Below are positions 1-64,000 of a stretch of DNA of 64,000 nt, one piece after another. Under the pieces are notes generated by a model, which did not search any database, had not been told where the DNA came from, and worked only from the letters and a program-made list of their open reading frames with translations. The position numbers were made by a program, and so were the translations under genes. Positions within the stretch are counted from its first letter, which is position 1. Every line of letters starts with the position of its first letter. Source of the DNA: Rhizobium sp. Q54 (lineage in GTDB: Bacteria; Pseudomonadota; Alphaproteobacteria; UBA2966; CAIVPW01); assembly GCA_945947575.1 (NCBI GenBank), contig CAMEYM010000001.1, positions 94,582 to 158,581 of the forward strand, read 5' to 3'.

Positions 1-300
1 CTGGGGCGTCGAGATGAAGACCTTCCCCTTAGCCTCGAGCTTGTCGAAGCTGTTGGCGCCGCCCTGGGCGCCGTAGGACACCTGGACGCGGTCGGCCTTC
101 AGCATCATGACGCCCTGGGTCGCGACAACCGCGCCGGCGAACGTCGCGGTGCGGCGGTCCTGCTGGACGTCGAGGGTGTTGGCGACGATCTCGATGGGCT
201 CGTTCAGGTTCACTTGCGGCGGCGCGATCTGCGCCACGGCAACGGCGGCGCTGAGCGTGAGCGCGGCCGCAACGAGCAGGCGTGCGGGAGCGAGCTTCAT
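1..300 (-). CDS. lptA: LPS transport periplasmic protein LptA, N-terminal part; the gene runs off the window start
   Basis: Reverse-strand translation from the ATG at 298-300 gives MKLAPARLLVAAALTLSAAVAVAQIAPPQVNLNEPIEIVANTLDVQQDRRTATFAGAVVATQGVMMLKADRVQVSYG..., a signal peptide plus OstA-like fold. Start overlaps the lptC stop (ATGA). Confidence 0.75.
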   Translation of the reverse strand, partial: MKLAPARLLVAAALTLSAAVAVAQIAPPQVNLNEPIEIVANTLDVQQDRRTATFAGAVVATQGVMMLKADRVQVSYGAQGGANSFDKLEAKGKVFISTPQ

Positions 301-980
301 CCGGCGGCACGCGGGTTCATGACGACGCGCACTCCGCCAGACAGCTGCAGGCGCTTGCCGTCAGCGGTGTAGATCATCGTGTCGGCGCGCATGGACCCGA
401 TCGGTCCGTGGCCTTCGACCGGGCGCGTGCTGCGTACCGTACCGTCGCCGAGGTTCACCACCGCTTCGGTGGCGTGCATCTCGTAGCCGACGTTCGAGTA
501 CACATCGATGATGCCGCCCAGGACCAGGACGCGGTCGGCGCGCCGGTACTCGCCGGTGTCGGCGGTGATCGACAGCCAGGTGCCGTCGCCGGTGGTGATG
601 TCGGCCTGCAGGGTGGTCAGCTCGAAGACCTCGAAGCCTTCCTTCTGCAAGGCGCGGTCGGCGGTGACGGTGAAGGGCCGGTTGGCCGAATCCGTGCCGG
701 CGAAGCGCGCCTTGGTGACGCCGAGGGCGCCCGTATTGTCGCGCTCGAGGTCGGCAAACGAGAAGCGGAACGACCCCTCCTCGCTGCCATAGATCTGCGG
801 CCACGCCAGGATCATGACGATCAGGGCCAGCGCTACTACGGGCAGGATGAACTTCATCGCGCCGACGAAGCGGCTGTAGCGGCGGCTGTTGCGCACGTCC
901 TGCATGCGCCGCCGCCCGAAGCCGATGCGCGGTTCGCCGGAAGGCTTTTCGGTGATGCCGCTCGGCGCGTCTACGGTCAT
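297..980 (-). CDS. lptC: LPS export system protein LptC
   Basis: 227-aa ORF with an N-terminal membrane anchor (MKFILPVVALALIVMILAW) and LptC/OstA-like beta-jellyroll. Translationally coupled (ATGA) to kdsD upstream and lptA downstream. Confidence 0.8.
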   Translation of the reverse strand: MTVDAPSGITEKPSGEPRIGFGRRRMQDVRNSRRYSRFVGAMKFILPVVALALIVMILAWPQIYGSEEGSFRFSFADLERDNTGALGVTKARFAGTDSANRPFTVTADRALQKEGFEVFELTTLQADITTGDGTWLSITADTGEYRRADRVLVLGGIIDVYSNVGYEMHATEAVVNLGDGTVRSTRPVEGHGPIGSMRADTMIYTADGKRLQLSGGVRVVMNPRAAG

Positions 981-2038
981 TCGTTGTCCCGGGTGCGCGC
1001 GTCCATATCGACGCCGGCGCGCAGGCAGTCGTGCACGTGCAGGATGCCAATAGGCTGGCCGTCCGTGCTGTTGTCATCGACGACGAACAGGCTGGTGATG
1101 CCGCGGCCCGAGTTGGCGACCGTCATCCAGCCGAGCGCGTCGGACGCCAGGCTGCTCTTGGCGATGGTCTTCGGGTTGGGCGTCATGACGTCGCGCGCTC
1201 GGCGGTCCAACAGGTCGCGCGACATGTGCCGGCGCAAGTCGCCGTCGGTGATGATGCCGACCAGGCGCGCCCGCTTGTCGGTCACGCCGACGCAGCCCAG
1301 GCTCTTGCGCGTCATCTCGATGAGGGTGTCGGCCATGCTGGTGTCTTCCGGCACCAGCGGCAGCGCCTCGCCCGTGCGGTACAGGTCGGAAACCCGCACC
1401 AGCTTGCGGCCGAGACGCCCGCCCGGGTGCAGCTCCTGGAAGCGCTCGCTGGAGAAGCCGTTGCGGTCCAGCAGCGCCACCGCCAGCGCGTCGCCGAGCG
1501 CCAGCATCATGGTGGTTGAGGTGGTCGGGGCGAGGCCCATCGGGCACGCCTCCGGGTGATTGGGGAGCACGAGCACTGCGTCCGCCGCGCGCGCCAGCGT
1601 CGATTCGGGGCGGCCGACCACGGCGATCAGCGGAATCGCGAAGCGCCGGCAGTGCGTGATGATGTCGGCGAGTTCCGCCGTCTCGCCGGAATTCGACAGG
1701 AGCACGACCGCGTCGCCCGGCGCGATCATGCCGAGGTCGCCGTGGCTCGCCTCGGCGGGATGGACGAACAGCGCCGGTGTGCCGGTGCTGGCGAAGGTCG
1801 CGGCGATCTTGCGTGCGACGTGGCCGCTCTTGCCCATGCCGCTGACTACGGCCCGGCCTTTGGCCGCGAACAACAGGTCGATGGCGCGTTCGAAGGCAGC
1901 GCCTAACCCGTCACCAAGGGCGGTCTCGATCGCCTTGACTGCGTCCGCCTCGATCTTGAGCACCCGCGCCGCCGCTGCCAGCGTCGTGCTGGTGCGGTTG
2001 GTCTTGGTCGCATTGGCGGTGCCGCGAGCAGGGTTCAT
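977..2038 (-). CDS. kdsD: Arabinose-5-phosphate isomerase (KpsF/GutQ family; SIS domain plus tandem CBS domains)
   Basis: 353 aa with the SIS motif VSGMGKSGHVARKIAATFASTGTPALFVHPAEASHGDLGMI and C-terminal CBS pair. Conserved kdsD-lptC-lptA order. Confidence 0.9.
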   Translation of the reverse strand: MNPARGTANATKTNRTSTTLAAAARVLKIEADAVKAIETALGDGLGAAFERAIDLLFAAKGRAVVSGMGKSGHVARKIAATFASTGTPALFVHPAEASHGDLGMIAPGDAVVLLSNSGETAELADIITHCRRFAIPLIAVVGRPESTLARAADAVLVLPNHPEACPMGLAPTTSTTMMLALGDALAVALLDRNGFSSERFQELHPGGRLGRKLVRVSDLYRTGEALPLVPEDTSMADTLIEMTRKSLGCVGVTDKRARLVGIITDGDLRRHMSRDLLDRRARDVMTPNPKTIAKSSLASDALGWMTVANSGRGITSLFVVDDNSTDGQPIGILHVHDCLRAGVDMDARTRDNE

Positions 2039-2193
2039 GGGGTCCCGAGAGGCCGGAAACGGCCGAAATCTGCGGGAACTATGGGCGGCGCCGCCTCAAA
2101 AAGCAAACGGCATGAGTCTTGCTGTACCGCCGCGCCGTTAACTACTTGTTAACGTTTGGGGCTAGCTGGGCCTCGAGCCGGTCCTGGGCGGGG

Positions 2194-2805
2194 CTAGTGG
2201 GCGAAGACGTCCATGTCGGCCCAACCGCCGAGATCGAGCTCGCTGCGGATGGGCAGGAAGGCGAAGGCGGCCTGGGCCAGGTGCAAGCGGTTCTCGCGGG
2301 CCAGCATGCGCTCGAGTTCGGCCTTCAGCCGGTGCAGATGCAGGACGTCAGAGCCGGCATAGGCGATCTGCTCCTCGGTCAGGGTATCGGCGCCCCAGTC
2401 CGAGGACTGCACCTGCTTGGACAGCTCGATGCCGAGCAGGTCCTTGCACAGGTCCTTGAGGCCGTGGCGGTCGGTGTAGGTGCGTGCCAGCTTGGAGGCG
2501 ATCTTGGTGCACCAGATCGGGCTCGCCAGGATGCCGAGGTAGTAGCGCAGCACGGCCACGTCGAAGCGCGCGAAATGGAACAGCTTGGTGACGTTGGGGT
2601 CGCCGAGCAGAGCCCGCAGGTTCGGCGCCGCGTACTCGCCCCGGCGCAGTTGCACCACATGGGCGTTGCCGTCGCCGGCCGAAAGCTGGACCAGGCACAG
2701 CCGGTCCCGCGCCGGCGCCAGACCCATGGTTTCGGTGTCGATGGCGACGGTGTCGCCCAATCGCAGGCCGGCCGGCAGATCGCCGCGGTGGAGAGTGACT
2801 GCCAC
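2194..2805 (-). CDS. rnd: Ribonuclease D-like 3'-5' exonuclease (DEDDy family)
   Basis: 203 aa with VAIDTETMGL...YAGSDVLHLHRL exonuclease motifs. Confidence 0.8.
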   Translation of the reverse strand: MAVTLHRGDLPAGLRLGDTVAIDTETMGLAPARDRLCLVQLSAGDGNAHVVQLRRGEYAAPNLRALLGDPNVTKLFHFARFDVAVLRYYLGILASPIWCTKIASKLARTYTDRHGLKDLCKDLLGIELSKQVQSSDWGADTLTEEQIAYAGSDVLHLHRLKAELERMLARENRLHLAQAAFAFLPIRSELDLGGWADMDVFAH

Positions 2806-2838
2806 CCGCTAGCGGGCCCCGTCGCGTGCTTGCTGCAG

Positions 2839-2926
2839 TGGTGCCCAGGAGAGGACTCGAACCTCCACGACCTCGCGGCCGCTAGTACCTGAAACTAGTG
2901 CGTCTGCCAATTCCGCCACCTGGGCA
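2839..2926 (-). tRNA. tRNA-Leu (anticodon CAG), type II with long variable arm
   Basis: 88-nt cloverleaf on the reverse strand: acceptor tgcccag/ctgggca plus CCA, anticodon stem ctagt/actag, loop ttCAGgt, T-arm GGTTCGAGTCC. Confidence 0.85.
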
Positions 2927-3071
2927 AAGGGGCTGTTTGCGAGGCTTCCCGGTACCCGTAGCAGGAGACGATGTCAACGATTGCGACGGGGAAGCTCAAG
3001 TCTCGCGACAGTACGCGCATGCGCTTGGCCGTTAGGAGCGGCTAGTATCCCGGCGCGCGGGGGGAGGGGAC

Positions 3072-4031
3072 ATGAGCGGCTTGGTGACGATCTTTGGCGG
3101 CTCGGGCTTCATCGGCCGCTATTTGGTGAAGCGTGTGGCCGCAGCCGGCTACCGTGTCCGCGTCGCCGTGCGCGATCCCGAGGCCGCGCTGTTCCTCAAG
3201 CCCATGGGCGCCGTCGGCCAGGTCGAGCTGGTTGCGGCCAACGTGCGCGACGACGCGTCCGTGGCGCGTGCCGTGCGCGGCGCCGACGCGGTGGTCTACC
3301 TGGTCGGCATCCTGGCCGAACGCGGCAAGCAGACCTTCAGCGCCGTGCACGCCGATGGCCCCGGCCGCGTCGCCCGGGCCGCCAAGGCCGCCGGCGCCAG
3401 CCGTCTGGTGCTGGTCTCGGCCCTCGGCGCCGACATCGCCGCCAAGTCGTGCTATGCGCGCACCAAGGCGGCGGGCGAGGGGCTGGTGCGCGGCGCGTTC
3501 CCGAATGCCACCATCGTACGCCCTTCGGTCGTTTTCGGTGACGAGGACGGCTTCCTCAATCGCTTCGGCGCCATCGCCGAGATCTCGCCGGTCCAGTTCG
3601 TCTTCGGCGGCGGCGAGGGCCCGCGCTTCCAGCCGGTATATGTCGGCGACGTCGCGGAGGCTTTGTTCCGTATCCTGGAGCGTCCTGAAACGGCCGCGCA
3701 GACGTTCGAGCTTGGCGGACCCGACGTGCTCAGCTGGCGCGCGCTCGTCGCGATGGCGCTGCGCGAGACCGGACGCAGGCGTGCCATCGTGCCGCTGCCC
3801 TGGCCGCTCGTCTCCCTGATGGCCACGGTCGGATCGGTCCTGCCGATGCCGAGACCCCTCAAGATCACCCGCGATCAGGTCCGCTCGCTGCGCCGCGACT
3901 CGGTCATCGCGGGCTATCAGCGCACGCTGCGCGACCTCGGCATCGCGCCGACGCCGATCGCGACGCTGGCGCCGGCGATTCTGTCGCGCTACCGCCGTAA
4001 CCTGGATGTTCCGAAGATCAGCGTCCTCTAG
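3072..4031 (+). CDS. NAD(P)H-binding protein of the complex I NDUFA9-like (NmrA/SDR atypical) family
   Basis: 319 aa. N-terminal Rossmann motif IFGGSGFIGRYLV and the length and organisation typical of the NDUFA9 / 39-kDa subunit-like family. Confidence 0.8.
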   Translation: MSGLVTIFGGSGFIGRYLVKRVAAAGYRVRVAVRDPEAALFLKPMGAVGQVELVAANVRDDASVARAVRGADAVVYLVGILAERGKQTFSAVHADGPGRVARAAKAAGASRLVLVSALGADIAAKSCYARTKAAGEGLVRGAFPNATIVRPSVVFGDEDGFLNRFGAIAEISPVQFVFGGGEGPRFQPVYVGDVAEALFRILERPETAAQTFELGGPDVLSWRALVAMALRETGRRRAIVPLPWPLVSLMATVGSVLPMPRPLKITRDQVRSLRRDSVIAGYQRTLRDLGIAPTPIATLAPAILSRYRRNLDVPKISVL

Positions 4032-4068
4032 GGTCTACGTGTCAGCGGTGTGTCGCGCCGCAGGCGCG

Positions 4069-4917
4069 CTACGCATAGACCGAGTAGAGCAGCGCCGCGC
4101 CGACCAGCAGGCGGTACAGGGCGAAGGGCGCGAGCGTGCCGCGCTTCAGCCACTGCATTAGGAAGGCGATCGCGGCCAGCGCGGCGACGAACGCAACGCC
4201 CGCGGCGATGGCGCCGTCGGTGCCCATCGCCCACCCTTGGGTGCGCGCCAGAGTCCACGAATGCCATGCCGCGAAGGCGAGGATCGGCACGACGCCGAGC
4301 AGCATGGCGAAGCGCGCCGCGTCCGTGCGCTCGAAGCCGAAGAGGCGCGCCGCCGTCATGGTGATGCCGATGCGTCCCGCCCCCGGCACCAGGGCGATGG
4401 CCTGGGCGAGACCGATCGCCAGCGCCGTGCCGCTACTCATGTGCTCGATGCGGCGCAGGGTCATGCCCATGCGGTCCGCCAGGAACAAGAGGGCGCCGAA
4501 TCCCACCATCGTCCAGCCGAGCATCAGCAGCGAGGTCTCGCCGTCCGGCTGCATGTCCAGCAGGATCAGCGCGACGCCGGCCGCGATCATCGGCACGGAG
4601 CCGATGAACAGTTTCACCGTCAGGCGCGCGCTGTCGCTCGAGCGGCCGATCGCCAGGTGATACGTGCCGATCACCGCCGACAGCAGCTCGCTATGGAAAT
4701 AGACCAGGACCGCCAGCACGGTGCCGAGATGCACCGGAATCATCAGGCGTTCCACGAGCGGGCCAAGAGGCAGGACGCGGCTTGCCAACGCCACATGGGC
4801 CTCGGAGCCGACGGGCAGGAATTCGGTGACGCTCTGGACGACAGCCAGAGCGACGATGTTCAAGAAATCCACGCGCCTGGCCCCACGCGGGAGAAGAGCA
4901 GGGAGAGTTTCGCCCAT
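4069..4917 (-). CDS. uppP: Undecaprenyl-diphosphate phosphatase (BacA/UppP)
   Basis: 282-aa polytopic membrane protein with the conserved VQSVTEFLPVGSEAH and PGAGRIGITMTAARLFG motifs. Confidence 0.9.
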   Translation of the reverse strand: MGETLPALLPRGARRVDFLNIVALAVVQSVTEFLPVGSEAHVALASRVLPLGPLVERLMIPVHLGTVLAVLVYFHSELLSAVIGTYHLAIGRSSDSARLTVKLFIGSVPMIAAGVALILLDMQPDGETSLLMLGWTMVGFGALLFLADRMGMTLRRIEHMSSGTALAIGLAQAIALVPGAGRIGITMTAARLFGFERTDAARFAMLLGVVPILAFAAWHSWTLARTQGWAMGTDGAIAAGVAFVAALAAIAFLMQWLKRGTLAPFALYRLLVGAALLYSVYA

Positions 4918-5030
4918 TGCAGCCGCGCACGCAATTCATGGTGGCCGTCTTGGTGACCCCTATCGCATCGATTGCGATGCGATGGTTGCCGCAACGGGCC
5001 GAAGGCCGGATGTGATGCACACACGTTTCG

Positions 5031-5085
5031 CTAGTCGCGGGACGCGCGCCTTCGGCTTGTTAGTCGCAGGACGCGCGCCTTCGGC
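5031..5085. repeat. Two tandem copies of a ~25-bp GC-rich unit (tagtcgcRggacgcgcgccttcggc) separated by 4 bp
   Basis: Direct reading of the uppP/GST intergenic sequence. Copies are 24/25 identical. Confidence 0.4.
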
Positions 5086-5147
5086 GCGACGGGGCGTGCG
5101 CCCGGCCCCGCCGCCCTGTAGATAAGAGCCGGCAGCACGGGAACTCG

Positions 5148-5816
5148 ATGCGCACGCTGTATCACGGCTGGCTTTCGCCCTTTTCGCGCAAGGTCCGCAT
5201 TGTCCTCGGCGAGAAAGGGCTGGAGTTCGATCTCGTCGTCGAGAAGGACTGGGAGCGCCGCCGCGAGTTCCTCATGCTCAACCCGGCCGGCACCGTGCCG
5301 GTGCTGGTCGAGGCCGACGGCGCGGTCTTTTCCGACACCAACGCCATCTGCGAGTACCTCGACGAGACGCATGCGCTGGGCACGCTGGCCGGCAGCGACG
5401 CCCGCGAGCGCGCCGAAGTGCGCCGCCTGGTCGCCTGGTTCGACCAGAAGTTCTATCGCGAGGTGACCAACAACCTCGTCGGCGAGAAGCTCTATAAGCG
5501 CTTCATGGGCATGGGGACGCCGGACTCGGGCGCCATCCGCGCCGGCCACGCCAACCTCGGCGCGCACCTCGAATACGTCGCCTGGCTGTGCGACCGCCGC
5601 ACCTGGCTGGCGGGCCCCACGTTCGGGCTGGCCGACGTCGCCGCTGCCGCCCAGATCAGCTGCGTGGACTACCTCGGCGACATCCCGTGGAACGACTTCG
5701 CCGGCGCCAAGGACTGGTACGCCCGCGTCAAATCGCGCCCGAGCTTCCGGCCGCTGCTCGCCGACTATATTCCCGGCCTGCCGCCGCCCAAGCACTACGC
5801 CAACCTGGATTTCTGA
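5148..5816 (+). CDS. Glutathione S-transferase family protein
   Basis: 222 aa. N-terminal thioredoxin-like GST domain (LYHGWLSPFSRKVRIVLGEKGLEF) and C-terminal helical GST domain. Confidence 0.85.
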   Translation: MRTLYHGWLSPFSRKVRIVLGEKGLEFDLVVEKDWERRREFLMLNPAGTVPVLVEADGAVFSDTNAICEYLDETHALGTLAGSDARERAEVRRLVAWFDQKFYREVTNNLVGEKLYKRFMGMGTPDSGAIRAGHANLGAHLEYVAWLCDRRTWLAGPTFGLADVAAAAQISCVDYLGDIPWNDFAGAKDWYARVKSRPSFRPLLADYIPGLPPPKHYANLDF

Positions 5817-5817
5817 G

Positions 5818-6945
5818 ATGGTCGCGCGGGACGCGCGCTTTGGTACCAGCGACGCCCGGGCCGCGATTCGGGCGCGGGCTCTGGCCGCTGGGTTCGACGC
5901 TGTCGGCTTCGCGCGTCCCCAATCGGCGGCCGCTGCGGGCGAGCGCCTGCGCCAGTTCCTCGCCGAAGGCCGCCACGGCGAGATGGCATGGATGGAGGAT
6001 CGCGCCGACTGGCGCGCCGACCCCACCGCGCTGTGGCCCGAGGCGAAAAGCGTGATCGTGTGCGCGCTCAACTACGGCGCGCCGGAGGCGACGACCGATC
6101 CCGGCCGCGGCGTCATCGCCACCTACGCTCGCGGCCGCGACTACCACGAGCTCTTGAAGGGCAAGCTCAAGTTCGTCGCCGACGCGATCACGGGTCCGCT
6201 CGGGGGCGACGTGAAGGTGTTCACCGATACCGCGCCGGTGCTCGAGAAGCCGCTCGCTGCCGCAGCGGGCCTCGGCTGGCAGGGCAAGCACACGAATTTG
6301 GTTTCTCGCACCTTCGGCTCGTGGCTCTTGCTCGGCGAGATCTTCACGACCCTCGACCTCGAACCCGACGCCCAAGAGTCCGACGCGTGCGGCACCTGCT
6401 CGCGCTGTCTCGAAGTGTGCCCGACTGCCGCGTTCCCGGCGCCCTACCAGCTCGACGCGCGCCGCTGCATCTCCTACCTGACCATCGAGTACGACGGGCA
6501 CATCGCCGACGAGTTCCGTGCCCCGATCGGCAACCGCATCTTCGGCTGCGACGATTGCCTCGCCGTGTGTCCGTGGAACAAGTACGCGCACACTGCCCAT
6601 GAGGCGAAGCTGCACCCGCGCGCCGAGACGACGTCGCCATCGCTCGCCGAACTCGCCGCATTGGACGACGCCACCTTCCGCAAACGCTTCGCCGGTACCT
6701 CCATCAAACGCACCGGCCGCGACCGCTTCGTCCGCAACGTCCTCATCGCCATCGGCAACTCCGCGGACGCCGCACTCGTCCCAGCCGCGCGCGTTCGTCT
6801 TACGGATTCCTCCCCGCTGGTTCGCGCGATGGCCGTGTGGGCGTTGGGGCGTCTTGATCCCGCCGCCTACGCGGCTGAACGCGCGCGAAGGGTGGCGACC
6901 GAATCCGACGAGGGCGTGCGCGCCGAATGGAACCGGGCCGCGTGA
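5818..6945 (+). CDS. queG: Epoxyqueuosine reductase QueG
   Basis: 375 aa with 4Fe-4S cysteine clusters (CGTCSRCLEVCPT, CDDCLAVCPWN) and QueG-specific N-terminal region. Confidence 0.9.
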   Translation: MVARDARFGTSDARAAIRARALAAGFDAVGFARPQSAAAAGERLRQFLAEGRHGEMAWMEDRADWRADPTALWPEAKSVIVCALNYGAPEATTDPGRGVIATYARGRDYHELLKGKLKFVADAITGPLGGDVKVFTDTAPVLEKPLAAAAGLGWQGKHTNLVSRTFGSWLLLGEIFTTLDLEPDAQESDACGTCSRCLEVCPTAAFPAPYQLDARRCISYLTIEYDGHIADEFRAPIGNRIFGCDDCLAVCPWNKYAHTAHEAKLHPRAETTSPSLAELAALDDATFRKRFAGTSIKRTGRDRFVRNVLIAIGNSADAALVPAARVRLTDSSPLVRAMAVWALGRLDPAAYAAERARRVATESDEGVRAEWNRAA

Positions 6946-7808
6946 GACTCTTCTGCTTCGGCCTCGGCTACAGCGCCCTGGGCCTCGCTGCCGAGCTGCT
7001 CGAAGAGGGCTGGCAAGTCGCCGGCACCTGCACCGGCGAAGAAAAGCAGGCGGCGTTGCGCGAGGCCGGCATCGACGCACATCTGTTCCGTCGCGATCAC
7101 CCGCTCGAACCTGCGGCACTCGCCGGCACGACTCATCTGTTGTCGAGCATTCCGCCCGATGACTTCGGCGACCCGGTGGTCGATGCTCACGCCGCCGATA
7201 TCGCCGATCTCGTGCCGCGCCTCGCCTGGGCCGGCTACCTGTCCACTACTGGCGTCTATGGCGACCGCGCCGGCGCGTGGGTCGACGAGACCGCCGACCT
7301 CGCGCCAACCGGTCCGCGCGGCGTGCGCCGCGTGCGCGCCGAGGCGGCGTGGTTCACCCTGCACACCGAGTCGAGCCTGCCGCTGCACATCTTCCGCATC
7401 GCCAGCATCTATGGCCCCGGCCGCAGCACCTTCGACCAGTTGCGCGCGGGCACGGCCCACCGCATCGACAAGCCAGGCCAGGTGTTCTCCCGCATCCACG
7501 TCGACGACCTCGTCGCCGTCCTGCGTGCGTCCATCGCGCGTCCGCACCCGGGCCGCGCCTACAACGTGTGCGATGACGAAGCAGCGCCGCCCGCCGTGGT
7601 CGTCGAGCACGCGGCGCGGCTGTTGGGCGTGGACCCGCCGCCGCTCGTGCCCTTCGCCGACGCCAAGCTCTCCGAGATGGCGCGCTCGTTCTACGCCGAG
7701 AACAAGCGGGTGCGGAACGACCGCATCAAGCAGGAGCTCGGCGTGCGCCTGCGCTACCCGACCTATCGCGAGGGGCTCGCCGCCCTGCTCGCCGAGGACT
7801 CGGCCTGA
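6927..7808 (+). CDS. NAD-dependent epimerase/dehydratase (SDR) family protein
   Basis: 293 aa with an SDR-like fold. Its 5' end overlaps the queG 3' end. Confidence 0.7.
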   Translation: MEPGRVRLFCFGLGYSALGLAAELLEEGWQVAGTCTGEEKQAALREAGIDAHLFRRDHPLEPAALAGTTHLLSSIPPDDFGDPVVDAHAADIADLVPRLAWAGYLSTTGVYGDRAGAWVDETADLAPTGPRGVRRVRAEAAWFTLHTESSLPLHIFRIASIYGPGRSTFDQLRAGTAHRIDKPGQVFSRIHVDDLVAVLRASIARPHPGRAYNVCDDEAAPPAVVVEHAARLLGVDPPPLVPFADAKLSEMARSFYAENKRVRNDRIKQELGVRLRYPTYREGLAALLAEDSA

Positions 7809-8626
7809 CGCACCAGCTCGTCGACCGCGCGCACGATGTGGCCGAGCTCGTGCGGCTTGGACATCCGGTGGCCGCCGCCCTTCACCAAGGTCAGCGTCGC
7901 GTCGTCGCAGTCGAGCTGCTCCAGCAGCTGCTGGGACAGCTGCCACGGCACCGCGCTGTCCGCCGTGCCGTGCAGCAGCCGCACCGGCTGGGCGATGGCG
8001 ACGCGATGCTTCAGCACCAGGTGCCGGCGCCCGTCCTCGATCAGCGCGCGCGTCACCACCGTCTCGCTGTCGCCTTCCGCCGACGGCCCGCGCCAGGGCG
8101 TGCCGCTCAGGATCTTCATGCGCCATTCGGTGTCGAAGGCGTCCCACATCAGCGTTTCAGTGAAGTCCGCCGCCGTGGCGATGCCCACCAGCCCGGCGAC
8201 GCGCTCCGCGCGCGCCAGGGCGACACGCACCATGATCCAGCCGCCCATGCTCGAGCCGACCAGGATCTGCGGACCGTCGGTCGCTCCGTCGATGATCGCC
8301 AGCGCGTCGCCGATCCACGTGGACAGCGTGCAGGACTCGAAGTCCCCGCCGGTCTCGCCGTGCCCCTGGTAGTCGAAGCGCACGTACGCGCGGCCGGCGG
8401 CCCGGCAGTACGCTTCCAGCGCCAGCGCCTTGGCGCCCTCCATCGACGAGCGATACCCGGTCAGGAACACCACGCCCGGGGATTTGCCGGGGATGCGGCG
8501 ATACGCAATAGTGACGTTGCCACTAGGCCCACCGCTGCCTGCCGGCGTCTCGCCGGGCTCGATGCGGCGGCGCAGGCGACTCACGGTAGCGGCCACGGGG
8601 GCGGGACTTCCTGGGACGGCTGCCAT
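7763..8626 (-). CDS. Alpha/beta hydrolase fold protein
   Basis: 287 aa with a nucleophile elbow GSSMGG and an HG oxyanion motif. Confidence 0.7.
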   Translation of the reverse strand: MAAVPGSPAPVAATVSRLRRRIEPGETPAGSGGPSGNVTIAYRRIPGKSPGVVFLTGYRSSMEGAKALALEAYCRAAGRAYVRFDYQGHGETGGDFESCTLSTWIGDALAIIDGATDGPQILVGSSMGGWIMVRVALARAERVAGLVGIATAADFTETLMWDAFDTEWRMKILSGTPWRGPSAEGDSETVVTRALIEDGRRHLVLKHRVAIAQPVRLLHGTADSAVPWQLSQQLLEQLDCDDATLTLVKGGGHRMSKPHELGHIVRAVDELVRQAESSASRAASPSR

Positions 8627-8641
8627 TGATCTTGGGCCAAA

Positions 8642-9841
8642 TTGACGTTCGCAAACACTAGCACCGCCCCGTCACACGCCGCCCAGGGTACTTCCGTGGC
8701 CGATGCCCCTGCCGTCCTGCAGGTGCTGCCCTCCATGAACGGAGGCGGCGTCGAGCGCGGCGTCATCGACGTCGCCGCGGCGCTTACTGCCGCCGGCTGG
8801 CGCGCCATCGTCGCCTCAAGCGGCGGTCCGCTGGTGCGCGAGCTCCTGCGTGCCGGCGCGATCCACGTGCAACTGCCCATCGAGGCGCGCAATCCGTTCC
8901 TGTTCGCGCGCAACGCGCGCCTCATCGGCGCGGTGGCGCGCGAGCACAACGTGTCGTTGATCCATGCGCGCAGCCGCGCCCCGGCCTGGGCGGCGCGCGC
9001 CGCGGCGCGCCGGCTCGACATTCCGTTCGTCACCACGTTCCACGGCTACTACAGCCACGCGAACCCGGCCAAGCGTTTCTACAACTCGATCATGATCAAG
9101 GGCGATCGCGTCATCGCCATCTCCGAGTTCATCGCCAAGCACATCCGCACGGTCTATCGCGTCAACGACGACCGCGTCGTGACGATCCCGCGCGGCGTCG
9201 ATCCCGTCGTGTTCGATCCCAGCGCTGTCAGCCCGCATCGTCTCGCGCGTCTCTCCAAGGCATGGCGCCTGCCCGACGGCCTCCCTGTCATCATGCTGCC
9301 GGGCCGGCTCGCGCGCTGGAAGGGCCAGCGCGTCCTGCTGGAAGCGCTGCCGCGTATGAAGCGGCGCGAGTTCGTCTGCATCATCGTCGGTGGCCGCAAG
9401 GGCCACGAGCGCTACCGAGCGGAACTCGAAGACCTGGTGGCCAAGCGCAAGCTCGAGTCGGTGGTGCGCTTCGTCGACCACGAGGCCGACATGCCGGCCG
9501 CCTACATGCTCGCCGACGTCGTCGTCTCGGCCAGCACCGAGCCGGAAGCCTTCGGCCGCGTCAGCGCCGAGGCCCAGGCGATGGGCCGCCCGGTGGTGGC
9601 CACCAGCCACGGCGGCACCATGGAGACGGTGGTCCCGGGTGAGACCGGATGGCTCGTGCCGCCCAACGATCCCGACCTGTTGGCGATGTACCTCGACCAG
9701 GCCCTCGATCTAGACATCGCCGCCCGCGAGCTGTTGGCGCGGCGCGCCCGCACCCACATCCTGCGCAACTTCAGCCTGCAAGGCATGTGCGCCTCGACCC
9801 TCGACGTCTACCGCAGCGTCCTAAAGAACCGGCGAGCGTAA
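8642..9841 (+). CDS. Glycosyltransferase family 4 (LPS core / RfaG-like). Annotated from the TTG at 8642; the true start is probably the internal GTG near 8696.
   Basis: N-terminal LQVLPSMNGGGVERG motif typical of GT4 and a C-terminal EX7E-like region. Adjacent to the heptosyltransferase gene. Confidence 0.8.
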   Translation: MTFANTSTAPSHAAQGTSVADAPAVLQVLPSMNGGGVERGVIDVAAALTAAGWRAIVASSGGPLVRELLRAGAIHVQLPIEARNPFLFARNARLIGAVAREHNVSLIHARSRAPAWAARAAARRLDIPFVTTFHGYYSHANPAKRFYNSIMIKGDRVIAISEFIAKHIRTVYRVNDDRVVTIPRGVDPVVFDPSAVSPHRLARLSKAWRLPDGLPVIMLPGRLARWKGQRVLLEALPRMKRREFVCIIVGGRKGHERYRAELEDLVAKRKLESVVRFVDHEADMPAAYMLADVVVSASTEPEAFGRVSAEAQAMGRPVVATSHGGTMETVVPGETGWLVPPNDPDLLAMYLDQALDLDIAARELLARRARTHILRNFSLQGMCASTLDVYRSVLKNRRA

Positions 9842-9848
9842 GGAGCGG

Positions 9849-10769
9849 ATGCGGCGCATCCTCGTCATCAAGCATGGCGCGCTTGGGGACTTCGTCTTGG
9901 CGACGGGTCCGTTCACTGCAATTCGCGCGCACCATCTCGGCGACAACGTCACCCTTCTGACGACGCCGCCCTACGTCGACTTCGCCCGTCAAAGCCGCCT
10001 GTTCGATCAGGTGTGGGTCGACACGCGTCCCGGCATCGTCCAGGTGAGCGCGTGGTGGTCGCTGCTGCGGCGGTTGCGCGACGAGCCCATCGCGCGCGTC
10101 TACGACCTGCAGACCTCGTCGCGCTCGAGCTTCTACTTCCGCCTGCTGCCGCGTCCGAAGCCCGAGTGGTCCGGCATCGCCCGCGGTGCCTCGCACCCCC
10201 ACGCGGGGCCGGAGCGCGTGCGCCTGCACACCATCGATCGCCAAGCCGAGCAGCTGCGGCTCGCCGGCATCGAGCACGTGCCGCATCCCGATCTGTCGTG
10301 GGCCAAGGCCGATATCAGCCACCTGACGCTGCCGCGCTCCTTCGCCCTGCTGGCGCCCGGTGGCTCCGCCCATCGGCCCGAGAAGCGCTGGCCCGCGTCC
10401 CACTTCGCCGAGCTCACTCGGGAGCTCGCCAAGTCCGGCATCGCTGCCGTGGCGATCGGCGGCAAGGAGGACGCAGGCGCGACGCGCGCGGTCGCCGAGG
10501 CCGGCGGCATCGATCTCACGGGCGGCACCACGCTCGCTGAGGTGGTCGAGCTGGCCCGGCGCGCCAAGGTCGCCATCGGCAACGACACCGGTCCCATGCA
10601 CCTCGCCGCCACCGCCGGCTGCCGCTCGGTCGTGCTGTTCTCCCATGCCTCCGACCCGGCCCTGTGCGCCCCGCGCGGGCCGGTGGTGCGGGTCCTGCGC
10701 AAGCCGGTCCTCGCCCAGCTGCCGGTGGCCGATGTGGTGGAAGCCGCCTTGAAGGGGATGGACGCCTAG
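9849..10769 (+). CDS. ADP-heptose:LPS heptosyltransferase family (GT9)
   Basis: 306 aa. MRRILVIKHGALGDFVLATGPFTAIRAHH N-terminus and GNDTGPMHLAA motif. Confidence 0.8.
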   Translation: MRRILVIKHGALGDFVLATGPFTAIRAHHLGDNVTLLTTPPYVDFARQSRLFDQVWVDTRPGIVQVSAWWSLLRRLRDEPIARVYDLQTSSRSSFYFRLLPRPKPEWSGIARGASHPHAGPERVRLHTIDRQAEQLRLAGIEHVPHPDLSWAKADISHLTLPRSFALLAPGGSAHRPEKRWPASHFAELTRELAKSGIAAVAIGGKEDAGATRAVAEAGGIDLTGGTTLAEVVELARRAKVAIGNDTGPMHLAATAGCRSVVLFSHASDPALCAPRGPVVRVLRKPVLAQLPVADVVEAALKGMDA

Positions 10770-10814
10770 CCTACTTTCCCGCCAGCTTTTCCCGCTTACA
10801 AAGCAGGCTCTCTC

Positions 10815-12755
10815 GTGGTCGCCCTGACGCTTCCGGACGGCAAGGTCCGCAATTATCCCGGCCCGGTAACGGGCGCCGAGCTGGCCAAGGACATCGGTCC
10901 GGGCCTGGCGAAAGCCGCCATGGCGATTCGCGTCAACGGCAAGGTGTGGGATCTCTCGCGCCCGATCGATCAGGACGCGGCGGTCTCGATCGTCACGCGA
11001 AAGGACGACGACGCGACGGTTTACGACATCATCCGTCACGACACGGCACACATCCTCGCCGAGGCCGTGAAAGAGCTGTACCCGGAGACGCAGGTCACGA
11101 TCGGCCCGAATGTCGAGGACGGCTTCTACTACGACTTCGCGCGCAAAGACCCGTTCACGCCTGAAGACCTCGCGCGCATCGAGGATCGCATGCGCGAAAT
11201 CGTCAAGCGCAACGAGCCGCTGGTGCGCGAGGTGTGGGACCGCACGCGCGCGGTCGCCTACTTCGAGAGTCTCGGCGAGAAGTACAAGGCCCAACTCATT
11301 GCAGGCTTCCCGCCCAATGAGGACGTCAGCGTCTACCGCCAAGGCGAGTTCATCGACCTGTGCCGCGGCCCGCACGGTCCGTCGACGGGCCACATCGGCC
11401 AGGGCTTCAAGCTGATGAAGCTCGCCGGCGCCTATTGGCGCGGCGACTCCAAGAACGAGATGCTGCAGCGCGTCTACGGCACGGCGTGGCGCGACGAGAA
11501 AGAGCTCGCCGCCTACCTGCACCGCATCGAGGAGGCCGAGCGCCGCGACCATCGCCGCCTGGGCCGCGAGATGGACCTCTTCCACTTCCAGGAAGAGGCC
11601 GCGGGCATGCCGTTCTGGCACGCCAAGGGCTGGACGTTGTACCGCGTCCTCGAGGACTACATCCGCGCCCGCCTCAAGACCGCCAACTACATCGAGGTGC
11701 ACACGCCGCAGCTCATCGACCGCTCCTTGTGGGAGCAGTCGGGGCACTGGGAGAAGTTCGGCCAGAACATGTACACGACCGAGTCGGAAGACCGGACGTG
11801 GGCGTTGAAGCCGATGAACTGCCCGGCGCACATCCAGATCTACAAGCAGGGCATCAAGAGCTACCGCGACCTGCCGCTGCGCATGGCAGAGTTCGGCTGC
11901 TGCCACCGCTTCGAGCCATCGGGCGCGCTGCATGGCTTGATGCGCGTGCGCGCCTTTACGCAGGACGATGCACACATCTTCTGCACGGAAGAGCAGATCA
12001 CGCCGGAAACGAAGGCGTTCTGCGAGCTCTTGCTCGACGTCTACAAAGACTTCGGCTTCACGGACGTGCGCGTGAAGTTCTCCGATCGTCCCAAGGTGCG
12101 CGCCGGCTCCGACGAGACGTGGGATCGCGCCGAGGGTGCATTGAAGGCGGCCGCGGAGGCCGCCGGCCTCCAGGTCCTCCTCAACCCCGGCGAAGGCGCG
12201 TTCTACGGACCGAAGCTCGAGTTCGTGCTGCGCGACGCCATCGGCCGCGACTGGCAGTGCGGCACGCTCCAGGTGGACTTCGTGCTGCCCGAGCGCCTCG
12301 GCGCCCAGTACACGGCCGAGGACGGCACGCGCCAGCGCCCGGTCATGCTGCACCGCGCCATCCTGGGCTCGCTCGAGCGCTTTACGGGCGTGCTCATCGA
12401 GCACTACGCCGGCCGCATGCCGCTGTGGCTGGCTCCGGTCCAGGTCGCCGTGGTCACGATCACGCAGGAGGGCGACGCCTATGCCACGGAGGTGGACGGC
12501 CTTCTGAAGGCCGCCGGCCTGCGCCCGGTGCTCGACCTGTCCAACGACAAGATCAACTACAAGATCCGCGAGCACTCTCTCGCCAAGGTCCCCGTCATCC
12601 TCGCCATCGGCAAGCGCGAGGCGGCGGAGCGGACGGTCTCTATCCGAAGGCTAGGCTCCGAGCGCCAGGAAGTCCTTGCGCTGGAGGAGGCCCTGGCTAG
12701 ACTTACGGCAGAAGCTCAGGTCGGTGGCCAGCGTCTGGCAGCCGCCGCCGAGTGA
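10815..12755 (+). CDS. thrS: Threonine--tRNA ligase
   Basis: 646 aa with GTG start. TGS domain ([14 protein letters not shown]), second additional domain, class II core motifs and anticodon-binding domain. Collinear with E. coli ThrS. Confidence 0.95.
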
Positions 12756-12817
12756 CCCCATTTCAGCGGAACCGGGCCAACAAGACCGCGGACCGTTCAC
12801 AGCCAAGGGAGCGATAG

Positions 12818-13351
12818 ATTCGGAGACCACAGACGACGCCGCCCGTTCGCAAGGGCCCGCGCATCAACGACATGATCAACGTCGCCACCGTGCGACTCAT
12901 CGATGAAACAGGCGAGAACGTCGGCGTAAAGACCATCAGCGAGGCCATCGCCATGGCCGTCGCGGTGGGACTCGACCTCGTCGAGATTTCCCCAAACTCC
13001 GACCCGCCCGTCGCCAAGATCCTCGACTTCGGCAAGTTCAAGTACGAGGAGCAGAAGAAGGCGAACGTCGCGCGCAAGAAGCAGAAGGTCATCGAGATCA
13101 AGGAGATCAAGCTTCGCCCCAACATCGACATCCACGACTACGGTGTGAAGATGAAGGCGATGAAGGGCTTCCTTGAGGAAGGCGACAAGGTGAAGGTCAC
13201 GCTGCGCTTCCGCGGCCGTGAGCTCGCCCATCAGCATCGCGGTCTCGAAGTCCTGCACCGCGTTCAGGGCGACCTCCAGGAGCTCGCCAAGGTCGAGCAG
13301 TTCCCGACGATGGAAGGCCGCCAGATGACCATGGTGATGTCTCCGAAATAG
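12818..13351 (+). CDS. infC: Translation initiation factor IF-3; non-canonical ATT start codon
   Basis: In-frame extension from the stop at 12815-17 gives [35 protein letters not shown]..., collinear with the E. coli IF3 N-terminus. SD aagggag lies 7 nt upstream. AUU start is the conserved autoregulatory feature of infC. Confidence 0.9.
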
Positions 13352-13513
13352 GCCACCGTCATGCCCGGACTTGATCCGGGCAACCACGCACCGACAACAA
13401 GCGCGGCCTCCGCACCGGATGCCGCGCTTTTCGTTTTCATCTCCCCTTCCCGGGGGAGGGCAGGGTGGGGATACGCTGTGCGGGACACGGTGCCGTATGC
13501 GGAGCAAGCTCGG

Positions 13514-13753
13514 ATGGATTCTCTTTCCCTCTTCGGCCTCCTCGCCGTCTCGGCGATGCTCGTCTTCTACGCGCTCGAAGAGCGCAACCCGGTCTACGTC
13601 CTGTGGTTCGCGCTCGCCTGCATCGCCGCGAGTCTCTACGGCTTCTTGCAGGGTGCGTGGCCGTTCGGCCTGGTCGAGATGGTGTGGGCCTACGTGGCCT
13701 GGCGGCGCTACCGCGCTAAGGTCACTCCGCCGCGGCCACCGTCCGTGGCCTGA
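13514..13753 (+). CDS. Small two-TM membrane protein of unknown function
   Basis: 79 aa from MDSLSLFGLLAVSAMLVFYALEERNPVYVLWFALACIAASLYGF. Strong GC3 bias and two hydrophobic helices. Confidence 0.45.
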   Translation: MDSLSLFGLLAVSAMLVFYALEERNPVYVLWFALACIAASLYGFLQGAWPFGLVEMVWAYVAWRRYRAKVTPPRPPSVA

Positions 13754-14351
13754 GCTCGCCCAGCGCCTGCCGGATCACCTGCACCGAAGCGATGAGGGCG
13801 AGTGTCGCCATGCCGGCGCCGACGATCAGGTCGGGCCAGTGCGTCGCCGTTCCCCACACGCCCGCCGCTGCCGCGAGCACGGCGACGTTGCCGATCGCAT
13901 CGTTGCGGCTGCACAGCCACGCCGAGCGCAGGTTCGATTCCGCGGCACGGAAGCGATAGAGCAGGACAGCGCACGCGACGTTGGCGGCCAGCGCGAGCGC
14001 ACCCACCAGTCCCATCGTGCCGTGCGCCGGCGCCTCGGCGTTGCCGAACCCGATCGCGGCGCTCGCCAAGATCACCAGCCCGATGGCGAACATGGCGCCG
14101 CCCTTCACGAGCGCCGCGCCGGCGCGCCACGTCAACGAGCGCGACAGGACAAAAAGGCCGACGCCGTAGGTCGCGGCGTCGCCCAGGAAGTCGAGCGAGT
14201 CGGCTTGCAGCGCCAGCGAGCCCGCCGCCACGCCCGCGCTGATCTCGGCGACGAACATGCCGCCGTTCACCGCCAGCACGGTCCACAGCACGCGCCGCAC
14301 GCTCCGGTCGCGCGCTGCCTCAACGTCGACTTCGCAGCAGTCGTGGCCCAT
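13722..14351 (-). CDS. Cation diffusion facilitator (CDF) family transporter, six-TM core without C-terminal cytoplasmic domain
   Basis: 209 aa. TM2/TM5 metal-site motifs (LQADSLDFLGD, SRNDAIGN) typical of CzcD/ZitB-type CDFs. Start overlaps the arsR stop. Confidence 0.75.
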   Translation of the reverse strand: MGHDCCEVDVEAARDRSVRRVLWTVLAVNGGMFVAEISAGVAAGSLALQADSLDFLGDAATYGVGLFVLSRSLTWRAGAALVKGGAMFAIGLVILASAAIGFGNAEAPAHGTMGLVGALALAANVACAVLLYRFRAAESNLRSAWLCSRNDAIGNVAVLAAAAGVWGTATHWPDLIVGAGMATLALIASVQVIRQALGELRPRTVAAAE

Positions 14352-14686
14352 CAGTCCGCGCCCCCGCGATGGTCGTCGTGCGTGTGATCGGACTCGGGGG
14401 GCTCGGCGACGTGGGCCACCAGGTCGCCGATCACCGAGCGCACGTGGTCGTCGGCCGCCAGGTAGAACACCTGCTTGCCCTGCTTCCGCGCCCGCACCAG
14501 ACGCGCGGCGCGCAGCAGGCGCAGGTGGTGGCTCACCAGCGACGGCGCCAGGCTGAGCTCGTCGGCGATCGCCCCCACCGCGCGTTCCTCATCGAGGCAC
14601 ACCAGCAGGATGCGCAGCCGGTTGGCGTCGCCCATGACGTGCAGCATCTCGGCAAGCTCGGTGGTCTGGTCGGGGGAAAGGCGCAC
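14351..14686 (-). CDS. ArsR/SmtB family metal-responsive transcriptional repressor
   Basis: 111 aa winged-HTH protein with DANRLRILLVCLDEERAVGAIADELSLAPSLVSHHLRLLRAARLV. Probably a Zn/Cd sensor, since it sits in an operon with the CDF. Confidence 0.85.
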   Translation of the reverse strand: MRLSPDQTTELAEMLHVMGDANRLRILLVCLDEERAVGAIADELSLAPSLVSHHLRLLRAARLVRARKQGKQVFYLAADDHVRSVIGDLVAHVAEPPESDHTHDDHRGGAD

Positions 14687-14700
14687 GGCTCACTCAATAC

Positions 14701-14722
14701 ATTTGAACACCTGTTCATATAT
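14701..14722. promoter_or_regulatory. ArsR/SmtB-type 12-2-12 operator: aTTTGAACAccTGTTCAtATat
   Basis: Perfect TGAACA-N2-TGTTCA inverted repeat 15 bp upstream of the arsR start codon. Matches the SmtB/CzrA operator consensus. Confidence 0.55.
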
Positions 14723-14858
14723 CATGAGGAGGCCCGCGTGGCAAATTGCTCGGCCGCCCCCGATTTCCCGCGCCTTCGCTTGCGTGCCCAGGGTTCGGTC
14801 GCTATAAAGCCGCGTCTTCCGGGTGGTCACCAGGGCCCCCGGAGCCAGGATTCCTGTC

Positions 14859-15056
14859 ATGTCCAAGATGAAGACCAAGAGCGGCGCCAAGAAGCGCTTC
14901 AAGATCACTGCGAGCGGCAAGGTCAAGACCGCCCAGGTCGGCAAGCGCCACCGCCTCCTCAACAATTCGCCCAAGCGCACGCGCAACCTGCGCGGCACCG
15001 CGGTGTTGGCGGAGCCGGATGCGAAGCGCGCCAAGAAGTGGATGCCGTACGGCTAA
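14859..15056 (+). CDS. rpmI: 50S ribosomal protein L35
   Basis: [23 protein letters not shown]..., preceded by SD ggag. Confidence 0.9.
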
Positions 15057-15079
15057 GCTAGAAACGTAAAGGTAAGCAG

Positions 15080-15439
15080 ATGTCTCGCGTCTCCCGCGCC
15101 GTACCGCGCAAGGCCCGCCACGCCAAGATCTTCAAGCTGGCGAAGGGTCAGCGCAACCGGGCGAAGAACAACTACCGGATCGCGTTCCGCCGCGTCACCC
15201 ACGCGCTCAAGTATGCGTACCGTGACCGCCGCAACAAGAAGCGCGACTTCCGCGCGCTCTGGATCCAGCGCATCAACGCCGCCGCGCGCGAGCACGGCCT
15301 CACCTACGGCCGATTTATCCATGGCCTCAAGGTCGTGGGCATCGAGTTGGACCGTAAGGTTCTCGCCGATATCGCCGTTCGCGACCCTGCGGCCTTCAAG
15401 ATCCTGGCCGAGCAGGCGAGCGCGGCCGGAGCGTCCTAG
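15080..15439 (+). CDS. rplT: 50S ribosomal protein L20
   Basis: [35 protein letters not shown]... over 119 aa. Confidence 0.95.
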
Positions 15440-15462
15440 GCGCAGCGGCATCCTCATTTGAT

Positions 15463-15500
15463 CCGAAGAAGGGGCCCGTTCCGCGCGGCCCCTTTTTCTT
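15463..15500 (+). terminator. Rho-independent terminator after rplT (ggggcc-loop-ggcccc followed by TTTTTCTTT)
   Basis: GC stem plus T tract read directly from the sequence. Confidence 0.7.
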
Positions 15501-15513
15501 TGGTGCATAGACG

Positions 15514-16617
15514 ATGGAAGACCTCGACTCACTGACCGCGTCCCTGCTGGCCGAGATCGCGCGCACCGACAACGCCGCCGCCCTCGAAGAGCTGCGCGTT
15601 TCTGCCCTCGGCAAGAAGGGCACCATCACCGGCCTGGTGAAGACTCTCGGCGCCATGGACGCCGAGGAGCGCAAGGTCAAAGGCGCTGCGTTCAACGCCG
15701 CCAAGGACCGCATCGCCGCCGCCCTCGACGCCCGCAAGGCCGAGCTCGCCGTGCGCGAGCTCGACGCGCGCCTCGCCTTCGAGCGCGTCGATGTCACGCT
15801 GCCCGTCCGCCACGAAGCGCAAGGGCGCATCCACCCGGTGAGCCAGGTCACCGAGGAGATCACCGCGATCTTCGCCGACATGGGATTCACCGTCGCGGAA
15901 GGTCCCGACATCGAGGACGACTGGCACAACTTCACGGCGCTCAACATCCCGCCCAACCATCCGGCGCGGCAGATGCACGACACGTTCTATCTCCCGTCGC
16001 GCCCTGCGGGCGCGCAAACCAATACGGATGCGCAGGGCGAGACCATGCTGCTGCGCACGCACACCTCGCCCGTGCAGATCCGCCACATGCAGTCGGGCCC
16101 GCCGCCGCACCGCATCATCGCGCCCGGCCGCACCTACCGCTGCGACTCGGACATGACGCACACGCCCATGTTTCATCAGGTCGAAGGCCTCGTGATCGAC
16201 CGCGACATCCACATGGGCCACTTGAAGGGCTGCCTGGAAGAATTCCTGCGCGCCATCTTCGGCGTGCCCGATCTGAAGTACCGCCTGCGCCCGTCGCACT
16301 TCCCGTTCACCGAGCCGTCCGCCGAGATGGACATCGGCTGCTCGCGCAAGGGCGGCGTGCTGAAGATCGGCGAGGGCGACGACTGGCTCGAGATTCTCGG
16401 CTGCGGCATGGTTCACCCCAGGGTGCTGGAGTACGCCGGCGTCGATCCGAACCAGTGGCAGGGCTTTGCGTTCGGCCTCGGCATCGACCGCATCGCCATG
16501 CTCAAGTACGGCATCCCCGATCTGCGCGCCTTCTTCGACGCCGACGTGCGCTGGCTGCGCCACTACGGCTTCGCGGCGAACGACGTGCCGAGCCTTGCCA
16601 CGGGGTTGAATCGATGA
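15514..16617 (+). CDS. pheS: Phenylalanine--tRNA ligase alpha subunit
   Basis: 367 aa with class II motifs. The stop overlaps the pheT ATG (ATGA). Confidence 0.95.
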
Positions 16618-19007
16618 AGTTCACCCTCGGCTGGCTCCAGCAGCACCTCGACACCCCGGCCACCGCGCAGCAGGTTGCCGACAAGCTGACCGCCATCGGC
16701 TTGGAGGTCGAAAGCGTCTCCGATCCCGCGTCGGCGCTGGCGGCGTTCACCGTCGCCCACGTCTTGGAGGCGAAGCCACACCCGCAGGCCGACCGCCTGC
16801 GCCTGTGCACCGTGCAGACCGCCACCGGCACGGTCGAAGTCGTGTGCGGCGCGCCCAACGCCCGCACCGGCATGAAGGCGGTATACGCCCCGATCGGCGC
16901 GACGATTCCCGCAAGCGGCGACGTCCTCAAGAAAGCAAAGATCCGCGGCGTCGAATCGAACGGCATGCTCGTCTCCGAGCGCGAGCTCGGTCTTTCCGAC
17001 GAGCACGAAGGCATCATCGAGGTCGCTAGCGACGCCGCCATTGGAGCTTCGTTCGCGTCGATACGCGGCCTCGACGACGCGGTCATCGACATCTCCGTAA
17101 CGCCGAACCGCGGCGATTGCCTCGGCGTCTTTGGGATCGCGCGCGACCTCGCCGCCGCCGGTCTTGGGCGCCTGAAGCCGCTGGCGATCAGGCCCATCGC
17201 GGGCAAATTCAAGTCTCCCATCGGCGTGTCGCTGCAATTCACGCCCGACACGACGAGCGCCTGCAGCTACTTCGTCGGCCGCACCGTGCGCAACGTCAAG
17301 AACGGCCCGAGCCCCGAGTGGCTGCAGAAGTTCCTGCGCGCCGTCGGCCTGCGCCCGATCTCCGCCCTGGTCGACATGACCAACTACATGTCGCTCGCCT
17401 TCGCGCGCCCCCTCCACGTCTTCGACGCGGACAAAGTGTCCGGCAACCTGCACGTCCGTCTCTCGCGCAACGGGGAAAAGCTCGCCGGCCTCAACGGCAA
17501 GGAGTACGTGCTCGACGACCAGGTCACCGTCATCGCCGACGACTCCGGCGTCCTTGCCATGGGCGGCGTCGTCGGCGGCGAACCGTCCGGCTGCACCGAC
17601 GCGACCAGGAACGTCTTCATCGAATCCGCGATATTCGACACCCTGCGCACCGCCTCCACCGGCCGCCGCTACGAGATCATCTCCGACGCGCGCTTCCGGT
17701 TCGAGCGCGGCGTCGATCCGGAATTCGTGGGTCCTGGCATCGAGGAAGCGACGCGCCTCGTCCAGGAAATGTGCGGCGGCGAAGCCTCCGAGCTCGTCGT
17801 CACCGGCACCAAGCCCGCCTGGCAGCACGAGATCAAGGTGCGCCCGGCGCGCGTAAAGTCGCTCGGCGGTCTCGATCTATCGCCGCACGACGCGAGCCGC
17901 GTCCTGCAGGCGCTCGGCTGCCGCGTCGAGGATCGCGCCGGCGAAACCTTCGTCACGCCGCCGTCCTGGCGCCCCGACCTCGTTGGGGAGGCCGACTGCG
18001 TCGAGGAAGTCGTGCGCATCGTCGGCATCGACAAGGTGCCGCCGGTCTCGCTGCCGCGCGCCCGCGGCGTGCCGCGCCCCGCCCTCAATCCGTTGCAGCG
18101 CCGCGCCGGCATCGCCCGCCGCACGCTCGCCGCGCGCGGCCTGCTCGAGGCCGTGACGTTCTCGTTCACCGCGGCCAAGCTCGCGCGCCTGTTCGGCCAC
18201 ACCGATCCGAACCTCGTGCTGCAGAACCCGATCTCGGCGGACCTCGACGTCCTGCGTCCCACCGTGCTGCCGAACCTCGCCGCCGCCGTCGGCCGCAATC
18301 TCGACCGTGGCGCCGAAGACGTCGCCGTGTTCGAAGTAGGGCCGGCCTACGTCAGCGCCACGCCCGAAGGCCAGCTGCGCGTGGCCGGCGGCGTCCGCCA
18401 GGGCTCCGCGACGCCGCGCCAGTGGGCCGGCGGCGCGCGCCCCCTCGACGCGTTCGACGCCAAGGCCGACGCCCTCGCCGTGCTCGACGCGTGCGGTGTC
18501 GCCGGGGCAAGCGTCGAAGCCGGCGCTCCCGCCTGGTACCACCCCGGCCGCTCCGGCACCGTGCGCCTCGGCCCGAAGGCCGCGCTCGCCCACTTCGGCG
18601 AAGTGCACCCGCGCATCCTCGCCGAGCTCGGCCTCAAGGGCCCGCTCGTCGCGTTCGAGGTGTTCCTCAACGCCTTGCCGGCGTCCAAGGACAAGGGCAC
18701 GACGCGCGCCAAGCTCAACGCGCCCGACCTGTTGCCCGTGCTGCGCGACTTCGCCTTCGTCGTCGATGCGGCCGTCGCCGCCGCCACGCTCGTGCGCGCC
18801 GCCGAGAAAGCCGACCCGCTGATCGCCGGGGTGTCGCTGTTCGATTCCTTCTTGGGCAAGGGCATGGAGGCCGGCAAGAAGTCGCTCGCCATCACCGTCC
18901 GCATCCAGCCCGTCGAAAAGACCCTGACCGACCCCGAGATCGAAGCCATCGCCGCCAAGGTCGTCGCGGCCGTCACGAAGGCCACCGGCGGCACGCTGCG
19001 CAGCTAA
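16614..19007 (+). CDS. pheT: Phenylalanine--tRNA ligase beta subunit
   Basis: 798 aa from [35 protein letters not shown], with tRNA-binding, B3/4, B5 and FDX-ACB domains. The annotated ORF start at 16455 is a frame extension overlapping pheS. Confidence 0.95.
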
Positions 19008-19021
19008 CCCCAGAAAAGCAA

Positions 19022-19180
19022 AAAGGGCGCGCCCGGGAGGGAGGCGCGCCCTTCTTCTTTGCTCAACAGGGCACCGGGGGAAGGTGCCTTCTTCTTCGTT
19101 ACCTAGAGAGCACCCGGGGGGGGCAGGCGCTCTTTCTTCTTCTTGGTCCGCGGCCTTCGCGGGGGAGGGGAGGCCGAAGA
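19022..19180. terminator. Array of four consecutive GC-rich hairpins with G-rich loops (GGGAGGGAG, GGGGGA, GGGGGGG, GGGGGAGGGG). The first three are each followed by a TTCTTCTT tract, giving a tandem terminator-like / REP-like repeat array.
   Basis: Read directly from the sequence. A related GGGGGAGGG-containing palindrome recurs at 13443-13470 and 19366-19392. Confidence 0.5.
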
Positions 19181-19545
19181 CGATCGGCTCAACGCAACCG
19201 ATGCATGCAATCTATGCGGACCCGCCCAAGCTCCCTATTCGGAGGATGCCCTACGCGCGACTCGGCATCGCCTTAGCTTCGCCTCGTCGCACTCCCTATG
19301 CCGCCCCCGGGCCATGGCGTAGGCCCAGCTAGGCGCGCCCCGAACTTGGTGCATCCTTCGAGGTACCCTCCCCCATACCTTGGGGGAGGGTTGCGCAGGC
19401 TTACGAGCGCAGCGAGTTAGCCGCAGCTGGGTGAGGGGAGAAACAGACCGAGCAGGAGCGCGATGGCGTCCGCCGATACTGCGCGCCGTGCGCGAGCGCA
19501 TGCGCGACATCGGCACCCCCGCGCGCGCTCGGCTGCGAGCGCGAT

Positions 19546-19803
19546 GTGCAACGCACCTTCGTCCTCGAACGCATGCTCACCGCCGGCATGGGAGTCGTCT
19601 TGGGCACCATCGCCGGCCTGCTCACCGCCCACAGGCTCCGGTACCGCGCCCGGCGCAACTTCGGCGGACCCTTCGAGCCGCGCTGTCTCATCTTCGCCGG
19701 CATGGCGGTGGCCGTCCTCGGCATCGCCGCCTGCGCCTCCTCCTGCCCCGCCCTCTGCTCCGCGCGCCTTGCGCCGGCGATCGCGGTGCAGCACGTGGAG
19801 TAG
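19546..19803 (+). pseudogene. Remnant of an FtsX-like ABC permease (C-terminal about 85 aa only, MacB/LolE-type tail)
   Basis: The ORF ends ...GMAVAVLGIAACASSCPALCSARLAPAIAVQHVE, resembling the conserved FtsX-family C-terminus (PAxRAARLxPxxALRxE). The upstream 300 bp has no coherent frame. Confidence 0.4.
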
Positions 19804-20045
19804 CTCGGCAACCCGCAGGAAACGGCCGCGGCTTGGCCATCTGCCGCTCCACTTCGCCTACCATCAATCCGCCTATGGTGTTGCAGAAAGGCAACGCCGC
19901 GACACAAGCCGGGAGAGCTGTCTCCCTAGATTACAGGAGCTCCTTGCAGAACGGGTGGGAGCTGCTAAGGTAACGCTCATGAGCTCCCAAGCGGCGTGAG
20001 CGATTGTCGCTCTTCAACCGCCGAGCTCTCGTTAGGAGAAGACAA

Positions 20046-21164
20046 ATGTACGTCCATGTTCCCGCGATGCGTGGCCAGCTCGGCAGCCGTACCTACTACT
20101 CGTGCCTGATGCCGCTGAGCGCAGTTCCGCAAATGTTCAAGTTCACTGACTGGTCAGAGGTGACTCCGGAGGCCCGCGAGCAGCGGGTGCTCAATACGAA
20201 GAGAATTCCCGAGCTCGCCAACTACATTTTGGAGAACGAGGACGACTACCTGTTCGCCTCGATTACCGCCTCGTACAAGGGCGAGCCCATCTACAGCGAG
20301 CTTCAGAACGGCGGGGACGGATCGCTGGGAATGTTGAAACTGCGGCTCGGCGACGAGTTCATCATCAATGACGGACAGCATCGGTGCGCAGGGATCGCCG
20401 AGGCGATCAAGAAGAACCCGTTGATCGGAGATCATACGATCTCAGTCCTTCTGTTTCCCTACGAGAACACCGATCGGGTGCAGCAGATGTTCTCGGATCT
20501 CAACCGCTACGTTGAGAAGACCTCCAAGTCGCTGGATATTCTCTTCGACAAGCGCGACCCGTTTTCCATCGCCACGATGTTTGCCCTCGACAGAGTTGAG
20601 GTTTTCAAACAGTTGACCGAGAAGGTGAACATGGCACTCAAGTCCAAGGACACGAAGCTGTTCACCTTGGCGGCGCTCTACGACGCGAACCGCGAGCTCC
20701 TAAAGGGGTACGAAAACGCGGATATCGAAGAGAACGCGAATCGCTTGGTGGAGTTTTGGTCGAGCGTCGCTGAGCACATGCCTGACTGGAAGGACGTTCT
20801 GACGCGCTTCAAGACGTCGGTCGAGTTGCGCGCAGAGAAGATTTCTGCCCACTCCACGGTCTTACGAGCACTCGGCGGCCTTGGTTCAGAGCTGATGAAG
20901 GATCCTGACTGGAAGCAGCGCTTGGCAGGTCTCGAGAAGATCGATTGGTCGAAGAAGAACTCCGACTGGGAGAACGTCTGCATCATTGCCAACTCAGTCG
21001 TATCTAACCGACAGGCGCGTGCGGCGACCAAGACCTACATCAAGGCGAAGCTCGGAATGCCCCTTACCAAGGCAGAGGCGTCGGTGAACGAAGTGAGCAC
21101 GATCGTGGCGTCGCTGAAGCAAGCAGGGGTGACGTTCCCGGTCGATCAGGCGTCGTCCAACTAG
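20046..21164 (+). CDS. DGQHR domain protein (DndB-like, predicted ParB/Srx-fold DNA-binding protein), orphan
   Basis: 372 aa from the ATG at 20046, with SD aggag. Contains the signature FIINDGQHRCAGIAEAIKKNP. GC is about 55%, against about 68% for the surrounding genes. Confidence 0.8.
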   Translation: MYVHVPAMRGQLGSRTYYSCLMPLSAVPQMFKFTDWSEVTPEAREQRVLNTKRIPELANYILENEDDYLFASITASYKGEPIYSELQNGGDGSLGMLKLRLGDEFIINDGQHRCAGIAEAIKKNPLIGDHTISVLLFPYENTDRVQQMFSDLNRYVEKTSKSLDILFDKRDPFSIATMFALDRVEVFKQLTEKVNMALKSKDTKLFTLAALYDANRELLKGYENADIEENANRLVEFWSSVAEHMPDWKDVLTRFKTSVELRAEKISAHSTVLRALGGLGSELMKDPDWKQRLAGLEKIDWSKKNSDWENVCIIANSVVSNRQARAATKTYIKAKLGMPLTKAEASVNEVSTIVASLKQAGVTFPVDQASSN

Positions 21165-21232
21165 CAGGAGGGAAGAGGGCCGCGGGACTCCCGCGGCCCT
21201 CAACTCGCGCCGCAGCGACAACGGGGGATTTG

Positions 21233-21526
21233 ATGAAGGGTGACCACGAAACGAGATCGGCGAAACACGGCGAGAAGATGATCGAGGTACGTCTGCGGTT
21301 TTGGACTGACGGTCTAGCCGCGAAGGACTCTGTGATCCCGAAGCACGCTTGGACGGGTGGTGTGGTGCGGATCGAGGCGAATCAGACACACGGGATCAAA
21401 CCGGCCAAGCCCGTACCCTTCAATTCGCTCATGGATGTTGGCGCTGTAGTCGAAAAGGTCCTCGTCGCGCACGGTGTGATCCTTCATCCCAGCCGTCGCA
21501 TGCAGAAGTACATTGCGAGCGAGTAA
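21233..21526 (+). CDS. Hypothetical protein (97 aa), co-oriented partner of the DGQHR gene
   Basis: ATG preceded by ggggga. Similar low GC. Separated from the DGQHR stop by the hairpin gggccgcggg-actc-cccgcggccc. No recognisable motifs. Confidence 0.45.
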   Translation: MKGDHETRSAKHGEKMIEVRLRFWTDGLAAKDSVIPKHAWTGGVVRIEANQTHGIKPAKPVPFNSLMDVGAVVEKVLVAHGVILHPSRRMQKYIASE

Positions 21527-21745
21527 TCAGTCTGCACGTTGCGCGCTCAATTGACCCCGGCCCCCGAAAGCGGAACTACGCGGAGGCTACTGGGGACGAT
21601 TGAAGCTGCCGAGTGAGACCAAGCACTCGTGATTGTCTCAACGCTTGATCGGCGCCGTGAGACGCACGACTTCCCGCCTATGCTGCGCACCCCGCCCTTC
21701 GACGCCCGCGTCCTTCCCGCCACCGCGCCGCAGTCTGGCTCCGGT

Positions 21746-21833
21746 GAATCGCCCATATTTACGGTGGGTACGGTGGCCAGCGAGGTGCAGCGGCCGCGGC
21801 TCGCCCCCCATAAATCGCCCATATCTATGGTGA
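21746..21833. repeat. Two direct copies of aatcgcccatatYtaYggtg, 66 bp apart, followed by the palindrome ggtgcc-N-ggcacc, at the lepA-proximal edge of the low-GC islet
   Basis: Read directly: tgaatcgcccatatttacggtgg (21746-21767) and aaatcgcccatatctatggtga (21812-21833). Confidence 0.5.
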
Positions 21834-21924
21834 TGCGCCGGGTGCCGCTGGGCCCGGGCACCGGCCGCCCTCGGCCCTCGGCCTAACTTGTTACCCCCAC
21901 CCCTAGCTGCTACAAGCCCGGCCC

Positions 21925-23727
<1,803 letters not shown>

Positions 23728-23735
23728 GCCGCCCC

Positions 23736-24377
23736 ATGCGCGCGCTCCTGCTCGCGCTGCTGCTCCTGTTCGCCGGTGCCCCGGCGCTCGCCCAGGGCAA
23801 TTGGGACGGGGACATGGCGAAGTTCGACGCCCTCGACGCCCGCACCCCACCGCCGCAGAACGGCATCCTGTTCTTGGGCAGCTCCAGCATCGTCCTGTGG
23901 GACGTGGCCAAGTCGTTCCCCGGCTTGCCGGTCATCAATCGCGGCTTCGGCGGCTCGCTGTACGAGGATCTCGTCACCTACTTCGATCGCATCGTGCCTC
24001 CCTACCGGCCGCGCATCGTCGTGCTGTACTCGGGCGACAACGACACCAGCATGAACCGCCGCCCGGCCGAGATCGCCGGCGCCATCCGCACCTTCGAGCA
24101 GCGCCTGCATGCGTTGCTGCCCGACACCAAGCTCATCGTGATGTCGATCAAGCCGAGCCCGGCGCGCTGGAATGTCGTGGGCCCCGTGCGCCAGACCAAC
24201 GAGCTGATCCGCGCCTGGGCCGCCGAGCGGACCAACACCGCGTTCGTCGACGTCTTCCCCGCCATGCTCGGCGCCGACGGCATGCCGCGGCCCGAACTCT
24301 ACATCGCCGACGGCCTGCACCTGACGCCCGTCGCCTACGTGCTCTGGACCGAACTGCTGCGGCCGCACCTGCAATGA
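23736..24377 (+). CDS. SGNH/GDSL hydrolase family protein with signal peptide
   Basis: 213 aa. [19 protein letters not shown] signal and FLGSSSI (GDS-like block I). Confidence 0.75.
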   Translation: MRALLLALLLLFAGAPALAQGNWDGDMAKFDALDARTPPPQNGILFLGSSSIVLWDVAKSFPGLPVINRGFGGSLYEDLVTYFDRIVPPYRPRIVVLYSGDNDTSMNRRPAEIAGAIRTFEQRLHALLPDTKLIVMSIKPSPARWNVVGPVRQTNELIRAWAAERTNTAFVDVFPAMLGADGMPRPELYIADGLHLTPVAYVLWTELLRPHLQ

Positions 24378-24919
24378 ATGAGGCGGTTGCGGCCCAGTAC
24401 GAGCGCTGGGTTTACCCCAAGCCTGTCCCCGACTTAGACGCGCCCGAGGAGCGTGGCCGGGTCGCCGGCTGCGGCGCGAACGCTGCGGCGCGGTACGCAT
24501 TCCATCACCGGACGGCGCGCGTCGCCGGACTCGACCTCAGCGCGGCCAGCCTCGCTCACGAGCACCACCCCAAGACGTCGCATCGCTCGGCAAGACTTTC
24601 GACTCCGACCGTGCGCAGCGTCGCGCAGTGCACGTCGAAGCGCATCGGCATCATCCACTTCGATCGCCGCGCCGATATCCAGGAGAAGGACCTCGACGAG
24701 CGCATGCACGCGACGCCGTGGTTTCACGCCACCAACGCGCACACCAACGTGCTGACCATGCGCGACGTGGAGGAGATCGACGTGGCGGCGGATACGACCG
24801 AGGAGCGCTCGCTCAGCGAGCTACGCGCTCGTGGGCACGAACACGCTCACCACCATCACCATGATCATGCGCATTCGCATGATCATGGGTTGCTCCGCGC
24901 CACGACGGCGCGGCGATAG
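24374..24919 (+). CDS. Degenerate methyltransferase-like ORF with histidine-rich C-terminal tail (possible pseudogene)
   Basis: The N-terminus AQYERWVYPKPVPDLDAPEE...VAGCGAN resembles a class I SAM-methyltransferase family (QYEAYPYPxRDPxDE ... AGGGTGDG), but with an internal deletion and a diverged glycine loop. The C-terminus is GHEHAHHHHHDHAHSHDHG. Confidence 0.4.
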   Translation: MNEAVAAQYERWVYPKPVPDLDAPEERGRVAGCGANAAARYAFHHRTARVAGLDLSAASLAHEHHPKTSHRSARLSTPTVRSVAQCTSKRIGIIHFDRRADIQEKDLDERMHATPWFHATNAHTNVLTMRDVEEIDVAADTTEERSLSELRARGHEHAHHHHHDHAHSHDHGLLRATTARR

Positions 24920-24925
24920 TGAGGC

Positions 24926-25273
24926 TTAGGCGCGAGGACGCGCGCTGGCGCCGATGACCGGCGCGCGCGTCTGTGGCGGAGTCGCGCTGCGGAACAGGTA
25001 CAGCAGCACGCCGGAACAGACGAGCAACAGGGGCCACGCCGGCATCTCGAGCGCCGTCGTCATGCCCGGGTCCCATGCCCACGGCAGAAGGTCGCGCAGC
25101 CAAGCCTCGAGATTGTCGAGGCTGGCGGGGTGCAAGTCCTGCCAGAATTGGCCGAGCGGCAGGCTTGTGAGTTCGCCCGCGCGCAAGGAAAGAGCTACTT
25201 CCGCAGAGGCGGCGAGTAACGCCACCGCCAGGAACAACCAACCAAGTATCCGACCGACAACCATCGGTCTCAT
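24926..25273 (-). CDS. Hypothetical membrane protein
   Basis: About 115 aa from MRPMVVGRILGWLFLAVALLAASAEVALSL. Start uncertain (alternative TTG at 25339). Confidence 0.3.
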   Translation of the reverse strand: MRPMVVGRILGWLFLAVALLAASAEVALSLRAGELTSLPLGQFWQDLHPASLDNLEAWLRDLLPWAWDPGMTTALEMPAWPLLLVCSGVLLYLFRSATPPQTRAPVIGASARPRA

Positions 25274-25466
25274 CCCCTCTGATCCCCACGAATTGGGCCC
25301 GCCGAGGCAGCACAGTAAAGTTTTCCACAGGTTTGACAACGTGCGCTGCTACCAAAGCGTGCATTCGCGAGTTGTCCACAGCTTCGATCCTTAGCGTTGC
25401 AATCCCTTGGCCCCCCTCTATATTCCGGCCGCCCCGCGGGTTTGCCGTTAAGACTTTCAGGGCTGC

Positions 25467-25556
25467 GGAGGGGTGGCCGAGCGGCTGAAGGCGCACGCTT
25501 GGAAAGCGTGTAACCGGGCAACCGGTTCGCGGGTTCGAATCCCGCCCCCTCCGCCA
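25467..25556 (+). tRNA. tRNA-Ser (anticodon GGA), type II
   Basis: 90-nt cloverleaf: acceptor ggagggg/cccctcc plus CCA, anticodon stem cacgc/gcgtg, loop ttGGAaa, long variable arm, T-arm GGTTCGAATCC. Confidence 0.9.
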
Positions 25557-26126
25557 AGAGTTTGTATAGTATTATCAGACCGTCGGAATGGCCGCATTGG
25601 CGGCACTGTGCCAGTTCAAGTATTACCCGTCGTAGCGTGGTATCTCGCCAATAAAGGCCGCGACGCGCGCTTTCTCTCTACTAGCGATGTAGCGAGTACC
25701 ATTTGTCTCGTTTGACTGCGCCGCCCGGATTGCATCTGGATTCAGTGGAGAGGGTGATCCCGTATTCGGCGTTCCCGGAAACACCATCACGCGTGTCGTC
25801 GCCGGTGGGGCTCCGACCGCTTCGAAGGTGAGGGTCAGTTCCGAGCGACGTTCGCCCGGACCTTTGGAGCGGTGGCAGCGATTTTCAGTCTCCGGGTCAT
25901 ACGGACATGGCCCACTGGTCTGCAGGCTCGCCGCTCGCCTACGCGGTTGAACCCCAACAGCCTGCGCTCCGCAGTCTGAACGGAAGCGTACAGAATTGGT
26001 GCGGTTCCATACCAGGCGCCCGCAGTCTCCGGCAGCCCTCGCAGGCAGCATTGCCCATCCGCGAGATTGCCGCAGTTCGTCGGAATCGGTTGGCCGAAGG
26101 GCCAGTTGGGCGCAGTGACCTTACGC

Positions 26127-27167
<1,041 letters not shown>

Positions 27168-27494
27168 TTACCACCGGGAAGATTTCGCGGCGCGCACCGC
27201 TCTTCGCCGCATCGTACACCCGATACACCTCTCAACTTGTTGGGCGGGAACGACTCGATGCGCGCGGCCTCGACCGCGCATATTGAGCGCCTGCTGAGGC
27301 TGCTCGCGTCGCTCTGATCGCTGAGCCGCGACGGGCGGGCACACGGCCGGCCGGCTACCCCAAAGGTCGATTGTACCACCGGCCAACGGCGGCAAACCAT
27401 GCCGAAGTGCGCGGAAACCCTCGGGTTTTGTTACCGCGTCACGGTCGTTGTGACCCATGGCGAACGGCCTTTGCCGGCTCACGCCGGCGCCCCG

Positions 27495-27764
27495 TCACGC
27501 CGGATGGCGGCGATAGAACTGCACGCGCGTCGAGCGCAGGCCCGAGATGCCGTGCTGGGTGAGGTCGCGTTGCCACGACAGGAATTCCTCGGCGCTGAGC
27601 GAATAGCGCGCGCAGGCCTCTTCCAGGGTCAGCACGCCGACTTTGACGGCGGCGACCACTTGCGCCTTGCGGCGCGCGATCCAGCGCTGCGTGCCCGGGG
27701 CGGGCAGCTCTGCGACGGGCGCGGACAGTTCTTCGGCGGTGGGTTCTCTGTCGAGGTTGTTCAT
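27495..27764 (-). CDS. DUF1153 domain protein (small HTH-like protein common next to flagellar genes in Alphaproteobacteria)
   Basis: 89 aa with the ...WIARRKAQVVAAVKVGVLTLEEACARYSLSAEEFLSWQRD motif. Confidence 0.7.
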   Translation of the reverse strand: MNNLDREPTAEELSAPVAELPAPGTQRWIARRKAQVVAAVKVGVLTLEEACARYSLSAEEFLSWQRDLTQHGISGLRSTRVQFYRRHPA

Positions 27765-27842
27765 GACTACTACACTTTCTCGGGCACTTTCGCTGCGCCG
27801 CGCCCCGCCGCGTTCGGCGGCGGGGGCGGCTAACGGTTACTA

Positions 27843-29534
27843 CTAGCGCTTCGTGCGCAGGAGCTCGTCGAGCATTTCGTCGGCGGTAGTGATGATCTTG
27901 GCGGCGGCGGAGAACGCGCGCTGGGCCATGATCATCTTGGAGAACTCGTTGGCCAGATCGACGGTCGAAGCTTCCAAGGACGACGGTGCGAACAATCCTG
28001 CGCCGTTGGTGCCGGGCACGCGCTTGGTCAGATCGCCGGAGATCGCGGTCTGGATGAACACGTTGCCGGAATGCGCGCCGAGGCCGTTGGCGTTCGGCAC
28101 CAGGCCGATCGGGATCTGGTACTTGTCCTGGGTGATGCCGTTCTCGAAGATCGCCGTCAGCACTCCGTTCTCGTCGATCGAGATGGCGGCCAATTGGCCG
28201 ACCTGGGCGCCGTCGACCGCGGTGCTGACCAGCGTCGATTCGCCGTCGTACTGCGTCATGCCGTCGGCTTCGCCGTCGGTGCCCCAGTCGAAGGTGATGG
28301 TCTGCGCGTCGATGCCGAGGGCGGTGGTGTCGAACGGCACGTCAACGGTGTAGTCCCCGGCGGTGTCAGTCAGGGTAGTACCGGCGCCGTCCGTAAGGAA
28401 CGTGTTGCTGAGGTCCCAGGTGCCGTTGGTGTTGAAGGCGATAACGCCGCGCATCACCTGGCCATCGACCACCGTGGAATCGGCGAGGGAGGACGGCTCG
28501 ACGAAGACTTCGACGTGCCACTGGTTGGCGGTCGCGGACTTGAGGAAGCCATAGGTCAACGTGCGCGGCGTGCCGAGCGAGTCATAGATTTCGACGGAAC
28601 GCGAGAAGTCCGGGACGACGTTGCCCGACGCCATGTTGATCGTCGTGTCGGCGCCGTTATACGTCGATGCAGTCACGTCGACCGTAGCGTCGATATCTGC
28701 CGTCGTGCCGTCACGCAGGGTCGGGCTGGTGATGGCGCGGCCCAAGCGGTCGGACACCGTCAGCACGTCGTTGTCGAACGAGACGGTGATGTTGGTGGCG
28801 CCGCCGTCGGCGGTCTGCAACTGGGTTTGGATGGTGCTCGCCAAGGTGGCGCCATCGGTCGCCGCAGCGACGGAGAACGTCACCACGGTCACCGCGCCGA
28901 TGTTGATGGAGAAGTCTTCGACGAAGCCGGCGCCGCCACCACCCGGGAAGGCGCTCGCCTCGACGACGTCGAACTCTGCCGTCGATGCGGCGGTTTCCGC
29001 CGCGGTTGAGACGTCCTCGGATGCCTGCAGGTTGGCCTGGAAGCCGACGTTCTCGGTGACGCGCAAGGTTGGCGGGAAGTTGGCAACGTTGACGGTCGAC
29101 AGCGTCGTTGCTGTCGCGCCTGCGTCGCTGATCTCGTAGGCGCGCAGATAGTAGCCGCCGGCATTCTTGAGGTAGCCGTCTACGTCCGGCGTGAACGAGC
29201 CCGCGCGCGTCAAGAACTCGCGCGCATCGGAGCCCGGGTCTGGCGTGTCGGTGACGACCATGAAGCCGGCGCCATTGATGGCAAGGTCGGTGGGTGACAC
29301 CGACGAAGTGAGAAGACCTTGCTTGTCGATGAGTTGCTGCGGCGTCGAGCGCACGCCGCCCGGGGCGTATGCCGTCGCCGTGGCGGAGCTGGTGACCAGC
29401 GAAGAGAAGCGCGCCGTCGTTTCCTTGAAGCCGACCGTATTCACGTTGGTGATGTTGTCCGACAGCATGCCCATTGCCTGGGCCTGGGCCGCCAGTCCGG
29501 ACACGCCGGAAAACAGGGCGCCATAGATGCTCAT
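27843..29534 (-). CDS. flgE: Flagellar hook protein FlgE
   Basis: 563 aa. N-terminal flagellar basal-body rod domain (MSIYGALFSGVSGLAAQAQAMGMLSDNITNVNTVGFK) and C-terminus ...NEFSKMIMAQRAFSAAAKIITTADEMLDELLR matching the FlgE terminal heptads. Confidence 0.85.
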   Translation of the reverse strand: MSIYGALFSGVSGLAAQAQAMGMLSDNITNVNTVGFKETTARFSSLVTSSATATAYAPGGVRSTPQQLIDKQGLLTSSVSPTDLAINGAGFMVVTDTPDPGSDAREFLTRAGSFTPDVDGYLKNAGGYYLRAYEISDAGATATTLSTVNVANFPPTLRVTENVGFQANLQASEDVSTAAETAASTAEFDVVEASAFPGGGGAGFVEDFSINIGAVTVVTFSVAAATDGATLASTIQTQLQTADGGATNITVSFDNDVLTVSDRLGRAITSPTLRDGTTADIDATVDVTASTYNGADTTINMASGNVVPDFSRSVEIYDSLGTPRTLTYGFLKSATANQWHVEVFVEPSSLADSTVVDGQVMRGVIAFNTNGTWDLSNTFLTDGAGTTLTDTAGDYTVDVPFDTTALGIDAQTITFDWGTDGEADGMTQYDGESTLVSTAVDGAQVGQLAAISIDENGVLTAIFENGITQDKYQIPIGLVPNANGLGAHSGNVFIQTAISGDLTKRVPGTNGAGLFAPSSLEASTVDLANEFSKMIMAQRAFSAAAKIITTADEMLDELLRTKR

Positions 29535-29656
29535 CGCTTGTCTCCTTCGAACCTTGCCCTCGGATCGTGCGGTCGTTATTCGCTCCGGTTCGCGGACACC
29601 CCGCCTGCTCTAGCGGGCCATCCGGCCGTGCCGCACATATCCCCGGGGCATCAGAA

Positions 29657-29671
29657 GCAAACGACGGGCCA
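29657..29671 (-). promoter_or_regulatory. Putative sigma-54 (-24/-12) promoter TGGCCC-N5-TTGC about 120 nt upstream of flgE
   Basis: Reverse complement of gcaaacgacgggcca. Matches the conserved GG-N10-GC spacing. Confidence 0.3.
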
Positions 29672-29796
29672 TTGAAATCGCGGGCCACGGACGGCGGATT
29701 TCCGCGGATTCCTCGGGCGCTAGGCGGGGAAATTCGGCGCGTCCGCCGGGGTAGAGTTGGCCGCGCCGGGAGGTTCTTGCCGACCCCGGCGGTGGG

Positions 29797-30897
29797 TTAG
29801 CGGCCGCGCTTGGAGCGGGCAGGCGCGTGGCGGAGACGCGTCCACGCCAGGGCCACGGCAACCCCCGCCAGCGCCCGCGCTGAGCGCAGCAGTGCATGGC
29901 CGACGACCATGCCGTGGGTTCGACCGCGGCCGGGCGGAAGGGCCAACCCGACGTCGCTCTCCGGTTTGTCGGACAGGATGGCTCCGGCCTTCGGCACGCC
30001 GCGCCCGGTCTGGCGGTCGAGCTCGGCGTTGAGCTCAGCGCCCAGCAGCACGGCGTACGCGGTCAGGTACAGCCACATCAGCAACGCGATGACGGCGCCG
30101 ACCGAGCCGTAAACCTCGTTGTAATGAGCGAAGCTCGCCACGTAGCGCGAGAAGGCGACCGACACCAGCAGGAACGATCCGGTTGCGACGACGCCGCCCG
30201 GCGTGATCCAGCGCCACGCCGGATTGGGCAGGTTGGGGGCAAACTTGAAGAGTGTCGCGGCGCCGGCCAACAGCACCGCGGCGATGAGCGGCCAACGCAG
30301 CCAGGCGAGGATCGACCGCGTGGTATCGCCTTGGCCAATCAGGCTGAACACTGCCGGCAGCGCAACGACCAGGAGCAGCGCGGCGACCAGGAAGACGATG
30401 GCGCCCGCGGTGAGCGCCAAGGCCAGGCCCAAGACCCGCAGAAATCCACGCGTTTCCGCGACTCCATAGACGATGTTGAGAGCGGTGATGATGGCCGTGA
30501 TCGCCTTGCTGGCGCTCCACAGGGCGAACGCCAATCCGAACACGGCGCCGACGCCGAGACTGGCGCCCGAGGCGGAGATGATCTTGACGAGTTGTTCCTC
30601 GATCAGCGCCCACGCTTCGGACGGCACCAGCGCGCTCAAGCGGTTGATCTGGGCGGCGAGGGTGCTCGGGTCGGCGGCCAAGCCATACAGTGACACCGCC
30701 GCCGCCAACGCCGGGAACAGCGCCAGCATTGCGTAGAACGCGATCCCCGCCGCTACCAGGCCGAGGTTGTCGCGTCCGATTTGATGGCGCAGGCGGTGGA
30801 AGACTTCGCGCAGGTCCTGGCCGGTGACGTAGCACTGGAGCAAGCGCCAGCGCCGCGTGTGCGCATGGGCACCGACACCGCTCGCGTGCTCTTGCAT
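29797..30897 (-). CDS. YihY/BrkB (virulence factor BrkB / ribonuclease BN-like) family membrane protein
   Basis: 366 aa, about 6 TM. Conserved NLGLVAAGIAFYAMLALFPAL and YGSVGAVIALLMWLYL regions. Confidence 0.85.
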   Translation of the reverse strand: MQEHASGVGAHAHTRRWRLLQCYVTGQDLREVFHRLRHQIGRDNLGLVAAGIAFYAMLALFPALAAAVSLYGLAADPSTLAAQINRLSALVPSEAWALIEEQLVKIISASGASLGVGAVFGLAFALWSASKAITAIITALNIVYGVAETRGFLRVLGLALALTAGAIVFLVAALLLVVALPAVFSLIGQGDTTRSILAWLRWPLIAAVLLAGAATLFKFAPNLPNPAWRWITPGGVVATGSFLLVSVAFSRYVASFAHYNEVYGSVGAVIALLMWLYLTAYAVLLGAELNAELDRQTGRGVPKAGAILSDKPESDVGLALPPGRGRTHGMVVGHALLRSARALAGVAVALAWTRLRHAPARSKRGR

Positions 30898-31026
30898 TGC
30901 CGTTCACCCTGCCGGCAGGCACGCGCGGGCATCGCACGCGCTGTGGTCACAGGCAACTTGCCACCACGCCCGGCGAGAGCCTAGCGCGGCAACGGGATAG
31001 GCCGTCCGAAGGCCGGCCGCGCGGCG

Positions 31027-31218
31027 CTACTCGGCGGCGGGGGGAGAGACGGGGGCGGAAGTCGCGCGTGATGCCATGCGCGCGGAGCGCTGGTCGGCGA
31101 CCTTGGCCTTACGGCGCGCGCGTGCGGCCGGGCCGAAGATCTCGTGCTGCAGCAGATAGAAGAACAGCCAAACCGCCGCGCCGGACGCAGCCAGCACGAA
31201 CAGAATCAGGTACAGCAC
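31027..31218 (-). CDS. Small single-TM membrane protein (hypothetical)
   Basis: GTG start preceded by ggggggg. Strong GC3 codon bias. LYLILFVLAASGAAVWLFFYLL followed by a basic tail. Confidence 0.35.
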   Translation of the reverse strand: MLYLILFVLAASGAAVWLFFYLLQHEIFGPAARARRKAKVADQRSARMASRATSAPVSPPAAE

Positions 31219-31535
31219 GTCGGTCGCCCCCCCGAATAGGCTTCTTGGTTTGTGTGCGCCGCCACGGCTGGGGCGCAGGAGACTCTATGTGCGGACCCCC
31301 ATCGCCGCAACCTATCGCGGCCATCGCGGCGGCGGGTGCGACATATCCACACCCACTAGCGGTGGTGCTTGTGACTCGTCCCAACCTGTTCTGTTGTCGC
31401 ATATGTTTGTCCGTCACACTTGCCTCGCGGAAGCGTCTGGGTGTTGCTTCCGCAAGGGTGCAGATGGACTGGCTGACAGGCCCTCGAACCACCCTGTCCA
31501 ATACGCGCGTCCTGACAAAGCCGGGAGGCAACCGA

Positions 31536-32285
31536 ATGGCGCCAGCACGTCGACAACTCGCAACGCAGGCATTTCTTCTGTGCACGTTCTTGGCGGGTGG
31601 CGCCCTCGGCCAAGCCGCGCCGCCGGCGCAGTCCCCTGCGAACGCCGGCTGGGTCGGCGAGATCGCCGCGGGCGGCGCCGTGGCCACCGGCAACACGTCG
31701 CGCCGCGCCTTCGACCTCGATCTGCGCGCCGTCAAGCGCGAGGGCGGCGTCGAGAATCGCTACCGCTTCGTCGGCGACGTGGCCTGGCAATCCGGCGTCA
31801 CGACGTCGCAGCGCGTGCAGGCCAGCGCCCAGACCAACGTCGATATTCGTGACCGCATGTACGGCTTCGCGACCGCCGCGCTCGACGACAACCGCTTCTC
31901 CGGCTACCGCTACGAGATCAACGCGAGTCTTGGTTTGGGCTACCGCCTGATTGACACCGGCCGCACCCTGCTGTCGATGGAAGCCGGCCCGGGCTATCGC
32001 ATTGCCAAGGTACGCACCACCGGCGAGGAGCAGAACGCCGTCTTCGCGCGCTTCTACTCCGTCTTCCGCCACGAGATCTCGGACACCGCAAGGCTGACCA
32101 ACGACCTGCTGGTCACCTTCGATCACATCACCACGCGTATCGACGACACCGTGGCGGTGACGAGCAAGCTGGTTGGCAACCTATCCGGCCGCGTCTCGTT
32201 CAACGTGCGCCATGACACCGAGCCCCGGCCCGGCGTCAAGAAGACCGACACGCTGACCAAGCTCTCGCTGGTGTACGGCTTCTAA
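31536..32285 (+). CDS. DUF481 (YdiY-like) outer-membrane beta-barrel protein
   Basis: 249 aa from MAPARRQLATQAFLLCTFLAGGALGQA (signal peptide, SD gggagg). C-terminal aromatic residue (…LSLVYGF) typical of OMPs. Confidence 0.8.
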   Translation: MAPARRQLATQAFLLCTFLAGGALGQAAPPAQSPANAGWVGEIAAGGAVATGNTSRRAFDLDLRAVKREGGVENRYRFVGDVAWQSGVTTSQRVQASAQTNVDIRDRMYGFATAALDDNRFSGYRYEINASLGLGYRLIDTGRTLLSMEAGPGYRIAKVRTTGEEQNAVFARFYSVFRHEISDTARLTNDLLVTFDHITTRIDDTVAVTSKLVGNLSGRVSFNVRHDTEPRPGVKKTDTLTKLSLVYGF

Positions 32286-32926
32286 GCTTGCGGCGCCGGC
32301 GCGGCCGCGACGGTGCGTAGAGCCTGTTGAAACGTTTCCACAGGCTGCGCGCCCTGTAAGGCATAGCGCCCGCCGAATACGAACGTCGGCACGGCGCGTA
32401 CGCCGAGCTCTTGCGCCGCCACGATCTGGCTCTCGACCTCGCCGAGACCTTCGTCGCCGGCTAGGAGCTCGCGGATGCGCGCGCCGATCATTCCGGCGGC
32501 CGCGCCGACCTCGGCGAGGACCGCCGAGTCGGCAACGTTGGCGCCCTCGGCGAAGTGCGTACGGAACAAGCGCCGCATCAGGTCCACCTGCACCTCCGCG
32601 CCGTGTTCGGCCAGTGCCAGCTGCAGCACGCGGTGGGCGGGCAGGGTGTTCACCACGATCTGGGTCTTGGGCTCGAAGGCCAGGCCCTCCCCGTGCGCCG
32701 TCACCGCCACCGAGCGCAGCGCGGCCCCGGCGCGCGGGCCGAACTTGCGCTGCAGGTACTCGATCACCGGCATCGGCGCCACCGCCGTCGGGTCCAGTTG
32801 GAACGGCCGCATGATGATCTGCGTCGTGATCTCGGGCATTGCCTCGATCGCCTGATGCAGCCGGTGCTCGCCGATGTAGCACCACGGGCAGATGATGTCG
32901 GAGTAGACGTCGATGTGAAGCATCAC
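32282..32926 (-). CDS. DsbA-family oxidoreductase (FrnE / 2-hydroxychromene-2-carboxylate isomerase-like)
   Basis: 214 aa with IDVYSDIICPWCYIG (CPWC active site). Confidence 0.8.
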   Translation of the reverse strand: MMLHIDVYSDIICPWCYIGEHRLHQAIEAMPEITTQIIMRPFQLDPTAVAPMPVIEYLQRKFGPRAGAALRSVAVTAHGEGLAFEPKTQIVVNTLPAHRVLQLALAEHGAEVQVDLMRRLFRTHFAEGANVADSAVLAEVGAAAGMIGARIRELLAGDEGLGEVESQIVAAQELGVRAVPTFVFGGRYALQGAQPVETFQQALRTVAAAPAPQA

Positions 32927-33672
32927 ATGCCTTGACGGACGAACAGGCCGACGGTCAAAGCCAGGCCGATGGCAACCACGACGATGCGCAACGCGCGCTC
33001 GTTCACTCTATATAAGGCCCAGCTACCGGCGAGTCCGCCGGCGACCGCTCCGGCTGCCGTGACCGCGACGCGGGCCCACGGCAGCTCGCCCCAGGCGAAG
33101 GCCAGGAAGATGACGACCGCCGAAGCATTCATCACCGCGGCGAGCAGGTTCTTGGTGGCGCCGGCCGTTCGCACCGCCACGCCCGCCAGGGTCAGTGCTG
33201 CCAGCATCAGGAACCCGATACCGCCACCGAAGTAGCCACCGTACACGGCGATGGCGAACTGTGTGACGCCGGCCGGCATCGGTCCAAGCACGGCCGCCGC
33301 CGTCGCCCTGCGGAAGAAGCTGCCCCACGCGAACACCGCCGTCGCGAACAGCACCAGCCACGGCACCAAGGCCTCGAAGAAGTCGCTCGGCGTCCACAGC
33401 AGCAGCAGGCCGCCGACGGCGCCGCCGAGCAGGCTGACAACGACCAGCGCGCGCAGTGTCAGGGGCCCGGCGCCGCCGGCCAGAGGAAGCGCCGCCCAAC
33501 CGCTGGCGACCTGACCGGGAAACATCCCCAGGGTCGAAACGATATTGGCCGTCCGCGCGTCGAGCCCGCTGAGCATCAGCGCTGGCAGCGTCAGGAACGT
33601 CCCGCCGCCCGCGAGCGCGTTCTGTGCGCCAGCCCACAGCGCGGCGAAGAATAGGAGCAGCATCATGAGCAT
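32923..33672 (-). CDS. TauE/SafE family sulfite exporter-like membrane protein
   Basis: 249 aa, 7-8 TM. GGGTFLTLPALM and GGYFGGGIGFLMLAAL motifs. Confidence 0.85.
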   Translation of the reverse strand: MLMMLLLFFAALWAGAQNALAGGGTFLTLPALMLSGLDARTANIVSTLGMFPGQVASGWAALPLAGGAGPLTLRALVVVSLLGGAVGGLLLLWTPSDFFEALVPWLVLFATAVFAWGSFFRRATAAAVLGPMPAGVTQFAIAVYGGYFGGGIGFLMLAALTLAGVAVRTAGATKNLLAAVMNASAVVIFLAFAWGELPWARVAVTAAGAVAGGLAGSWALYRVNERALRIVVVAIGLALTVGLFVRQGM

Positions 33673-33756
33673 CCTGCGGATGGTCTATGGCCAAGCTCTG
33701 CCCACGTCCATGGCCAAGCGCGGTGGTACACTCGGGCCGATCGTTCGGGAGCGCCG

Positions 33757-34605
33757 ATGCGCCTTCTCTCCGCCCTCGTCGTCGTGGCGACCCTGTTGGG
33801 GGCCTCCGTATCCGCCCCCGCGCAGGACGCCGCCGTCGACCTCGAGCTGGTGCTGGCCGTGGACGTGTCGGGCAGCGTCGATAGCTTCGAGGCGCGCCTG
33901 CAGCGCCAGGGCTACATCGACGCGCTCACCGACCCGCGCTTCCTGCAGGCCGTGCGCAACGGCCGCCACGGCCGTATCGCCGTCACGTACCTCGAGTGGG
34001 GCGGCTGGGGCCTGTTTCGCCATGTAGTCGACTGGCGCGTCATCAGCGACGAAGCGAGCGCGCGGGCATTCGTTGGCTCTCTCGGCCGCATCGACCCGTC
34101 GTTCCGCGGCACCTCGATCAGTGGCGCCATCGGCCTGTCGCTACAGTTGTTCGCGCTCAACCCGCACCGCGGCGACCGCAAGGTCATCGACATTTCCGGT
34201 GACGGTCCCAACAACGACGGCCTGTCGGTGGTCTACTACCGCGACCTCGCCGTCTCGCGCGGCATCACCATCAACGGTCTGCCGATCCTCGCGGACGCGG
34301 GCAACGTCGTGCCCGACCTCGACGTCTACTACGAGGAGTGCGTCATCGGCGGCGCCGGCGCCTTCGTCATCGCCGCCCAGAATTTCGAGTCGTTCGCCGA
34401 AGCGGTCTTGCGCAAGCTGATCCTCGAGATTGCCGATGCGCGACCCTCCGCGCCCACGGTCGTGAAAGCGCAGTTCCTGCAGCCTGGACGTCCCGGCGGT
34501 GGGGCGGCCGGCGCGCCGCAGGCCAAGGCGCCGCGGTATTTCCCGTACTGCGACATCCCCAACAACGGACGCCGGATGATCTTCCCGGCCGCGAACGACC
34601 TCTAG
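33757..34605 (+). CDS. DUF1194 (vWA-like) secreted protein
   Basis: 282 aa with signal peptide. LELVLAVDVSGSVD MIDAS-like motif and overall DUF1194 architecture. Confidence 0.8.
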   Translation: MRLLSALVVVATLLGASVSAPAQDAAVDLELVLAVDVSGSVDSFEARLQRQGYIDALTDPRFLQAVRNGRHGRIAVTYLEWGGWGLFRHVVDWRVISDEASARAFVGSLGRIDPSFRGTSISGAIGLSLQLFALNPHRGDRKVIDISGDGPNNDGLSVVYYRDLAVSRGITINGLPILADAGNVVPDLDVYYEECVIGGAGAFVIAAQNFESFAEAVLRKLILEIADARPSAPTVVKAQFLQPGRPGGGAAGAPQAKAPRYFPYCDIPNNGRRMIFPAANDL

Positions 34606-34616
34606 CGGCGGCGCCC

Positions 34617-35588
34617 GTGTCCGACGTTCCGGCAGACCTGCCCATCTACGCCGACGTCGAGCGCGCCGCCGAGCGCCTGCATGGCGTTGCGCATCGTACG
34701 CCAGTGCTGACATCGCGCACCGCCAATGAGCGGACCGGGGCAACGTTGTTCTTCAAGTGCGAGAACCTGCAGCGCGCCGGCGCCTTCAAGTTCCGCGGCG
34801 CCTACAATGCCGTCGCCGCCCTCGACGACGAGCAGCGCGCGCGCGGGGTGCTGAGCTTTTCCTCGGGCAACCACGCTCAGGCACTCGCGCTTGCCTGCAT
34901 GTTGATGCGCACGCGTGTCGCCATCGTCATGCCCAAGGACGCCCCCGCTGCCAAGGTGGAGGCGACGCGCGGGTATGGCGGCGAGATCGTCTTCTATGAC
35001 CGCTACACCCAAGACCGCGAAACAATCGCCCGCGACCTAGCGGAACAGGATGGGATGGCCCTCATCCCGCCCTTCGACCACCGCGACGTGATCGCGGGCC
35101 AGGGCACCGCCGCGCGCGAGCTGCTGGAGGACGTCGGCACGCTCGACGTCCTGGTGACACCCCTCGGCGGCGGCGGATTGCTGTCGGGGACGACGCTGGC
35201 AGCGCGTCGTCTCGCGCCCTACTGCCGCCTGGTAGGCGTCGAGCCCGAGGCCGGGGACGACGCCCGCCAGTCGCTGCGCAAGGGTGAGATCGTCACCATT
35301 GCGCCACCGCGTTCCATCGCCGATGGCGCCATCACCACCCACCTCGGCACGTTGCCGTTCGCCATCCTGCGCGCCGCTGAGGTTGAGGTCGTTACCGCTT
35401 CGGACGCTCAGCTTGTTGCGGCGACGCGCTTCTTCGCCGAACGCATGAAGCTGGTGGTGGAGCCGACCGGGTGCCTTGGTTTGGCGGCGGTGCTGAACGG
35501 GGCCGTGGACGTGCGCGGCAAGCGCGTCGGCGTCATGCTCAGTGGCGGCAACGTCGACGTCGCCGCACTGGCGAAGTATCTGGGCTAA
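34617..35588 (+). CDS. PLP-dependent threonine/serine dehydratase family protein (GTG start)
   Basis: 323 aa with the PLP-lysine motif LFFKCENLQRAGAFKFRGAYNA and SFSSGNHAQALALA. Confidence 0.8.
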   Translation: MSDVPADLPIYADVERAAERLHGVAHRTPVLTSRTANERTGATLFFKCENLQRAGAFKFRGAYNAVAALDDEQRARGVLSFSSGNHAQALALACMLMRTRVAIVMPKDAPAAKVEATRGYGGEIVFYDRYTQDRETIARDLAEQDGMALIPPFDHRDVIAGQGTAARELLEDVGTLDVLVTPLGGGGLLSGTTLAARRLAPYCRLVGVEPEAGDDARQSLRKGEIVTIAPPRSIADGAITTHLGTLPFAILRAAEVEVVTASDAQLVAATRFFAERMKLVVEPTGCLGLAAVLNGAVDVRGKRVGVMLSGGNVDVAALAKYLG

Positions 35589-37459
35589 TTTGCCGCTGTC
35601 TCGGCCTGCTCCAGGGCCAGGCTCGCATCCATCCAGCGCTCCTCGGCGGCGGCCACCTGGCGTGACAACGCGCCGTGACTCTTCATGAGCTCGCCGCGCT
35701 TCGGTCCTTGCGCCTTGGGGTCGTTGAGGGCGCTCTCTATCTCCATCCGCTGCCGCGTCAGCTTGGCCAGCTCCGCCTCCGCTGCCTTCACCGCTTGGCG
35801 CAGCGTCTTGGTGCGCTCGCGCAGGTCGGCAGCGGCGCGCCGCTCGTCTTTGCGCGTACCGCGCGGCGCGGCTTTGGCGGCATCCTCTTCCTCATCGTCC
35901 GGTTGCGACAGGATCAGCGTCCGGTAGTCGGCGAGGCTGCCGGCGTACTCCTTCACCGTGCCGTCCGCGACCAGCATCAGCCGGTCGGCGACTAGCTGCA
36001 GCAGATGGCGGTCGTGGCTCACTACCAGCACGGCTCCCGCGTACTCGTTGAGCGCCGCCACCAGCGCGTCGCGTGCCTCGACGTCCAAGTGGTTGGTCGG
36101 CTCGTCCAGGATGATCATGTGCGGCGCGTCGCGCGTGATCAGCGCCAGGGCGAGTCGCGCCCGCTCGCCGCCGGACAGGTGCCGCACGGCAACGTCCGCC
36201 TTCTCTCCCGAGAATCCGAAGCGCCCCAAGTGCGCGCGCACCACCACAGGCAGCGCGCCAGGCAACGCCCGCGCCATGTGTTGCACGGGTGTGTCCGCGT
36301 GCACCAGCTCGTCCACCTGGTATTGGGAGAAGTAGCCGACCTTGAGCTTGGTGCTGCCGTTGGCCGCCCCGGCCATCGCCGGGAGTTCACCGCACAGCAG
36401 CCGCGCCAGCGTGGTCTTGCCGTTGCCGTTGCGGCCCAGCAGCGCAATGCGATCGTCGGGGTCGATGCGCAGGTTGATACGCGTCAGCACTGGCGTGCCG
36501 TCATAACCGACCGCGGCGTTCTCGACGGTCAGCAGTGGCGGCCGCAGCGCATCGGGGCTCGGGAAGGCGAACTCGACTTCTTGTTCCTCGACCGCTGAGG
36601 CGATCGGCTGCAATCGGGCAAGGGCCTTGAGGCGGCTCTGCGCCTGCGCCGCGCTGTGCGCCTTGTAGCGCCAGCGGTCGACGAACGCCTGCAGCCGCTT
36701 GCGCTTGTCGTCCTGGCGCGCGCGCTGCGCCTCGCTCTCCGCGGCGCGTTCGCTGCGCTGGCGCGCGAACTCGTCGTAGGCGCCCGCGTACAGGGTCAGC
36801 TTGCCGCCCTCCAGGTGCAGGATGTGATCGACGACGTTGTTCAGCAGGTCACGCTCGTGGCTGACGAGAACGAGCGTGCCGCGATACTTGGCAAGGTACG
36901 CCTCGAGCCACAGCGTCGCCTCGAGGTCGAGGTGATTCGATGGCTCGTCTAGTAGCAGCAGGTCCGGCTCGGCGAACAGCACCGACGCCAGCGCCACGCG
37001 CGTGCGCCAGCCGCCCGACAGCGAATCGAGCGGTCGCTGCTGCATCGCCGCGTCGAATCCCACGCCGGCGAGCACGCGCGCCGCGCGCGCCGGGGCGGCA
37101 AAGGCACCGATGGTGGCGAGGCGCTCGTGCAGCTCGCCAATGTCCTCGCCGTCACGCGCGGCCTCGACTGCAGCCAGCAGCCGCGTGCGCTCGGTATCGG
37201 CCGCGAGAACGGTTTCGAAGGGGGTCGCGCTGCCGGACGGCGCGTCCTGGGCGACGTAGCCCAGACGTGACTGGCGCGGCACCTCGATGGCGCCGGCGTC
37301 CGCCTGCAGCGTCCCGGCAATCACCTTGAGCAGCGTCGACTTGCCTGAGCCGTTGCGACCGACCAAGCCGATGCGCGCCCGCGCCGGTACGGCCGCAGTG
37401 GCATGGTCGAGCACCAGGTGCCCGCCCAGGCGCACGGTCACGTCCCGCATCGTCAGCAT
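35585..37459 (-). CDS. ABC-F family ATPase (tandem NBDs, C-terminal coiled coil; Uup/YheS-like)
   Basis: 625 aa from MLTMRDV, with two Walker A (GRNGSGKST, GRNGNGKTT), two LSGG signatures and a KR-rich linker. The annotated ORF start at 38146 is a frame extension. Confidence 0.9.
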   Translation of the reverse strand: MLTMRDVTVRLGGHLVLDHATAAVPARARIGLVGRNGSGKSTLLKVIAGTLQADAGAIEVPRQSRLGYVAQDAPSGSATPFETVLAADTERTRLLAAVEAARDGEDIGELHERLATIGAFAAPARAARVLAGVGFDAAMQQRPLDSLSGGWRTRVALASVLFAEPDLLLLDEPSNHLDLEATLWLEAYLAKYRGTLVLVSHERDLLNNVVDHILHLEGGKLTLYAGAYDEFARQRSERAAESEAQRARQDDKRKRLQAFVDRWRYKAHSAAQAQSRLKALARLQPIASAVEEQEVEFAFPSPDALRPPLLTVENAAVGYDGTPVLTRINLRIDPDDRIALLGRNGNGKTTLARLLCGELPAMAGAANGSTKLKVGYFSQYQVDELVHADTPVQHMARALPGALPVVVRAHLGRFGFSGEKADVAVRHLSGGERARLALALITRDAPHMIILDEPTNHLDVEARDALVAALNEYAGAVLVVSHDRHLLQLVADRLMLVADGTVKEYAGSLADYRTLILSQPDDEEEDAAKAAPRGTRKDERRAAADLRERTKTLRQAVKAAEAELAKLTRQRMEIESALNDPKAQGPKRGELMKSHGALSRQVAAAEERWMDASLALEQAETAAN

Positions 37460-37534
37460 GGATTTCCCCTCATGAGCGGCCGCATCATGGGCAAGGGTCG
37501 GTGGGCATTCAACGGCCCAGGGAGAGCGAGCCGG

Positions 37535-38038
37535 ATGGATCGGGAAACGTTGCGGGCGCTGCAGGCGCCCCTCAAGCAGAAGTATCGCGACGCGCCGGAG
37601 AGCGGGCGCGTCGAGGCACAGGCCGTCGCACACCTCGACGCCGCGGGTTCCTGTACCGTTCCGACGTGGGCAGGAGATGCCAAGGCAGGGCTGCATCCCG
37701 CCACCGGCGGTGATGGCAGCATGGCGTGCGCTGCCGACATGATGATGGAGGCTTTGGCCGCATGCGCCGGGGTCACCCTCACCAGCGTCGCCGCCGCTAT
37801 GGGCGTGACCCTGCGCAAGGCATCCGTGCGCGCCGAGGGGACGTGGGATGCGCGCGGCACGCTCGGCGTCGCACGCGAGGTGCCGGTCGGCCTGACCTCG
37901 GTTCGGCTGTTGTTCGACCTCGATACCGATGCCGACGAGGCGAAGCGGCAACGCCTGGTCGAGCTGACGGAACGCTATTGCGTGGTGCTGCAGACCTTCA
38001 AGCAGCCGCCCCAAACAACCGCGGCGCTGGCCTCCTAG
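37535..38038 (+). CDS. OsmC family peroxiredoxin-like protein
   Basis: 167 aa from MDRETLRALQ. Conserved Cys pair (ACAADMMMEALAACAG). Confidence 0.8.
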   Translation: MDRETLRALQAPLKQKYRDAPESGRVEAQAVAHLDAAGSCTVPTWAGDAKAGLHPATGGDGSMACAADMMMEALAACAGVTLTSVAAAMGVTLRKASVRAEGTWDARGTLGVAREVPVGLTSVRLLFDLDTDADEAKRQRLVELTERYCVVLQTFKQPPQTTAALAS

Positions 38039-38081
38039 AAAAGTCCTAGGAAACCAGCGCCGCGTTGGGCCTCCGACAAGC

Positions 38082-39452
38082 TTACTGCTGCTCGCGCAGG
38101 GAACGGCGGAAGACGCCGGAAATCGGCTCGAGCAGGTAGTCGGCAAGGGTGTGCGCCGCCGTCACCACGATCACTTCCGCCGGCATGCCCGGATTGATCT
38201 TGGTCTCGGCCAGCACGGCAGACGGCAGCAGCTCGACGCGCGCGAGGTAGTAGGCGGCGCCCGAGCGTTCGTCGACCAGGCGGTCGGCGGATACGTTGAT
38301 GACGCGCCCCATGAGCGGGAGTGCGTGGCGCTGGTTGAACGCGGTCAGCCGCACCTGGGCCTCCAGGCCCGCCTGCACGATGTCTGCGTCATGCGGCTCG
38401 ACCCGCGCCTCGACGATGAGGCGGTCCTCGGTCGGCACCAGGTCGAGGATCGGATTGCCGGGGCCAATGACTCCGCCCGGCGAATGGAAGCGCAGGTTGA
38501 CGACCGTTCCCGCCGTATGGGCGCGCACCACGGACCGCTGGCTGATGTCCTCCGCAGCGCGCAGGCGCTCGCCCAGATCGAACAGGGTCGCCTGTACGTC
38601 GCCGAGCTGCGCGACGGCATCGTTGACGAACGTCGTCTTCAGCTCGCCTATCTGCAGCTGCGCCTCGGCGATGCTCTGGTTGGCGCGGGCGATCGACGCC
38701 CTCGCCTGGCTGCGGCGTCCTTCGAGGGAAGCCTGCTCGCGTTGCAGCTCCAACAGTCGCGCGCGCGGCGACAGGCCTTTTGCCTGCAGCGACTCCTCGG
38801 TCTGGATCTGCTCTCTCAGCAGCGCGATCTGGCGATCTTGGGCGGCGATTTCGCCTTCAACGCCGACGATCTCCGCCTTCAGCTGTTGGACGCGCTGGTT
38901 GAGGATGGCGGACTGTCCCCTCAGGGACTGGTCCATGTTGGTGAAGATGTCGGTCTGCGCGCGGATCAGCTCGCCCACGTCCGGCTCGCCGCGGCGTGCC
39001 AGCAACTCCGCGGGGAACAGGATCGTGCCCTTCGCATCCCGCTGCGCTTCGAGGCGCGCCTGCATGGCGATGCCGACGTCCCGGCGCTTGCGCACCAGAT
39101 CGAGCGAGGCGCCTGCCTGGGTGTCGTCCAGACGCATCAGCACTTGCCCCGCTTCGACCTTGTCGCCGTCGCGCACCAGGATCTCGCGGATGATGCCGCC
39201 CTCGAGGTGCTGCACGGTCTTGCGTGTCGACTCGACGCCGACCACGCCTTGGGCGATGACGGCGCTTTGCAGCGGGGCCAACGCGGCCCACCCGCCGAAG
39301 CCGAAGAAGAAGACGGCGATGGCAGCAAGGCCCGCGAACTTGGCCCCACCGACGCTCGGCCGCGCGGGCGTCGGCGTCACGGCTGGCCGCTGCGCGACGT
39401 TGATCGACGATGGCAGGTGAACGTCCGGGTTCATCAAGGTCATGTCAGGCAT
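38082..39452 (-). CDS. HlyD-family type I secretion periplasmic adaptor (membrane fusion protein)
   Basis: 456 aa. N-terminal TM anchor, long coiled coil and C-terminal beta domain, collinear with PrtE/HlyD. Confidence 0.85.
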   Translation of the reverse strand: MPDMTLMNPDVHLPSSINVAQRPAVTPTPARPSVGGAKFAGLAAIAVFFFGFGGWAALAPLQSAVIAQGVVGVESTRKTVQHLEGGIIREILVRDGDKVEAGQVLMRLDDTQAGASLDLVRKRRDVGIAMQARLEAQRDAKGTILFPAELLARRGEPDVGELIRAQTDIFTNMDQSLRGQSAILNQRVQQLKAEIVGVEGEIAAQDRQIALLREQIQTEESLQAKGLSPRARLLELQREQASLEGRRSQARASIARANQSIAEAQLQIGELKTTFVNDAVAQLGDVQATLFDLGERLRAAEDISQRSVVRAHTAGTVVNLRFHSPGGVIGPGNPILDLVPTEDRLIVEARVEPHDADIVQAGLEAQVRLTAFNQRHALPLMGRVINVSADRLVDERSGAAYYLARVELLPSAVLAETKINPGMPAEVIVVTAAHTLADYLLEPISGVFRRSLREQQ

Positions 39453-40317
39453 TCCCCGCCTTGGCTAAGAGGTCTGGGCGCACGGTCTCGGAGCCGATCG
39501 CGGCGGCGCGCGGCAGGATCTCGTCGCGCGGGCCTATGACGCGGATCTGTCCGTCCTTCAGCACCAGAATGCGATCGACGTGGCGCAGGATGTTCGGACG
39601 GTGTGCGATGACAATCGACGTGATCTTGCGCTCGCGCAGGCGCTCGATGACGCCGAGCAGCGCGTCCTCGCCCGCGGCGTCGAGGCTGGCATTGGGCTCG
39701 TCGAGCACGACCAGGCGCGGATCGCCGTAGAGCGCGCGGGCTAACGCGATGCGCTGGCGCTCGCCGCCGGACAGGTTGATACCGCCGCCGGCGATCTCCG
39801 TCTCGTAGCCGTTGGGCAGGCGCAGGATTAGCTCGTGCACGCCGGCCAGCTGCGCCGCGGCAATTACCGCGGAGGGGTCGCCCGGGCCCATGCGCGCGAT
39901 GTTCTCGCGCACCGTGCCGGAGAACAGCTCGACGTCTTGCGGCAGGTAGCCGACGTACTGGCCGCGATCGTCCGGATTCCACATCGCTACGTCGGCGTCG
40001 TCGAGACGCACGTGGCCGACGTTGGCGCGTAGGTTGCCGATGATGAGGCGCGCCAGTGTCGTTTTGCCGGAGCCGGACGGCCCGATCAGGCCCAGCGCCG
40101 TGCCGGGCTCGAGCTCGAAGGTGATGCCGCGTAGCAGCGGCTCGCCGGAGCCCGGGTGGGCGTACAGCACGCCCTCGGCCGAAAGGGTCCCGCGCGGGCG
40201 CGGCAGCGGCACCATCTCGGTGCGTGGCGGCGCCGCCTGCAGCTGCTCACCGAGACGCTTATATGCGCTCCACGCGTGCGCAACCGTGCGCGCGCCAGGT
40301 ATGGCTCTCGCCACCAC
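39445..40317 (-). pseudogene. Type I secretion ABC transporter, C-terminal ATPase half only (transmembrane domain missing)
   Basis: The 290-aa frame begins inside the TMD/NBD linker (AHAWSAYKRLGEQLQAAPPRTEMVPLPRPRG) and carries Walker A GPSGSGKT, LSGGERQR and Walker B. An in-frame stop lies 21 nt upstream, and the upstream DNA is fully occupied by a GT2 gene. Confidence 0.6.
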
Positions 40318-41206
40318 CCCTGCGGCGCACCGCCTGCACTACGCGCAGCCCCGCATAGCGGCTCAGCGGCCAACCCAGCAGCAACGTCGCCCCGGCGGCC
40401 GAACCCAGCCGTGACCAGTGGCGCTGCATGTAGGTGCGGCGACCCTTCAAGAGGCGCACCAGACGATCGGCGCGCACTGGCTGCGTCGCGCCGACGAAGT
40501 GAACGATCTGCACGTCCGCCGACACCACCGGCCGCGCGCCCAGCCGGTACGCGCGCAGGCAAAGGTCGACTTCCTCCGAATACATGAAGTAGATCGGATC
40601 GAACCCGCCCAGGGTGTCCCACAGCTGCTTTCGGATCATCAGCAGGCAGCCGCTCACCACCTCGACGTCGCGCACGCCGTCCAGCGGCTCGCCGCCGTAG
40701 ATCTCGCGGTTGAACACGCGGCTGTTGGCGAACACCCGCGACAGCCCGGAGACGAAGCAGAAAGTGCTCCACAGGGTGGGGAAGCGCCAGCACGAGCCCG
40801 GGATCACCGCTCCCTCCATCGTCACCGTGCGGCCGCCCCAGATGCCGGCATTGGGCCGCGCGTCGGCAAGCTCGACCAGCTTGTCGATGGCGCCGGGCCG
40901 CACCAGGGTGTCTGGGTTGAGCAGCAGGATGAACTCGCCGTTCGCCCCAGCCGCGCCGGCGTTGCATCCGCGCCCGAAGCCGATGTTGGTGTCGAGGCCG
41001 ATGACCTGGACGGCGGGGAACGCCGCGCGGACCGAATCGACCGTGCCATCGGTGGAGGCATTGTCCACGACGATGACCTCGAACGAGGTGCGCGGCGCGG
41101 TGGCGTACAGCGAGGCAAGGGAGTCCAGCACCAGCTGGCGGCAGTGATAGCTGACGATGATGACGGATACGCGCACCGTCGCCGCTTTCGGATGGATGGT
41201 CGTCAT
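40259..41206 (-). CDS. Glycosyltransferase family 2
   Basis: 315 aa from MTTIHPKAATVRVSVIIVSYH. DNASTDGT and a DxD-type catalytic region. Confidence 0.8.
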   Translation of the reverse strand: MTTIHPKAATVRVSVIIVSYHCRQLVLDSLASLYATAPRTSFEVIVVDNASTDGTVDSVRAAFPAVQVIGLDTNIGFGRGCNAGAAGANGEFILLLNPDTLVRPGAIDKLVELADARPNAGIWGGRTVTMEGAVIPGSCWRFPTLWSTFCFVSGLSRVFANSRVFNREIYGGEPLDGVRDVEVVSGCLLMIRKQLWDTLGGFDPIYFMYSEEVDLCLRAYRLGARPVVSADVQIVHFVGATQPVRADRLVRLLKGRRTYMQRHWSRLGSAAGATLLLGWPLSRYAGLRVVQAVRRRGGGESHTWRAHGCARVERI

Positions 41207-42150
41207 AGGGCGGCCGGCCGGTTCCAGGAATGCACGCCGGCGGTCATCGAAGGCTTCGCGGCGACGCGCAGCATGACGCCGGCGCGGTACAGCCGGATGG
41301 CGAACAGAACGCCGAAGGCGCGCACGCGCGGGCCGATGCCCCACACGCGCGGCGACGTGACGATGCGGCGCACGTCGAGTACGGACGACGCTGCCACGGC
41401 AACGGCGCGGGCTACCCACGCAAAGATGCTGCGGCCGTCGCCGCGCCACTCCTCGAAATCGTGCAGGATGTGGCGATCCCACTTGAGTTTGAGCTCGGCA
41501 AGGGTATGCCGCGCCGGAGTGAACGCCACCATCTCCGGCACGTAGGTAATGCGGTAGCCGTTGGCGCGCGCCTGGCGGCCCCACATGCGGTCCTCGGCCA
41601 GTCCGATGCCCGGGAAGCCGCCGATCTTCTTGAAGTCGGCGCGGCGCACGGCGAGGTTGCCGGTGCCGGTGAAGCCGTGGCGCTCGATGTATTCCTTTTG
41701 CCGGTAGGCGAAGACGCTCTCGTACGCTTCCAGCATGGTGAGGTGGTCCGGATTGCGATAGGCGATACGCACGTCGCCGCCGAGCACGCGCGCCGCGTCC
41801 TGGCGCGCCAGGCGCCTGCCAATGGTCAACAGCCAGCTGCGCTCGGCGATCTCGTCGGCGTCGATGAAAGCCAGCACCTCGCCCAGCGCCACCGCGGCGC
41901 CGCGGTTGCGGGCCGGCCCTGGTCCGGGCGTCGCCTCGTGCTCGAGACGCACGCCGCCGAACTCCGCGATGATCGGCGCCGGCGACTGGCTCGAGCCGTT
42001 ATCGACGACAATCACCTCATAGGAGTCGCGCGGGTAGGCCTGCCCCGCCAGCGATGCCAGGCAGTGGCGCAGCGTCTCCGGCTGGTTGAGGTGGGCGATG
42101 ATGACGCTGATGAATGGCAGCGTCACGGCGTTGAGCTCACGTGGTTGCAT
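41203..42150 (-). CDS. Glycosyltransferase family 2
   Basis: 315 aa. ISVIIAHLNQPETL...VIVVDNGS and FIDADE (DxD). Confidence 0.8.
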   Translation of the reverse strand: MQPRELNAVTLPFISVIIAHLNQPETLRHCLASLAGQAYPRDSYEVIVVDNGSSQSPAPIIAEFGGVRLEHEATPGPGPARNRGAAVALGEVLAFIDADEIAERSWLLTIGRRLARQDAARVLGGDVRIAYRNPDHLTMLEAYESVFAYRQKEYIERHGFTGTGNLAVRRADFKKIGGFPGIGLAEDRMWGRQARANGYRITYVPEMVAFTPARHTLAELKLKWDRHILHDFEEWRGDGRSIFAWVARAVAVAASSVLDVRRIVTSPRVWGIGPRVRAFGVLFAIRLYRAGVMLRVAAKPSMTAGVHSWNRPAAL

Positions 42151-43381
42151 GTTCGGTCTTGCTCACAACAGAGGTAGCAGCAGAAGGAAGCACCGAGTCG
42201 TACGCGGCGAGCAGCTGACGCGCCGCTGCTTCCCAGCGGAACTCGGCCTTGGCGCGTGCGGCGCCGTTCGCCGCCATGGCGGCGCGGCGCAACGGGTCGT
42301 CGATCAGCGAGAGCAGGGTGTCACCCATCGAGGCGCCGGTAGCCTCAGGCGCGATATCGCAGGCGCCGCCCGCCTCGCGGCGGCCCTCGGTAACGTTGAA
42401 CTGCACGAACGGGATGCCCAGGCTCATGTACTCGAACACTTTGTTCATCGAGATCTTGTCGTTGTAGACGTTGGGCGGGTCGGGGATCGCGCCGACGTCG
42501 ATGGTCGACAGGTACTTGAGCAGCGTCGGGCCGGTCAGGAATCCGGTGAACTCGATGTAGTCGGCGACATTCTTTTCCTGCGCGCGCGCCTTCAGCGCCT
42601 CGAGCTCGGGTCCGTTGCCGATGATGGCGCAGCCGACGTCGCGGCGGCCTTGGGTGTGGACGATGTGCGCCATCGCATCGACGAGCAGATCGACGCCGTC
42701 CTGGTTGCCCATGATGCCGACGTAGCCCACCAGATGCTGGCGTCCGCGCTTCAGCGCGGGGTCCGCCTCGACGCGATAGAAGCGATTCAGGTCGGGGTAG
42801 CTCTTCACGACCCATACGCGCTCGGCCCACATGCCGCCGCGCGCCACCGCGATGCGGCGGAACGAGTCGTTGGTAGCGATCGACGCGTCGGCGGTGCGGA
42901 ACGTCAGGCGCTCCAGCCACAGGAGCACCTTGTGCACGAAGCCGCGCTTGCCGAACTTCGCCTCATACAGCTCCGGCGAGATGTCGTGGTGATCGAACAC
43001 GAAGCGCTTGCCGAGCAGGAACTTGTAGAAGCCGCCGATCAGGAAGATCAGGTCGGGCGGGTTACACGCGTGCACCACGTCGAAGCCGTGCTTGTAGAGA
43101 ACCTTGAGCGAGAGCACGAACTCCCAGAACAGCGCCGTGCCGTACTCGAGGGCGAAGCCGGCCAGCCCCGACGCCTGGATCGGCAGCGGGTGGCGGTAGA
43201 CGTGAATGCCTTCGATGCACGCATACGACTTTGTGTAGTTGGCGTTCTTCGGGCAGATGACGCTGACGGTCCACCCCGCTTGGCGAAGCGTACGGGCCTC
43301 CTGCCAGACGCGCCGGTCGAACGGCACGGGAAGATTCTCGACGATGATGAGGACGCGGTGCGGAGAGTTGCGATTGGTCAT
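42137..43381 (-). CDS. Glycosyltransferase family 4 (exopolysaccharide-type)
   Basis: 414 aa. N-terminal RVLIIVENLPVPFDRRVWQEARTL and C-terminal EX7E-like motif. Confidence 0.8.
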   Translation of the reverse strand: MTNRNSPHRVLIIVENLPVPFDRRVWQEARTLRQAGWTVSVICPKNANYTKSYACIEGIHVYRHPLPIQASGLAGFALEYGTALFWEFVLSLKVLYKHGFDVVHACNPPDLIFLIGGFYKFLLGKRFVFDHHDISPELYEAKFGKRGFVHKVLLWLERLTFRTADASIATNDSFRRIAVARGGMWAERVWVVKSYPDLNRFYRVEADPALKRGRQHLVGYVGIMGNQDGVDLLVDAMAHIVHTQGRRDVGCAIIGNGPELEALKARAQEKNVADYIEFTGFLTGPTLLKYLSTIDVGAIPDPPNVYNDKISMNKVFEYMSLGIPFVQFNVTEGRREAGGACDIAPEATGASMGDTLLSLIDDPLRRAAMAANGAARAKAEFRWEAAARQLLAAYDSVLPSAATSVVSKTEHATT

Positions 43382-43942
43382 GCGTTGCTCATGGCGTGCC
43401 GCGGCGTGCGCGGTCCTGTCCGGGAGGGAGGCTTGGGGAGGTCACGAGTAGAACGACGGCCGTCATGCGGGACGTATACCGTCCCTGCTTTCTTGTTTGT
43501 TGGGAGACGCCATCCTAGGGAACCGTCTGCTGTGCCGTAGCGCGCAGATGGCCCACAGCGGCACCCAAGTGGGGTACTTCGTTGGCGGCCGCTCTCATGC
43601 GCGCAATGTCACGGGCATGTCACAGCTGCGCCGACGCCATCACGGGCCAAGATTGCGTCAACACGATGTGCACTGATGCTTACGCCGCGCTGACGGGTAG
43701 CCCGTCACAAAAAAGCCGCCCTGACTCAACAGAGTCGCGGTGCGGTGAAGGCCAGGTCAGACGCGCCGCCGTGGAAGTTGGGCCGCCACCCACTGTCGAA
43801 ATCCGGCGGCCCGTCAGTGGCGCACCCTGGTTACCACCCGCATCTTGGCTATCGTCATAGGGTGATACCCCGATGGGCGCGTCTATTGCGCGCTCGTACG
43901 TTTCAAGGGCTGCGCATGGTTCAAAAGGAAGAGTCTTTGAAG

Positions 43943-44713
43943 ATGTCTGGTGCTCGCAACGGTGGCCGGAAAAGCGTGGTCACTTCACAGGAGTCGTCGG
44001 AAAACACACCGCGCTCCAGCCGCAGAGAAAAACCGATCCCCAAGTCGTTGACGATCTTGGTGGTCGATGACCATGCGCTCGTGCGTGAGGCCTTCCGCAT
44101 GTTGCTGGAAGACCTCGACGTGTGCCGCGAGGTCATCACAGCTTCAAGCGGCGCCGAGGCACTGGCAGTGCTCGACAAGCGGCCGATCGATCTGACCCTG
44201 CTTGACCTCAAGCTGCGCGGCGAAAGCGGCCTTGAGACTCTTGCCAAGATCAAGCAGCGCACCATCGAGATGCCCGTGATTGTGTTGTCGGCTTCTGAGT
44301 CCGCTGCCGACGTAAGAGAGGCGCTCACCGCCGGAGCGGACGGCTACGTCGTCAAGTCTTCCTCGGCCGAGGTGCTGATCCACTCGATCAACCTGGTCAT
44401 GACCGGCCAGCGCGTGGCACCGCTGCCGCTCGACATCATGAACGAGCCGTCCTCGCAGCCGAGTCCGGCAGCTTCGGCCTTGCGCCACCACCCCAAGCTG
44501 ACGGCGCAAGAATCGCGCGTCCTCAGCTACTTGGGCGAGGGCATGTCCAACAAAGAGATCGCCCGTACGCTTGGCATCTTCGAGGGCACCGTGAAGGTCC
44601 ACGTCAAGTCGGTGTTCCGCAAGCTCGGCGCCAAGAACCGCACCATGGCGGCCCTCATGGCGACCCAGGAGATCCGCAACCAGACTCCGAGCCAGGAACA
44701 GTCGTCCTCCTGA
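43943..44713 (+). CDS. Two-component response regulator, NarL/FixJ (LuxR-HTH) family
   Basis: REC domain (ILVVDDHALVRE ... D-L-L-D-L-K-L) plus C-terminal LuxR HTH (LTAQESRVLSYLGEGMSNKEIARTLGIFEGTVKVHVKSVFRKLG). Confidence 0.8.
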   Translation: MSGARNGGRKSVVTSQESSENTPRSSRREKPIPKSLTILVVDDHALVREAFRMLLEDLDVCREVITASSGAEALAVLDKRPIDLTLLDLKLRGESGLETLAKIKQRTIEMPVIVLSASESAADVREALTAGADGYVVKSSSAEVLIHSINLVMTGQRVAPLPLDIMNEPSSQPSPAASALRHHPKLTAQESRVLSYLGEGMSNKEIARTLGIFEGTVKVHVKSVFRKLGAKNRTMAALMATQEIRNQTPSQEQSSS

Positions 44714-44927
44714 CGCGCGGCGCGGGAGCGCGCCTCTTGCCCGCTCCCGCCGCACGTCCATTTGTCAGGTCTTCGCCATCCCGGGCTCCGGTGATGGCCC
44801 GATGGCGCCCGTCGCGCCACTGGGAGAGTTTGCTTCGTCGGCTCTGCGTGCCGCAACGCACGCGGTCGGCCGTCGCTTTTTTTGTGTTCCGGCGCTTGTC
44901 GGAACGCCCACCAGAAGGACACACAAG

Positions 44928-45149
44928 ATGCGGAACGCACTCAAGGTCGGCTTGGTCTTGGCAATGATGAATGGACTGGTCGGCTGCAGCAACATGAACC
45001 GCCAGGAGCAGTCGGCCGTCAGCACCGGCGCCGGTGGTGCTGCAGTCGGCGCTCTCGCCGGATTGGTGTTCGGCCCGACCATTCTCCTCGGCGCCCTAAT
45101 CGGTGGCGCCGCCGGCGCGGCCTACGGCGCCATGCGCGAAAACGACTAG
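44928..45149 (+). CDS. Small glycine-zipper lipoprotein (OsmB/Pcp-like)
   Basis: 73 aa. Lipobox LVGC, then GAGGAAVGALAGLVFGPTILLGALIGGAAGAAYGA. Confidence 0.55.
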   Translation: MRNALKVGLVLAMMNGLVGCSNMNRQEQSAVSTGAGGAAVGALAGLVFGPTILLGALIGGAAGAAYGAMREND

Positions 45150-45373
45150 TGACGCCTCCATCCAAACGCCTGGGAGCCAGCGGCCCGCCACGCGAACGCG
45201 TGCGGTGCGGCCGCTGCACCCTCGAGTTCAGGGTCGGCACGCCTGAGGCAGACCCGGTCTGGATCAACTGCCCCGACTGCGGCGTCCGCTTCTGGCACGC
45301 CAGCGGCGCGGCCGCCGACGCGGCCACCATCACCGACATCCACGAGGGGCGCGCCCACTGGGCGCAGCCCTGA
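45149..45373 (+). CDS. Putative zinc-ribbon protein (CxxC ... CxxC), GTG start overlapping the preceding stop
   Basis: VTPPSKRLGASGPPRERVRCGRCTLEFRVGTPEADPVWINCPDCGVRFWH... Start and coding status uncertain. Confidence 0.35.
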   Translation: MTPPSKRLGASGPPRERVRCGRCTLEFRVGTPEADPVWINCPDCGVRFWHASGAAADAATITDIHEGRAHWAQP

Positions 45374-45543
45374 CCCAACCTGCCACCCCTGCCGTTCCGG
45401 GCCGCCCAGCTGCGGCAGCAACGACAGGCTGCGGGCCGCTTTCGGCTCGCGCTAGAATTGTGCCCGGGGGGCTGGCGTGGGCGCAGCAGGTCCCCATATG
45501 TAACGAACGCGTTACACCCGGCCGCCCGCGGCGCCTGCGAGTC

Positions 45544-46305
45544 ATGACCACCGACCCAGCCATCCGGATCGACGTCGCGCCGGAGGCGCGTGAGAGCGCC
45601 GGGGCGCGCGTCCCGCACGACGTACGTGTGCCCGCCACCGAGCGCGGCACCGCCCTTTCGCGTGCCCTCGGCACCGCGTTCGCCTGGTTCCTGCGCCTGC
45701 GCCATGGCACCTGGCGGAAGGACACGGGCGAGCTCGCCAAGATCGACGCCTTGCTCGCCTCCGGTGAGCGGGTCATGGCGGTGTTCTGGCACGGCAACTA
45801 CGTGCCGCTGTTCTCGCTGCTCAGCGGCCGGCGCGCCTGCGTGTTCGCCAGCGACTCCTTTCGTGGCCGCGTCATCGCCGAAATTTGCCGCCGCTTCGGC
45901 TACGAGACCGTTTTGCTGCCGGATCGCGGCGGCCGCCGCGCGCGTGACCTGATGCGCGCCGGCCTCGCGCCCTATCAGGCCGGCGCCGTTGCGGTCGATG
46001 GTCCGCAGGGGCCGTTCCATGCCGTCAAGGCGGGCGCCATCGAATTCGCCTCCTCGCTCGGCTTCGTCCTGGTGCCGGTGTCCGTCTCCGCCGACCGCAC
46101 GCACGTCAACGCTGATCGCTGGGATCTGATGGAGACGCCGAAGCTGTTCAGCCGCGTCTATCTCGCCGTCGGCGAGCCGATCCGCTTTCCGCCCGACCTG
46201 GACGAGGAGGGCCTTGCGGCCGGCCGCGCCGAGGTTGGCGCCGCGCTCGAGGCGGTTACGCTGCGCGCCCAGGCTGCCGCGCGCGCCTTCGCAAGCCAGG
46301 CGTAG
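45544..46305 (+). CDS. Lysophospholipid acyltransferase-like DUF374 family protein
   Basis: 253 aa from MTTDPAIRID. Conserved VFWHGNYVPLFSL region. Immediately upstream of a GT4 gene, with 2 bp between them. Confidence 0.7.
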   Translation: MTTDPAIRIDVAPEARESAGARVPHDVRVPATERGTALSRALGTAFAWFLRLRHGTWRKDTGELAKIDALLASGERVMAVFWHGNYVPLFSLLSGRRACVFASDSFRGRVIAEICRRFGYETVLLPDRGGRRARDLMRAGLAPYQAGAVAVDGPQGPFHAVKAGAIEFASSLGFVLVPVSVSADRTHVNADRWDLMETPKLFSRVYLAVGEPIRFPPDLDEEGLAAGRAEVGAALEAVTLRAQAAARAFASQA

Positions 46306-46307
46306 CC

Positions 46308-47588
46308 ATGCGCATCCTGATGGTCACCAACACGTTCGCGCCTCACGTCGGCGGCGTGGCGCGTTCGGTGACCGCGTTCACCGACGAGTACCGCCGCCGC
46401 GGTCATCGCGTGGTGGTGGTGGCGCCGGAGTTTCCGGGCACGCCCGACGACGAAGAAGACGTGATCCGCATCAAGGCGTTCCAGAACTTCAACGGCAGCG
46501 ACTTTTCGGTAGTGCTCAAGCCGCCGCTGCACCTCGCCCGCGCCGTCGACGCGTTCCGGCCGGACATCATCCACTCGCATCATCCGTTCCTGCTCGGTTC
46601 GACGGCACTGCGCCTGGCGCGCAGCCGGCGCATCGCGCTGGTCTTCACCCACCACACGCTGTACGAGCGCTACACCCACTACGTGCCGGGCGATTCGTCG
46701 GCGCTCAAGCGCTTCGTCGTCCGCCTATCGACGAACTATGCCAACCTGTGCGCCCGCGTCTTCGCGCCCTCCCACTCCACCGCCCGCACGTTGCGCGAGC
46801 GTGATGTGCAGGCGCCGATGAGCGTCGTGCCGACCGGCGTGCGCATGGCCGATTTTGCTTCCGGCCACGGTGCCGGCATGCGCGCCGCTCTCGGCATCCC
46901 GGAAGATGCCCTGGTGGTCGGCTACCTCGGCCGCCTCGCCGAAGAGAAGAACCTGCGTTTCCTCGCCGATTCGATGGGGCGCTTCCTCCTGCAAACACCG
47001 GCTGCCTACGCCATGGTGGTGGGCGAAGGGCCGTTGCGCGAAGGCATGCAGGCGATCTTCGCCGCGGCCGGTGTCGCCGATCGCGTCCGCTTCACCGGCG
47101 CACTGCAGTCGATGCTGCTCGCCAGCGCCTACAAGGCGATGGATGTATTCGCCTTCGCCTCGACCAGCGAAACCCAAGGTCTCGTCCTTGCCGAGGCGAT
47201 GGCCGCCGGCATCCCGGTCGTGGCGTTGGATGCCCCCGGCGCGCGCGAGATCATCCAGGACCGCGTCAACGGCCGCCTGCTCGCCGGCGCCGGCGTCGAG
47301 GACTTCTGCGCCGGCATCGCTTCGGTCACTTCGCTGCCGGCCTCGGCCCGCCGCCAGCTGGCAGTCAACGCCCACCTGACCGCGTCGCAGCTTTCCCTCG
47401 AGCGCTGCGCCGAGCGCGCCCTGACCGCCTACGAATCGATGGTGGCGCAGCCGACGCGCCCAGCGGTCGAGGTCGATGAGGCGTGGTACCGCACCGTCCG
47501 CCTGCTCAGCGCCGAATGGGAGTTGCTATCCGCGACCATGGGCGCGGCCTCGCGCGCCCTGCAGCGCGGCGTCGAAATCTCCAAGTAG
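46308..47588 (+). CDS. Glycosyltransferase family 4
   Basis: 426 aa. MRILMVTNTFAPHVGGVARSV N-terminus and C-terminal EX7E motif (ETQGLVLAEAMAAGIPVV). Confidence 0.85.
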   Translation: MRILMVTNTFAPHVGGVARSVTAFTDEYRRRGHRVVVVAPEFPGTPDDEEDVIRIKAFQNFNGSDFSVVLKPPLHLARAVDAFRPDIIHSHHPFLLGSTALRLARSRRIALVFTHHTLYERYTHYVPGDSSALKRFVVRLSTNYANLCARVFAPSHSTARTLRERDVQAPMSVVPTGVRMADFASGHGAGMRAALGIPEDALVVGYLGRLAEEKNLRFLADSMGRFLLQTPAAYAMVVGEGPLREGMQAIFAAAGVADRVRFTGALQSMLLASAYKAMDVFAFASTSETQGLVLAEAMAAGIPVVALDAPGAREIIQDRVNGRLLAGAGVEDFCAGIASVTSLPASARRQLAVNAHLTASQLSLERCAERALTAYESMVAQPTRPAVEVDEAWYRTVRLLSAEWELLSATMGAASRALQRGVEISK

Positions 47589-47674
47589 CGGCTGCTACTT
47601 AGATCGCGTTGTGGCCGCCCCACGAGGGGTTGCCCCGGCCATCCACGCGCAGTTTCAGTCCCGTGCAGCGAAGA

Positions 47675-48094
47675 CTAGTCCCGTGGATGGGCGCCTCTGC
47701 TTCGGCGCGCCGACGCCGGCTTGCTCGCCAGCACCGGCGTCAGGCGCTCGAAGGTCATGCGCCGTCCGTGCGCATCGACCTGGCTCCAGCCGTAGCGGAC
47801 CTTGAGGTCATCCAGCTCCGGCCAGGATTCGTCGCGCGTCGGCCAGCTCGCCCACTGGTCCTCGGTCGCATCGACGATCAGGATACGCGCCGCGCTGTCA
47901 CTGCCCAACGCCGCGCGCAGATCCGACAGCACCCGGTTGATGCCCGCGCTCGTGCGCGCAAACCACGTGCCGGGCGCCAGCGTCACCGTCTCGTACGTCT
48001 TCAGCGCGCCTCCGACGCGCGCAGCGTCGCGCGGCAGATCGCGACTGAAGCAGTGCACGAACAAGTTGCGCTTCGCGGTTTCACGCCAATTCAT
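47675..48094 (-). CDS. Hypothetical protein
   Basis: 139-aa ORF with coding-like GC3 bias and no recognisable motif. Confidence 0.4.
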   Translation of the reverse strand: MNWRETAKRNLFVHCFSRDLPRDAARVGGALKTYETVTLAPGTWFARTSAGINRVLSDLRAALGSDSAARILIVDATEDQWASWPTRDESWPELDDLKVRYGWSQVDAHGRRMTFERLTPVLASKPASARRSRGAHPRD

Positions 48095-48112
48095 GAGGTG
48101 CTCGCAATCCGG

Positions 48113-49705
48113 TTACGGGGTTCCTAGGGCAACCTGCGCCGGCTCTGCCTCGATCGGCTCTTCGACCCGCGTCTCGGCGGGGATGTTAGTGAGGCCGCGG
48201 TAGAGCTCGATATAGCTCGTGCCCGAGCGCGCCCAGCCGAACTCGCGCGCCATGGCGCGGCTCTGCATGCGCCGCCAGGTGATCGACTGCCGCCACATGC
48301 CCAGCGCCCGCGCGACGCACGCGATCATCGCCTCGGCGCTCGCTTCGGTGAACGCGAATCCGCACGCCGTGCCGTTCTCGATGTTGGCCGCGTTGGCGTC
48401 CACCACCGTGTCGGCGAGGCCGCCGACCGCCCGCACAACGGGCAGCGCGCCGTAACGCATCGCATACATCTGCACGAGGCCGCACGGCTCGAACCGCGCT
48501 GGCGCCAGCACGATGTCGGCGCCAGCATGGACGCGGTGTGCCGCGCCCTCGTCGTGTCCGATGCGCACGGCGATCCGGCCCGGCCATTCGCGCTGCAGCG
48601 CCGCGAGTTCCGCCTCGGTGGCGCGATCGCCTTCGCCGAGCACCGCGAGCTGCGCGCCTGCCGCCATCAGCGTCGGCACCAGCTTGGGGATGCAATCCAC
48701 CATCTTCTGCCCGGTGAAGCGGCTCGCGAACGCGACCAGCGGCGCTTCCGGATTGGGCTTCAGCCCAAGCTCGCGCTGCAGGGCCGCCTTGCACATGTGC
48801 TTTCCGGACAGGTCGCGCGCCGTGAACGTGCGCGGCAGGTACGGATCGGTCTGTGGATTCCACAGGCCGTCGTCGATGCCGTTGAGGATGCCGGAGAGAT
48901 CGCTTTGGCGCGCCTGGAGCAGACCTTCCAGTCCGAAACCGCACTCCGGCGTCAGGATCTCGCGCGCGTAGGTCGGGCTCACCGTCGTGAGACGGTCGCA
49001 GTAGCGCAGCCCCGCCTTCAGGAACGAGACCTTGCCGAAATATTCGATGCCGTCGGCTTCATAGGCGCTGGGAGGGAGGTCGAGCTCCGCGGTCGCCTCG
49101 CGCGGGAAGATGCCCTGGAACGCCATGTTGTGGATGGTGAATAGCGTCGCCGGCTTCGGCCCTTGCGCGTGGGCGAGGTACAGCGCGGCGAGACCCGTCT
49201 GCCAGTCGTTCAGGTGCACGACGTCCGGCAACCAATTGGCCGCCATCGCCGCCACCGCGCGGCAGAACGTGCCGAAGCGCAGCGCGTTGTCCGGCCAGTC
49301 GCAGCCCTGCTCGTCCTGATAGAGGCCGCCCTTACGGTCGAACAGCGCCGGGCAGTCGAACAGCCAAACCGGCAGTCCGGTGTCGGGCGTCCATCCCGCG
49401 ACGATGCGCGCGTCGCCGAGATGGCTGAATTCGCGCAGCTCGTAGACGACGCGCTTGTTGACGGCCGTGTCGAGCGCGCACGGATAGCCCGGCATCAGCA
49501 GCAGCGGCTCAATGCCCTGGCCGGCAAGTGCGCCGGGCAGCGACGCGCTCACGTCGGCAAGGCCGCCGGTCTTTGCCAACGGAAAGATCTCCGACGACAC
49601 GAAGAGAACGCGCAGGCGTCCGCGGCGACCGCGGTCTTGCGGCTGCTCCGCCGACCGTCTGGCCCGATTCCGACTGCCGATGTCGATCGCCCAGTGTTCG
49701 GTCAT
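48113..49705 (-). CDS. glgA: Glycogen synthase (ADP-glucose type). The true start is probably the GTG near 49609.
   Basis: Core RVLFVSSEIFPLAKTGGLADV ... collinear with GlgA. The first about 32 residues of the annotated ORF are Arg-rich and probably untranslated. Confidence 0.9.
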   Translation of the reverse strand: MTEHWAIDIGSRNRARRSAEQPQDRGRRGRLRVLFVSSEIFPLAKTGGLADVSASLPGALAGQGIEPLLLMPGYPCALDTAVNKRVVYELREFSHLGDARIVAGWTPDTGLPVWLFDCPALFDRKGGLYQDEQGCDWPDNALRFGTFCRAVAAMAANWLPDVVHLNDWQTGLAALYLAHAQGPKPATLFTIHNMAFQGIFPREATAELDLPPSAYEADGIEYFGKVSFLKAGLRYCDRLTTVSPTYAREILTPECGFGLEGLLQARQSDLSGILNGIDDGLWNPQTDPYLPRTFTARDLSGKHMCKAALQRELGLKPNPEAPLVAFASRFTGQKMVDCIPKLVPTLMAAGAQLAVLGEGDRATEAELAALQREWPGRIAVRIGHDEGAAHRVHAGADIVLAPARFEPCGLVQMYAMRYGALPVVRAVGGLADTVVDANAANIENGTACGFAFTEASAEAMIACVARALGMWRQSITWRRMQSRAMAREFGWARSGTSYIELYRGLTNIPAETRVEEPIEAEPAQVALGTP

Positions 49706-50000
49706 GGCGTCCTCCCAACTCCCGAGTAGCCGATGGCCAAAACCTTAGAGGGGGCGTGCCGAGTGCCACCATACGGTGAAGTCCGTACTGCCCCCTCGGC
49801 GTATCGCGTAGGCGCCACGATCGCGCCCAAAGGCCTACCCCTCGCTGTATCCCCTTGGCGCACAACGCATTCGCAAATGCATGCCGCGGCGCAACAGTGT
49901 GGCGGCGAATCGCACACACGTTGCACAGCGCCTGGGAAGTAGATGGCGCCGCAGGCGCACTGGGCAATTCTGCCCGGCGAGGTAGGCCCGCGCCGTGCGC

Positions 50001-50018
50001 GTGTCACGAAGCGTTCAT
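50001..50018 (+). promoter_or_regulatory. Putative Pho box (gTGTCAC-gaag-CGTTCAT) about 90 bp upstream of phoX
   Basis: Two 7-bp direct repeats 4 bp apart, resembling the PhoB-binding consensus CTGTCAT-N4-CTGTCAT. Imperfect. Confidence 0.3.
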
Positions 50019-50107
50019 CGCGCCGTAACACAACCGCCATGCCGCCTCCGTATCCGTCAGCGGGGGCGCCGCATGGCGTCCAATGATCTCCGCATCACGA
50101 GGTTTCC

Positions 50108-52354
50108 ATGACGGCTCTCGACAACAACGTGCCGGCGCACGTCGATCCCGACGACGTCTCCATCAACCCGAGCAACAACCCCAGCATGGCCGATGTCATC
50201 GCTGAGCGCGTCGCGCTCTCGCGCCGTGGCTTGCTGATGGGCACGGCCGCAACCGCCGCGCTCACGTTCGTCGGCGCGCCGCTTCTCGCGCGCGATGCCG
50301 CGGCACAGGCAGCTGCCCCGGCAGCCGCCGCGGCTGCGTCCTCGCTCAAGCGTCCAGTCCAGCTCGGCTTCCGTCCCGTTGCCAAGAGCCTCGCCGACAC
50401 CCTGAGCGTGGCGGAGGGCTATTCCGCCAGCCCTTTGTTCCGCCTGGGCGACCCGATGGCCGCCAACATTCCCGCATACAAAAATGACGGCACGGACGCC
50501 GCGGCAACCTACGCCATGCGCGCCGGCGACCACCACGACGCGATCCAGTACTACGGCATCGACGCCAACGGCCGCTACGCCGCGGCGGGCAGCACCCGCG
50601 GCCTTCTGGTGCAGAACCACGAGGCGATCACGCCCATGTTCCTGCACCCGAACGGCGTCACCACGACCGGCACCGGCGCCGATCAGAAGCGCACCGTGGC
50701 CGACGAGGTGATGAAGGAGTACTACGTGCACGGCGTCTCGATCGTCGAGGTCGAGAAGGCCGCCAACGGCGGCTGGAGCTACAAGCAGGATTCGCGCTTC
50801 AACCGCCGCGTCCACACCCTGACGCCGATGGCACTTTCCGGGCCGGCGGCGACGCCCGCCTACACGGGGACCAAGTTCTCCCCGCAAGGCACCCAGACGC
50901 GCGGCACCGTCAACAACTGTGCCAGCGGCTACACGCCGTGGAACACGTACCTCACCTGCGAGGAGAACTCGATGGGCTACTTCCGCCGCGTCGCCGCGAC
51001 GGACGATCCCAAGCGCACCGACAAGGAGAAGCGCTCGCTCGCCCGCTACGGCGTCGCTGGCACCGGCCGCGAGTTGTGGGCGACTGTGGCGCCCGACACG
51101 GCGGACAACCTGTACGGCCGCTGGAACGCCGAGGCAACGGGCGCTACCGCCGCCGCCGACTTCCGCAACGCGCCCAATACCTACCTGTGGAACGTCGAGA
51201 TCGACCCGTTCAACCCCGACGCGATGCCCAAAAAGCGCACCGCCATGGGCCGCTTTGCCCACGAGGGCGCCGTGCTCGCTCCGGTCGTCCCCGGCCGGCC
51301 GCTGGTCTGGTACCAGGGCGACGACTCGCGCGGTGAGTACATCTACAAGTACGTTTCCACCGCGAACTGGGATCCGGCCGACGCCACGCGTGGCTTGGCC
51401 GCGGGCGACAAGTACCTCGACAACGGCAAGCTCTACGTCGCCAAGTTCAACGCCGACGGCACCGGCGAGTGGATCGAACTGCGCTTCGGTTCGGACAAGA
51501 TCAACGCCAACACGCCGGGCTACGCCTTCGCCGACCAGGGCGACGTGCTCGTCAACACTCGTCTCGCCGCCGACGCGGTCGGTGCCACCAAGATGGACCG
51601 CCCGGAGTGGGGCGCGGTGGACCCGGTCAACGGCCAAGTCTACATGACGCTGACCAACAACAACGCCGCGCTGCGGCCCCTGACGGCGGTCGATGCCGCC
51701 AACCCGCGCCACTACAACGACAAGCGCGTCAACGGCACCAACCAGTTCGGCAACGCCAACGGCCACATCATCCGCTGGCAGGAAGCGGGCGACAACCACG
51801 CCTCGACGACGATGCGCTGGGACATCTACCTGTTCGGCGCCCGCGCCGGCACCGACCCGCAGAACGTCAACCTGTCGGGCCTCGCCGCAGAGAACGACTT
51901 CTCGAGCCCCGATGGCCTGTGGTTCTCGAACGCGACCGGCGTCTGCTGGATCCAGACCGACGATGGCGCCTACACCGACGTCACCAACTGCATGCTGCTC
52001 GCCGCCTTGCCGGGCACTGTCGGTGACGGCGGCGCCCAGGCTCGTCGCACGATCACCAGCACCAACGCCGACGGCCAAACTCGCGAAGTTGCCACCTACG
52101 TCGGCGCTCCCGCCGGCGACAAAGTGCGCCGCTTCCTGGTCGGGCCCGCGATGTGCGAGATCACCGGCATCACCGAGACGCCGGACGGCAAGACCCTGTT
52201 CGTCAACATCCAGCACCCGGGCGAAGACACCCCGGTGGCCAACATCGCCGATGCGAGCAAGTTCGGCAGCCACTGGCCGGACGGCGGCATGGCGCGTCCG
52301 CGCTCGGCCACCATCGTCATCACCAAGAACGACGGCGGCGTGGTCGGCGTCTAA
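50108..52354 (+). CDS. phoX: PhoX-family alkaline phosphatase (DUF839) with Tat signal
   Basis: 748 aa. Twin-arginine signal SRRGLLMGTAATAAL. PhoX beta-propeller blocks. Confidence 0.9.
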   Translation: MTALDNNVPAHVDPDDVSINPSNNPSMADVIAERVALSRRGLLMGTAATAALTFVGAPLLARDAAAQAAAPAAAAAASSLKRPVQLGFRPVAKSLADTLSVAEGYSASPLFRLGDPMAANIPAYKNDGTDAAATYAMRAGDHHDAIQYYGIDANGRYAAAGSTRGLLVQNHEAITPMFLHPNGVTTTGTGADQKRTVADEVMKEYYVHGVSIVEVEKAANGGWSYKQDSRFNRRVHTLTPMALSGPAATPAYTGTKFSPQGTQTRGTVNNCASGYTPWNTYLTCEENSMGYFRRVAATDDPKRTDKEKRSLARYGVAGTGRELWATVAPDTADNLYGRWNAEATGATAAADFRNAPNTYLWNVEIDPFNPDAMPKKRTAMGRFAHEGAVLAPVVPGRPLVWYQGDDSRGEYIYKYVSTANWDPADATRGLAAGDKYLDNGKLYVAKFNADGTGEWIELRFGSDKINANTPGYAFADQGDVLVNTRLAADAVGATKMDRPEWGAVDPVNGQVYMTLTNNNAALRPLTAVDAANPRHYNDKRVNGTNQFGNANGHIIRWQEAGDNHASTTMRWDIYLFGARAGTDPQNVNLSGLAAENDFSSPDGLWFSNATGVCWIQTDDGAYTDVTNCMLLAALPGTVGDGGAQARRTITSTNADGQTREVATYVGAPAGDKVRRFLVGPAMCEITGITETPDGKTLFVNIQHPGEDTPVANIADASKFGSHWPDGGMARPRSATIVITKNDGGVVGV

Positions 52355-52386
52355 GGGCGGTACGCTAGACGAGGGGAGCACGCGCG

Positions 52387-53028
52387 GTGCGCTGGCTCCC
52401 CTCGTTCCTTTTCGCGGTCTGCGTCGCGCATCCGGCCCTCGCCCAGGACGCCCTGCGCGGCAAGCTGCTCTATCACGACATCGGCCGGGTGCGCGGCACC
52501 GGCGTCTCGTGCGTGGATTGCCACGGCGGCATTCCCGGCGCGCTGCACGGGCTGGAGAAGGTCGCCGGCAATCCGAACGCCATCGCCTACGCCATCGGCG
52601 CGGTCCAACAGATGACGCCGTTGCGTGGTCGTGTCACGGTCGAAGACATGGCCGACATCGCCGCATACGTCGCCGACCCCGCGGTGGCGAGTCCCGCCGT
52701 GCATCTGACAACCTCCGGTCCCGCCGCATCCGCGTACACATCCGAGCGTCTCGAATTCGCAGGAGCCGGCACGTCCTCGGTGCGCCTCACCAACGCCGGT
52801 GCGCTTCCTTTCGGCCTTGGCGCCGCGCCGTTCCTTGATGGACCGGCGGCCGCCCAGTTCATCCTCGCGGCGTCAGACTGCGAATCCGGCGCCGTGCTCG
52901 CACCGCAGCAGTCCTGCGCCCTGCGGGTCGAATATCGGCCGGTTGGTATCGGCCTGCGGACGGCAACGCTGCGCATCGCCCACGACTGGATCGGCGGCAG
53001 CACCAATGTCGCGCTGATCGGCCGCTAG
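52387..53028 (+). CDS. Secreted c-type cytochrome domain fused to a choice-of-anchor-D / HYDIN-like Ig domain
   Basis: Signal peptide, then the CVDCHGG heme-binding motif (CXXCH) with MADIAAYVADP. The C-terminal about 110 aa have the SDCESGAVLAPQQSCALRVEYRP pattern. Confidence 0.65.
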   Translation: MRWLPSFLFAVCVAHPALAQDALRGKLLYHDIGRVRGTGVSCVDCHGGIPGALHGLEKVAGNPNAIAYAIGAVQQMTPLRGRVTVEDMADIAAYVADPAVASPAVHLTTSGPAASAYTSERLEFAGAGTSSVRLTNAGALPFGLGAAPFLDGPAAAQFILAASDCESGAVLAPQQSCALRVEYRPVGIGLRTATLRIAHDWIGGSTNVALIGR

Positions 53029-53795
53029 CATCCCTCAAAGTCGATGCTCAGCCGGTCCTTGGCGAACGGCCGGAATGCGCCGTCGGCGAACGCGACGTGG
53101 GTCGGGTGCGTGCGGTAGCTGTCGATGACCGCGCGACTCGCGAACCGCACCAGCCAGACGTAGCGGTACTTCGCCGCTGCATCGACCGCCCGGCCGACGA
53201 AGACCTCCGTGACGCCGGGGATTTCGGCCAGCTCCGCCTGGCCGCGCGCCATCATGGCGCGCGCGTCGTCTTCGCTGCCCGAGTAGTTGTAGACGATGCA
53301 GTGCTCGACGGACTCCCAGCGCTTGCAGCGCGTGGCCGCGTCCGTCCCCGTGCCCGAACTCCGGCTGCGGCGCAACTGTGCCGTCACCGCGTCGGTCTTT
53401 GCCGCAACGCCCGCCTCGTGCATCACCTCCGCCGCGGTCGCATCGATCACCGGCACGCCGCACGCACGCGCAATCGCCGCGGTGTCCGCCTGCTGCGCCA
53501 CGATGCAGTTGCAGCCCAAGCGCATGCCGTGGATCGCTCCCTCCGCCGTCGCCGCGACCAGTTGCAGCAGGACAGGGGCGCGCAACGATCGCGCGCGGCG
53601 CTCGATGGCCGGCAGCAGGTATTGCGCCCGCCAATCGTCCGCCACCACAAAGCAGACAGGTGCCTGCTCGGCCTCGGCGGCGGTGGCCACGGCATGCAGG
53701 TCCTCGAGGTCGCGAATCGCAAACCCGCACAGCGCAAAGCCCTGGCTGCGCGCGTGGGTCGCAAGGTCGCTTGCGTCGACAAGAGGCACAGGCAT
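53025..53795 (-). CDS. Hypothetical fusion protein: class II aldolase-like N-terminal region plus C-terminal Dabb (stress-responsive dimeric alpha/beta-barrel) domain
   Basis: N-terminus MPVPLVDASDLATHARSQGFALCGFAIRDLEDLHAVATAAEAEQAPVCFV resembles the start of class II FBP/tagatose aldolases. C-terminus EVFVGRAVDAAAKYRYVWLVRFASRAVIDSYRTHPTHVAF matches the Dabb fold pattern. Confidence 0.5.
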   Translation of the reverse strand: MPVPLVDASDLATHARSQGFALCGFAIRDLEDLHAVATAAEAEQAPVCFVVADDWRAQYLLPAIERRARSLRAPVLLQLVAATAEGAIHGMRLGCNCIVAQQADTAAIARACGVPVIDATAAEVMHEAGVAAKTDAVTAQLRRSRSSGTGTDAATRCKRWESVEHCIVYNYSGSEDDARAMMARGQAELAEIPGVTEVFVGRAVDAAAKYRYVWLVRFASRAVIDSYRTHPTHVAFADGAFRPFAKDRLSIDFEGC

Positions 53796-53877
53796 GCTCC
53801 CTGAGGGCGAAGGGTCGCTCCAATGTACTCAGGTTGCGGCTTGCCGCAATCGGGCCCGGGCCGCCACACTGCCGGCC

Positions 53878-54147
53878 ATGCCGACCGTCTTCGTGACGCC
53901 CAATCTCACCCGCCACGTGCCGTGCCCGACCACCCAGGTGAAGGGCGCCACGGTGCGGGCGGCGCTCGACGACCTGTTCGAGCGCGTGCCCCGGCTGCGC
54001 GGCTATGTGCTCGACGACCAGGGCGCCTTGCGCCAGCACGTCAACGTCTTCGTCAACGACGAATCCGTGCGCGACCGGTCCGGTCTCGGCGATACACTCG
54101 CCCCCACGGACGAGATCTTCATCTTCCAGGCACTGTCAGGGGGCTAA
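53878..54147 (+). CDS. MoaD/ThiS-family ubiquitin-like sulfur-carrier-type protein ending in Gly-Gly
   Basis: 89 aa. MPTVFVTPNLTRH...DEIFIFQALSGG-stop, with beta-grasp length and a C-terminal GG. Confidence 0.7.
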   Translation: MPTVFVTPNLTRHVPCPTTQVKGATVRAALDDLFERVPRLRGYVLDDQGALRQHVNVFVNDESVRDRSGLGDTLAPTDEIFIFQALSGG

Positions 54148-54151
54148 GCCA

Positions 54152-55276
54152 GTGGCGCGCATCAAGCAAACCGCATTCGTCGGCACACGCAAAGGCCTGT
54201 TCGCCTTCCGGCGCCGCGGCCTGCATTGGGCGCCCGCCGGCGAGCCCGCGTTCCTCGGCGAGCCGGTTTCCGCGGTGCTGCACGACCCGCGCACCGGCCG
54301 CGTCTACGCCGCCCTCCGCCTAGGCCATTTCGGCGTGAAGCTACATCGCTCGGACGACTTCGGCGCCACCTGGCGCGAGATGAGCGCGCCCGCCTTCTCC
54401 AAGGACGAAAAGAAGTTCGATCCCGTCGACCCGCGCACCGTCGAGAAGAAGGGTCCGTCCGTCGACATGATCTGGACCCTCGTCGCCAGTGGCGCCGAGG
54501 AGCCCGAGACGATCTGGGCCGGCACCACCCCCGGCGGGCTGTTCCGCTCCACCGACGGCGGCGATTCCTGGCACCTTATCGAGAGCCTGTGGAACAACCC
54601 CGCCCGCGAGAAATGGTTCGGTGGCGGCTACGACTTCCCCGGCATCCATTCGGTGCTGGTCGATCCGCGCGATGCGCGGCGCGTCTCGATCGGCATCTCC
54701 ATCGGCGGCGTCTGGCGCAGCGAAGATGCGGGCAAGACCTGGGCGCAGATCGGCAATGGCATGCGCAACGCCTACATGCCGCCCGACAAGGCCGGCGATC
54801 CCGCCGCCCAGGATGTGCACCGCATGGCCGCGCCGCTCGCCAACCCCGACGTCGTCTGGGTCCAGCACCACAACGGCATCTTCCGCTCCACTGACGGCGC
54901 CGTGACGTTCAAGGAGATCAAGAAGGTCAAGCCGTCCACCTTCGGATTTGCAGTTGCCGCGCACCCCCACGATCCGAAGACCGCCTGGTTCGTGCCTGGC
55001 GTGAAGGACGTGCAGCGCATTCCGGTCGATGCCCGCCTCGTCGTCACCCGCACCCGCGACGGCGGCAAGACGTTCGACGCCATCACCTCCGGCCTGCCGC
55101 GCAAGGACTGCTACGACCTGATCTATCGCCACGGCCTCGATGTGGACTCGGAAGGCGAGCATCTCGTCATGGGCTCGACCACCGGCAATCTGTGGATCGG
55201 CGACCGCCAGGGCTCGCGTTGGGCGCACGTGTCCGGCCACCTGCCGCCGATCGCCGCCGTCGCCTGGAGCCGGTAG
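54152..55276 (+). CDS. BNR/Asp-box repeat protein (sialidase-like / Ycf48-like beta-propeller)
   Basis: 374 aa, GTG start 5 nt after the MoaD stop. Repeats S-x-D-x-G-x-T-W/F: FRSTDGGDSWHLI, WRSEDAGKTWAQI, FRSTDGAVTFKEI, TRDGGKTFDAI. Confidence 0.7.
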   Translation: MARIKQTAFVGTRKGLFAFRRRGLHWAPAGEPAFLGEPVSAVLHDPRTGRVYAALRLGHFGVKLHRSDDFGATWREMSAPAFSKDEKKFDPVDPRTVEKKGPSVDMIWTLVASGAEEPETIWAGTTPGGLFRSTDGGDSWHLIESLWNNPAREKWFGGGYDFPGIHSVLVDPRDARRVSIGISIGGVWRSEDAGKTWAQIGNGMRNAYMPPDKAGDPAAQDVHRMAAPLANPDVVWVQHHNGIFRSTDGAVTFKEIKKVKPSTFGFAVAAHPHDPKTAWFVPGVKDVQRIPVDARLVVTRTRDGGKTFDAITSGLPRKDCYDLIYRHGLDVDSEGEHLVMGSTTGNLWIGDRQGSRWAHVSGHLPPIAAVAWSR

Positions 55277-55283
55277 CCCGCGC

Positions 55284-56630
55284 GTGACTGCCGCCTCATC
55301 CGGCGCCGGTTCCCGCCCGGCGCTGTTCACCGATCTCTACGAGCTGACCATGGCCCAGGCCTACGTGGCCGACGCCATGGCCGACGTGCCGGCGACGTTC
55401 AGCCTGTTCGTGCGCACGCTGCCCGCGCAGCGCAACTTCCTGCTCGCCGCCGGAATCGACACGGCGCTCGCGGCCCTCGAATCGTTCCGCTTCGAAGCGG
55501 CCGACATCGACTACGTGCGCTCCCTCGGCCGCTTCACGCCCGCCTTCCTCGATTGGCTGCGCGCCTTCCGCTTCCAGTGCAGTGTCGTCGCGGTCGCGGA
55601 GGGCACGCCCATGTTTGCCGGCGAGCCGATCCTCGAGGTCACCGGCCCGCTCGCCCAGGCCCAGCTTGTCGAGACGCTGCTCATCAACGAGCTGCATCTG
55701 CAGACCATGCTCGCCTCCAAGGCCGTGCGCGTCGTCGGCGCCGCGCAGGGGCGCCGCGTCGTCGATTTCGGCGCGCGCCGCATCCATGGCATCGACGCCG
55801 CGGTGAACGGCGCGCGCGCTTTCGCCATCGCCGGCGTCAGCGCCACGTCCAACCTGCTCGCCGGACGCGAGTGGGGCCTGCCGGTGGTCGGCACCATGGC
55901 GCATGCGTACGTGCAGTCCTTCGCCAGCGAAGCCGAGGCGTTCCGCGCCTTCGCCCGCCACTACCCCGACACGACTTTGCTGGTGGACACCTATGACACT
56001 CTGGAGGGTGTGCACCGCGTCATTGATCTCGCGCGCGAACTTGGGCCGGCCTTCCAGGTCCAGGCCGTGCGCCTCGATTCCGGCGACCTTGCCGCGCTCT
56101 CCCGCACCGCGCGCGACATGCTCGACGCCGCCGGCCTCAACCAAGTGCGCATCTTCGCCAGCGGCGGCCTCGACGAGCACAGCATCGCCGCGCTCGTCGC
56201 CGCCCATGCGCCCATCGATGCCTTCGGCGTCGGCACGCGCATGGGCACCTCCGAGGACGTGCCCGCGCTCGACGTCGTCTACAAGCTCACGGCCCTCGCC
56301 GGTCGCGGCCGCGTCAAGCTGTCGCCCGGCAAGAACGTGCTGCCGGGCCAGAAGCAGATCTGGCGCATCGAGGAAGGCGGCCTGGCACGCCGCGACGTCA
56401 TGGGCCGCGCCGAAGAACAGAACACCGGGCGCGCCCTCTTGCAGCCGGTGATGCAATCCGGCGCGCGCATCGGCGCCCGCCCCTCGCTCGCCGACGTTGC
56501 CGCGCACGCCCAACGCGAGATCGCGCGCCTGCCGCAGCTGCTGCGCGGACTCAGTCCGGCCCGCTACCCGGTCGAGGTCAGCGCGGCGCTCACCGCCTAC
56601 GCCGCCGAAGTGCGCGCCGCCGGCCGCTGA
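55284..56630 (+). CDS. pncB: Nicotinate phosphoribosyltransferase
   Basis: 448 aa with GTG start. LFTDLYELTMAQAY N-terminus and GTMAH motif. Confidence 0.9.
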   Translation: MTAASSGAGSRPALFTDLYELTMAQAYVADAMADVPATFSLFVRTLPAQRNFLLAAGIDTALAALESFRFEAADIDYVRSLGRFTPAFLDWLRAFRFQCSVVAVAEGTPMFAGEPILEVTGPLAQAQLVETLLINELHLQTMLASKAVRVVGAAQGRRVVDFGARRIHGIDAAVNGARAFAIAGVSATSNLLAGREWGLPVVGTMAHAYVQSFASEAEAFRAFARHYPDTTLLVDTYDTLEGVHRVIDLARELGPAFQVQAVRLDSGDLAALSRTARDMLDAAGLNQVRIFASGGLDEHSIAALVAAHAPIDAFGVGTRMGTSEDVPALDVVYKLTALAGRGRVKLSPGKNVLPGQKQIWRIEEGGLARRDVMGRAEEQNTGRALLQPVMQSGARIGARPSLADVAAHAQREIARLPQLLRGLSPARYPVEVSAALTAYAAEVRAAGR

Positions 56631-56738
56631 ACCCCGCGGATCGCCTGACGTTGGCGCCCTTAGCGGCGCAGTGGCCCGCGTCTATACTCGCGCCCTCATG
56701 ATCGCCGGGCATTCGTCCCGGCTCTTCCGGAGCACATC

Positions 56739-58169
56739 GTGACCGAAGCTGACCTTGGCTTGATCGAGCAGGCGGACGACGCCGTTCCCATTTGGCCCGT
56801 CGCCGCGGCCGACCTCGAAGGCTGGCTCGCCCAGCAACCGGCCGCGGTCGGCGCGTGGGTCACCGCCCATCGCTTTACCGCCAAGCCCGGACGGTTTCTG
56901 ACGGTGCCGGGCAAGAACGGCCGCGTCGCCGGCGTGGCGCTCGGCGTCGACGCCACGCCCACGCTGTGGAACTTCGCGCCGCTCACCCAAGGGCTGCCCA
57001 CCGGCCGCTACCGTATCGAGCCGCTGCGCCGGTTCGACGCGGCCGTCGCCACTCACGCCGCCTTGGGGTGGGCGTACGGCGGCTACACCTTCGCGCGCTA
57101 CCGCAAGCCGCCCAAGGACAACGAGGCCGCGACGCTGGTGTGGCCCGAGCGCGCCGACCGCGACTACGTCGCCATCGCCGCCGCCGCCAGCACCATCGTG
57201 CGTAATCTCATCAATACGCCGGCCGGCGACCTCGGCCCCGCCGACCTCGCCGCCGTCGCGTTGAATGTCGGTACCGACCTCGGCGCATCGGTCGAGACCA
57301 TCGTCGGTTCCGAGCTGCTCACCGCGGGCTATCCGATGGTCCACGCCGTCGGCAAGGCCGGCCGCCAGGAGCCGCGCCTCGTCGACATCCGCTGGGGCGA
57401 AGCCAAGAACAAGGTTCCGCGCGTCACCCTGGTCGGCAAGGGCGTGTGCTTCGACACCGGTGGCCTCGACATCAAGCCGGCCGACAACATGCTGCTGCAG
57501 AAGAAGGACATGTCCGGCGCCGCCATCTGCATCGGCTTGCTGCACATGATCGCCGCCTCCGGGCTCGACGTCAGCCTGCGCGTGCTGCTGCCCATGGTCG
57601 AGAACTCGATCTCGTCCGAGAGCTATCACCCCGGCGACGTGCTCGCCTCGCGCAAGGGTCTCACCGTCGAGATCGGCAACACCGACGCCGAAGGCCGCCT
57701 AATCCTCGCCGACGCTCTCGCCGAGGCCGACCGCGAGAAGCCCGACCTTTTGATCGACTTCGCCACCCTCACCGGCGCCGCGCGCGTCGCGCTGGGTCCG
57801 GATCTCCCGGCCCTCTACGGCAACGACGACGCGACCGCTGACGCGCTGCTCGCCGCCGGCGCCGCGGAAGCGGACCCCGCCTGGCGCATGCCGCTGTGGG
57901 CGCCCTACGACGAGATGCTCGACAGCAAGATCGCCGACATGAACAACGTCGGCGGCGGCAGCTTCGCAGGCTCGATCACCGCGGCCCTGTTCCTGCAGCG
58001 CTTCGTCACCCGCGCCGACCGCTGGCTGCACATCGACCTGTTCGGCTGGAGCCCGAAGCCACGTCCCGGCCGCCCCGAGGGCGCCGAGCCGCAGGCCATG
58101 CGCGCCGTCTACCGCCTGATCCAGCAGGGTTTCTCTGGCAAGCCCAAGAAAGCCAAGCGCAAGCGCTAG
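56739..58169 (+). CDS. M17 family leucyl aminopeptidase
   Basis: 476 aa with NTDAEGRL and LVGKGVCFDTGG catalytic motifs. Confidence 0.85.
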   Translation: MTEADLGLIEQADDAVPIWPVAAADLEGWLAQQPAAVGAWVTAHRFTAKPGRFLTVPGKNGRVAGVALGVDATPTLWNFAPLTQGLPTGRYRIEPLRRFDAAVATHAALGWAYGGYTFARYRKPPKDNEAATLVWPERADRDYVAIAAAASTIVRNLINTPAGDLGPADLAAVALNVGTDLGASVETIVGSELLTAGYPMVHAVGKAGRQEPRLVDIRWGEAKNKVPRVTLVGKGVCFDTGGLDIKPADNMLLQKKDMSGAAICIGLLHMIAASGLDVSLRVLLPMVENSISSESYHPGDVLASRKGLTVEIGNTDAEGRLILADALAEADREKPDLLIDFATLTGAARVALGPDLPALYGNDDATADALLAAGAAEADPAWRMPLWAPYDEMLDSKIADMNNVGGGSFAGSITAALFLQRFVTRADRWLHIDLFGWSPKPRPGRPEGAEPQAMRAVYRLIQQGFSGKPKKAKRKR

Positions 58170-58446
58170 GAGCCCAACTCCGCCACAACCATTTGTTGCA
58201 TAAGCCATTCGGCGGCGCCGAGTTGCGCCGCGCCCTGGAACAGGCCAGCGGCGCTGCATCGCGCCAGATAGTCTGCCAAGAACGGCGGAAATCCTGGGTA
58301 TGCCGGTTCCCCTCTCTGTCAGCCTGTCACAACCGGTGCGGGAATCGGCTTTCCATGCCACCGCGCTCTGGGCGACTGTTGAGTTATGCAGGGGGGGGCG
58401 CCAAGCCCCCGGCCGACGACGTGCGCAGGATTTGTGGGGCCGTGCC

Positions 58447-58797
58447 ATGACGACGGAACTTCTCAACCGCCAGGTCTTCAGCGGCGGCGACATCATCTTC
58501 AAGGCCGGCGAGGTGCCGCGCTGTGCCTATCTGATCCAATCCGGCGCCGTGAACATCGTCACCGGGCGGGAGGATCACGCCGCCGTCGTCACGACCCTGA
58601 CGGCCGGCGATCTGCTTGGGGAGATGGCGCTGGTGGACGCCCAGCCGCGCTCGGCGACCGCGGTCGCCAAGCAGACCACGACATGCATCACCATCACCCC
58701 GGGGGACTTCGGCATGCGCCTCGCCAAGTCGGATCCGCTGGTGCGGGCCCTGGTCAAGTCGCTCACCCGCCGCCTGCGCAAGACCACGCCGTCCTAG
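58447..58797 (+). CDS. Stand-alone cyclic nucleotide-binding (cNMP / Crp effector-like) domain protein
   Basis: 116 aa from MTTELLNRQVFSGGDIIFKAGE...GEMAL. The phosphate-binding cassette pattern is present. There is no DNA-binding domain. Confidence 0.7.
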   Translation: MTTELLNRQVFSGGDIIFKAGEVPRCAYLIQSGAVNIVTGREDHAAVVTTLTAGDLLGEMALVDAQPRSATAVAKQTTTCITITPGDFGMRLAKSDPLVRALVKSLTRRLRKTTPS

Positions 58798-58974
58798 CCG
58801 GGACGGCCGCAAACCCGCGGAAAGCGGGGGCTTGGCAGCGGATTCCGCGGCTGTCACACGAATCACTTTGCCCGTTTCCGCGCCGGCGCGCATAGTGGCG
58901 GGCGATTCCCCACATCACTGTCGCAGGGGCGCGGGCTCGTTTCGTGCTCGCGGTCGTGCCGCGCCGGGACGAGG

Positions 58975-59175
58975 TTGCTCATTTTGCACCGAGAAAAACG
59001 CTTCGTCGGCGAGTTCCTGGAGGGATCGGAACCCAAGCGTCGCCCTAGCGACGTGCCGCGTCCGCGCAAGTGCCTGTGCTGCCATACGCAGTTCGAGAGC
59101 CAGTGGAGCGGTGAGCGCGTATGCAAGCGTTGCCAGTCGGCAACTGCCTGGAAACAAGGATGGGGCGCGCCATGA
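58975..59175 (+). CDS. Small putative zinc-ribbon protein (66 aa, CLCC...CKRC)
   Basis: Coding-like GC3. The stop overlaps the ATG of the next small ORF (ATGA). Confidence 0.35.
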   Translation: MLILHREKRFVGEFLEGSEPKRRPSDVPRPRKCLCCHTQFESQWSGERVCKRCQSATAWKQGWGAP

Positions 59176-59354
59176 ACCGCAAGCCGAATTACTCCTTCGA
59201 GCGCCAGCAGCGCGATCGCCGCAAAGAGGCGAAGAAGGAAGAGAAGCGCAAAGAGAAGGAAGAACGCCGCGCCGGCGCTACCGCGGCTGTGCCCGGTGCT
59301 GCGCCGGCCGAGACCGGCGGCGAACCCTCCCCGCCCGACCCCACCAAGGAGTGA
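59172..59354 (+). CDS. Small Lys/Arg/Glu-rich protein (60 aa)
   Basis: MNRKPNYSFERQQRDRRKEAKKEEKRKEKEERRAG..., followed by the hairpin ccgcagcgccctgcgg. Confidence 0.35.
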   Translation: MNRKPNYSFERQQRDRRKEAKKEEKRKEKEERRAGATAAVPGAAPAETGGEPSPPDPTKE

Positions 59355-59418
59355 GGTCCGCAGCGCCCTGCGGGATCCAGGATCGCACCAGGGCCCGTGC
59401 GCCTAGAGCGGTTTCACG

Positions 59419-60174
59419 CTAACGGGACGCATAGCCTGAGTTGCGTAAGTAGTTTTCGCGTTCGGTGGGAGAGTATGCGGCGAGGAGTTCGCCGATCTTG
59501 TCCCATAGCGCGGCGGTGGAGCGGGCTGCGGCTTTGCGCAAGAGCGCCTTGAGCTTGGCGAAGACCTGTTCGATCGGATTGAGGTCCGGCGAGTAGGGCG
59601 GCAAGTAGAGGAGGTGAGCGCCGACGCGCTCGATGGCTTGGCGCACGCCCTCGACCTTGTGGGAGCTCAGGTTGTCCATGACGACGATGTCGCCGGGACG
59701 AAGCGCCGGCGCCAGGCAGCGCTCGACGTAGGTCCTGAAGATAACCCCGTTCATCGCCTGCTCGATGACGAACGGAGCGGTGATCTCGTTGCAGCGCAGG
59801 CCGGCGACGAAGGTCGTGGTCTTCCAGTAGCTATGCGGCGCTCGGCCGATCAGCCGCTCGCCGCGGCGGCAGCGACCACGCAGCGGCGCCATGTTGGTAG
59901 CAGTGCCGGTCTCGTCGATGAAGACCAGCTTGGATGGGTCGAAGGCCGGCTGCCGCAGCCGCCAATAGGCCCGGGCGCGATCTACGTCATCGCGCAGCTG
60001 CTCGCTTGCGTGCGGCGTTTTTTTTGAAGCTGATGTCGTGGCGGTCGAAGAACTTCCACACCAGGCCGATGCTCGCCGACATGCCCCGCCCGCGCAGCCG
60101 CGCACGGATTTCCTCCAGTGTGATGTCGGGCTGGTCCCTGACCAAGCCAAGCAGCCAGTCAGTGTAGGGATCAA
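59419..60174 (-). CDS. IS630 transposase OrfB (DDE catalytic domain), expressed by programmed frameshift from OrfA
   Basis: VFIDETGTATNMAP ... VVMDNLSSHK ... YLPPYSPDLNPIEQVFAKLK (DDE). Confidence 0.8.
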   Translation of the reverse strand: MIPTLTGCLAWSGTSPTSHWRKSVRGCAGGACRRASAWCGSSSTATTSASKKTPHASEQLRDDVDRARAYWRLRQPAFDPSKLVFIDETGTATNMAPLRGRCRRGERLIGRAPHSYWKTTTFVAGLRCNEITAPFVIEQAMNGVIFRTYVERCLAPALRPGDIVVMDNLSSHKVEGVRQAIERVGAHLLYLPPYSPDLNPIEQVFAKLKALLRKAAARSTAALWDKIGELLAAYSPTERENYLRNSGYASR

Positions 60175-60361
60175 GCTTGGATCGCCGCCGCGCTCCTTGC
60201 GGCTTCGCGCTCACGCTGCCGGTGCGACGCCACAGCTGCAGCAGCTTCACGGCGCAACTCGCACTGACGCCGAACACCTTAGCCGCACCACGCCGCGTGG
60301 CACCAGCCTCTACCGCGCCTACGATCCGCTTCCGCAAGTCCTCAGAATACGGGTGTCCCAT
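59987..60361 (-). CDS. IS630 transposase OrfA (HTH DNA-binding part)
   Basis: MGHPYSEDLRKRIVGAVEAGATRRGAAKVFGVSASCAVKLL..., ending ...FKKNAARKRAAAR at the A8 frameshift site. Confidence 0.8.
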   Translation of the reverse strand: MGHPYSEDLRKRIVGAVEAGATRRGAAKVFGVSASCAVKLLQLWRRTGSVSAKPQGARRRSKLDPYTDWLLGLVRDQPDITLEEIRARLRGRGMSASIGLVWKFFDRHDISFKKNAARKRAAAR

Positions 60362-60452
60362 CTCGCTCCCCCGGCCGTGAGCCCCGAGATGGTTGAATCA
60401 CGATGCGGCGCGCTTGTGAATCCCTTCCGATTCACGTCAACCTGAAACCGCT

Positions 60453-61058
60453 CTAGCGCAGGGCGGCGACGACCCGCTCGCTGACGGCTGCGACGACCGC
60501 CGTCGCCTCCGCCCCGACTGTATCGATCAGACAGGCGCGGTCGCACGCATAGGGCAACGACCAGCGCATCGGTGACGTCCACTCCGCGTTGCCGAGCGTG
60601 CGGCCGTCGGCGCGGAACATCCGCACGGCGCCCCGGATGCCGGCGTTCTGTGCCTGCATGGTCGAATCGATCGGCGTCAGCATCGAGAACACCACCACCG
60701 CGTCGAGGCGGGCCTGTTGCCGCCGCGCCAGCTGCAGGATCTCGGTATCCGGGCGCTTTTCGTTGTCGAGCGCCGGGTTGGTCACCGAAACCGCGCGCCC
60801 GTCGTGCACCGTGAATCCGGCCGTGCGCAGCTGCGCCTCGAACGCCGTCAGAGCCTGCTCGAACACGCGGTTGCCGCGCGCCATGCCGCCCGGCAGCGCG
60901 TCGTCGGCAATCACCATGACGTTGTCGATGCTCGCTGTCGCCGCGGCCGGCGCCGGTGCTGTGGCCGGTGCCGGCACGCGCGGCTCCAGCAGGCGTGTGC
61001 CCACGAATCCCACGACGACCACCGCCACCGCGGCGCCGATCACTACTGCCAAACGCAT
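60453..61058 (-). CDS. Exported protein of unknown function, paralog A (flavodoxin-like alpha/beta pattern, C-terminal [13 protein letters not shown] motif)
   Basis: 201 aa from MRLAVVIGAAVAVVVVGF (signal/anchor). About 45% identical to the neighbouring paralog. Confidence 0.55.
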   Translation of the reverse strand: MRLAVVIGAAVAVVVVGFVGTRLLEPRVPAPATAPAPAAATASIDNVMVIADDALPGGMARGNRVFEQALTAFEAQLRTAGFTVHDGRAVSVTNPALDNEKRPDTEILQLARRQQARLDAVVVFSMLTPIDSTMQAQNAGIRGAVRMFRADGRTLGNAEWTSPMRWSLPYACDRACLIDTVGAEATAVVAAVSERVVAALR

Positions 61059-61117
61059 CCGTCGAGTCCCGCCAATTCTTACGCTCGCTACGGATACCAC
61101 TCCGCCAAGTGCGTCGG

Positions 61118-61735
61118 CTAGCGCGCCTCGCGCAGGGTCGCTGCCAGCCGCTCGCCGATGGTCGTGCCGACGGTAGGCGCTTCGGTGACCGTGGCTTCGA
61201 TCAGGCACGCTCGATCGCAGGCGTAGGGCAACGTCCAGCGCTGCGGCGAGGCCCAGTCGGCGTGGCCGAGGTCACCGCCATCGCTGGCGCGCAGCACGCG
61301 CGTCGTGCCGCGGATGCCGGCGTTCTGCGCCTGGATGGTGAACTCCTGGACCGTCAGCAGCGTGAACAGCACGACCGCATCGACCGGCTGCGGACGGCGC
61401 GCCAGCGCAACGATCTCCGCGTCGGACCGGCGCTCGTTGCCAAGCGCCGAATTGGTGACCGGGATGGCGCGCCCGTCGTGCACCTCGAAGCCCGACCGCC
61501 GCAGCTCGCTTTCCAGCGCGGCGAGGGCGGCATCAAGGACCGGGTTGCCGCGCGCAATGCTGGCGGCCACGCTGTCGTCCGTCACGACGATGACACGGTT
61601 GTTGAGCCGGGTGGCGGCCGGTGCCGGCGCGTTCGCTTGCGGCGGGCTCGCCTCGAACACGCCGCTGAGTTGCATAAGGCCAAGAACGGCGGCGACCGCG
61701 ACGGCCGCGCCCACCAGCACCACTCCGATACGCAT
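61118..61735 (-). CDS. Exported protein of unknown function, paralog B
   Basis: 205 aa. [20 protein letters not shown] ... [14 protein letters not shown]. Tandem duplicate of the preceding gene. Confidence 0.55.
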
Positions 61736-61785
61736 TGGTTCCCGCGCGGGTCCCTAGCGAGTCACGCGCACCGCGCCGTCGCGCA

Positions 61786-63452
<1,667 letters not shown>

Positions 63453-63456
<4 letters not shown>

Positions 63457-64000
63457 GCCACGTTCTTTCGCGGATCGAAGGCGTCGCGCACGCCTTCGCC
63501 AATGAACACCAACAGCATGAGGAGCGAGCCCAGGGTGAGGAACGCGGTGAAGCCGAGCCACGGCGCGTGCAGGTTGTTGCGCGCCTGCAGCACCAGCTCA
63601 CCCAGAGACGGCGATCCCACGGGGAGGCCGTAGCCGATGAAGTCGAGGCCGGACAGCAGCGTCACCGATCCCGACAGCATGAACGGCAGCATGGTCATGG
63701 AGCTGACCATGGCATTCGGCAGGATGTGGCGCAGCATGACGACCCAGTCGGAGCAGCCCAGCGCGCGCGCCGCGCGCACGTAGTCGAAGTTGCGCGCCCG
63801 GATGAACTCGGTGCGCACCAGCCCGACCAAGCCCATCCAGCTCCATAACAGGAAGATGCCCAAGAGGACCATGAAGGTCGGGGTGATGACCGACGCGATG
63901 ATGATGATCACGTACAGCGTCGGCACCGACCCCCAGATCTCCATGAAGCGCTGGAAGTACAGGTCCCACCGCCCGCCCCAATAGCCTTGGGTGGCGCCGG
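63453..64000 (-). CDS. yejE: ABC transporter permease (DppC/YejE-like), C-terminal part; the gene continues beyond the window end
   Basis: The frame reads ...RARNFDYVRAARALGCSDWVVMLRHILPNAMVSSMTMLPF (EAA-loop region of binding-protein-dependent permeases). It overlaps the yejF start. Confidence 0.8.

Follow-up and report, generated by a model that had tools for sequence, protein, structure and literature searches.

In E. coli-type genomes, rpmI follows infC within about 100 bp. For the ArsR/SmtB repressors, a 12-2-12 operator with the sequence AATACCTGAACA-GA-TGTTCAAGTATT has been published (PMC8790569). Among the transporters of the CDF superfamily, a class without the C-terminal domain was noted by Kolaj-Robin et al. 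2015 (as cited in PMC6465983 and PMC8341793): these proteins count about 200 aa, consist of the membrane domain only, and their N-terminal tail is rich in Cys, His, Asp and Glu. According to reviews, no function has been demonstrated for them (PMC6465983).

In the window, i.e. the whole 64-kb stretch of DNA that was analysed, infC and rpmI are separated by 1,507 bp (13352-14858), in agreement with the roughly 1.5 kb of the first-pass annotation. The gap contains an ArsR/SmtB repressor, a CDF without cytoplasmic domain, a 79-aa membrane protein and a palindrome. All features named earlier were found again, with small corrections to coordinates and helix count (Table 1). The locus probably represents a self-contained, metal-derepressed efflux cassette that is insulated from infC and adjoins, in divergent orientation, an independent promoter of rpmI-rplT.

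Table 1. Features of the infC-rpmI region, in window coordinates
Feature	Positions	Strand	Remarks
thrS	10815-12755		upstream of infC
infC (IF3)	12818-13351	+	TIGR00168 3.5e-67; IF3_N and IF3_C
Intrinsic-terminator-like hairpin	13399-13440	+	hairpin followed by UUUUCGUUUUC; downstream of infC
Small membrane protein	13514-13753	+	79 aa; three-helix model; large unannotated family
CDF transporter	13722-14351	-	209 aa; PF01545 3.3e-15
arsR, ArsR/SmtB-family alpha-5-site metalloregulator	14351-14686	-	111 aa; GTG start at 14686; NF033788 1.9e-21
Predicted ArsR operator	14698-14723	none	imperfect 12-2-12 inverted repeat; core TGAACAccTGTTCA at 14704-14717
Putative arsR promoter	14716-14744	-	-35 TTGCCA (14744-14739); 16-17 nt spacer; -10 ATATAT/TATATG (14722-14716)
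Putative rpmI promoter	14779-14807	+	CTTGCG-N17-CTATAA
rpmI (L35)	14859-15056	+	ATG start; TIGR00001 4e-21
rplT (L20)	15080-15439	+	tblastn with window ORF

The first in-frame ATG of infC is found at 12872. The gene probably starts at the in-frame ATT at 12818-12820, which is preceded by GGAG, and the upstream residues are typical of an IF3 N-terminus. At the other side of the gap, the rplT ORF leads by tblastn to a gene of the related locus L001 that is called as PF00453 (Ribosomal_L20), with 97% identity and the same rpmI-rplT-pheS order. The GC content of the insert (0.72, versus 0.57-0.67 in the flanking translation genes) falls inside the local range, and a recent transfer deduced from base composition was rejected on that ground.

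The identification of the repressor as an ArsR/SmtB protein was borne out by its domain and its ligands. It contains the ArsR-type winged helix-turn-helix (PF01022, 1.1e-10, 41.7 bits against a cutoff of 22) and scores 75.7 bits against NF033788 (cutoff 55). The nearest solved relatives are CzrA (1e-15) and SmtB (4e-15), and D79, H81, H92 and E95 match the alpha-5 ligand positions column for column (D84, H86, H97 and H100 in CzrA). The tetrad is contained in DDHVRSVIGDLVAHVAE (residues 79-95), with the family's spacing Asp-x-His-x10-His-x2-Glu/His, and the D-x-H-x10-H-x2-E motif was present in all six ArsR sequences compared (the window, L001, L005, L008, L010 and L185). The window's protein is the only one of these six with a His-rich C-terminal tail. 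NmtR-like sensing of Ni/Co, which such a tail might suggest, was rejected as a clade feature, as the window's copy alone has it. A single conserved Cys (C30) is located in the alpha-3 region.

The repressor and CDF genes overlap by one base (TGATG). Upstream of arsR, a SmtB/CzrA-type operator had been pointed out at 14701-14722. The predicted operator is slightly longer than this, and its core is a perfect 6-2-6 repeat that lies within those limits and ends 17 nt from the GTG at 14686. The core is unique in the 64-kb window; with up to two mismatches allowed, 0.49 matches are expected by chance per 64 kb. The single occurrence is not compelling alone. The operator nevertheless stands out above chance because it is conserved in four orthologous loci with diverged flanks: it is kept as ATGAACAGATGTTCATATAT in L001, L005, L008 and L010. 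The same operator class was also found upstream of an unrelated, independent arsR-CDF pair in L185, and the window's operator matches the published 12-2-12 site. As in the rest of the family, the predicted operator is located at or near the promoter that would be regulated, where the putative arsR -10 element overlaps the operator edge. A strict sigma-70 consensus scan returned no promoters (0), that of arsR included. The promoters were instead picked out by visual comparison with the CTTGAC-N17-CTATAT type of Alphaproteobacteria, with conservation as backing. For arsR, a GGCAA block and the TATAT flank are kept in the clade alignment; its promoter is thus put forward from the reading of the sequence together with conservation in the clade.

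The partner gene had been described as a six-TM CDF lacking the cytoplasmic domain, and this was confirmed by the span of the PF01545 match and by a six-helix model. The match (56.8 bits, cutoff 26.6) covers positions 1-197 of the 198 in the model, i.e. the membrane domain, whereas the family TIGR01297 is hit below its cutoff (71.1 versus 82.35) and only over positions 2-198 of 285. The AlphaFold model (pLDDT 85) displays the six helices of the Cation_efflux membrane domain, and in a fold search it superposed on the membrane domains of ZnT3 and YiiP (TM-score 0.74-0.78). A sequence search of PDB chains with E up to 0.01 gave no match. The structural targets count 270-330 aa versus 209 aa here, and the protein ends nine residues past TM6, leaving no room for a cytoplasmic C-terminal domain. 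More than 5,900 homologues were collected, nearly all of 205-220 aa. Conserved in this family are an N-terminal CC/CH motif (the N-terminus reads MGHDCCEVDVE), D54 and D58 in TM2, and C147 and D151 in TM5. Site A of the superfamily reads (H/D)xxxD in TM2 and HxxxD in TM5. The D54-xxx-D58 pair is present in TM2; TM5 displays C147-xxx-D151, with a Cys at the usual position of His that is invariant in an alignment of 18 family sequences; site A was assigned by motif position rather than by residue-level superposition. The class is widespread in soil, marine and plasmid-borne contexts, with 771 plasmid records, and in other genomes this type of CDF is accompanied by a divergent MerR-type regulator or lacks any regulator.

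Regarding its position, the first-pass annotation had treated infC-rpmI as a conserved operon junction. This does not hold for the Alphaproteobacteria sampled, where the two genes are adjacent in only 15 of 68 informative species; another 15 carry inserts, and in 38 no rpmI was found within at least 3 kb. The cargo identified in the inserts of the loci scanned is unrelated: a binding protein, a hydratase with a dehydrogenase, a methylase, a TRAP transporter and a ferritin-like protein. An arsR-CDF pair between infC and rpmI was found in four relatives, namely L001 (IF3 96% identical), L005 (91%), L008 (90%) and L010 (79%). The identities of ArsR and CDF across these relatives follow the same rank order as those of ThrS, IF3 and L20. 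Since the insertion is common to the nearest relatives and its divergence keeps pace with that of the housekeeping genes, it is old and vertically inherited, ancestral to a clade of uncultured freshwater Alphaproteobacteria. The first-pass annotation had held that its regulatory idea would fall if the insertion were ancestral and universal in the lineage and transcription were not metal-responsive; the synteny comparison supplies the first half of this.

Downstream of infC, the hairpin is strongly stable upon folding (dG -22.9 kcal/mol, z -4.9, with 0 of 200 shuffles as stable), although a terminator scan had missed it due to an internal mismatch. Hairpin and T-run are kept in L001, L005 and L008, and a transcript of infC would end here. 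In L010 no terminator was found between infC and the 3' end of the CDF gene, and the 3' ends abut; the insulation of infC is therefore not universal in the clade. Upstream of rpmI, the putative promoter is invariant in all five clade loci, and a CTTGC(N)-N17-(G)CTATAA element precedes rpmI in nearly all sampled Alphaproteobacteria, whether infC is adjacent or not. Known regulatory RNAs were not found: Rfam gave no family, L20_leader included, for positions 10000-17000 of the window with E up to 1, and at the gathering threshold 12 related loci yielded neither a known leader nor any other RNA. From the terminator, the separate rpmI promoter and the lack of an Rfam family, neither co-transcription of infC with rpmI-rplT nor a known L20-binding leader would be expected here. 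As a separate observation, most other sampled Alphaproteobacteria display an apparently undescribed rpmI leader hairpin, which does not occur in the clade with this insertion. Its description comes from constrained folds of the individual sequences and from a covariance model of a 12-sequence subset; RNAalifold on a MAFFT alignment of the rpmI leaders placed the stems out of register.

The first-pass annotation had also listed a 79-aa two-TM protein as a component of the module. The gene is indeed present at the coordinates given, though its model shows three helices instead of two (pLDDT 70). The ORF is evidently a real gene by comparison with its homologues, of which there are at least 4,821, of 70-80 aa and 55-80% identity, starting at the same MD(S/A)L residues. 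E22, C36, YGFLQGAWPFG and E55 are invariant in the family, and neither Pfam nor NCBIfam matched the protein. Its 3' end overlaps that of the CDF gene by 32 bp. The gene occurs in L001-L004 and is missing from L005, L008 and L010. Because it is thus missing from three of the four relatives that carry arsR-CDF, the small protein is not a constant component of the cassette, and its place in the module was not upheld. Across the family, a minority but recurrent link to CDFs without C-terminal domain was observed. A Pfam census of the neighbours by ORF picking missed the CDFs in three loci, which were then found by tblastn.

In the mechanism proposed for the cassette, a dimer of the ArsR/SmtB-family protein would bind the 12-2-12 palindrome over its own -10/start region, thereby repressing the arsR-CDF bicistron. 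A divalent metal at the alpha-5 site (D79, H81, H92' and E95') would lower the affinity of ArsR for the DNA. This metal would most likely be Zn(II), with Co(II), Ni(II) and Cd(II) as possible alternatives. The translationally coupled six-helix CDF would then be made and export the metal. The predicted transport site is made up of D54/D58 (TM2) and C147/D151 (TM5), and a Cys/His-rich N-terminal tail is present where other CDFs have the cytoplasmic domain. Metal export is deduced from the superfamily alone, since the TM5 His is replaced by Cys and the class has no demonstrated function. Its arrival between infC and rpmI would date to the ancestor of the clade, with vertical inheritance of the cassette since. 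The terminator of infC itself would insulate it from infC, and at its other end it would stand back to back with the independent rpmI-rplT promoter common to the sampled class.

Other readings of the locus can be weighed against this efflux cassette. It had been suggested that the arsR promoter, when induced by metal, interferes or couples with infC (by antisense run-through) or with rpmI-rplT (by shared-spacer or divergent-promoter effects), which would link metal stress to the translation apparatus. The layout on which this was built is real: both promoters lie inside one 172-bp spacer, as claimed, arsR-CDF is convergent with infC, and in L010 nothing terminator-like separates the abutting 3' ends. 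The clade also lacks the rpmI leader hairpin of most other sampled Alphaproteobacteria, so that its rpmI regulation may differ. However, in the window, L001, L005 and L008 a strong conserved terminator hairpin separates infC from the module, and the window has 370 bp between the stops of infC and the CDF gene, with another gene in between. The putative promoters of arsR and rpmI form a divergent, non-overlapping pair, their -35 elements lying 34 bp apart and pointing away from each other. In L008, about 280 extra bp are found between operator and rpmI promoter; the spacing would thus not be under constraint, and the geometry needed for arsR/rpmI coupling is not conserved. Moreover, throughout the sampled class the same rpmI promoter is used without an arsR in its vicinity, and other lineages have unrelated genes in the same gap. 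With the infC terminator, the conserved rpmI promoter and the variable promoter spacing all speaking against it, transcriptional interference appears unsupported and is considered very unlikely. Sensing of a non-metal signal by ArsR, e.g. of redox or sulfur species (BigR/SqrR type), in which case the CDF-like protein would be no metal exporter, is extremely unlikely. Non-metal sensors do occur in the ArsR family, BigR and TsoR models gave weak matches under their thresholds, the lone C30 is conserved and CDFs without C-terminal domain have no established function (PMC6465983). Yet all matches to non-metal-sensor models are far under the cutoffs, the paired Cys of BigR is missing, and the alpha-5 tetrad is complete and conserved. 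The partner gene, furthermore, encodes a CDF fold with acidic and Cys residues at metal-site positions.

A three-part module, in which the small protein is a partner of the CDF (e.g. a regulatory or metal-handling subunit) or is linked to it via the overlapping convergent 3' ends, is doubtful. In independent lineages, homologues of the small protein do adjoin this CDF type: in L117 (convergent, 4-bp overlap) and L116 (divergent), and in L145, L147 and L150 a fusion protein containing it is followed by the CDF 7 bp later. A CDF thus lies beside a small-protein homologue in 6 of 80 loci, versus no CDF match in 77 control infC loci. One homologue was found inside a MerR/P-type ATPase/Czc metal island, another 0.8 kb downstream of a CsoR-like regulator, and the family shows invariant Glu and Cys residues. 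On the other hand, three relatives keep arsR-CDF without the small protein, and while this CDF type occurs in 771 plasmid records, the small protein occurs in only 3. Its nearest neighbours are spread over 94 Pfam families among 136, with no dominant partner. The gene lies on the other strand and does not belong to the arsR-CDF transcription unit, and the 3' overlap is not kept even in L001, where a 28-bp gap is found. A broader form of the idea has the small-protein family act with CDFs without C-terminal domain in metal handling, e.g. as an accessory subunit that replaces the cytoplasmic domain, with the gap as a growing metal-resistance islet. This is rather improbable as well. The reading fits the gap contents of several loci: L005 and L008 have arsR-CDF only, the window and L001 have the small protein in addition, and at this position L009 carries a P-type ATPase and a multicopper oxidase.

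The combination of ArsR/SmtB repressor, CDF without C-terminal domain and predicted operator was thus recognisable as the metal-efflux cassette that had been claimed. Ordinary CDF cassettes under ArsR control, such as this one, are routine units of metal homeostasis, and the finding as stated matters little. Its position reflects the frequent breakage of infC-rpmI in Alphaproteobacteria and not a regulatory innovation. Expectations from the E. coli/Bacillus operon do not transfer to this class, where a separate conserved promoter serves rpmI-rplT. The locus does provide a clean natural case in which a CDF without C-terminal domain stands under an ArsR sensor of the alpha-5 type with a conserved predicted operator, and could help to work out what this uncharacterised class of CDFs does. 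The rpmI leader hairpin and the link of the small-protein family to these CDFs are possibly more interesting.

Compared to the infC-rpmI-rplT operon of E. coli and B. subtilis, the order thrS-infC ... rpmI-rplT-pheS-pheT is the same and the unusual ATT start of infC is probably kept. In contrast, the window's infC has its own terminator and rpmI its own promoter, 1.5 kb of unrelated genes lie between them, and among the sampled Alphaproteobacteria an interrupted junction is commoner than an intact one.

The winged-helix ArsR/SmtB fold is shared with CzrA of the CzrA-CzrB system from Staphylococcus aureus and with SmtB from Synechococcus. The alpha-5 ligand spacing D-x-H-x10-H-x2-E is identical to that of SmtB, while the overall identity of ArsR to CzrA and SmtB is only about 35%. 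As in these systems, a 12-2-12 operator with a TGAACA-N2-TGTTCA core is found at the repressor's own promoter, and as in czrAB, the repressor gene is directly upstream of the CDF gene in one transcription unit. What differs is the His-rich tail of ArsR, missing from its orthologues, and the partner, a CDF without C-terminal domain and with Cys in place of the TM5 His. This partner, with about 210 aa, six helices, a stop right after TM6 and a Cys/His-rich N-terminal tail, shows no difference in kind from the class of Kolaj-Robin et al. 2015 and is a member of it.

Between infC and rpmI, the window carries an arsR-CDF pair and an ORF for a small membrane protein (Table). All the gap features described by the first-pass annotation are present, and their coordinates differ in small details only. 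The arsR stop codon and the start of the CDF (cation diffusion facilitator) gene overlap (TGATG). The start codon of infC is very probably ATT at 12818, 18 codons 5' of the first ATG: it is preceded by GGAG at 12808-12811, and the upstream in-frame residues resemble a typical IF3 N-terminus. An unusual start codon is known for the autoregulation of IF3, which the ATT of infC fits. ORF lists that are restricted to ATG, GTG and TTG shorten this gene.

Features of the infC-rpmI region (window positions unless a locus is named)
Feature	Position	Strand	Remark
thrS	10815-12755		
infC	ends 13351		
Hairpin, then UUUUCGUUUUC	13399-13440		3' of infC
infC-rpmI gap			1,507 bp
Small-protein ORF	13514-13753	plus	79 aa
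CDF gene	14351-13722	minus	209 aa
arsR (ArsR/SmtB protein)	14686-14351	minus	111 aa
Palindrome TGAACAccTGTTCA	14704-14717		within the 172-bp spacer
Inferred arsR promoter, -10 ATATAT/TATATG	14722-14716	arsR strand	from sequence and conservation
Inferred arsR promoter, -35 TTGCCA	14744-14739	arsR strand	from sequence and conservation
rpmI promoter element CTTGCG-N17-CTATAA	14779-14807		invariant in 5/5 clade loci
Region corresponding to the rpmI leader hairpin	14808-14858		
rpmI leader hairpin, comparison loci L011-L085	e.g. L011:6579-6614, L016:5913-5949		45-133 nt upstream of rpmI
rpmI	14859-15056		
rplT	15080-15439		followed by pheS, pheT

The arrangement had been read as an intrusion into a conserved infC-rpmI-rplT operon, and the comparison of relatives speaks against this. 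The infC loci of 80 species-level genomes (all Alphaproteobacteria, most of them metagenome-assembled) were ranked by IF3 similarity, and 68 had enough downstream sequence to be classified. Only 15 of these 68 have rpmI adjacent to infC, at 149-250 bp; in another 15 the two genes are separated by an insert and lie 0.47-3.75 kb apart, and in 38 no rpmI occurs within at least 3 kb of infC. The identified cargo is unrelated among the scanned inserts and comprises a periplasmic binding protein, an enoyl-CoA hydratase with a short-chain dehydrogenase, a DNA methylase, a TRAP transporter and a ferritin-like protein. The arsR-CDF insert is confined to the closest relatives, L001, L005, L008 and L010 (IF3 identity 96, 91, 90 and 79%), which together with the window make up the five clade loci; this CDF type occurs in none of 77 infC loci outside the clade. 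The ArsR/CDF identities of these four relatives (85/86, 86/76, 73/72 and 66/50%, respectively) drop in the same rank order as those of ThrS, IF3 and L20, which indicates a single old insertion followed by vertical descent. The cassette occupies a lineage-specific yet old chromosomal site. In the comparison locus L009 (IF3 identity 85%), a P-type cation ATPase, two unidentified ORFs and a multicopper oxidase are placed between infC and the CDF gene (L009:6786-12476), inside which the locus boundary falls. The infC-CDF slot there thus holds further metal genes, suggesting a metal-gene islet that is growing at the infC junction.

It had also been proposed that the cassette may exert metal-dependent transcriptional interference on the translation-factor/ribosomal operon. 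An element of the form CTTGC(N)-N17-(G)CTATAA is present upstream of rpmI in almost every sampled species, whether infC is nearby or not. Since it is independent of infC proximity, rpmI-rplT is predicted to be a transcription unit of its own across the sampled class. The hairpin 3' of infC is strong (dG -22.9 kcal/mol, z -4.9, equalled by 0 of 200 shuffles), and this terminator hairpin with its T-run is conserved in the window, L001, L005 and L008; L010 is the only one of the five clade loci in which it was not found. The -35 elements of arsR and rpmI are divergent and 34 bp apart, and in L008 about 280 extra bp separate the operator from the rpmI promoter. The architecture is not conserved as coupling would require, leaving the interference hypothesis without sequence support. 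If anywhere, an effect of convergent transcription would arise between the CDF gene and the small gene: in the window their 3' ends share 32 bp, but in L001 a gap of 28 bp lies between them.

The exact palindrome upstream of arsR occurs once in the window. With up to 2 mismatches, 0.49 chance matches are expected per 64 kb, so that a lone match is weak evidence. The convincing evidence for the predicted operator is its phylogenetic conservation: ATGAACAGATGTTCATATAT is retained in all four orthologous loci, while the spacer around it has diverged or acquired insertions. An independent, unrelated arsR-CDF pair (L185) carries TTGACA-at-ATATGAATA-AC-TATTCATAT directly upstream of arsR. The palindrome core is identical to a published 12-2-12 site of this regulator class (PMC8790569). 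The elements of the arsR promoter were absent from the matches of a strict consensus scan. As placed here, the predicted operator would span the -10 and start region of this promoter. Such a position is the usual geometry of a repressor.

The leader of rpmI holds a further conserved element. The motif GGG[CU]AUGCC follows the class-wide promoter, exactly in 24 of the 30 rpmI-containing loci and as a close variant in three more; it is part of a hairpin that is conserved in 27 of the 30 alphaproteobacterial species sampled. This hairpin is built from an outer stem of 5-9 bp that shows covariation, an internal loop, an inner GGC:GCC stem and a loop carrying an invariant (A)AGGGCAU. In a model-fitted alignment of 21 matches, which is biased towards the model's structure, 97.9% of the cells pair, 5 of 6 outer-stem pairs show compensatory changes and the observed covariation score is reached by 0 of 500 shuffles. 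No Rfam 15 family matches the rpmI leader loci at gathering score, and the literature consulted places L20 leaders in Gammaproteobacteria and Firmicutes only, plus a candidate in Deltaproteobacteria. One possibility is that the hairpin serves as a so far undescribed leader for ribosomal protein L20 or L35. A search with the covariance model gave no match in any of the five clade loci, where the 5' UTR of rpmI is shorter and contains a different or degenerate hairpin.

The 79-aa ORF is a real gene. Homologues of its product, 70-80 aa long and 55-80% identical, number at least 4,821 and extend to other phyla; E22, C36, YGFLQGAWPFG and E55 are invariant in the family. It is matched by no Pfam or NCBIfam model, and its structural model shows three helices with modest confidence. 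The gene is absent from L005, L008 and L010, pointing to a later arrival at the locus.

Its neighbours elsewhere (80 metagenome loci) are very diverse, most contexts being unrelated. Homologues of this CDF type lie within a few kb in 6 of the 80 loci, in about four independent arrangements. Among the comparison loci (L116, L117, L145, L147, L150, L176, L088-L093, L187 and L188), the gene is convergent with the CDF gene in L117, as in the window, with an overlap of 4 bp in L117, and divergent from it in L116. In L145 (1282-1893), L147 and L150 the small protein is fused in frame to a Cys-containing soluble domain of roughly 110 aa with IACTL and RACCAFL motifs, for which Pfam gives no match; a 206-aa CDF starts 7 bp after the fusion gene. 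One copy is part of a MerR / P-type ATPase / LspA / DUF411 / Czc island, and another lies 0.8 kb downstream of a CsoR-like regulator. Plasmids commonly carry this CDF type (771 records), but only 3 plasmid records hold the small protein, which counts against an obligate partnership. A homologue is also found on a 9.8-kb plasmid of a bioleaching Acidithiobacillus, among the few non-maintenance hypothetical genes. In Sphingomonas parapaucimobilis (L101:4001-4249) a homologue immediately precedes rpsM-rpsK-rpoA-rplQ; this second neighbourhood with a ribosomal cluster is probably a coincidence.

The identification of the module stands, as an alpha-5 ArsR/SmtB repressor with a CDF that lacks the C-terminal domain. 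The repressor matches the NCBIfam metalloregulator model (75.7 bits, cutoff 55), and its nearest solved relatives are CzrA from S. aureus and SmtB from Synechococcus (E about 1e-15). D79, H81, H92 and E95 align with all four alpha-5 metal ligands of these proteins, in an exact D-x-H-x10-H-x2-E motif that is kept in the four orthologues and in the unrelated L185 ArsR. A His-rich tail occurs in the window's copy only, among the ArsR sequences compared, and so says nothing general on metal specificity. In L005 (1552-1860) the arsR frame seems not to end where the CDF begins, as it usually does, but to continue out of frame into the CDF gene, and the source's gene caller left it uncalled; possible readings are a frameshift, an error in the assembly or a changed C-terminus.

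The transporter aligns with the complete Pfam membrane-domain model and ends there. Its structural model (from an 18-sequence alignment, pLDDT 85) has six helices, ends 9 residues past TM6 and superposes with TM-scores of 0.74-0.78 on the membrane domains of ZnT3, YiiP and SLC30A10, structures of 270-330 residues. Nearly all of its more than 5,900 homologues are 205-220 aa long. The family alignment shows an N-terminal tail rich in CC or CH, D54 and D58 in TM2, and C147 and D151 in TM5, the Cys standing where the usual TM5 His would be. Elsewhere this CDF type is accompanied by a divergent MerR-type regulator, an upstream ArsR or no regulator. CDFs that have N-terminal tails of this kind and no C-terminal domain form a recognised class, whose function is called unclear in reviews (PMC6465983, PMC8341793). 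The finding as stated is of little importance; repressor and transporter both belong to already known kinds.

What the first reader, a model, noticed from the sequence alone, without database searches (positions are those of the whole stretch)
19190..21900. Low-GC islet with an orphan DGQHR (DndB-like) protein plus a conserved-looking 97-aa partner, inserted between pheT and lepA
Seen in the sequence: the gene at 20046-21164 encodes a 372-aa protein carrying the diagnostic FIINDGQHRCAGIAEAIKKNP motif. It is followed, after a strong GC hairpin, by a co-oriented 97-aa ORF with no recognisable domain. Both genes are about 55% GC in a roughly 68% GC chromosome, and sit between two universally conserved genes (pheT, lepA). 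The islet is bounded by a four-hairpin terminator-like array (19022-19180), a decayed FtsX-like permease fragment (19546-19803) and a pair of 22-bp direct repeats (21746-21833). Established knowledge: DGQHR-domain proteins have a ParB/Srx-like fold. The characterised members are DndB, which binds DNA and regulates the dnd phosphorothioation operon, and DpdB of the 7-deazaguanine DNA-modification system. Both always act with partner enzymes (DndACDE, DptFGH, DpdA/C). None of those partners, and no restriction, methylase or other known defence genes, are present anywhere in the 64 kb. Inference: this is a horizontally acquired, self-contained two-gene cassette in which a ParB-fold DGQHR protein works with a novel small protein. 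Possible roles are a minimal defence/abortive module, a sensor of DNA modification, or a mobile-element regulator, and none of these has been described.
Basis: partly seen in the sequence, partly recalled or inferred. Interest (0 to 1): 0.8.

Follow-up and report, generated by a model that had tools for sequence, protein, structure and literature searches.

The report
Stand-alone DndB islet with operator array
A 2.2-kb piece of foreign DNA between two housekeeping genes carries a lone copy of DndB, a regulator known from DNA-sulfur-modification systems, together with a conserved array of probable binding sites in front of it; the small gene behind it is a separate, restriction-associated gene and not a fixed partner.

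Summary
A 372-aa full-length DndB/DGQHR protein (20046-21164) and a 97-aa ORF (21233-21526) sit at 57% GC between pheT and lepA. No dnd, dpd or ssp partner is in the 64 kb.

A sister strain shows that the acquired segment is 19441-21609. The hairpin array and the 22-bp repeats lie outside it, in the backbone.

The proposed obligate DndB + 97-aa cassette is not supported. None of 80 DndB-homolog loci encode the small protein. Only 1 independent case among about 75 small-protein loci has DndB. The small protein is its own family, often placed inside restriction operons (Mod-x-Res, HsdR-x-HsdS, upstream of GmrSD or PLD-helicase genes).

The DndB belongs to a large, promiscuously transferred clade. 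That clade is never linked to dndCDE and is 37% identical to an operon DndB.

New here:
- The clade carries a phased array of GAGCT(C) boxes 22 bp apart that brackets its promoter, plus a covarying leader hairpin.
- It also has a co-oriented downstream slot filled by unrelated genes.

Most likely it is a nucleotide-gated, self-repressing DNA-binding protein that controls whatever gene follows it. Protein binding to the boxes is inferred, not shown.

The parts
19441..21609 (.). Strain-specific (acquired or replaced) segment in the pheT-lepA intergenic hot spot
   Evidence: blastn against sister strain L182: identity 99.2% up to 19440 and 98.6% from 21610, with 143 unrelated bp in between. Relatives with 93% and 90% LepA identity have only 202 and 247 nt between pheT and lepA.
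19546..19803 (+). Possible remnant of the C-terminus of an FtsX/ADOP-type permease (weak), 72% GC
   Evidence: Pfam FtsX E 0.018 and NCBIfam ADOP positions 723-802 of 803 at E 0.003, both below the curated cutoffs. No extension upstream.
19915..20028 (+). Phased array of five GAGCT(C/G) boxes at 19915-20, 19937-42, 19959-64, 19981-86 and 20023-28 (spacing 22, 22, 22, 42 bp)
   Evidence: It is the only chain of 3 or more phased boxes in the 64 kb. The same array sits upstream of DndB in 54 of 80 homolog loci. 56 of the 57 chains of 4 or more boxes in 1.29 Mb lie directly upstream of a DndB start. Spacing is 22 bp in 156 of about 330 gaps. There are 4.65 boxes per 170 nt against 0.27-0.35 in controls.
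19944..19971 (+). Putative sigma-70 promoter (-35 TTGCAG 19944-49; -10 TAAGGT 19966-71) bracketed by boxes 2 and 3
   Evidence: Inferred by register with homologs, where a box is followed directly by TTGAC(A/T) and the next box precedes a TAnnnT hexamer, e.g. L001, L006, L013. The generic promoter scan did not call it.
19991..20021 (+). Leader stem-loop: outer stem GCGG/CCGC, inner stem GAGCGA/TCGCTC (19998-20012), loop TTG
   Evidence: An inner hairpin occurs at -47 to -62 in about 55 of 79 loci. On a gap-free anchored alignment, 80.4% of cells are paired against 71.7% in shuffles (0 of 500 shuffles as high). The covariation score is 0.239 against 0.124 in shuffles and 0.07-0.14 in slid controls. 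Own-versus-cross flank complementarity: 1 of 5000 permutations as good.
20046..21164 (+). Stand-alone DndB-family protein, 372 aa: ParB/Srx-fold DGQHR domain plus a C-terminal helical domain with R262-x6-H269
21175..21201 (+). Perfect 13-bp-arm palindrome or hairpin between the two genes, with no T-tract
   Evidence: The terminator scan did not call it.
21233..21526 (+). 97-aa protein of an independent, restriction-associated family of unknown fold

Best explanation
Window 19441-21609 is a small acquired islet in a recombination hot spot between pheT and lepA. Its main gene is an intact member of a very large, horizontally mobile clade of stand-alone DndB proteins, which have lost all connection to the DndCDE sulfur-modification enzymes.

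The gene travels with its own roughly 130-bp control region. That region holds five to seven copies of the 6-bp palindrome GAGCTC spaced two helical turns (22 bp) apart. They bracket the -35 and -10 elements and continue into the leader, where a conserved stem-loop sits between the last two boxes.

The most likely mechanism rests on analogy. Operon-borne DndB is an ATP-modulated repressor of its own promoter, and ParB/KorB-type proteins are nucleotide-gated DNA binders. By that analogy, this protein binds cooperatively to the box array and keeps its own transcription tightly off until a nucleotide-dependent signal releases it. It would repress in the same way any gene read through downstream.

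In this clade the downstream position is a swappable slot. In different genomes it holds a GHKL-like ATPase with a DNA methylase, an MBL-fold protein, or one of several unrelated proteins of about 100 aa. Here it holds a 97-aa protein from a family that normally sits inside restriction-enzyme operons. The pair is therefore a chance or modular combination of two defence-island genes, not a co-evolved two-gene system.

Shown: family membership, acquisition, absence of partners, lack of co-occurrence, the box array and the hairpin.
Inferred: that DndB binds the boxes, that it represses, that the 97-aa gene is co-transcribed, and any role in defence.
For: Membership and fold:
-.

Acquisition and hot spot:
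-. Three different contents occur at the same site in relatives with 97% or more LepA identity. An extra IS1595 insert is present in L085.

No partners:
-. DndC, DndD and DndE gave zero hits in the window and in 84 clade loci within 10 kb on either side.

A clade distinct from operon DndB:
- 36.6% identity to Salmonella DndB of a dndBCDE operon.
- That operon's upstream region has TACG/CGTA repeats and no GAGCT box.
- The window has no TACG-N10-CGTA site.

Abundance and mobility:
- 2680 homolog clusters; the top 120 are all at least 69% identical. The 80 genome loci span many phyla.
- Neighbours are mostly housekeeping genes.

No conserved partner:
-.

Swappable slot:
- 29 of 75 loci carry recurrent, mutually unrelated downstream families, kept across DndB identities of 52-59%.
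- The window's closest DndB relatives (74-75% identical) carry GHKL-like or DUF2188 partners.

Operator array:
-.

Leader hairpin covariation:
-.

Precedent for DndB as an ATP-modulated autorepressor:
- PMC4507180, and Xia et al. 2019 as cited in PMC10853773.
- A DndB-like protein binds ATP and GTP (bioRxiv 10.1101/2025.10.10.680097).
Against: - No experiment or computation here shows that the protein binds GAGCTC. A host factor could bind the boxes, or they could act at the RNA level.
- The structure model has only medium confidence (pLDDT 72), and no DNA-binding domain was identified.
- The DndB + 97-aa adjacency recurs once (L089) in the same order and orientation, with DndB only 56% identical. 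Some functional affinity therefore cannot be excluded.
- The rest of the genome was not available, so a dnd cluster elsewhere cannot be ruled out.
- The promoter assignment is by analogy only.
Confidence: 0.55

Rival explanations
1. One reading: DndB and the 97-aa protein form a dedicated two-gene defence, abortive-infection or sensor cassette and need each other.
For: The two genes are co-oriented and 68 nt apart, have the same GC (0.57), and no promoter was detected between them. A second, diverged instance has the same order in L089, next to an integrase, AbiEii and a D12 methylase.
Against: None of 80 DndB loci contain the small gene. None of 80 unbiased small-protein loci contain DndB. 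The two DndBs that do have this partner are no closer to each other (55.6%) than random clade pairs (median 56%). The small protein is usually operonic with restriction subunits instead.
Confidence: 0.1
2. The DndB is a self-sufficient single-protein abortive-infection or defence effector. A ParB-like NTPase sensor is fused to a HEPN-type RNase (R-x6-H), and the operator array exists only to keep a toxic gene silent.
Confidence: 0.2
3. It is a canonical DndB acting in trans on a dndCDE cluster located elsewhere in this genome.
For: It reaches the NCBIfam DndB equivalog cutoff by 0.7 bits. dndA is known to be unlinked in many genomes (PMC3632139).
Against: No clade member among 84 loci has dndC, dndD or dndE within 10 kb. 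The operator is of a different type from the Salmonella one. The protein is only 37% identical to an operon DndB. In described systems dndB is the first gene of the operon it represses (PMC4507180).
Confidence: 0.07
4. The islet is decaying junk: a relic of a larger island whose genes no longer function.
For: It sits next to a probable permease gene remnant. No mobility gene or target duplication is present. The slot gene here is followed by nothing.
Against: Both ORFs are intact. DndB keeps every family-invariant residue and its complete operator array and hairpin. The 97-aa protein keeps all 14 invariant residues of its family. The islet is identical in at least 6 independent metagenome assemblies.
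Confidence: 0.08

Closest known systems
DndB / DptB of dndBCDE phosphorothioation operons (Salmonella, Streptomyces)
   Same: Same Pfam and NCBIfam family over the full length. Shares DGQHR, QR, QQxFxDxN and R-x6-H residues. It is the first gene of its transcription unit, with repeated sites in its own promoter.
   Different: Only 36.6% identical to the Salmonella protein. Never next to dndCDE. The operator is a 22-bp-phased GAGCTC array rather than TACG-N10-CGTA repeats. The downstream gene is variable.
DpdB of the 7-deazaguanine (Dpd) system
   Same: A DGQHR/ParB-like ATPase that works on DNA.
   Different: DpdB acts with DpdA and DpdC. No Dpd component was detected in the window.
ParB, KorB and Noc: nucleotide-gated DNA-binding proteins of the ParB/Srx fold
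   Different: No recognisable HTH domain. It has DGQHR instead of the GERRxR box. The nucleotide is probably ATP or GTP rather than CTP. Sliding or clamping is untested.
ParR-parC of plasmid R1 and iteron-type operators (own knowledge)
   Same: Short repeats in helical phase flank the promoter of the gene encoding the protein that binds them, giving cooperative autorepression.
   Different: ParR is a ribbon-helix-helix protein with a ParM partner. Here no partition ATPase is present, and binding is only inferred.
DUF262 / GmrSD, SspE and BrxU
   Same: Sister ParB-like NTPase domain (DGQQR). They live in defence islands. The 97-aa family is also found next to GmrSD genes.
   Different: Those proteins carry an HNH/DUF1524 nuclease domain. 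This DndB has none.

Membership tests
DndB family (Pfam PF14072 / NCBIfam TIGR03187 DGQHR) | Full-length profile match above the curated cutoffs | tested here: met
   PF14072 at 332 bits (cutoff 29.1), profile positions 1-337 of 338. TIGR03187 at 195 bits (cutoff 58.9).
DndB family (Pfam PF14072 / NCBIfam TIGR03187 DGQHR) | Signature residues: QR pair, DGQHR, FxxxN | tested here: met
   Q46-R47, D109-R113 and F149...N153 are at least 97% conserved across 83 sequences, including distant plasmid homologs.
Functional DndB of a phosphorothioation system (TIGR03233 equivalog) | Score at or above the equivalog cutoff | tested here: inconclusive
   328.7 bits against a cutoff of 328. Formally met, but by 0.7 bits.
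Functional DndB of a phosphorothioation system (TIGR03233 equivalog) | Encoded with dndC, dndD and dndE (first gene of dndBCDE) | tested here: not met
   tblastn with Salmonella DndC, DndD and DndE: no hit in the 64-kb window or in 84 clade loci within 10 kb on either side. PADLOC on 61 window ORFs found DndB only. The rest of the genome was not testable.
Functional DndB of a phosphorothioation system (TIGR03233 equivalog) | TACG-N10-CGTA-type operator in its own promoter | tested here: not met
   None in the window. The Salmonella upstream region has TACG/CGTA repeats and no GAGCT box.
DpdB (Dpd 7-deazaguanine system) | Co-encoded DpdA and DpdC | tested here: not met
   No Dpd family among the PADLOC hits of the window ORFs. 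The families not listed all had E above 1.2e-5.
ParB/Srx fold | N-terminal domain superposes on ParB-like structures | tested here: met
HEPN RNase domain | R-x4-6-H dyad in an all-helical domain | tested here: inconclusive
   0 of 80 loci from the DndB side. From the small-protein side, 2 of 73 loci, both copies of the single case L089/L090, and 0 of the 80 metagenome loci.
Integron cassette or transposon cargo | attC or terminal repeats, target-site duplication, recombinase | tested here: not met
   No duplication or shared flank at the junctions. No recombinase in the islet. The IS1595 in variant L085 is a separate insert.

The most novel reading that the evidence does not exclude
The stand-alone DndB clade is an undescribed 'plug-and-play' control module. 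A ParB-fold, nucleotide-gated protein would polymerise on a phased GAGCTC iteron array, and possibly also act on its own leader hairpin through the R-x6-H dyad. It would thereby gate expression of interchangeable cargo genes, including a MORC-like ATPase with a methylase and several unknown small proteins. On this reading the 97-aa protein is a new accessory factor of restriction systems.
Probability: 0.3. Interest if true: 0.75.

Novelty: new variant of a known kind. Interest (0 to 1): 0.55.

Why it matters
- **Annotation.** Thousands of proteins in public databases are named 'DNA sulfur modification protein DndB' although, in this clade, none of the 84 loci examined sits near the sulfur-modification enzymes. 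That label is probably misleading for the whole clade.
- **A testable handle on function.** The clade comes with a strikingly regular cis-element: GAGCTC every 22 bp around the promoter, plus a covarying leader hairpin.
- **A variable downstream slot.** This is the pattern seen for regulators and sensors of mobile defence genes.
- **The 97-aa family.** It is a conserved small protein embedded in type I and type III restriction operons and has no known fold.

Tried and rejected
- **Conserved neighbour of DndB.** All-against-all clustering of ORFs within 6 kb on either side in 80 loci found no family in more than 11 loci.
- **Conserved neighbour of the 97-aa family.** None found.
- **Remote homology between the 97-aa family and other DndB partners.** hhalign probabilities were at most 0.5%, and hmmsearch found nothing.
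- **Phage origin.** No clade DndB in IMG/VR and one small-protein hit. Phage and plasmid 'DndB' proteins are distant (22-39% identical) and lack the box array. The small protein is absent from PLSDB.
- **RNAalifold on a MAFFT alignment of the leaders.** It predicted nothing because the 3' arms were out of register. I replaced it with a core-anchored, gap-free alignment.
- **Rfam.** Nothing above gathering score in 18800-22100.
- **Junction repeats or att sites.** None found.
- **MADS-like PADLOC hits (mad3, mad8, AriA).** These proved to be generic ABC ATPases.
- **Plasmid 'DndB' hits as a source of dndCDE comparators.** H2, H3, H5, H6 and H19 all lacked dndCDE. A Salmonella contig in the phage collection supplied the comparators.
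Full report
**What is in the sequence**

- ORF 20046-21164(+) encodes a 372-aa protein with the DGQHR motif.
- It matches Pfam DndB over the whole profile (E 4e-99) and the NCBIfam DGQHR domain (195 bits).
- It scores 328.7 bits on the NCBIfam DndB equivalog against a cutoff of 328, and E 4e-101 on the PADLOC DndB model.
- A perfect 13-bp-arm palindrome follows at 21175-21201.
- Next comes a co-oriented 97-aa ORF (21233-21526) with no match in Pfam, NCBIfam, PADLOC or PHROGs.
- Both genes are 57% GC, against 65-72% for the genes around them.
- The flanks are pheS/pheT and lepA.
- The organism is an uncultured alphaproteobacterium (MAG GCA_947486195.1). Its LepA is 77% identical to that of Stella/Stellaceae.

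**Is it acquired, and where are the edges?**

The identical islet occurs in at least six metagenome assemblies of the same species. Relatives were found through LepA.
- Relatives with 93% and 90% LepA identity have only 202 and 247 nt between pheT and lepA.
- A 97% relative carries a different insert there, a DUF4386 gene.
- A 98% relative (L182) matches the window at 99.2% up to 19440 and at 98.6% from 21610. It has 143 unrelated bp in place of window 19441-21609.
- One population variant (L085) has an extra IS1595 + PIN + methyltransferase-like insert at the same site.

So the pheT-lepA spacer is a hot spot, and the islet is 19441-21609.
- The four-hairpin array (19020-19180) and the 22-bp repeats (21746-21833) are backbone, not boundaries.
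- I found no target duplication, att-like repeat or recombinase.
- The 'FtsX fragment' is a sub-threshold match (E 0.018 and 0.003) inside the variable segment, at 72% GC.

**Are dnd partners missing?**

Yes, within the limits of the window.
- PADLOC on 61 window ORFs returned DndB, generic ABC-ATPase cross-hits and one unlocated TIR-like hit.
- A real dndBCDE operon from Salmonella Infantis SARB27 supplied DndC, DndD and DndE as queries.
- tblastn with these found nothing in the window or in 84 loci of relatives.

**Is the 97-aa protein a conserved partner?**

No.
- A scan of one genome per species returned 80 loci with DndB relatives, 45-75% identical, from Alpha-, Beta- and Gammaproteobacteria, Acidobacteriota, Verrucomicrobiota, Chloroflexota, Planctomycetota, CPR and others.
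- None encodes the 97-aa protein within 10 kb on either side.
- The 97-aa protein has its own family: 214 clusters, 57-72% identical, with 14 invariant residues.
- In 80 metagenomic loci of that family, none has a DndB gene.
- The single other adjacency is L089. There a 360-aa DndB is followed after 141 nt by a family member, beside an integrase, AbiEii and a D12 methylase.
- Those two DndBs are 55.6% identical, no closer than random clade pairs (median 56%).

**What the 97-aa family looks like elsewhere**

It is usually co-oriented and tightly packed with restriction genes:
- between HsdR and HsdS of a type I system that also carries Mrr (L093-95);
- between type III Mod and Res (L118, L154, L164);
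- directly upstream of PLD-nuclease/SNF2-helicase fusions (L130, L146) and of GmrSD (L171, L176).

Among 105 immediate neighbours, the commonest Pfam families are ResIII (5), GmrSD_N (3), N6_N4_Mtase (2), PLDc_2 (2) and NOV_C (2).

Its AF2 model (pLDDT 77.7, three strands plus two helices) has no match in PDB or BFVD. Its function stays unknown. The best description is a restriction-associated accessory protein.

**The DndB clade**

- The protein search returned 2680 clusters. The best 120 are all at least 69% identical to the query, and sources name many of them 'DNA sulfur modification protein DndB'.
- The window protein is 36.6% identical to the Salmonella operon DndB.
- Plasmid and phage 'DndB' or 'DGQHR' proteins are 22-39% identical.
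- Residues conserved in at least 97% of 83 sequences, distant ones included, are R44, Q46, R47, D109-G-Q-H-R113, Q146, Q147, F149, D151, N153, R170 and R262.
- H269 is present in all but one of the representative sequences inspected. The R-x6-H dyad is also in the Salmonella protein.
- This fits the published description of DndB as ParB-like plus HEPN (PMC3632139).
- It superposes on HEPN proteins only at noise level.

**Neighbours of the clade**

- No neighbour family occurs in more than 11 of 80 loci.
- Immediate neighbours are mostly housekeeping genes (CstA, ThiC, RNR, DnaJ and others). A few are resolvases, MBL-fold proteins, a D12 methylase and AbiEi.
- So the gene often sits as a tiny insert between core genes, as it does here.
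- 63 of 75 loci have a co-oriented ORF starting within -60 to +350 nt of the DndB stop.
- 29 of 75 carry one of nine recurrent, mutually unrelated downstream families. The main ones:
  - an 830-aa protein with GHKL-like motifs (7 loci); a convergent N6_N4 DNA methylase family recurs in 8 loci;
  - a 104-aa protein whose start overlaps the DndB stop (6 loci);
  - DUF2188 (5 loci), PC4-like (4 loci) and MBL-fold (3 loci).
- Several of these pairings persist across DndB identities of only 52-59%.
- The window's nearest DndB relatives (74-75% identical) carry GHKL-like or DUF2188 partners.
- The downstream position therefore behaves as a swappable slot.

**A new cis-element**

Upstream of the clade's genes lies an array of GAGCT(C/G) boxes.
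- In the window they are at 19915, 19937, 19959, 19981 and 20023 (spacing 22, 22, 22, 42 bp).
- Across 79 loci the spacing between successive boxes is 22 bp in 156 of about 330 gaps, 23 bp in 48 and 21 bp in 16.
- The last 170 nt hold 4.65 boxes on average, against 0.35 inside the coding region and 0.27 in shuffles.
- This is the only chain of 3 or more phased boxes in the whole 64-kb window. The same is true in L089, L096, L186 and L187.
- In 1.29 Mb of locus DNA, 56 of 57 chains of 4 or more boxes lie directly upstream of a DndB start, in 54 of 80 loci.
- Only the 6-bp core is conserved.
- In many loci a box is followed directly by TTGAC, and the next box by a TAnnnT hexamer. The promoter is thus bracketed by boxes. 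The window fits this register (TTGCAG ... TAAGGT).
- The Salmonella operon DndB and the distant plasmid homologs lack the array.

**The leader hairpin**

Between the last two boxes sits a stem-loop. In the window the inner stem is GAGCGA-TTG-TCGCTC at 19998-20012, and the outer stem is GCGG/CCGC.
- An inner hairpin is found at -47 to -62 in about 55 of 79 loci. Compensatory variants occur (GAACGA/TCGTTC, GCGCG/CGCGC, GAGCGG/CCGCTC).
- Complementarity of each locus's own flanks beats mismatched flanks: 1 of 5000 permutations is as good.
- On a gap-free, core-anchored alignment of 26 loci, 80.4% of cells pair against 71.7% in shuffles (0 of 500 as high).
- The covariation score is 0.239, against 0.124 in shuffles and 0.07-0.14 in slid controls.
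- This favours an RNA-level structure in the 5' leader.

**Interpretation**

Operon DndB is an ATP-modulated repressor that binds repeats in its own promoter (PMC4507180; PMC10853773). A DndB-like protein binds ATP and GTP (bioRxiv 10.1101/2025.10.10.680097). ParB-fold proteins such as KorB repress through palindromic operators (own knowledge).

The simplest reading is that this stand-alone DndB binds its phased GAGCTC array cooperatively. It would then auto-repress a transcription unit that includes whatever gene occupies the slot. Here that gene is a restriction-associated 97-aa protein, which probably arrived with it (same GC, no intervening promoter detected).

Binding, repression, co-transcription and any defence role are inferences.

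Rival readings, scored in the report sections:
- a single-protein ParB-HEPN abortive-infection effector;
- a dedicated two-gene cassette;
- a trans-acting regulator of an unseen dnd cluster;
- decay.

**Novelty**

Orphan ParB-fold proteins on mobile elements are known in general, and DndB is a known family. I did not find a description of this dndCDE-free clade, its phased operator array, its leader hairpin or its swappable slot in the papers searched.

I rate it a new variant of a known kind, of moderate interest.

Noticed in passing
window 19019-19190, minus strand: The 'four-hairpin terminator array' after pheT reads on the minus strand as four hairpins with C-rich loops (CCUCCCUCCC, CCCCCCC, UUCCCCC) separated by AAGAAGAAG, ending in a stem plus UUUUU. 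Rfam gives a full-length but sub-threshold match to the alphaproteobacterial sRNA ar14 (28 bits, gathering score 58.8). The fold z-score is -2.6. It is backbone sequence, 99% conserved in the sister strain that lacks the islet. It may be an ar14-type sRNA gene.
   Followed up: partly
L085 4705-8140 (same species; inserts at window ~19387): One population variant carries an extra insert of about 3.4 kb between pheT and the islet. It holds an IS1595 transposase, a PIN_10 protein, a 243-aa ORF and a Methyltransf_24-like gene. This shows ongoing turnover at the hot spot.
   Followed up: partly
window, ORF not located: One of the 61 window ORFs gives PADLOC TIR-effector / PycTIR hits (E about 7e-12). 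It is not among the 10 large ORFs rescanned with PADLOC. Two further ORFs, 47678-48094 and 24926-25339, were checked only against Pfam, which found no family.
   Followed up: partly
L001, L010, L019, L030, L049, L065 (DndB +1 and +2 genes): A recurrent three-gene arrangement: stand-alone DndB, then an 820-860-aa protein with Bergerat/GHKL-like motifs, then a convergent N6_N4 DNA methyltransferase of about 400-450 aa. Pfam finds no family for the large protein. A 597-aa relative in L186 hits HATPase_c weakly. It resembles MORC-type restriction-modification-like systems.
   Followed up: partly
L093-L095, L118, L154, L164, L130, L146, L171, L176: The 97-aa family is embedded in restriction operons: HsdR-x-HsdS-Mrr-...-HsdM, type III Mod-x-Res, x-PLD/SNF2 helicase, and x-GmrSD. 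Its stop and start codons often abut the neighbouring genes. It is an uncharacterised small component of restriction loci.
   Followed up: partly
PLSDB plasmids (H2-H40); L097, L178, L179, L181: 952 plasmids, 814 of them conjugative, carry DGQHR/'DndB' genes without dndCDE. They include plasmids of about 63.5 kb in Klebsiella and Enterobacter. Several sit among ssb, anti-restriction, DNA methylase, HU/H-NS and ParB genes, which is typical of plasmid leading regions. One is on a Vibrio phage-plasmid.
   Followed up: no
L187 3757-7773: A DndB + DUF2188 pair, flanked by a RES-Xre and a ParE-Phd toxin-antitoxin module, splits a NiFe-hydrogenase large-subunit gene into pieces of 472 and 177 aa.
   Followed up: no
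L013-L032 subset of leaders (e.g. L014 2135-2176): In about 20 loci the leader hairpin has a 17-nt core, GAGCGAGCTGTTCGCTC. Its loop displays another GAGCTG box in phase with the array. In the window type (15-nt core, loop TTG) this box is lost.
   Followed up: no
L188 16001-17056 (Salmonella Infantis SARB27): The canonical dndBCDE locus has a second, divergent DGQHR-domain gene about 2 kb downstream of dndE on the opposite strand.
   Followed up: no

What the first reader, a model, noticed from the sequence alone, without database searches (positions are those of the whole stretch)
38082..43381. Intact HlyD adaptor next to a type I secretion ABC gene truncated to its ATPase half, abutting a three-glycosyltransferase EPS cluster
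The ABC reading frame (39445-40317) starts in the TMD/NBD linker, with an in-frame stop just upstream. The DNA where the six-TM domain should lie is occupied by an intact GT2 gene whose 3' end overlaps it. The arrangement otherwise resembles Rhizobium prsD-prsE lying next to pss exopolysaccharide genes, where the T1SS secretes EPS-modifying glycanases. Either the transporter was disabled by a rearrangement, or an NBD-only protein still functions with another permease.
Basis: partly seen in the sequence, partly recalled or inferred. Interest (0 to 1): 0.5.

Follow-up and report, generated by a model that had tools for sequence, protein, structure and literature searches.

The report
Deletion scar in a secretion operon
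The half-length transporter gene is a real scar of a recent large deletion that removed a surface-sugar gene cluster, the secreted proteins and the membrane half of their exporter; sister strains in the same natural population carry the missing pieces or have other deletions at the same spot, so this is an ordinary broken gene in a variable region.

Summary
On the minus strand lie GT4, GT2, GT2, a 290-aa ATPase-only PrtD-type ORF with an in-frame stop upstream, and an intact HlyD adaptor.

It is a deletion scar, not an NBD-only functional unit.
- Contigs 99.99% identical on the left flank carry the last GT2 with its native tail, followed by a full Wzx/Wzy/rml polysaccharide cluster.
- A ~99% identical sister strain carries a full-length 578-aa ABC gene, an identical HlyD and a divergent cadherin/beta-helix cargo gene.
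- The window equals the left part of the first joined to the right part of the second, at window 40291-40293. The join overlaps by 3 nt (GCG) inside a shared GGCGCG.
- The "intact" GT2 lost 13 native codons and gained 10 out-of-frame ABC codons.
- At least 14 contigs from 7 or more separate assemblies share this junction, so it is not an artefact.
- Three further deletion alleles with other endpoints co-occur in the population. Two of them also truncate HlyD.
- The NBD and HlyD DNA are essentially identical to the intact allele, so their intactness reflects recency, not function.
- Two NBD-only look-alikes in distant relatives are also wrecks next to transposases.

Verdict: an ordinary pseudogene remnant in a hypervariable glycan/T1SS island. 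Interest is modest.

The parts
38082..39452 (-). HlyD-family T1SS periplasmic adaptor gene. It is full length (456 aa from the first ATG; gene callers use the ATG at 39443, giving 453 aa). It is now an orphan.
   Evidence: TIGR01843 scores 359.6 bits against a cut-off of 208.65; Pfam HlyD_3. The DNA is identical over 1371 nt to L004, which has the intact ABC gene.
39445..40293 (-). Remnant of a PrtD-family T1SS ABC gene. It holds the linker plus the nucleotide-binding domain only, equivalent to about residues 297-578 of the 578-aa gene.
   Evidence: It matches TIGR01842 positions 276-541/544 at 356.5 bits, below the 510.15 cut-off. L004 9151-9999 aligns to window 40293-39445 with 1 nt difference. 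Homology to L001 starts at the same point.
39445..40317 (-). Its first 8 codons are GT2-derived DNA in another frame. Gene callers instead start at ATG 40215 (256 aa).
   Evidence: An in-frame stop lies upstream at 40339-40341.
40291..40293 (.). Deletion junction (allele B). A 3-nt GCG overlap lies between the GT2b-side parent and the ABC-side parent. Both parents carry GGCGCG here; the window carries GG(CG)3.
   Evidence: L020 matches the window down to 40291. L004 and L001 match from 40293.
40259..41206 (-). GT2 glycosyltransferase 'GT2b', 315 aa, with a chimeric C-terminus. The native last 13 codons are lost. Ten out-of-frame ABC codons plus a stop are gained.
   Evidence: P0241 (315 aa) and P0243 (318 aa) are identical up to ...ESHTWR and then diverge. 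Pfam Glycos_transf_2.
41203..42150 (-). GT2 glycosyltransferase 'GT2a', 315 aa.
   Evidence: Pfam Glycos_transf_2 E = 3.8e-21. Present in alleles B and C.
42137..43381 (-). GT4-type (GT1-fold) glycosyltransferase, 414 aa. It contains the left endpoints of deletion alleles D (42478) and E (43145) found in sister contigs.
   Evidence: Pfam Glyco_trans_1_4 and Glyco_trans_4_4. L033/L034 and L035/L036 junctions.
43916..44713 (+). NarL/LuxR-type response regulator, transcribed divergently from the GT genes. This is the left conserved flank. The left endpoint of deletion allele A (44057) falls exactly at the start of its REC domain.
   Evidence: Pfam Response_reg 47-158 plus GerE. L004 homology ends at 44057.
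35585..38038 (.). Conserved right flank: OsmC (37535-38038, +) and an ABC-F protein (35585-37459, -). The order HlyD, OsmC, ABC-F is syntenic in all alleles and in relatives whose HlyD is 67% and 85% identical.

Best explanation
The 290-aa ABC ORF is a dead remnant. In an ancestor of this strain the locus most likely read as follows.
- A response regulator.
- GT4, GT2a and GT2b.
- A Wzx/Wzy-dependent, rhamnose-type polysaccharide cluster: M48 peptidase, Wzy, a Sec-secreted beta-helix/PKD protein, a 259-aa protein with a weak, sub-threshold glycosyltransferase hit, Wzx, rmlA/D/B/C, and an AAA_31/GNVR chain-length pair.
- One or more signal-peptide-less cadherin/beta-helix/PKD cargo genes.
- prtD-type ABC, hlyD, osmC.

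A single illegitimate recombination deleted everything from 13 codons before the GT2b stop to about codon 296 of the ABC gene. The breakpoints share a 3-nt overlap inside a GGCGCG motif. At least about 15 kb was lost. The deletion removed the polysaccharide export and polymerisation genes, the cargo, and the transporter's six-helix membrane domain in one step.

What remains is a soluble ATPase fragment that cannot form a T1SS channel, and an orphan HlyD. Both look intact only because the event is very recent.

What is shown: both parental sequences, the junction, its presence in many assemblies, and the existence of other deletion alleles. What is inferred: that the polysaccharide cluster and the cargo/ABC genes were physically contiguous in one ancestor, that it was one event, and that the remnant has no function.
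For: 1. Left parent. L020-L025 are 99.99-100% identical to the window from 51206 down to 40291. They then continue with the native GT2b tail, M48, Wzy, beta-helix/PKD, Wzx, rmlADBC, AAA_31 and GNVR.

2. Right parent. L004 aligns from window 40293 rightwards. It encodes a 578-aa ABC protein (TIGR01842, 677 bits, full profile) and a HlyD identical in DNA.

3. More distant relatives have a full-length ABC gene with the same downstream synteny. These are the lineage with 67% identical HlyD (L012-L018) and, as far as its contig reaches, the one with 85% identity (L001).

4. The junction shows 3-nt microhomology and no filler DNA.

5. The same junction occurs in 7 listed contigs plus 7 similar places not shown, from at least 7 ENA/Logan assemblies.

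6. None of the deleted genes, and no TMD half, occurs elsewhere in the 64-kb window.

7. Alleles D (window 42478 joined to 39275) and E (43145 joined to 38704) delete the NBD remnant and truncate HlyD. So neither gene is being retained.

8. The NBD differs from the intact allele by 1 nt in 846, and that change is on the L004 branch. HlyD differs by 0 nt in 1371.

9. Cargo candidates lie next to the ABC gene in three lineages. They lack a signal peptide and share a conserved extreme C-terminal motif.
Against: - No single contig bridges the polysaccharide cluster (allele C) to the cargo/ABC genes in this lineage. All allele-C contigs stop about 190 nt beyond a 5'-truncated GNVR gene, at a transposase-like fragment. 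So contiguity, the size of the deletion and the single-event claim are inferred.
- The remnant keeps possible start codons (GTG 40317, ATG 40215) and overlaps the hlyD start. It may therefore still be transcribed and translated with the GT operon. Non-function is inferred, not shown.
- The rest of the genome could not be searched for another T1SS.
Confidence: 0.86

Rival explanations
1. The NBD-only protein is a working unit. It is expressed with HlyD and supplies ATPase activity to a separately encoded permease (a split T1SS ABC transporter).
For: - The ORF has intact Walker A, signature and Walker B motifs (GPSGSGKT, LSGGERQR, VVLDEP).
- It overlaps the hlyD start, as in coupled operons.
- Many 250-330-aa PrtD-like hits exist in databases.
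Against: - There is no TMD gene adjacent or anywhere in the window.
- The ORF begins exactly at a deletion junction whose undeleted counterpart exists at about 99% identity.
- Its intactness is explained by recency: 1 nt difference in 846.
- Sister alleles delete it and truncate HlyD.
- The two NBD-only look-alikes examined on long contigs lie beside DDE transposases, and one has a fragmentary HlyD.
- Most other short hits are fragments on contigs of 1-3 kb.
Confidence: 0.04
2. A foreign glycosyltransferase cassette was inserted or swapped in by horizontal transfer. It replaced the cargo gene and the 5' half of the ABC gene. On this reading there was never a large contiguous cluster that was deleted.
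For: - G+C drops to 0.61-0.65 across 42000-44750, against about 0.69 around it.
- Bridging contigs between the polysaccharide cluster and the ABC gene were not found.
- Replacement islands for surface glycans are well known (PMC4898812, PMC11898729).
Against: - The GT2b gene is itself cut at the junction. It loses a tail that is conserved in the other members (P0242, P0244) of its 90%-identity protein cluster. A cassette insertion would more likely bring a whole gene.
- The low-G+C stretch also covers the response regulator, which is shared by all alleles.
- One ancestral order explains alleles A, B, D and E as single deletions with consistent gene orientations.
- Relatives whose HlyD is 67% identical, and L026, also have EPS/exosortase genes beside the T1SS.
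Confidence: 0.08
3. Assembly chimera: the GT2/ABC join was created by a metagenome assembler.
For: The window appears to come from a metagenome-type assembly, and co-occurring alleles could confuse an assembly graph.
Against: The identical junction occurs in at least 14 contigs (7 listed, 7 similar not shown). They come from at least 7 samples and two assembly pipelines (MEGAHIT-style k141 contigs in ENA, and Logan). The listed contigs run 0.3-10 kb to the left and up to about 12 kb to the right of the join.
Confidence: 0.01

Closest known systems
PrtD/HasD/EexD-type type I secretion systems (ABC TIGR01842 plus HlyD-family adaptor TIGR01843)
   Same: The remnant's NBD and the adjacent adaptor belong to these families. 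The undeleted sister allele has the canonical fused TMD-NBD gene of 578 aa, followed by the adaptor with overlapping stop and start codons.
   Different: In the window the TMD (profile positions 1-275) is gone, so the defining permease half is absent. The cargo candidates in sister alleles have no RTX nonapeptide repeats.
Rhizobium leguminosarum PrsDE T1SS in the Pss-I exopolysaccharide region, which secretes PlyA/PlyB glycanases and Rap cadherin-like (CHDL) proteins
   Same: In both cases a T1SS is embedded in or next to polysaccharide biosynthesis genes. The neighbouring cargo candidates combine cadherin-like repeats with a right-handed beta-helix, which is a glycanase/lyase-type fold (PMC3233446, PMC9298526, PMC5061743).
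   Different: Orthology was not tested. The cargo architecture is different (ConA-like, 2x cadherin-like, beta-helix, PKD, and a conserved DANGSLxFLHHxDxWGV end). In this window the system is destroyed rather than functional. Relatives pair it with an XrtD-type exosortase.
Flexible (replacement or deletion-prone) genomic islands for surface glycans in natural bacterial populations, such as the O-chain or 'glycotype' islands of Alteromonas and Pelagibacterales
   Same: Several alleles of a surface-polysaccharide locus lie between conserved flanks in near-identical (99-99.99%) co-occurring genomes. In one case two alleles occur in the same sample (PMC4898812, PMC11898729).
   Different: Here the variants seen are nested or overlapping deletions with 2-4-nt microhomology junctions that cut through genes. 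They are not swaps of whole alternative cassettes.
T1SS ABC pseudogenes created by IS insertion
   Same: L037 and L038/L039 show PrtD-like NBD-only ORFs upstream of an hlyD gene or hlyD fragment in other bacteria.
   Different: Those cases abut DDE transposases. The window's junction has no IS sequence and is a plain microhomology deletion.

Membership tests
PrtD-family T1SS permease/ATPase (TIGR01842) | N-terminal six-helix ABC exporter membrane domain (PF00664) | tested here: not met
   There is no PF00664 hit. The TIGR01842 match covers only profile positions 276-541/544 and scores 356.5 bits, below the 510.15 cut-off. No TMD half is found elsewhere in the window by tblastn.
PrtD-family T1SS permease/ATPase (TIGR01842) | C-terminal ABC ATPase domain with Walker A, signature and Walker B motifs | tested here: met
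   PF00005 E = 5.7e-30. GPSGSGKT, LSGGERQR and VVLDEP are visible in the translation.
PrtD-family T1SS permease/ATPase (TIGR01842) | Descent from a full-length family member | tested here: met
   L004 has a 578-aa ORF scoring 677.3 bits over profile positions 1-541. Its DNA is identical to the window over the shared 846 nt except for 1 nt.
HlyD-family T1SS adaptor (TIGR01843) | Full-length match above the curated cut-off | tested here: met
   359.6 bits against 208.65, with residues 41-455 matching profile positions 7-422/422.
Complete, functional T1SS | ABC permease, adaptor, outer-membrane factor and cognate cargo all present | tested here: not met
   The permease half and the cargo genes are absent from the window. 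The outer-membrane factor was not searched for. The rest of the genome is not available.
Split ABC transporter (separate NBD and TMD genes) | A TMD-only gene adjacent to, or co-occurring with, the NBD gene, with the arrangement conserved in relatives | tested here: not met
   The upstream DNA is GT2b. Relatives have fused genes. Two NBD-only look-alikes are IS-associated truncations.
PrsDE/Pss-like association of a T1SS with polysaccharide genes | T1SS genes adjacent to EPS biosynthesis genes, and polysaccharide-active or cadherin-like cargo | tested here: inconclusive
   Adjacency and domain content are seen in sister alleles and relatives. Secretion, enzymatic activity and orthology to prsDE/plyA/rap were not tested.
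Flexible surface-glycan genomic island | Multiple structural alleles at one locus between conserved flanks within one population | tested here: met
   Five configurations (A-E) share the response-regulator flank. Four of them (A, B, D, E) also show the OsmC/ABC-F flank; allele-C contigs end before reaching it. Flank identity is 99-100%. L025 (allele C) and L035 (allele E) come from the same sample, ERZ27280196.

The most novel reading that the evidence does not exclude
The locus may be a natural hotspot of recurrent, independent, microhomology-mediated deletions. At least four events (alleles A, B, D, E) repeatedly strip a rhamnose-type surface polysaccharide, its T1SS and its cargo from co-existing, nearly clonal cells. 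This would be driven by selection, for example by phage or grazers that use the glycan or cargo as a receptor. The lost cargo may also define an undescribed non-RTX T1SS substrate family. It has no signal peptide, a ConA-like/cadherin-like/beta-helix/PKD architecture, and a conserved C-terminal DANGSLxFLHHxDxWGV tail. In relatives it is linked to XrtD-type exosortase EPS loci.
Probability: 0.3. Interest if true: 0.5.

Novelty: new member of a known kind. Interest (0 to 1): 0.3.

Why it matters
For annotation, the 256-290-aa "ABC transporter ATP-binding protein" and the neighbouring HlyD in this genome should be treated as remnants of a destroyed T1SS. The last GT2 is a C-terminally altered gene. 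The three glycosyltransferases are the stump of a larger Wzx/Wzy cluster. None of these should be read as a working exporter or a working EPS pathway.

For biology, the value lies in the population picture. One 64-kb window plus public metagenome contigs show five structural states of a single glycan/secretion locus in near-identical genomes, with base-pair-resolved junctions. That is a clean, though not unprecedented, example of how surface-structure islands are eroded in nature. It also flags a candidate non-RTX cargo family for T1SS work.

Tried and rejected
- **Alternative start or frameshift giving a full-length ABC gene.** Rejected. The DNA upstream of 40293 is GT2b sequence, 100% identical to contigs in which GT2b continues normally.
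- **TMD half displaced elsewhere in the window.** tblastn with the 578-aa L004 protein found only NBD-level hits to ABC-F-type genes.
- **JGI metagenome scan with HlyD.** No relatives found. The GTDB genome scan gave one relative only, L001, whose contig ends inside the TMD.
- **Bridging the polysaccharide cluster to the cargo/ABC genes.**
  - Walking from rmlC reached only a transposase-like fragment at the contig ends.
  - A homolog search with the L026 exosortase fragment found nothing closer than 68% identity.
  - A look-up of a 30-aa 'RmlB' cluster member landed on an unrelated phage-like contig.
- **Test for relaxed selection on the remnant.** Uninformative, because there are essentially no substitutions.
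- **Copies of the IS fragment in the window.** None found.
- **Rfam scan of the window.** Only two tRNAs, with no rRNA to name the organism. The only taxon label available is the submitter's 'Rhizobium sp. Q54' on the relative whose HlyD is 85% identical. That label sits oddly with the roughly 69% G+C seen across 34-48 kb.

Full report
**1. What is in the window**

The region has about 69% G+C. On the minus strand, in the direction of transcription, the ORFs are as follows.
- A GT4-type glycosyltransferase at 42137-43381.
- A GT2 at 41203-42150 ("GT2a").
- A GT2 at 40259-41206 ("GT2b").
- A 290-aa ORF at 39445-40317, which carries only an ABC ATPase domain.
- A full-length HlyD-family adaptor at 38082-39452.

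The ATPase ORF matches only positions 276-541 of the 544-position PrtD-family model TIGR01842. It scores 356.5 bits, below the 510 cut-off. The adaptor passes TIGR01843 (359.6 bits against 208.65). An in-frame stop lies just upstream of the ATPase ORF.

**2. Where homology breaks**

A GTDB relative, L001, has a HlyD that is 85% identical. It aligns with the window from the right flank up to window 40293. Beyond that point it continues into typical PrtD TM5/TM6 sequence, whereas the window continues with GT2b.

**3. Both parents of the junction exist in public assemblies**

Looking up the window's HlyD protein (P0121) gave 17 contigs. Most repeat the window's arrangement exactly. These are L002, L003 and L005-L009, plus 7 similar places not shown. 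They are 99.9-100% identical to the window, apart from one divergent contig end in L006.

One contig, L004, belongs to a strain about 1% divergent in the flanks. In place of the three GTs and the half gene it has:
- a full 578-aa ABC gene (TIGR01842, 677 bits, full profile);
- upstream of it and divergently transcribed, a cadherin-like/beta-helix gene.

L004 matches the window again from 40293 rightwards.

The protein-cluster listing for GT2b then showed 318-aa versions. These are identical to the window's 315-aa protein up to ...ESHTWR, but end in EVWRRRNEWLPGY instead of AHGCARVERI. Their contigs (L020-L025) are 99.99-100% identical to the window from 51206 down to 40291. They then continue with the following genes:
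- an M48 peptidase;
- a Wzy-like polymerase;
- a signal-peptide-bearing beta-helix/PKD protein;
- a 259-aa protein with only a weak, sub-threshold glycosyltransferase hit;
- a Wzx flippase;
- rmlA, rmlD, rmlB and rmlC;
- an AAA_31/GNVR chain-length pair.

The window therefore equals the left part of L020 joined to the right part of L004. At the join, L020 reads ...CCTGGCGCG|AGG and L004 reads ...CTCGGCGCG|CACGG. The window reads ...CCTGGCGCGCGCACGG. This is a 3-nt overlap inside a shared GGCGCG, with no filler DNA. It is the signature of illegitimate, microhomology-mediated recombination.

GT2b lost 13 native codons and reads 10 codons of ABC DNA out of frame. The first 8 codons of the 290-aa ORF are GT2b DNA out of frame.

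**4. Direction of the event**

The window's state must be the derived one, for two reasons.
- The GT2b tail is conserved in the other members of its 90%-identity protein cluster (P0242, P0244).
- The full-length ABC gene is conserved in L004, L026 (N-terminus) and L012-L018. L001, as far as its contig reaches, continues into the TM5/TM6 region.

Insertions that exactly restored both ORFs are not credible.

One ancestral order explains every allele as a single deletion: RR, GT4-GT2a-GT2b, polysaccharide cluster, cargo gene(s) on the opposite strand, prtD-hlyD, osmC. The window's deletion would span at least about 15 kb. That figure is 12.1 kb of L027 plus 2.9 kb of L004, plus the missing 3' end of the cargo gene.

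The weak point is that no contig bridges the GNVR gene to the cargo genes in this lineage. All allele-C contigs end about 190 nt beyond a 5'-truncated GNVR gene, in a fragment that looks like the start of a transposase integrase-core domain (rve, E = 0.005). A repeat of that kind would explain the assembly breaks.

**5. More deletion alleles at the same locus**

- **Allele A (L004).** It joins the first codons of the response regulator's REC domain (window 44057) to the middle of the cargo gene. The 648-aa product runs out of frame into response-regulator DNA. A full 846-aa version, P0246, exists in L026.
- **Allele D (L033, L034).** It joins GT4 at 42478 to hlyD at 39275, with a 2-nt overlap.
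- **Allele E (L035 plus 3 similar places, and L036).** It joins GT4 at 43145 to hlyD at 38704, with a 4-nt overlap.

A and B are necessarily independent of each other. D and E each need at least one further event. Allele C (L025) and allele E (L035) come from the same sample. D and E remove the NBD remnant and truncate HlyD, which argues that neither gene is under selection once the system is broken.

**6. Why the remnant looks healthy**

Over the shared 846 nt of NBD, the window and L004 differ at one base. That change is on the L004 branch when polarised with L001. Over the 1371 nt of hlyD they are identical. Intactness therefore reflects recency and says nothing about function.

**7. Is "NBD-only" a conserved unit elsewhere?**

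Many short PrtD-like hits exist, but most sit on contigs of 1-3 kb. Two on long contigs were inspected.
- P0009 (L037) lies directly downstream of a DDE transposase and has an intact hlyD.
- P0077 (L038/L039) lies among transposases and has a 193-aa hlyD fragment.

Both are wrecks, not split transporters.

**8. What the lost system probably did**

The cargo candidates are P0246 (846 aa), P0265 (663 aa), and the 972-aa and 140-aa proteins of L012. They share these features:
- no N-terminal signal peptide;
- no RTX repeats;
- a ConA-like / cadherin-like / right-handed beta-helix / PKD build;
- a conserved extreme C-terminus, DANGSLxFLHHxDxWGV.

They sit next to prtD-hlyD in three lineages. This fits C-terminal-signal T1SS cargo acting on, or binding to, polysaccharide. 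In function it is comparable to Rhizobium PrsDE with its PlyA/B glycanases and cadherin-like Rap proteins beside pss genes (PMC3233446, PMC9298526, PMC5061743). This part is inference from domain content and gene order only. In relatives the neighbouring genes include an XrtD-type exosortase.

**9. Verdict**

The finding is real and the "disabled by rearrangement" reading is right. The event is a recent microhomology deletion within a hypervariable surface-glycan/T1SS island. This type of locus is known to vary within populations (PMC4898812, PMC11898729).

It is an ordinary pseudogene scar. The five-allele series with mapped junctions is a tidy population-genomic example but not a new kind of system.

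Noticed in passing
L026 526-5242; L012 489-3875; L004 6149-8095 (not in the window: deleted): Candidate T1SS cargo proteins (846, 663, 972 and 140 aa). They have no signal peptide and no RTX repeats. They share a conserved N-terminal motif (M..LFGADF..) and a conserved extreme C-terminus, DANGSLxFLHHxDxWGV, after a PKD domain. This may be an undescribed non-RTX cargo family.
   Followed up: partly
L027/L028 1-200 (beyond the GNVR gene of allele C): All allele-C contigs end at a fragment resembling the start of a transposase integrase-core domain (..NHVWSYDFVEDVIHNGRKYRMLNIIDE; rve, E = 0.005). It abuts a GNVR gene that appears to lack its 5' end. So even the 'undeleted' allele carries a rearrangement scar. 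No copy of this fragment occurs in the window.
   Followed up: partly
window 27333-30667 versus L004: The L004 strain lacks this 3.3-kb stretch. It removes most of a BrkB-family gene and the flagellar hook gene flgE. This is a second deletion affecting a surface structure in the same strain.
   Followed up: no
window 39726 and 39768 (ends of L010 and L011): Two contigs stop inside the NBD remnant, about 530-570 nt to the right of the junction and not at any mapped breakpoint. This could hide yet another allele. Unexplained.
   Followed up: no
window 35919-36999 versus L006: L006 is identical to the window except for 146 mismatches packed into the last ~1.1 kb of the contig, inside the ABC-F gene. 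This is either a recombination tract or a chimeric contig end.
   Followed up: no
window 42000-44750: G+C falls to 0.61-0.65, against about 0.69 on either side. The stretch covers GT4, the divergent promoter region and the response regulator.
   Followed up: no
window 43916-44056: The response regulator has a 46-aa low-complexity N-terminal extension before its REC domain. The allele-A junction (44057) falls exactly at the REC start, leaving L004 with a GTG-initiated 223-aa version.
   Followed up: partly
L037 4511-6759; L038/L039 3458-8159: PrtD-like NBD-only ORFs in distant relatives lie directly beside DDE transposases. This suggests that truncation of T1SS ABC genes to their ATPase half happens repeatedly and by different mechanisms.
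   Followed up: partly
L013/L014/L016 (about 1260-4400) and L026 5505-6566: In relatives an XrtD-type (VPLPA-CTERM) exosortase EpsH/EpsI gene lies a few genes from the T1SS cargo and ABC genes. L013, L014 and L016 also carry a beta-barrel outer-membrane protein gene there, and L014 a Bac_transf priming transferase gene. The association of an exosortase with a T1SS was not pursued.
   Followed up: no
window 2842-2925 (-) and 25467-25553 (+): Two tRNA genes were the only Rfam matches in the window.
   Followed up: no
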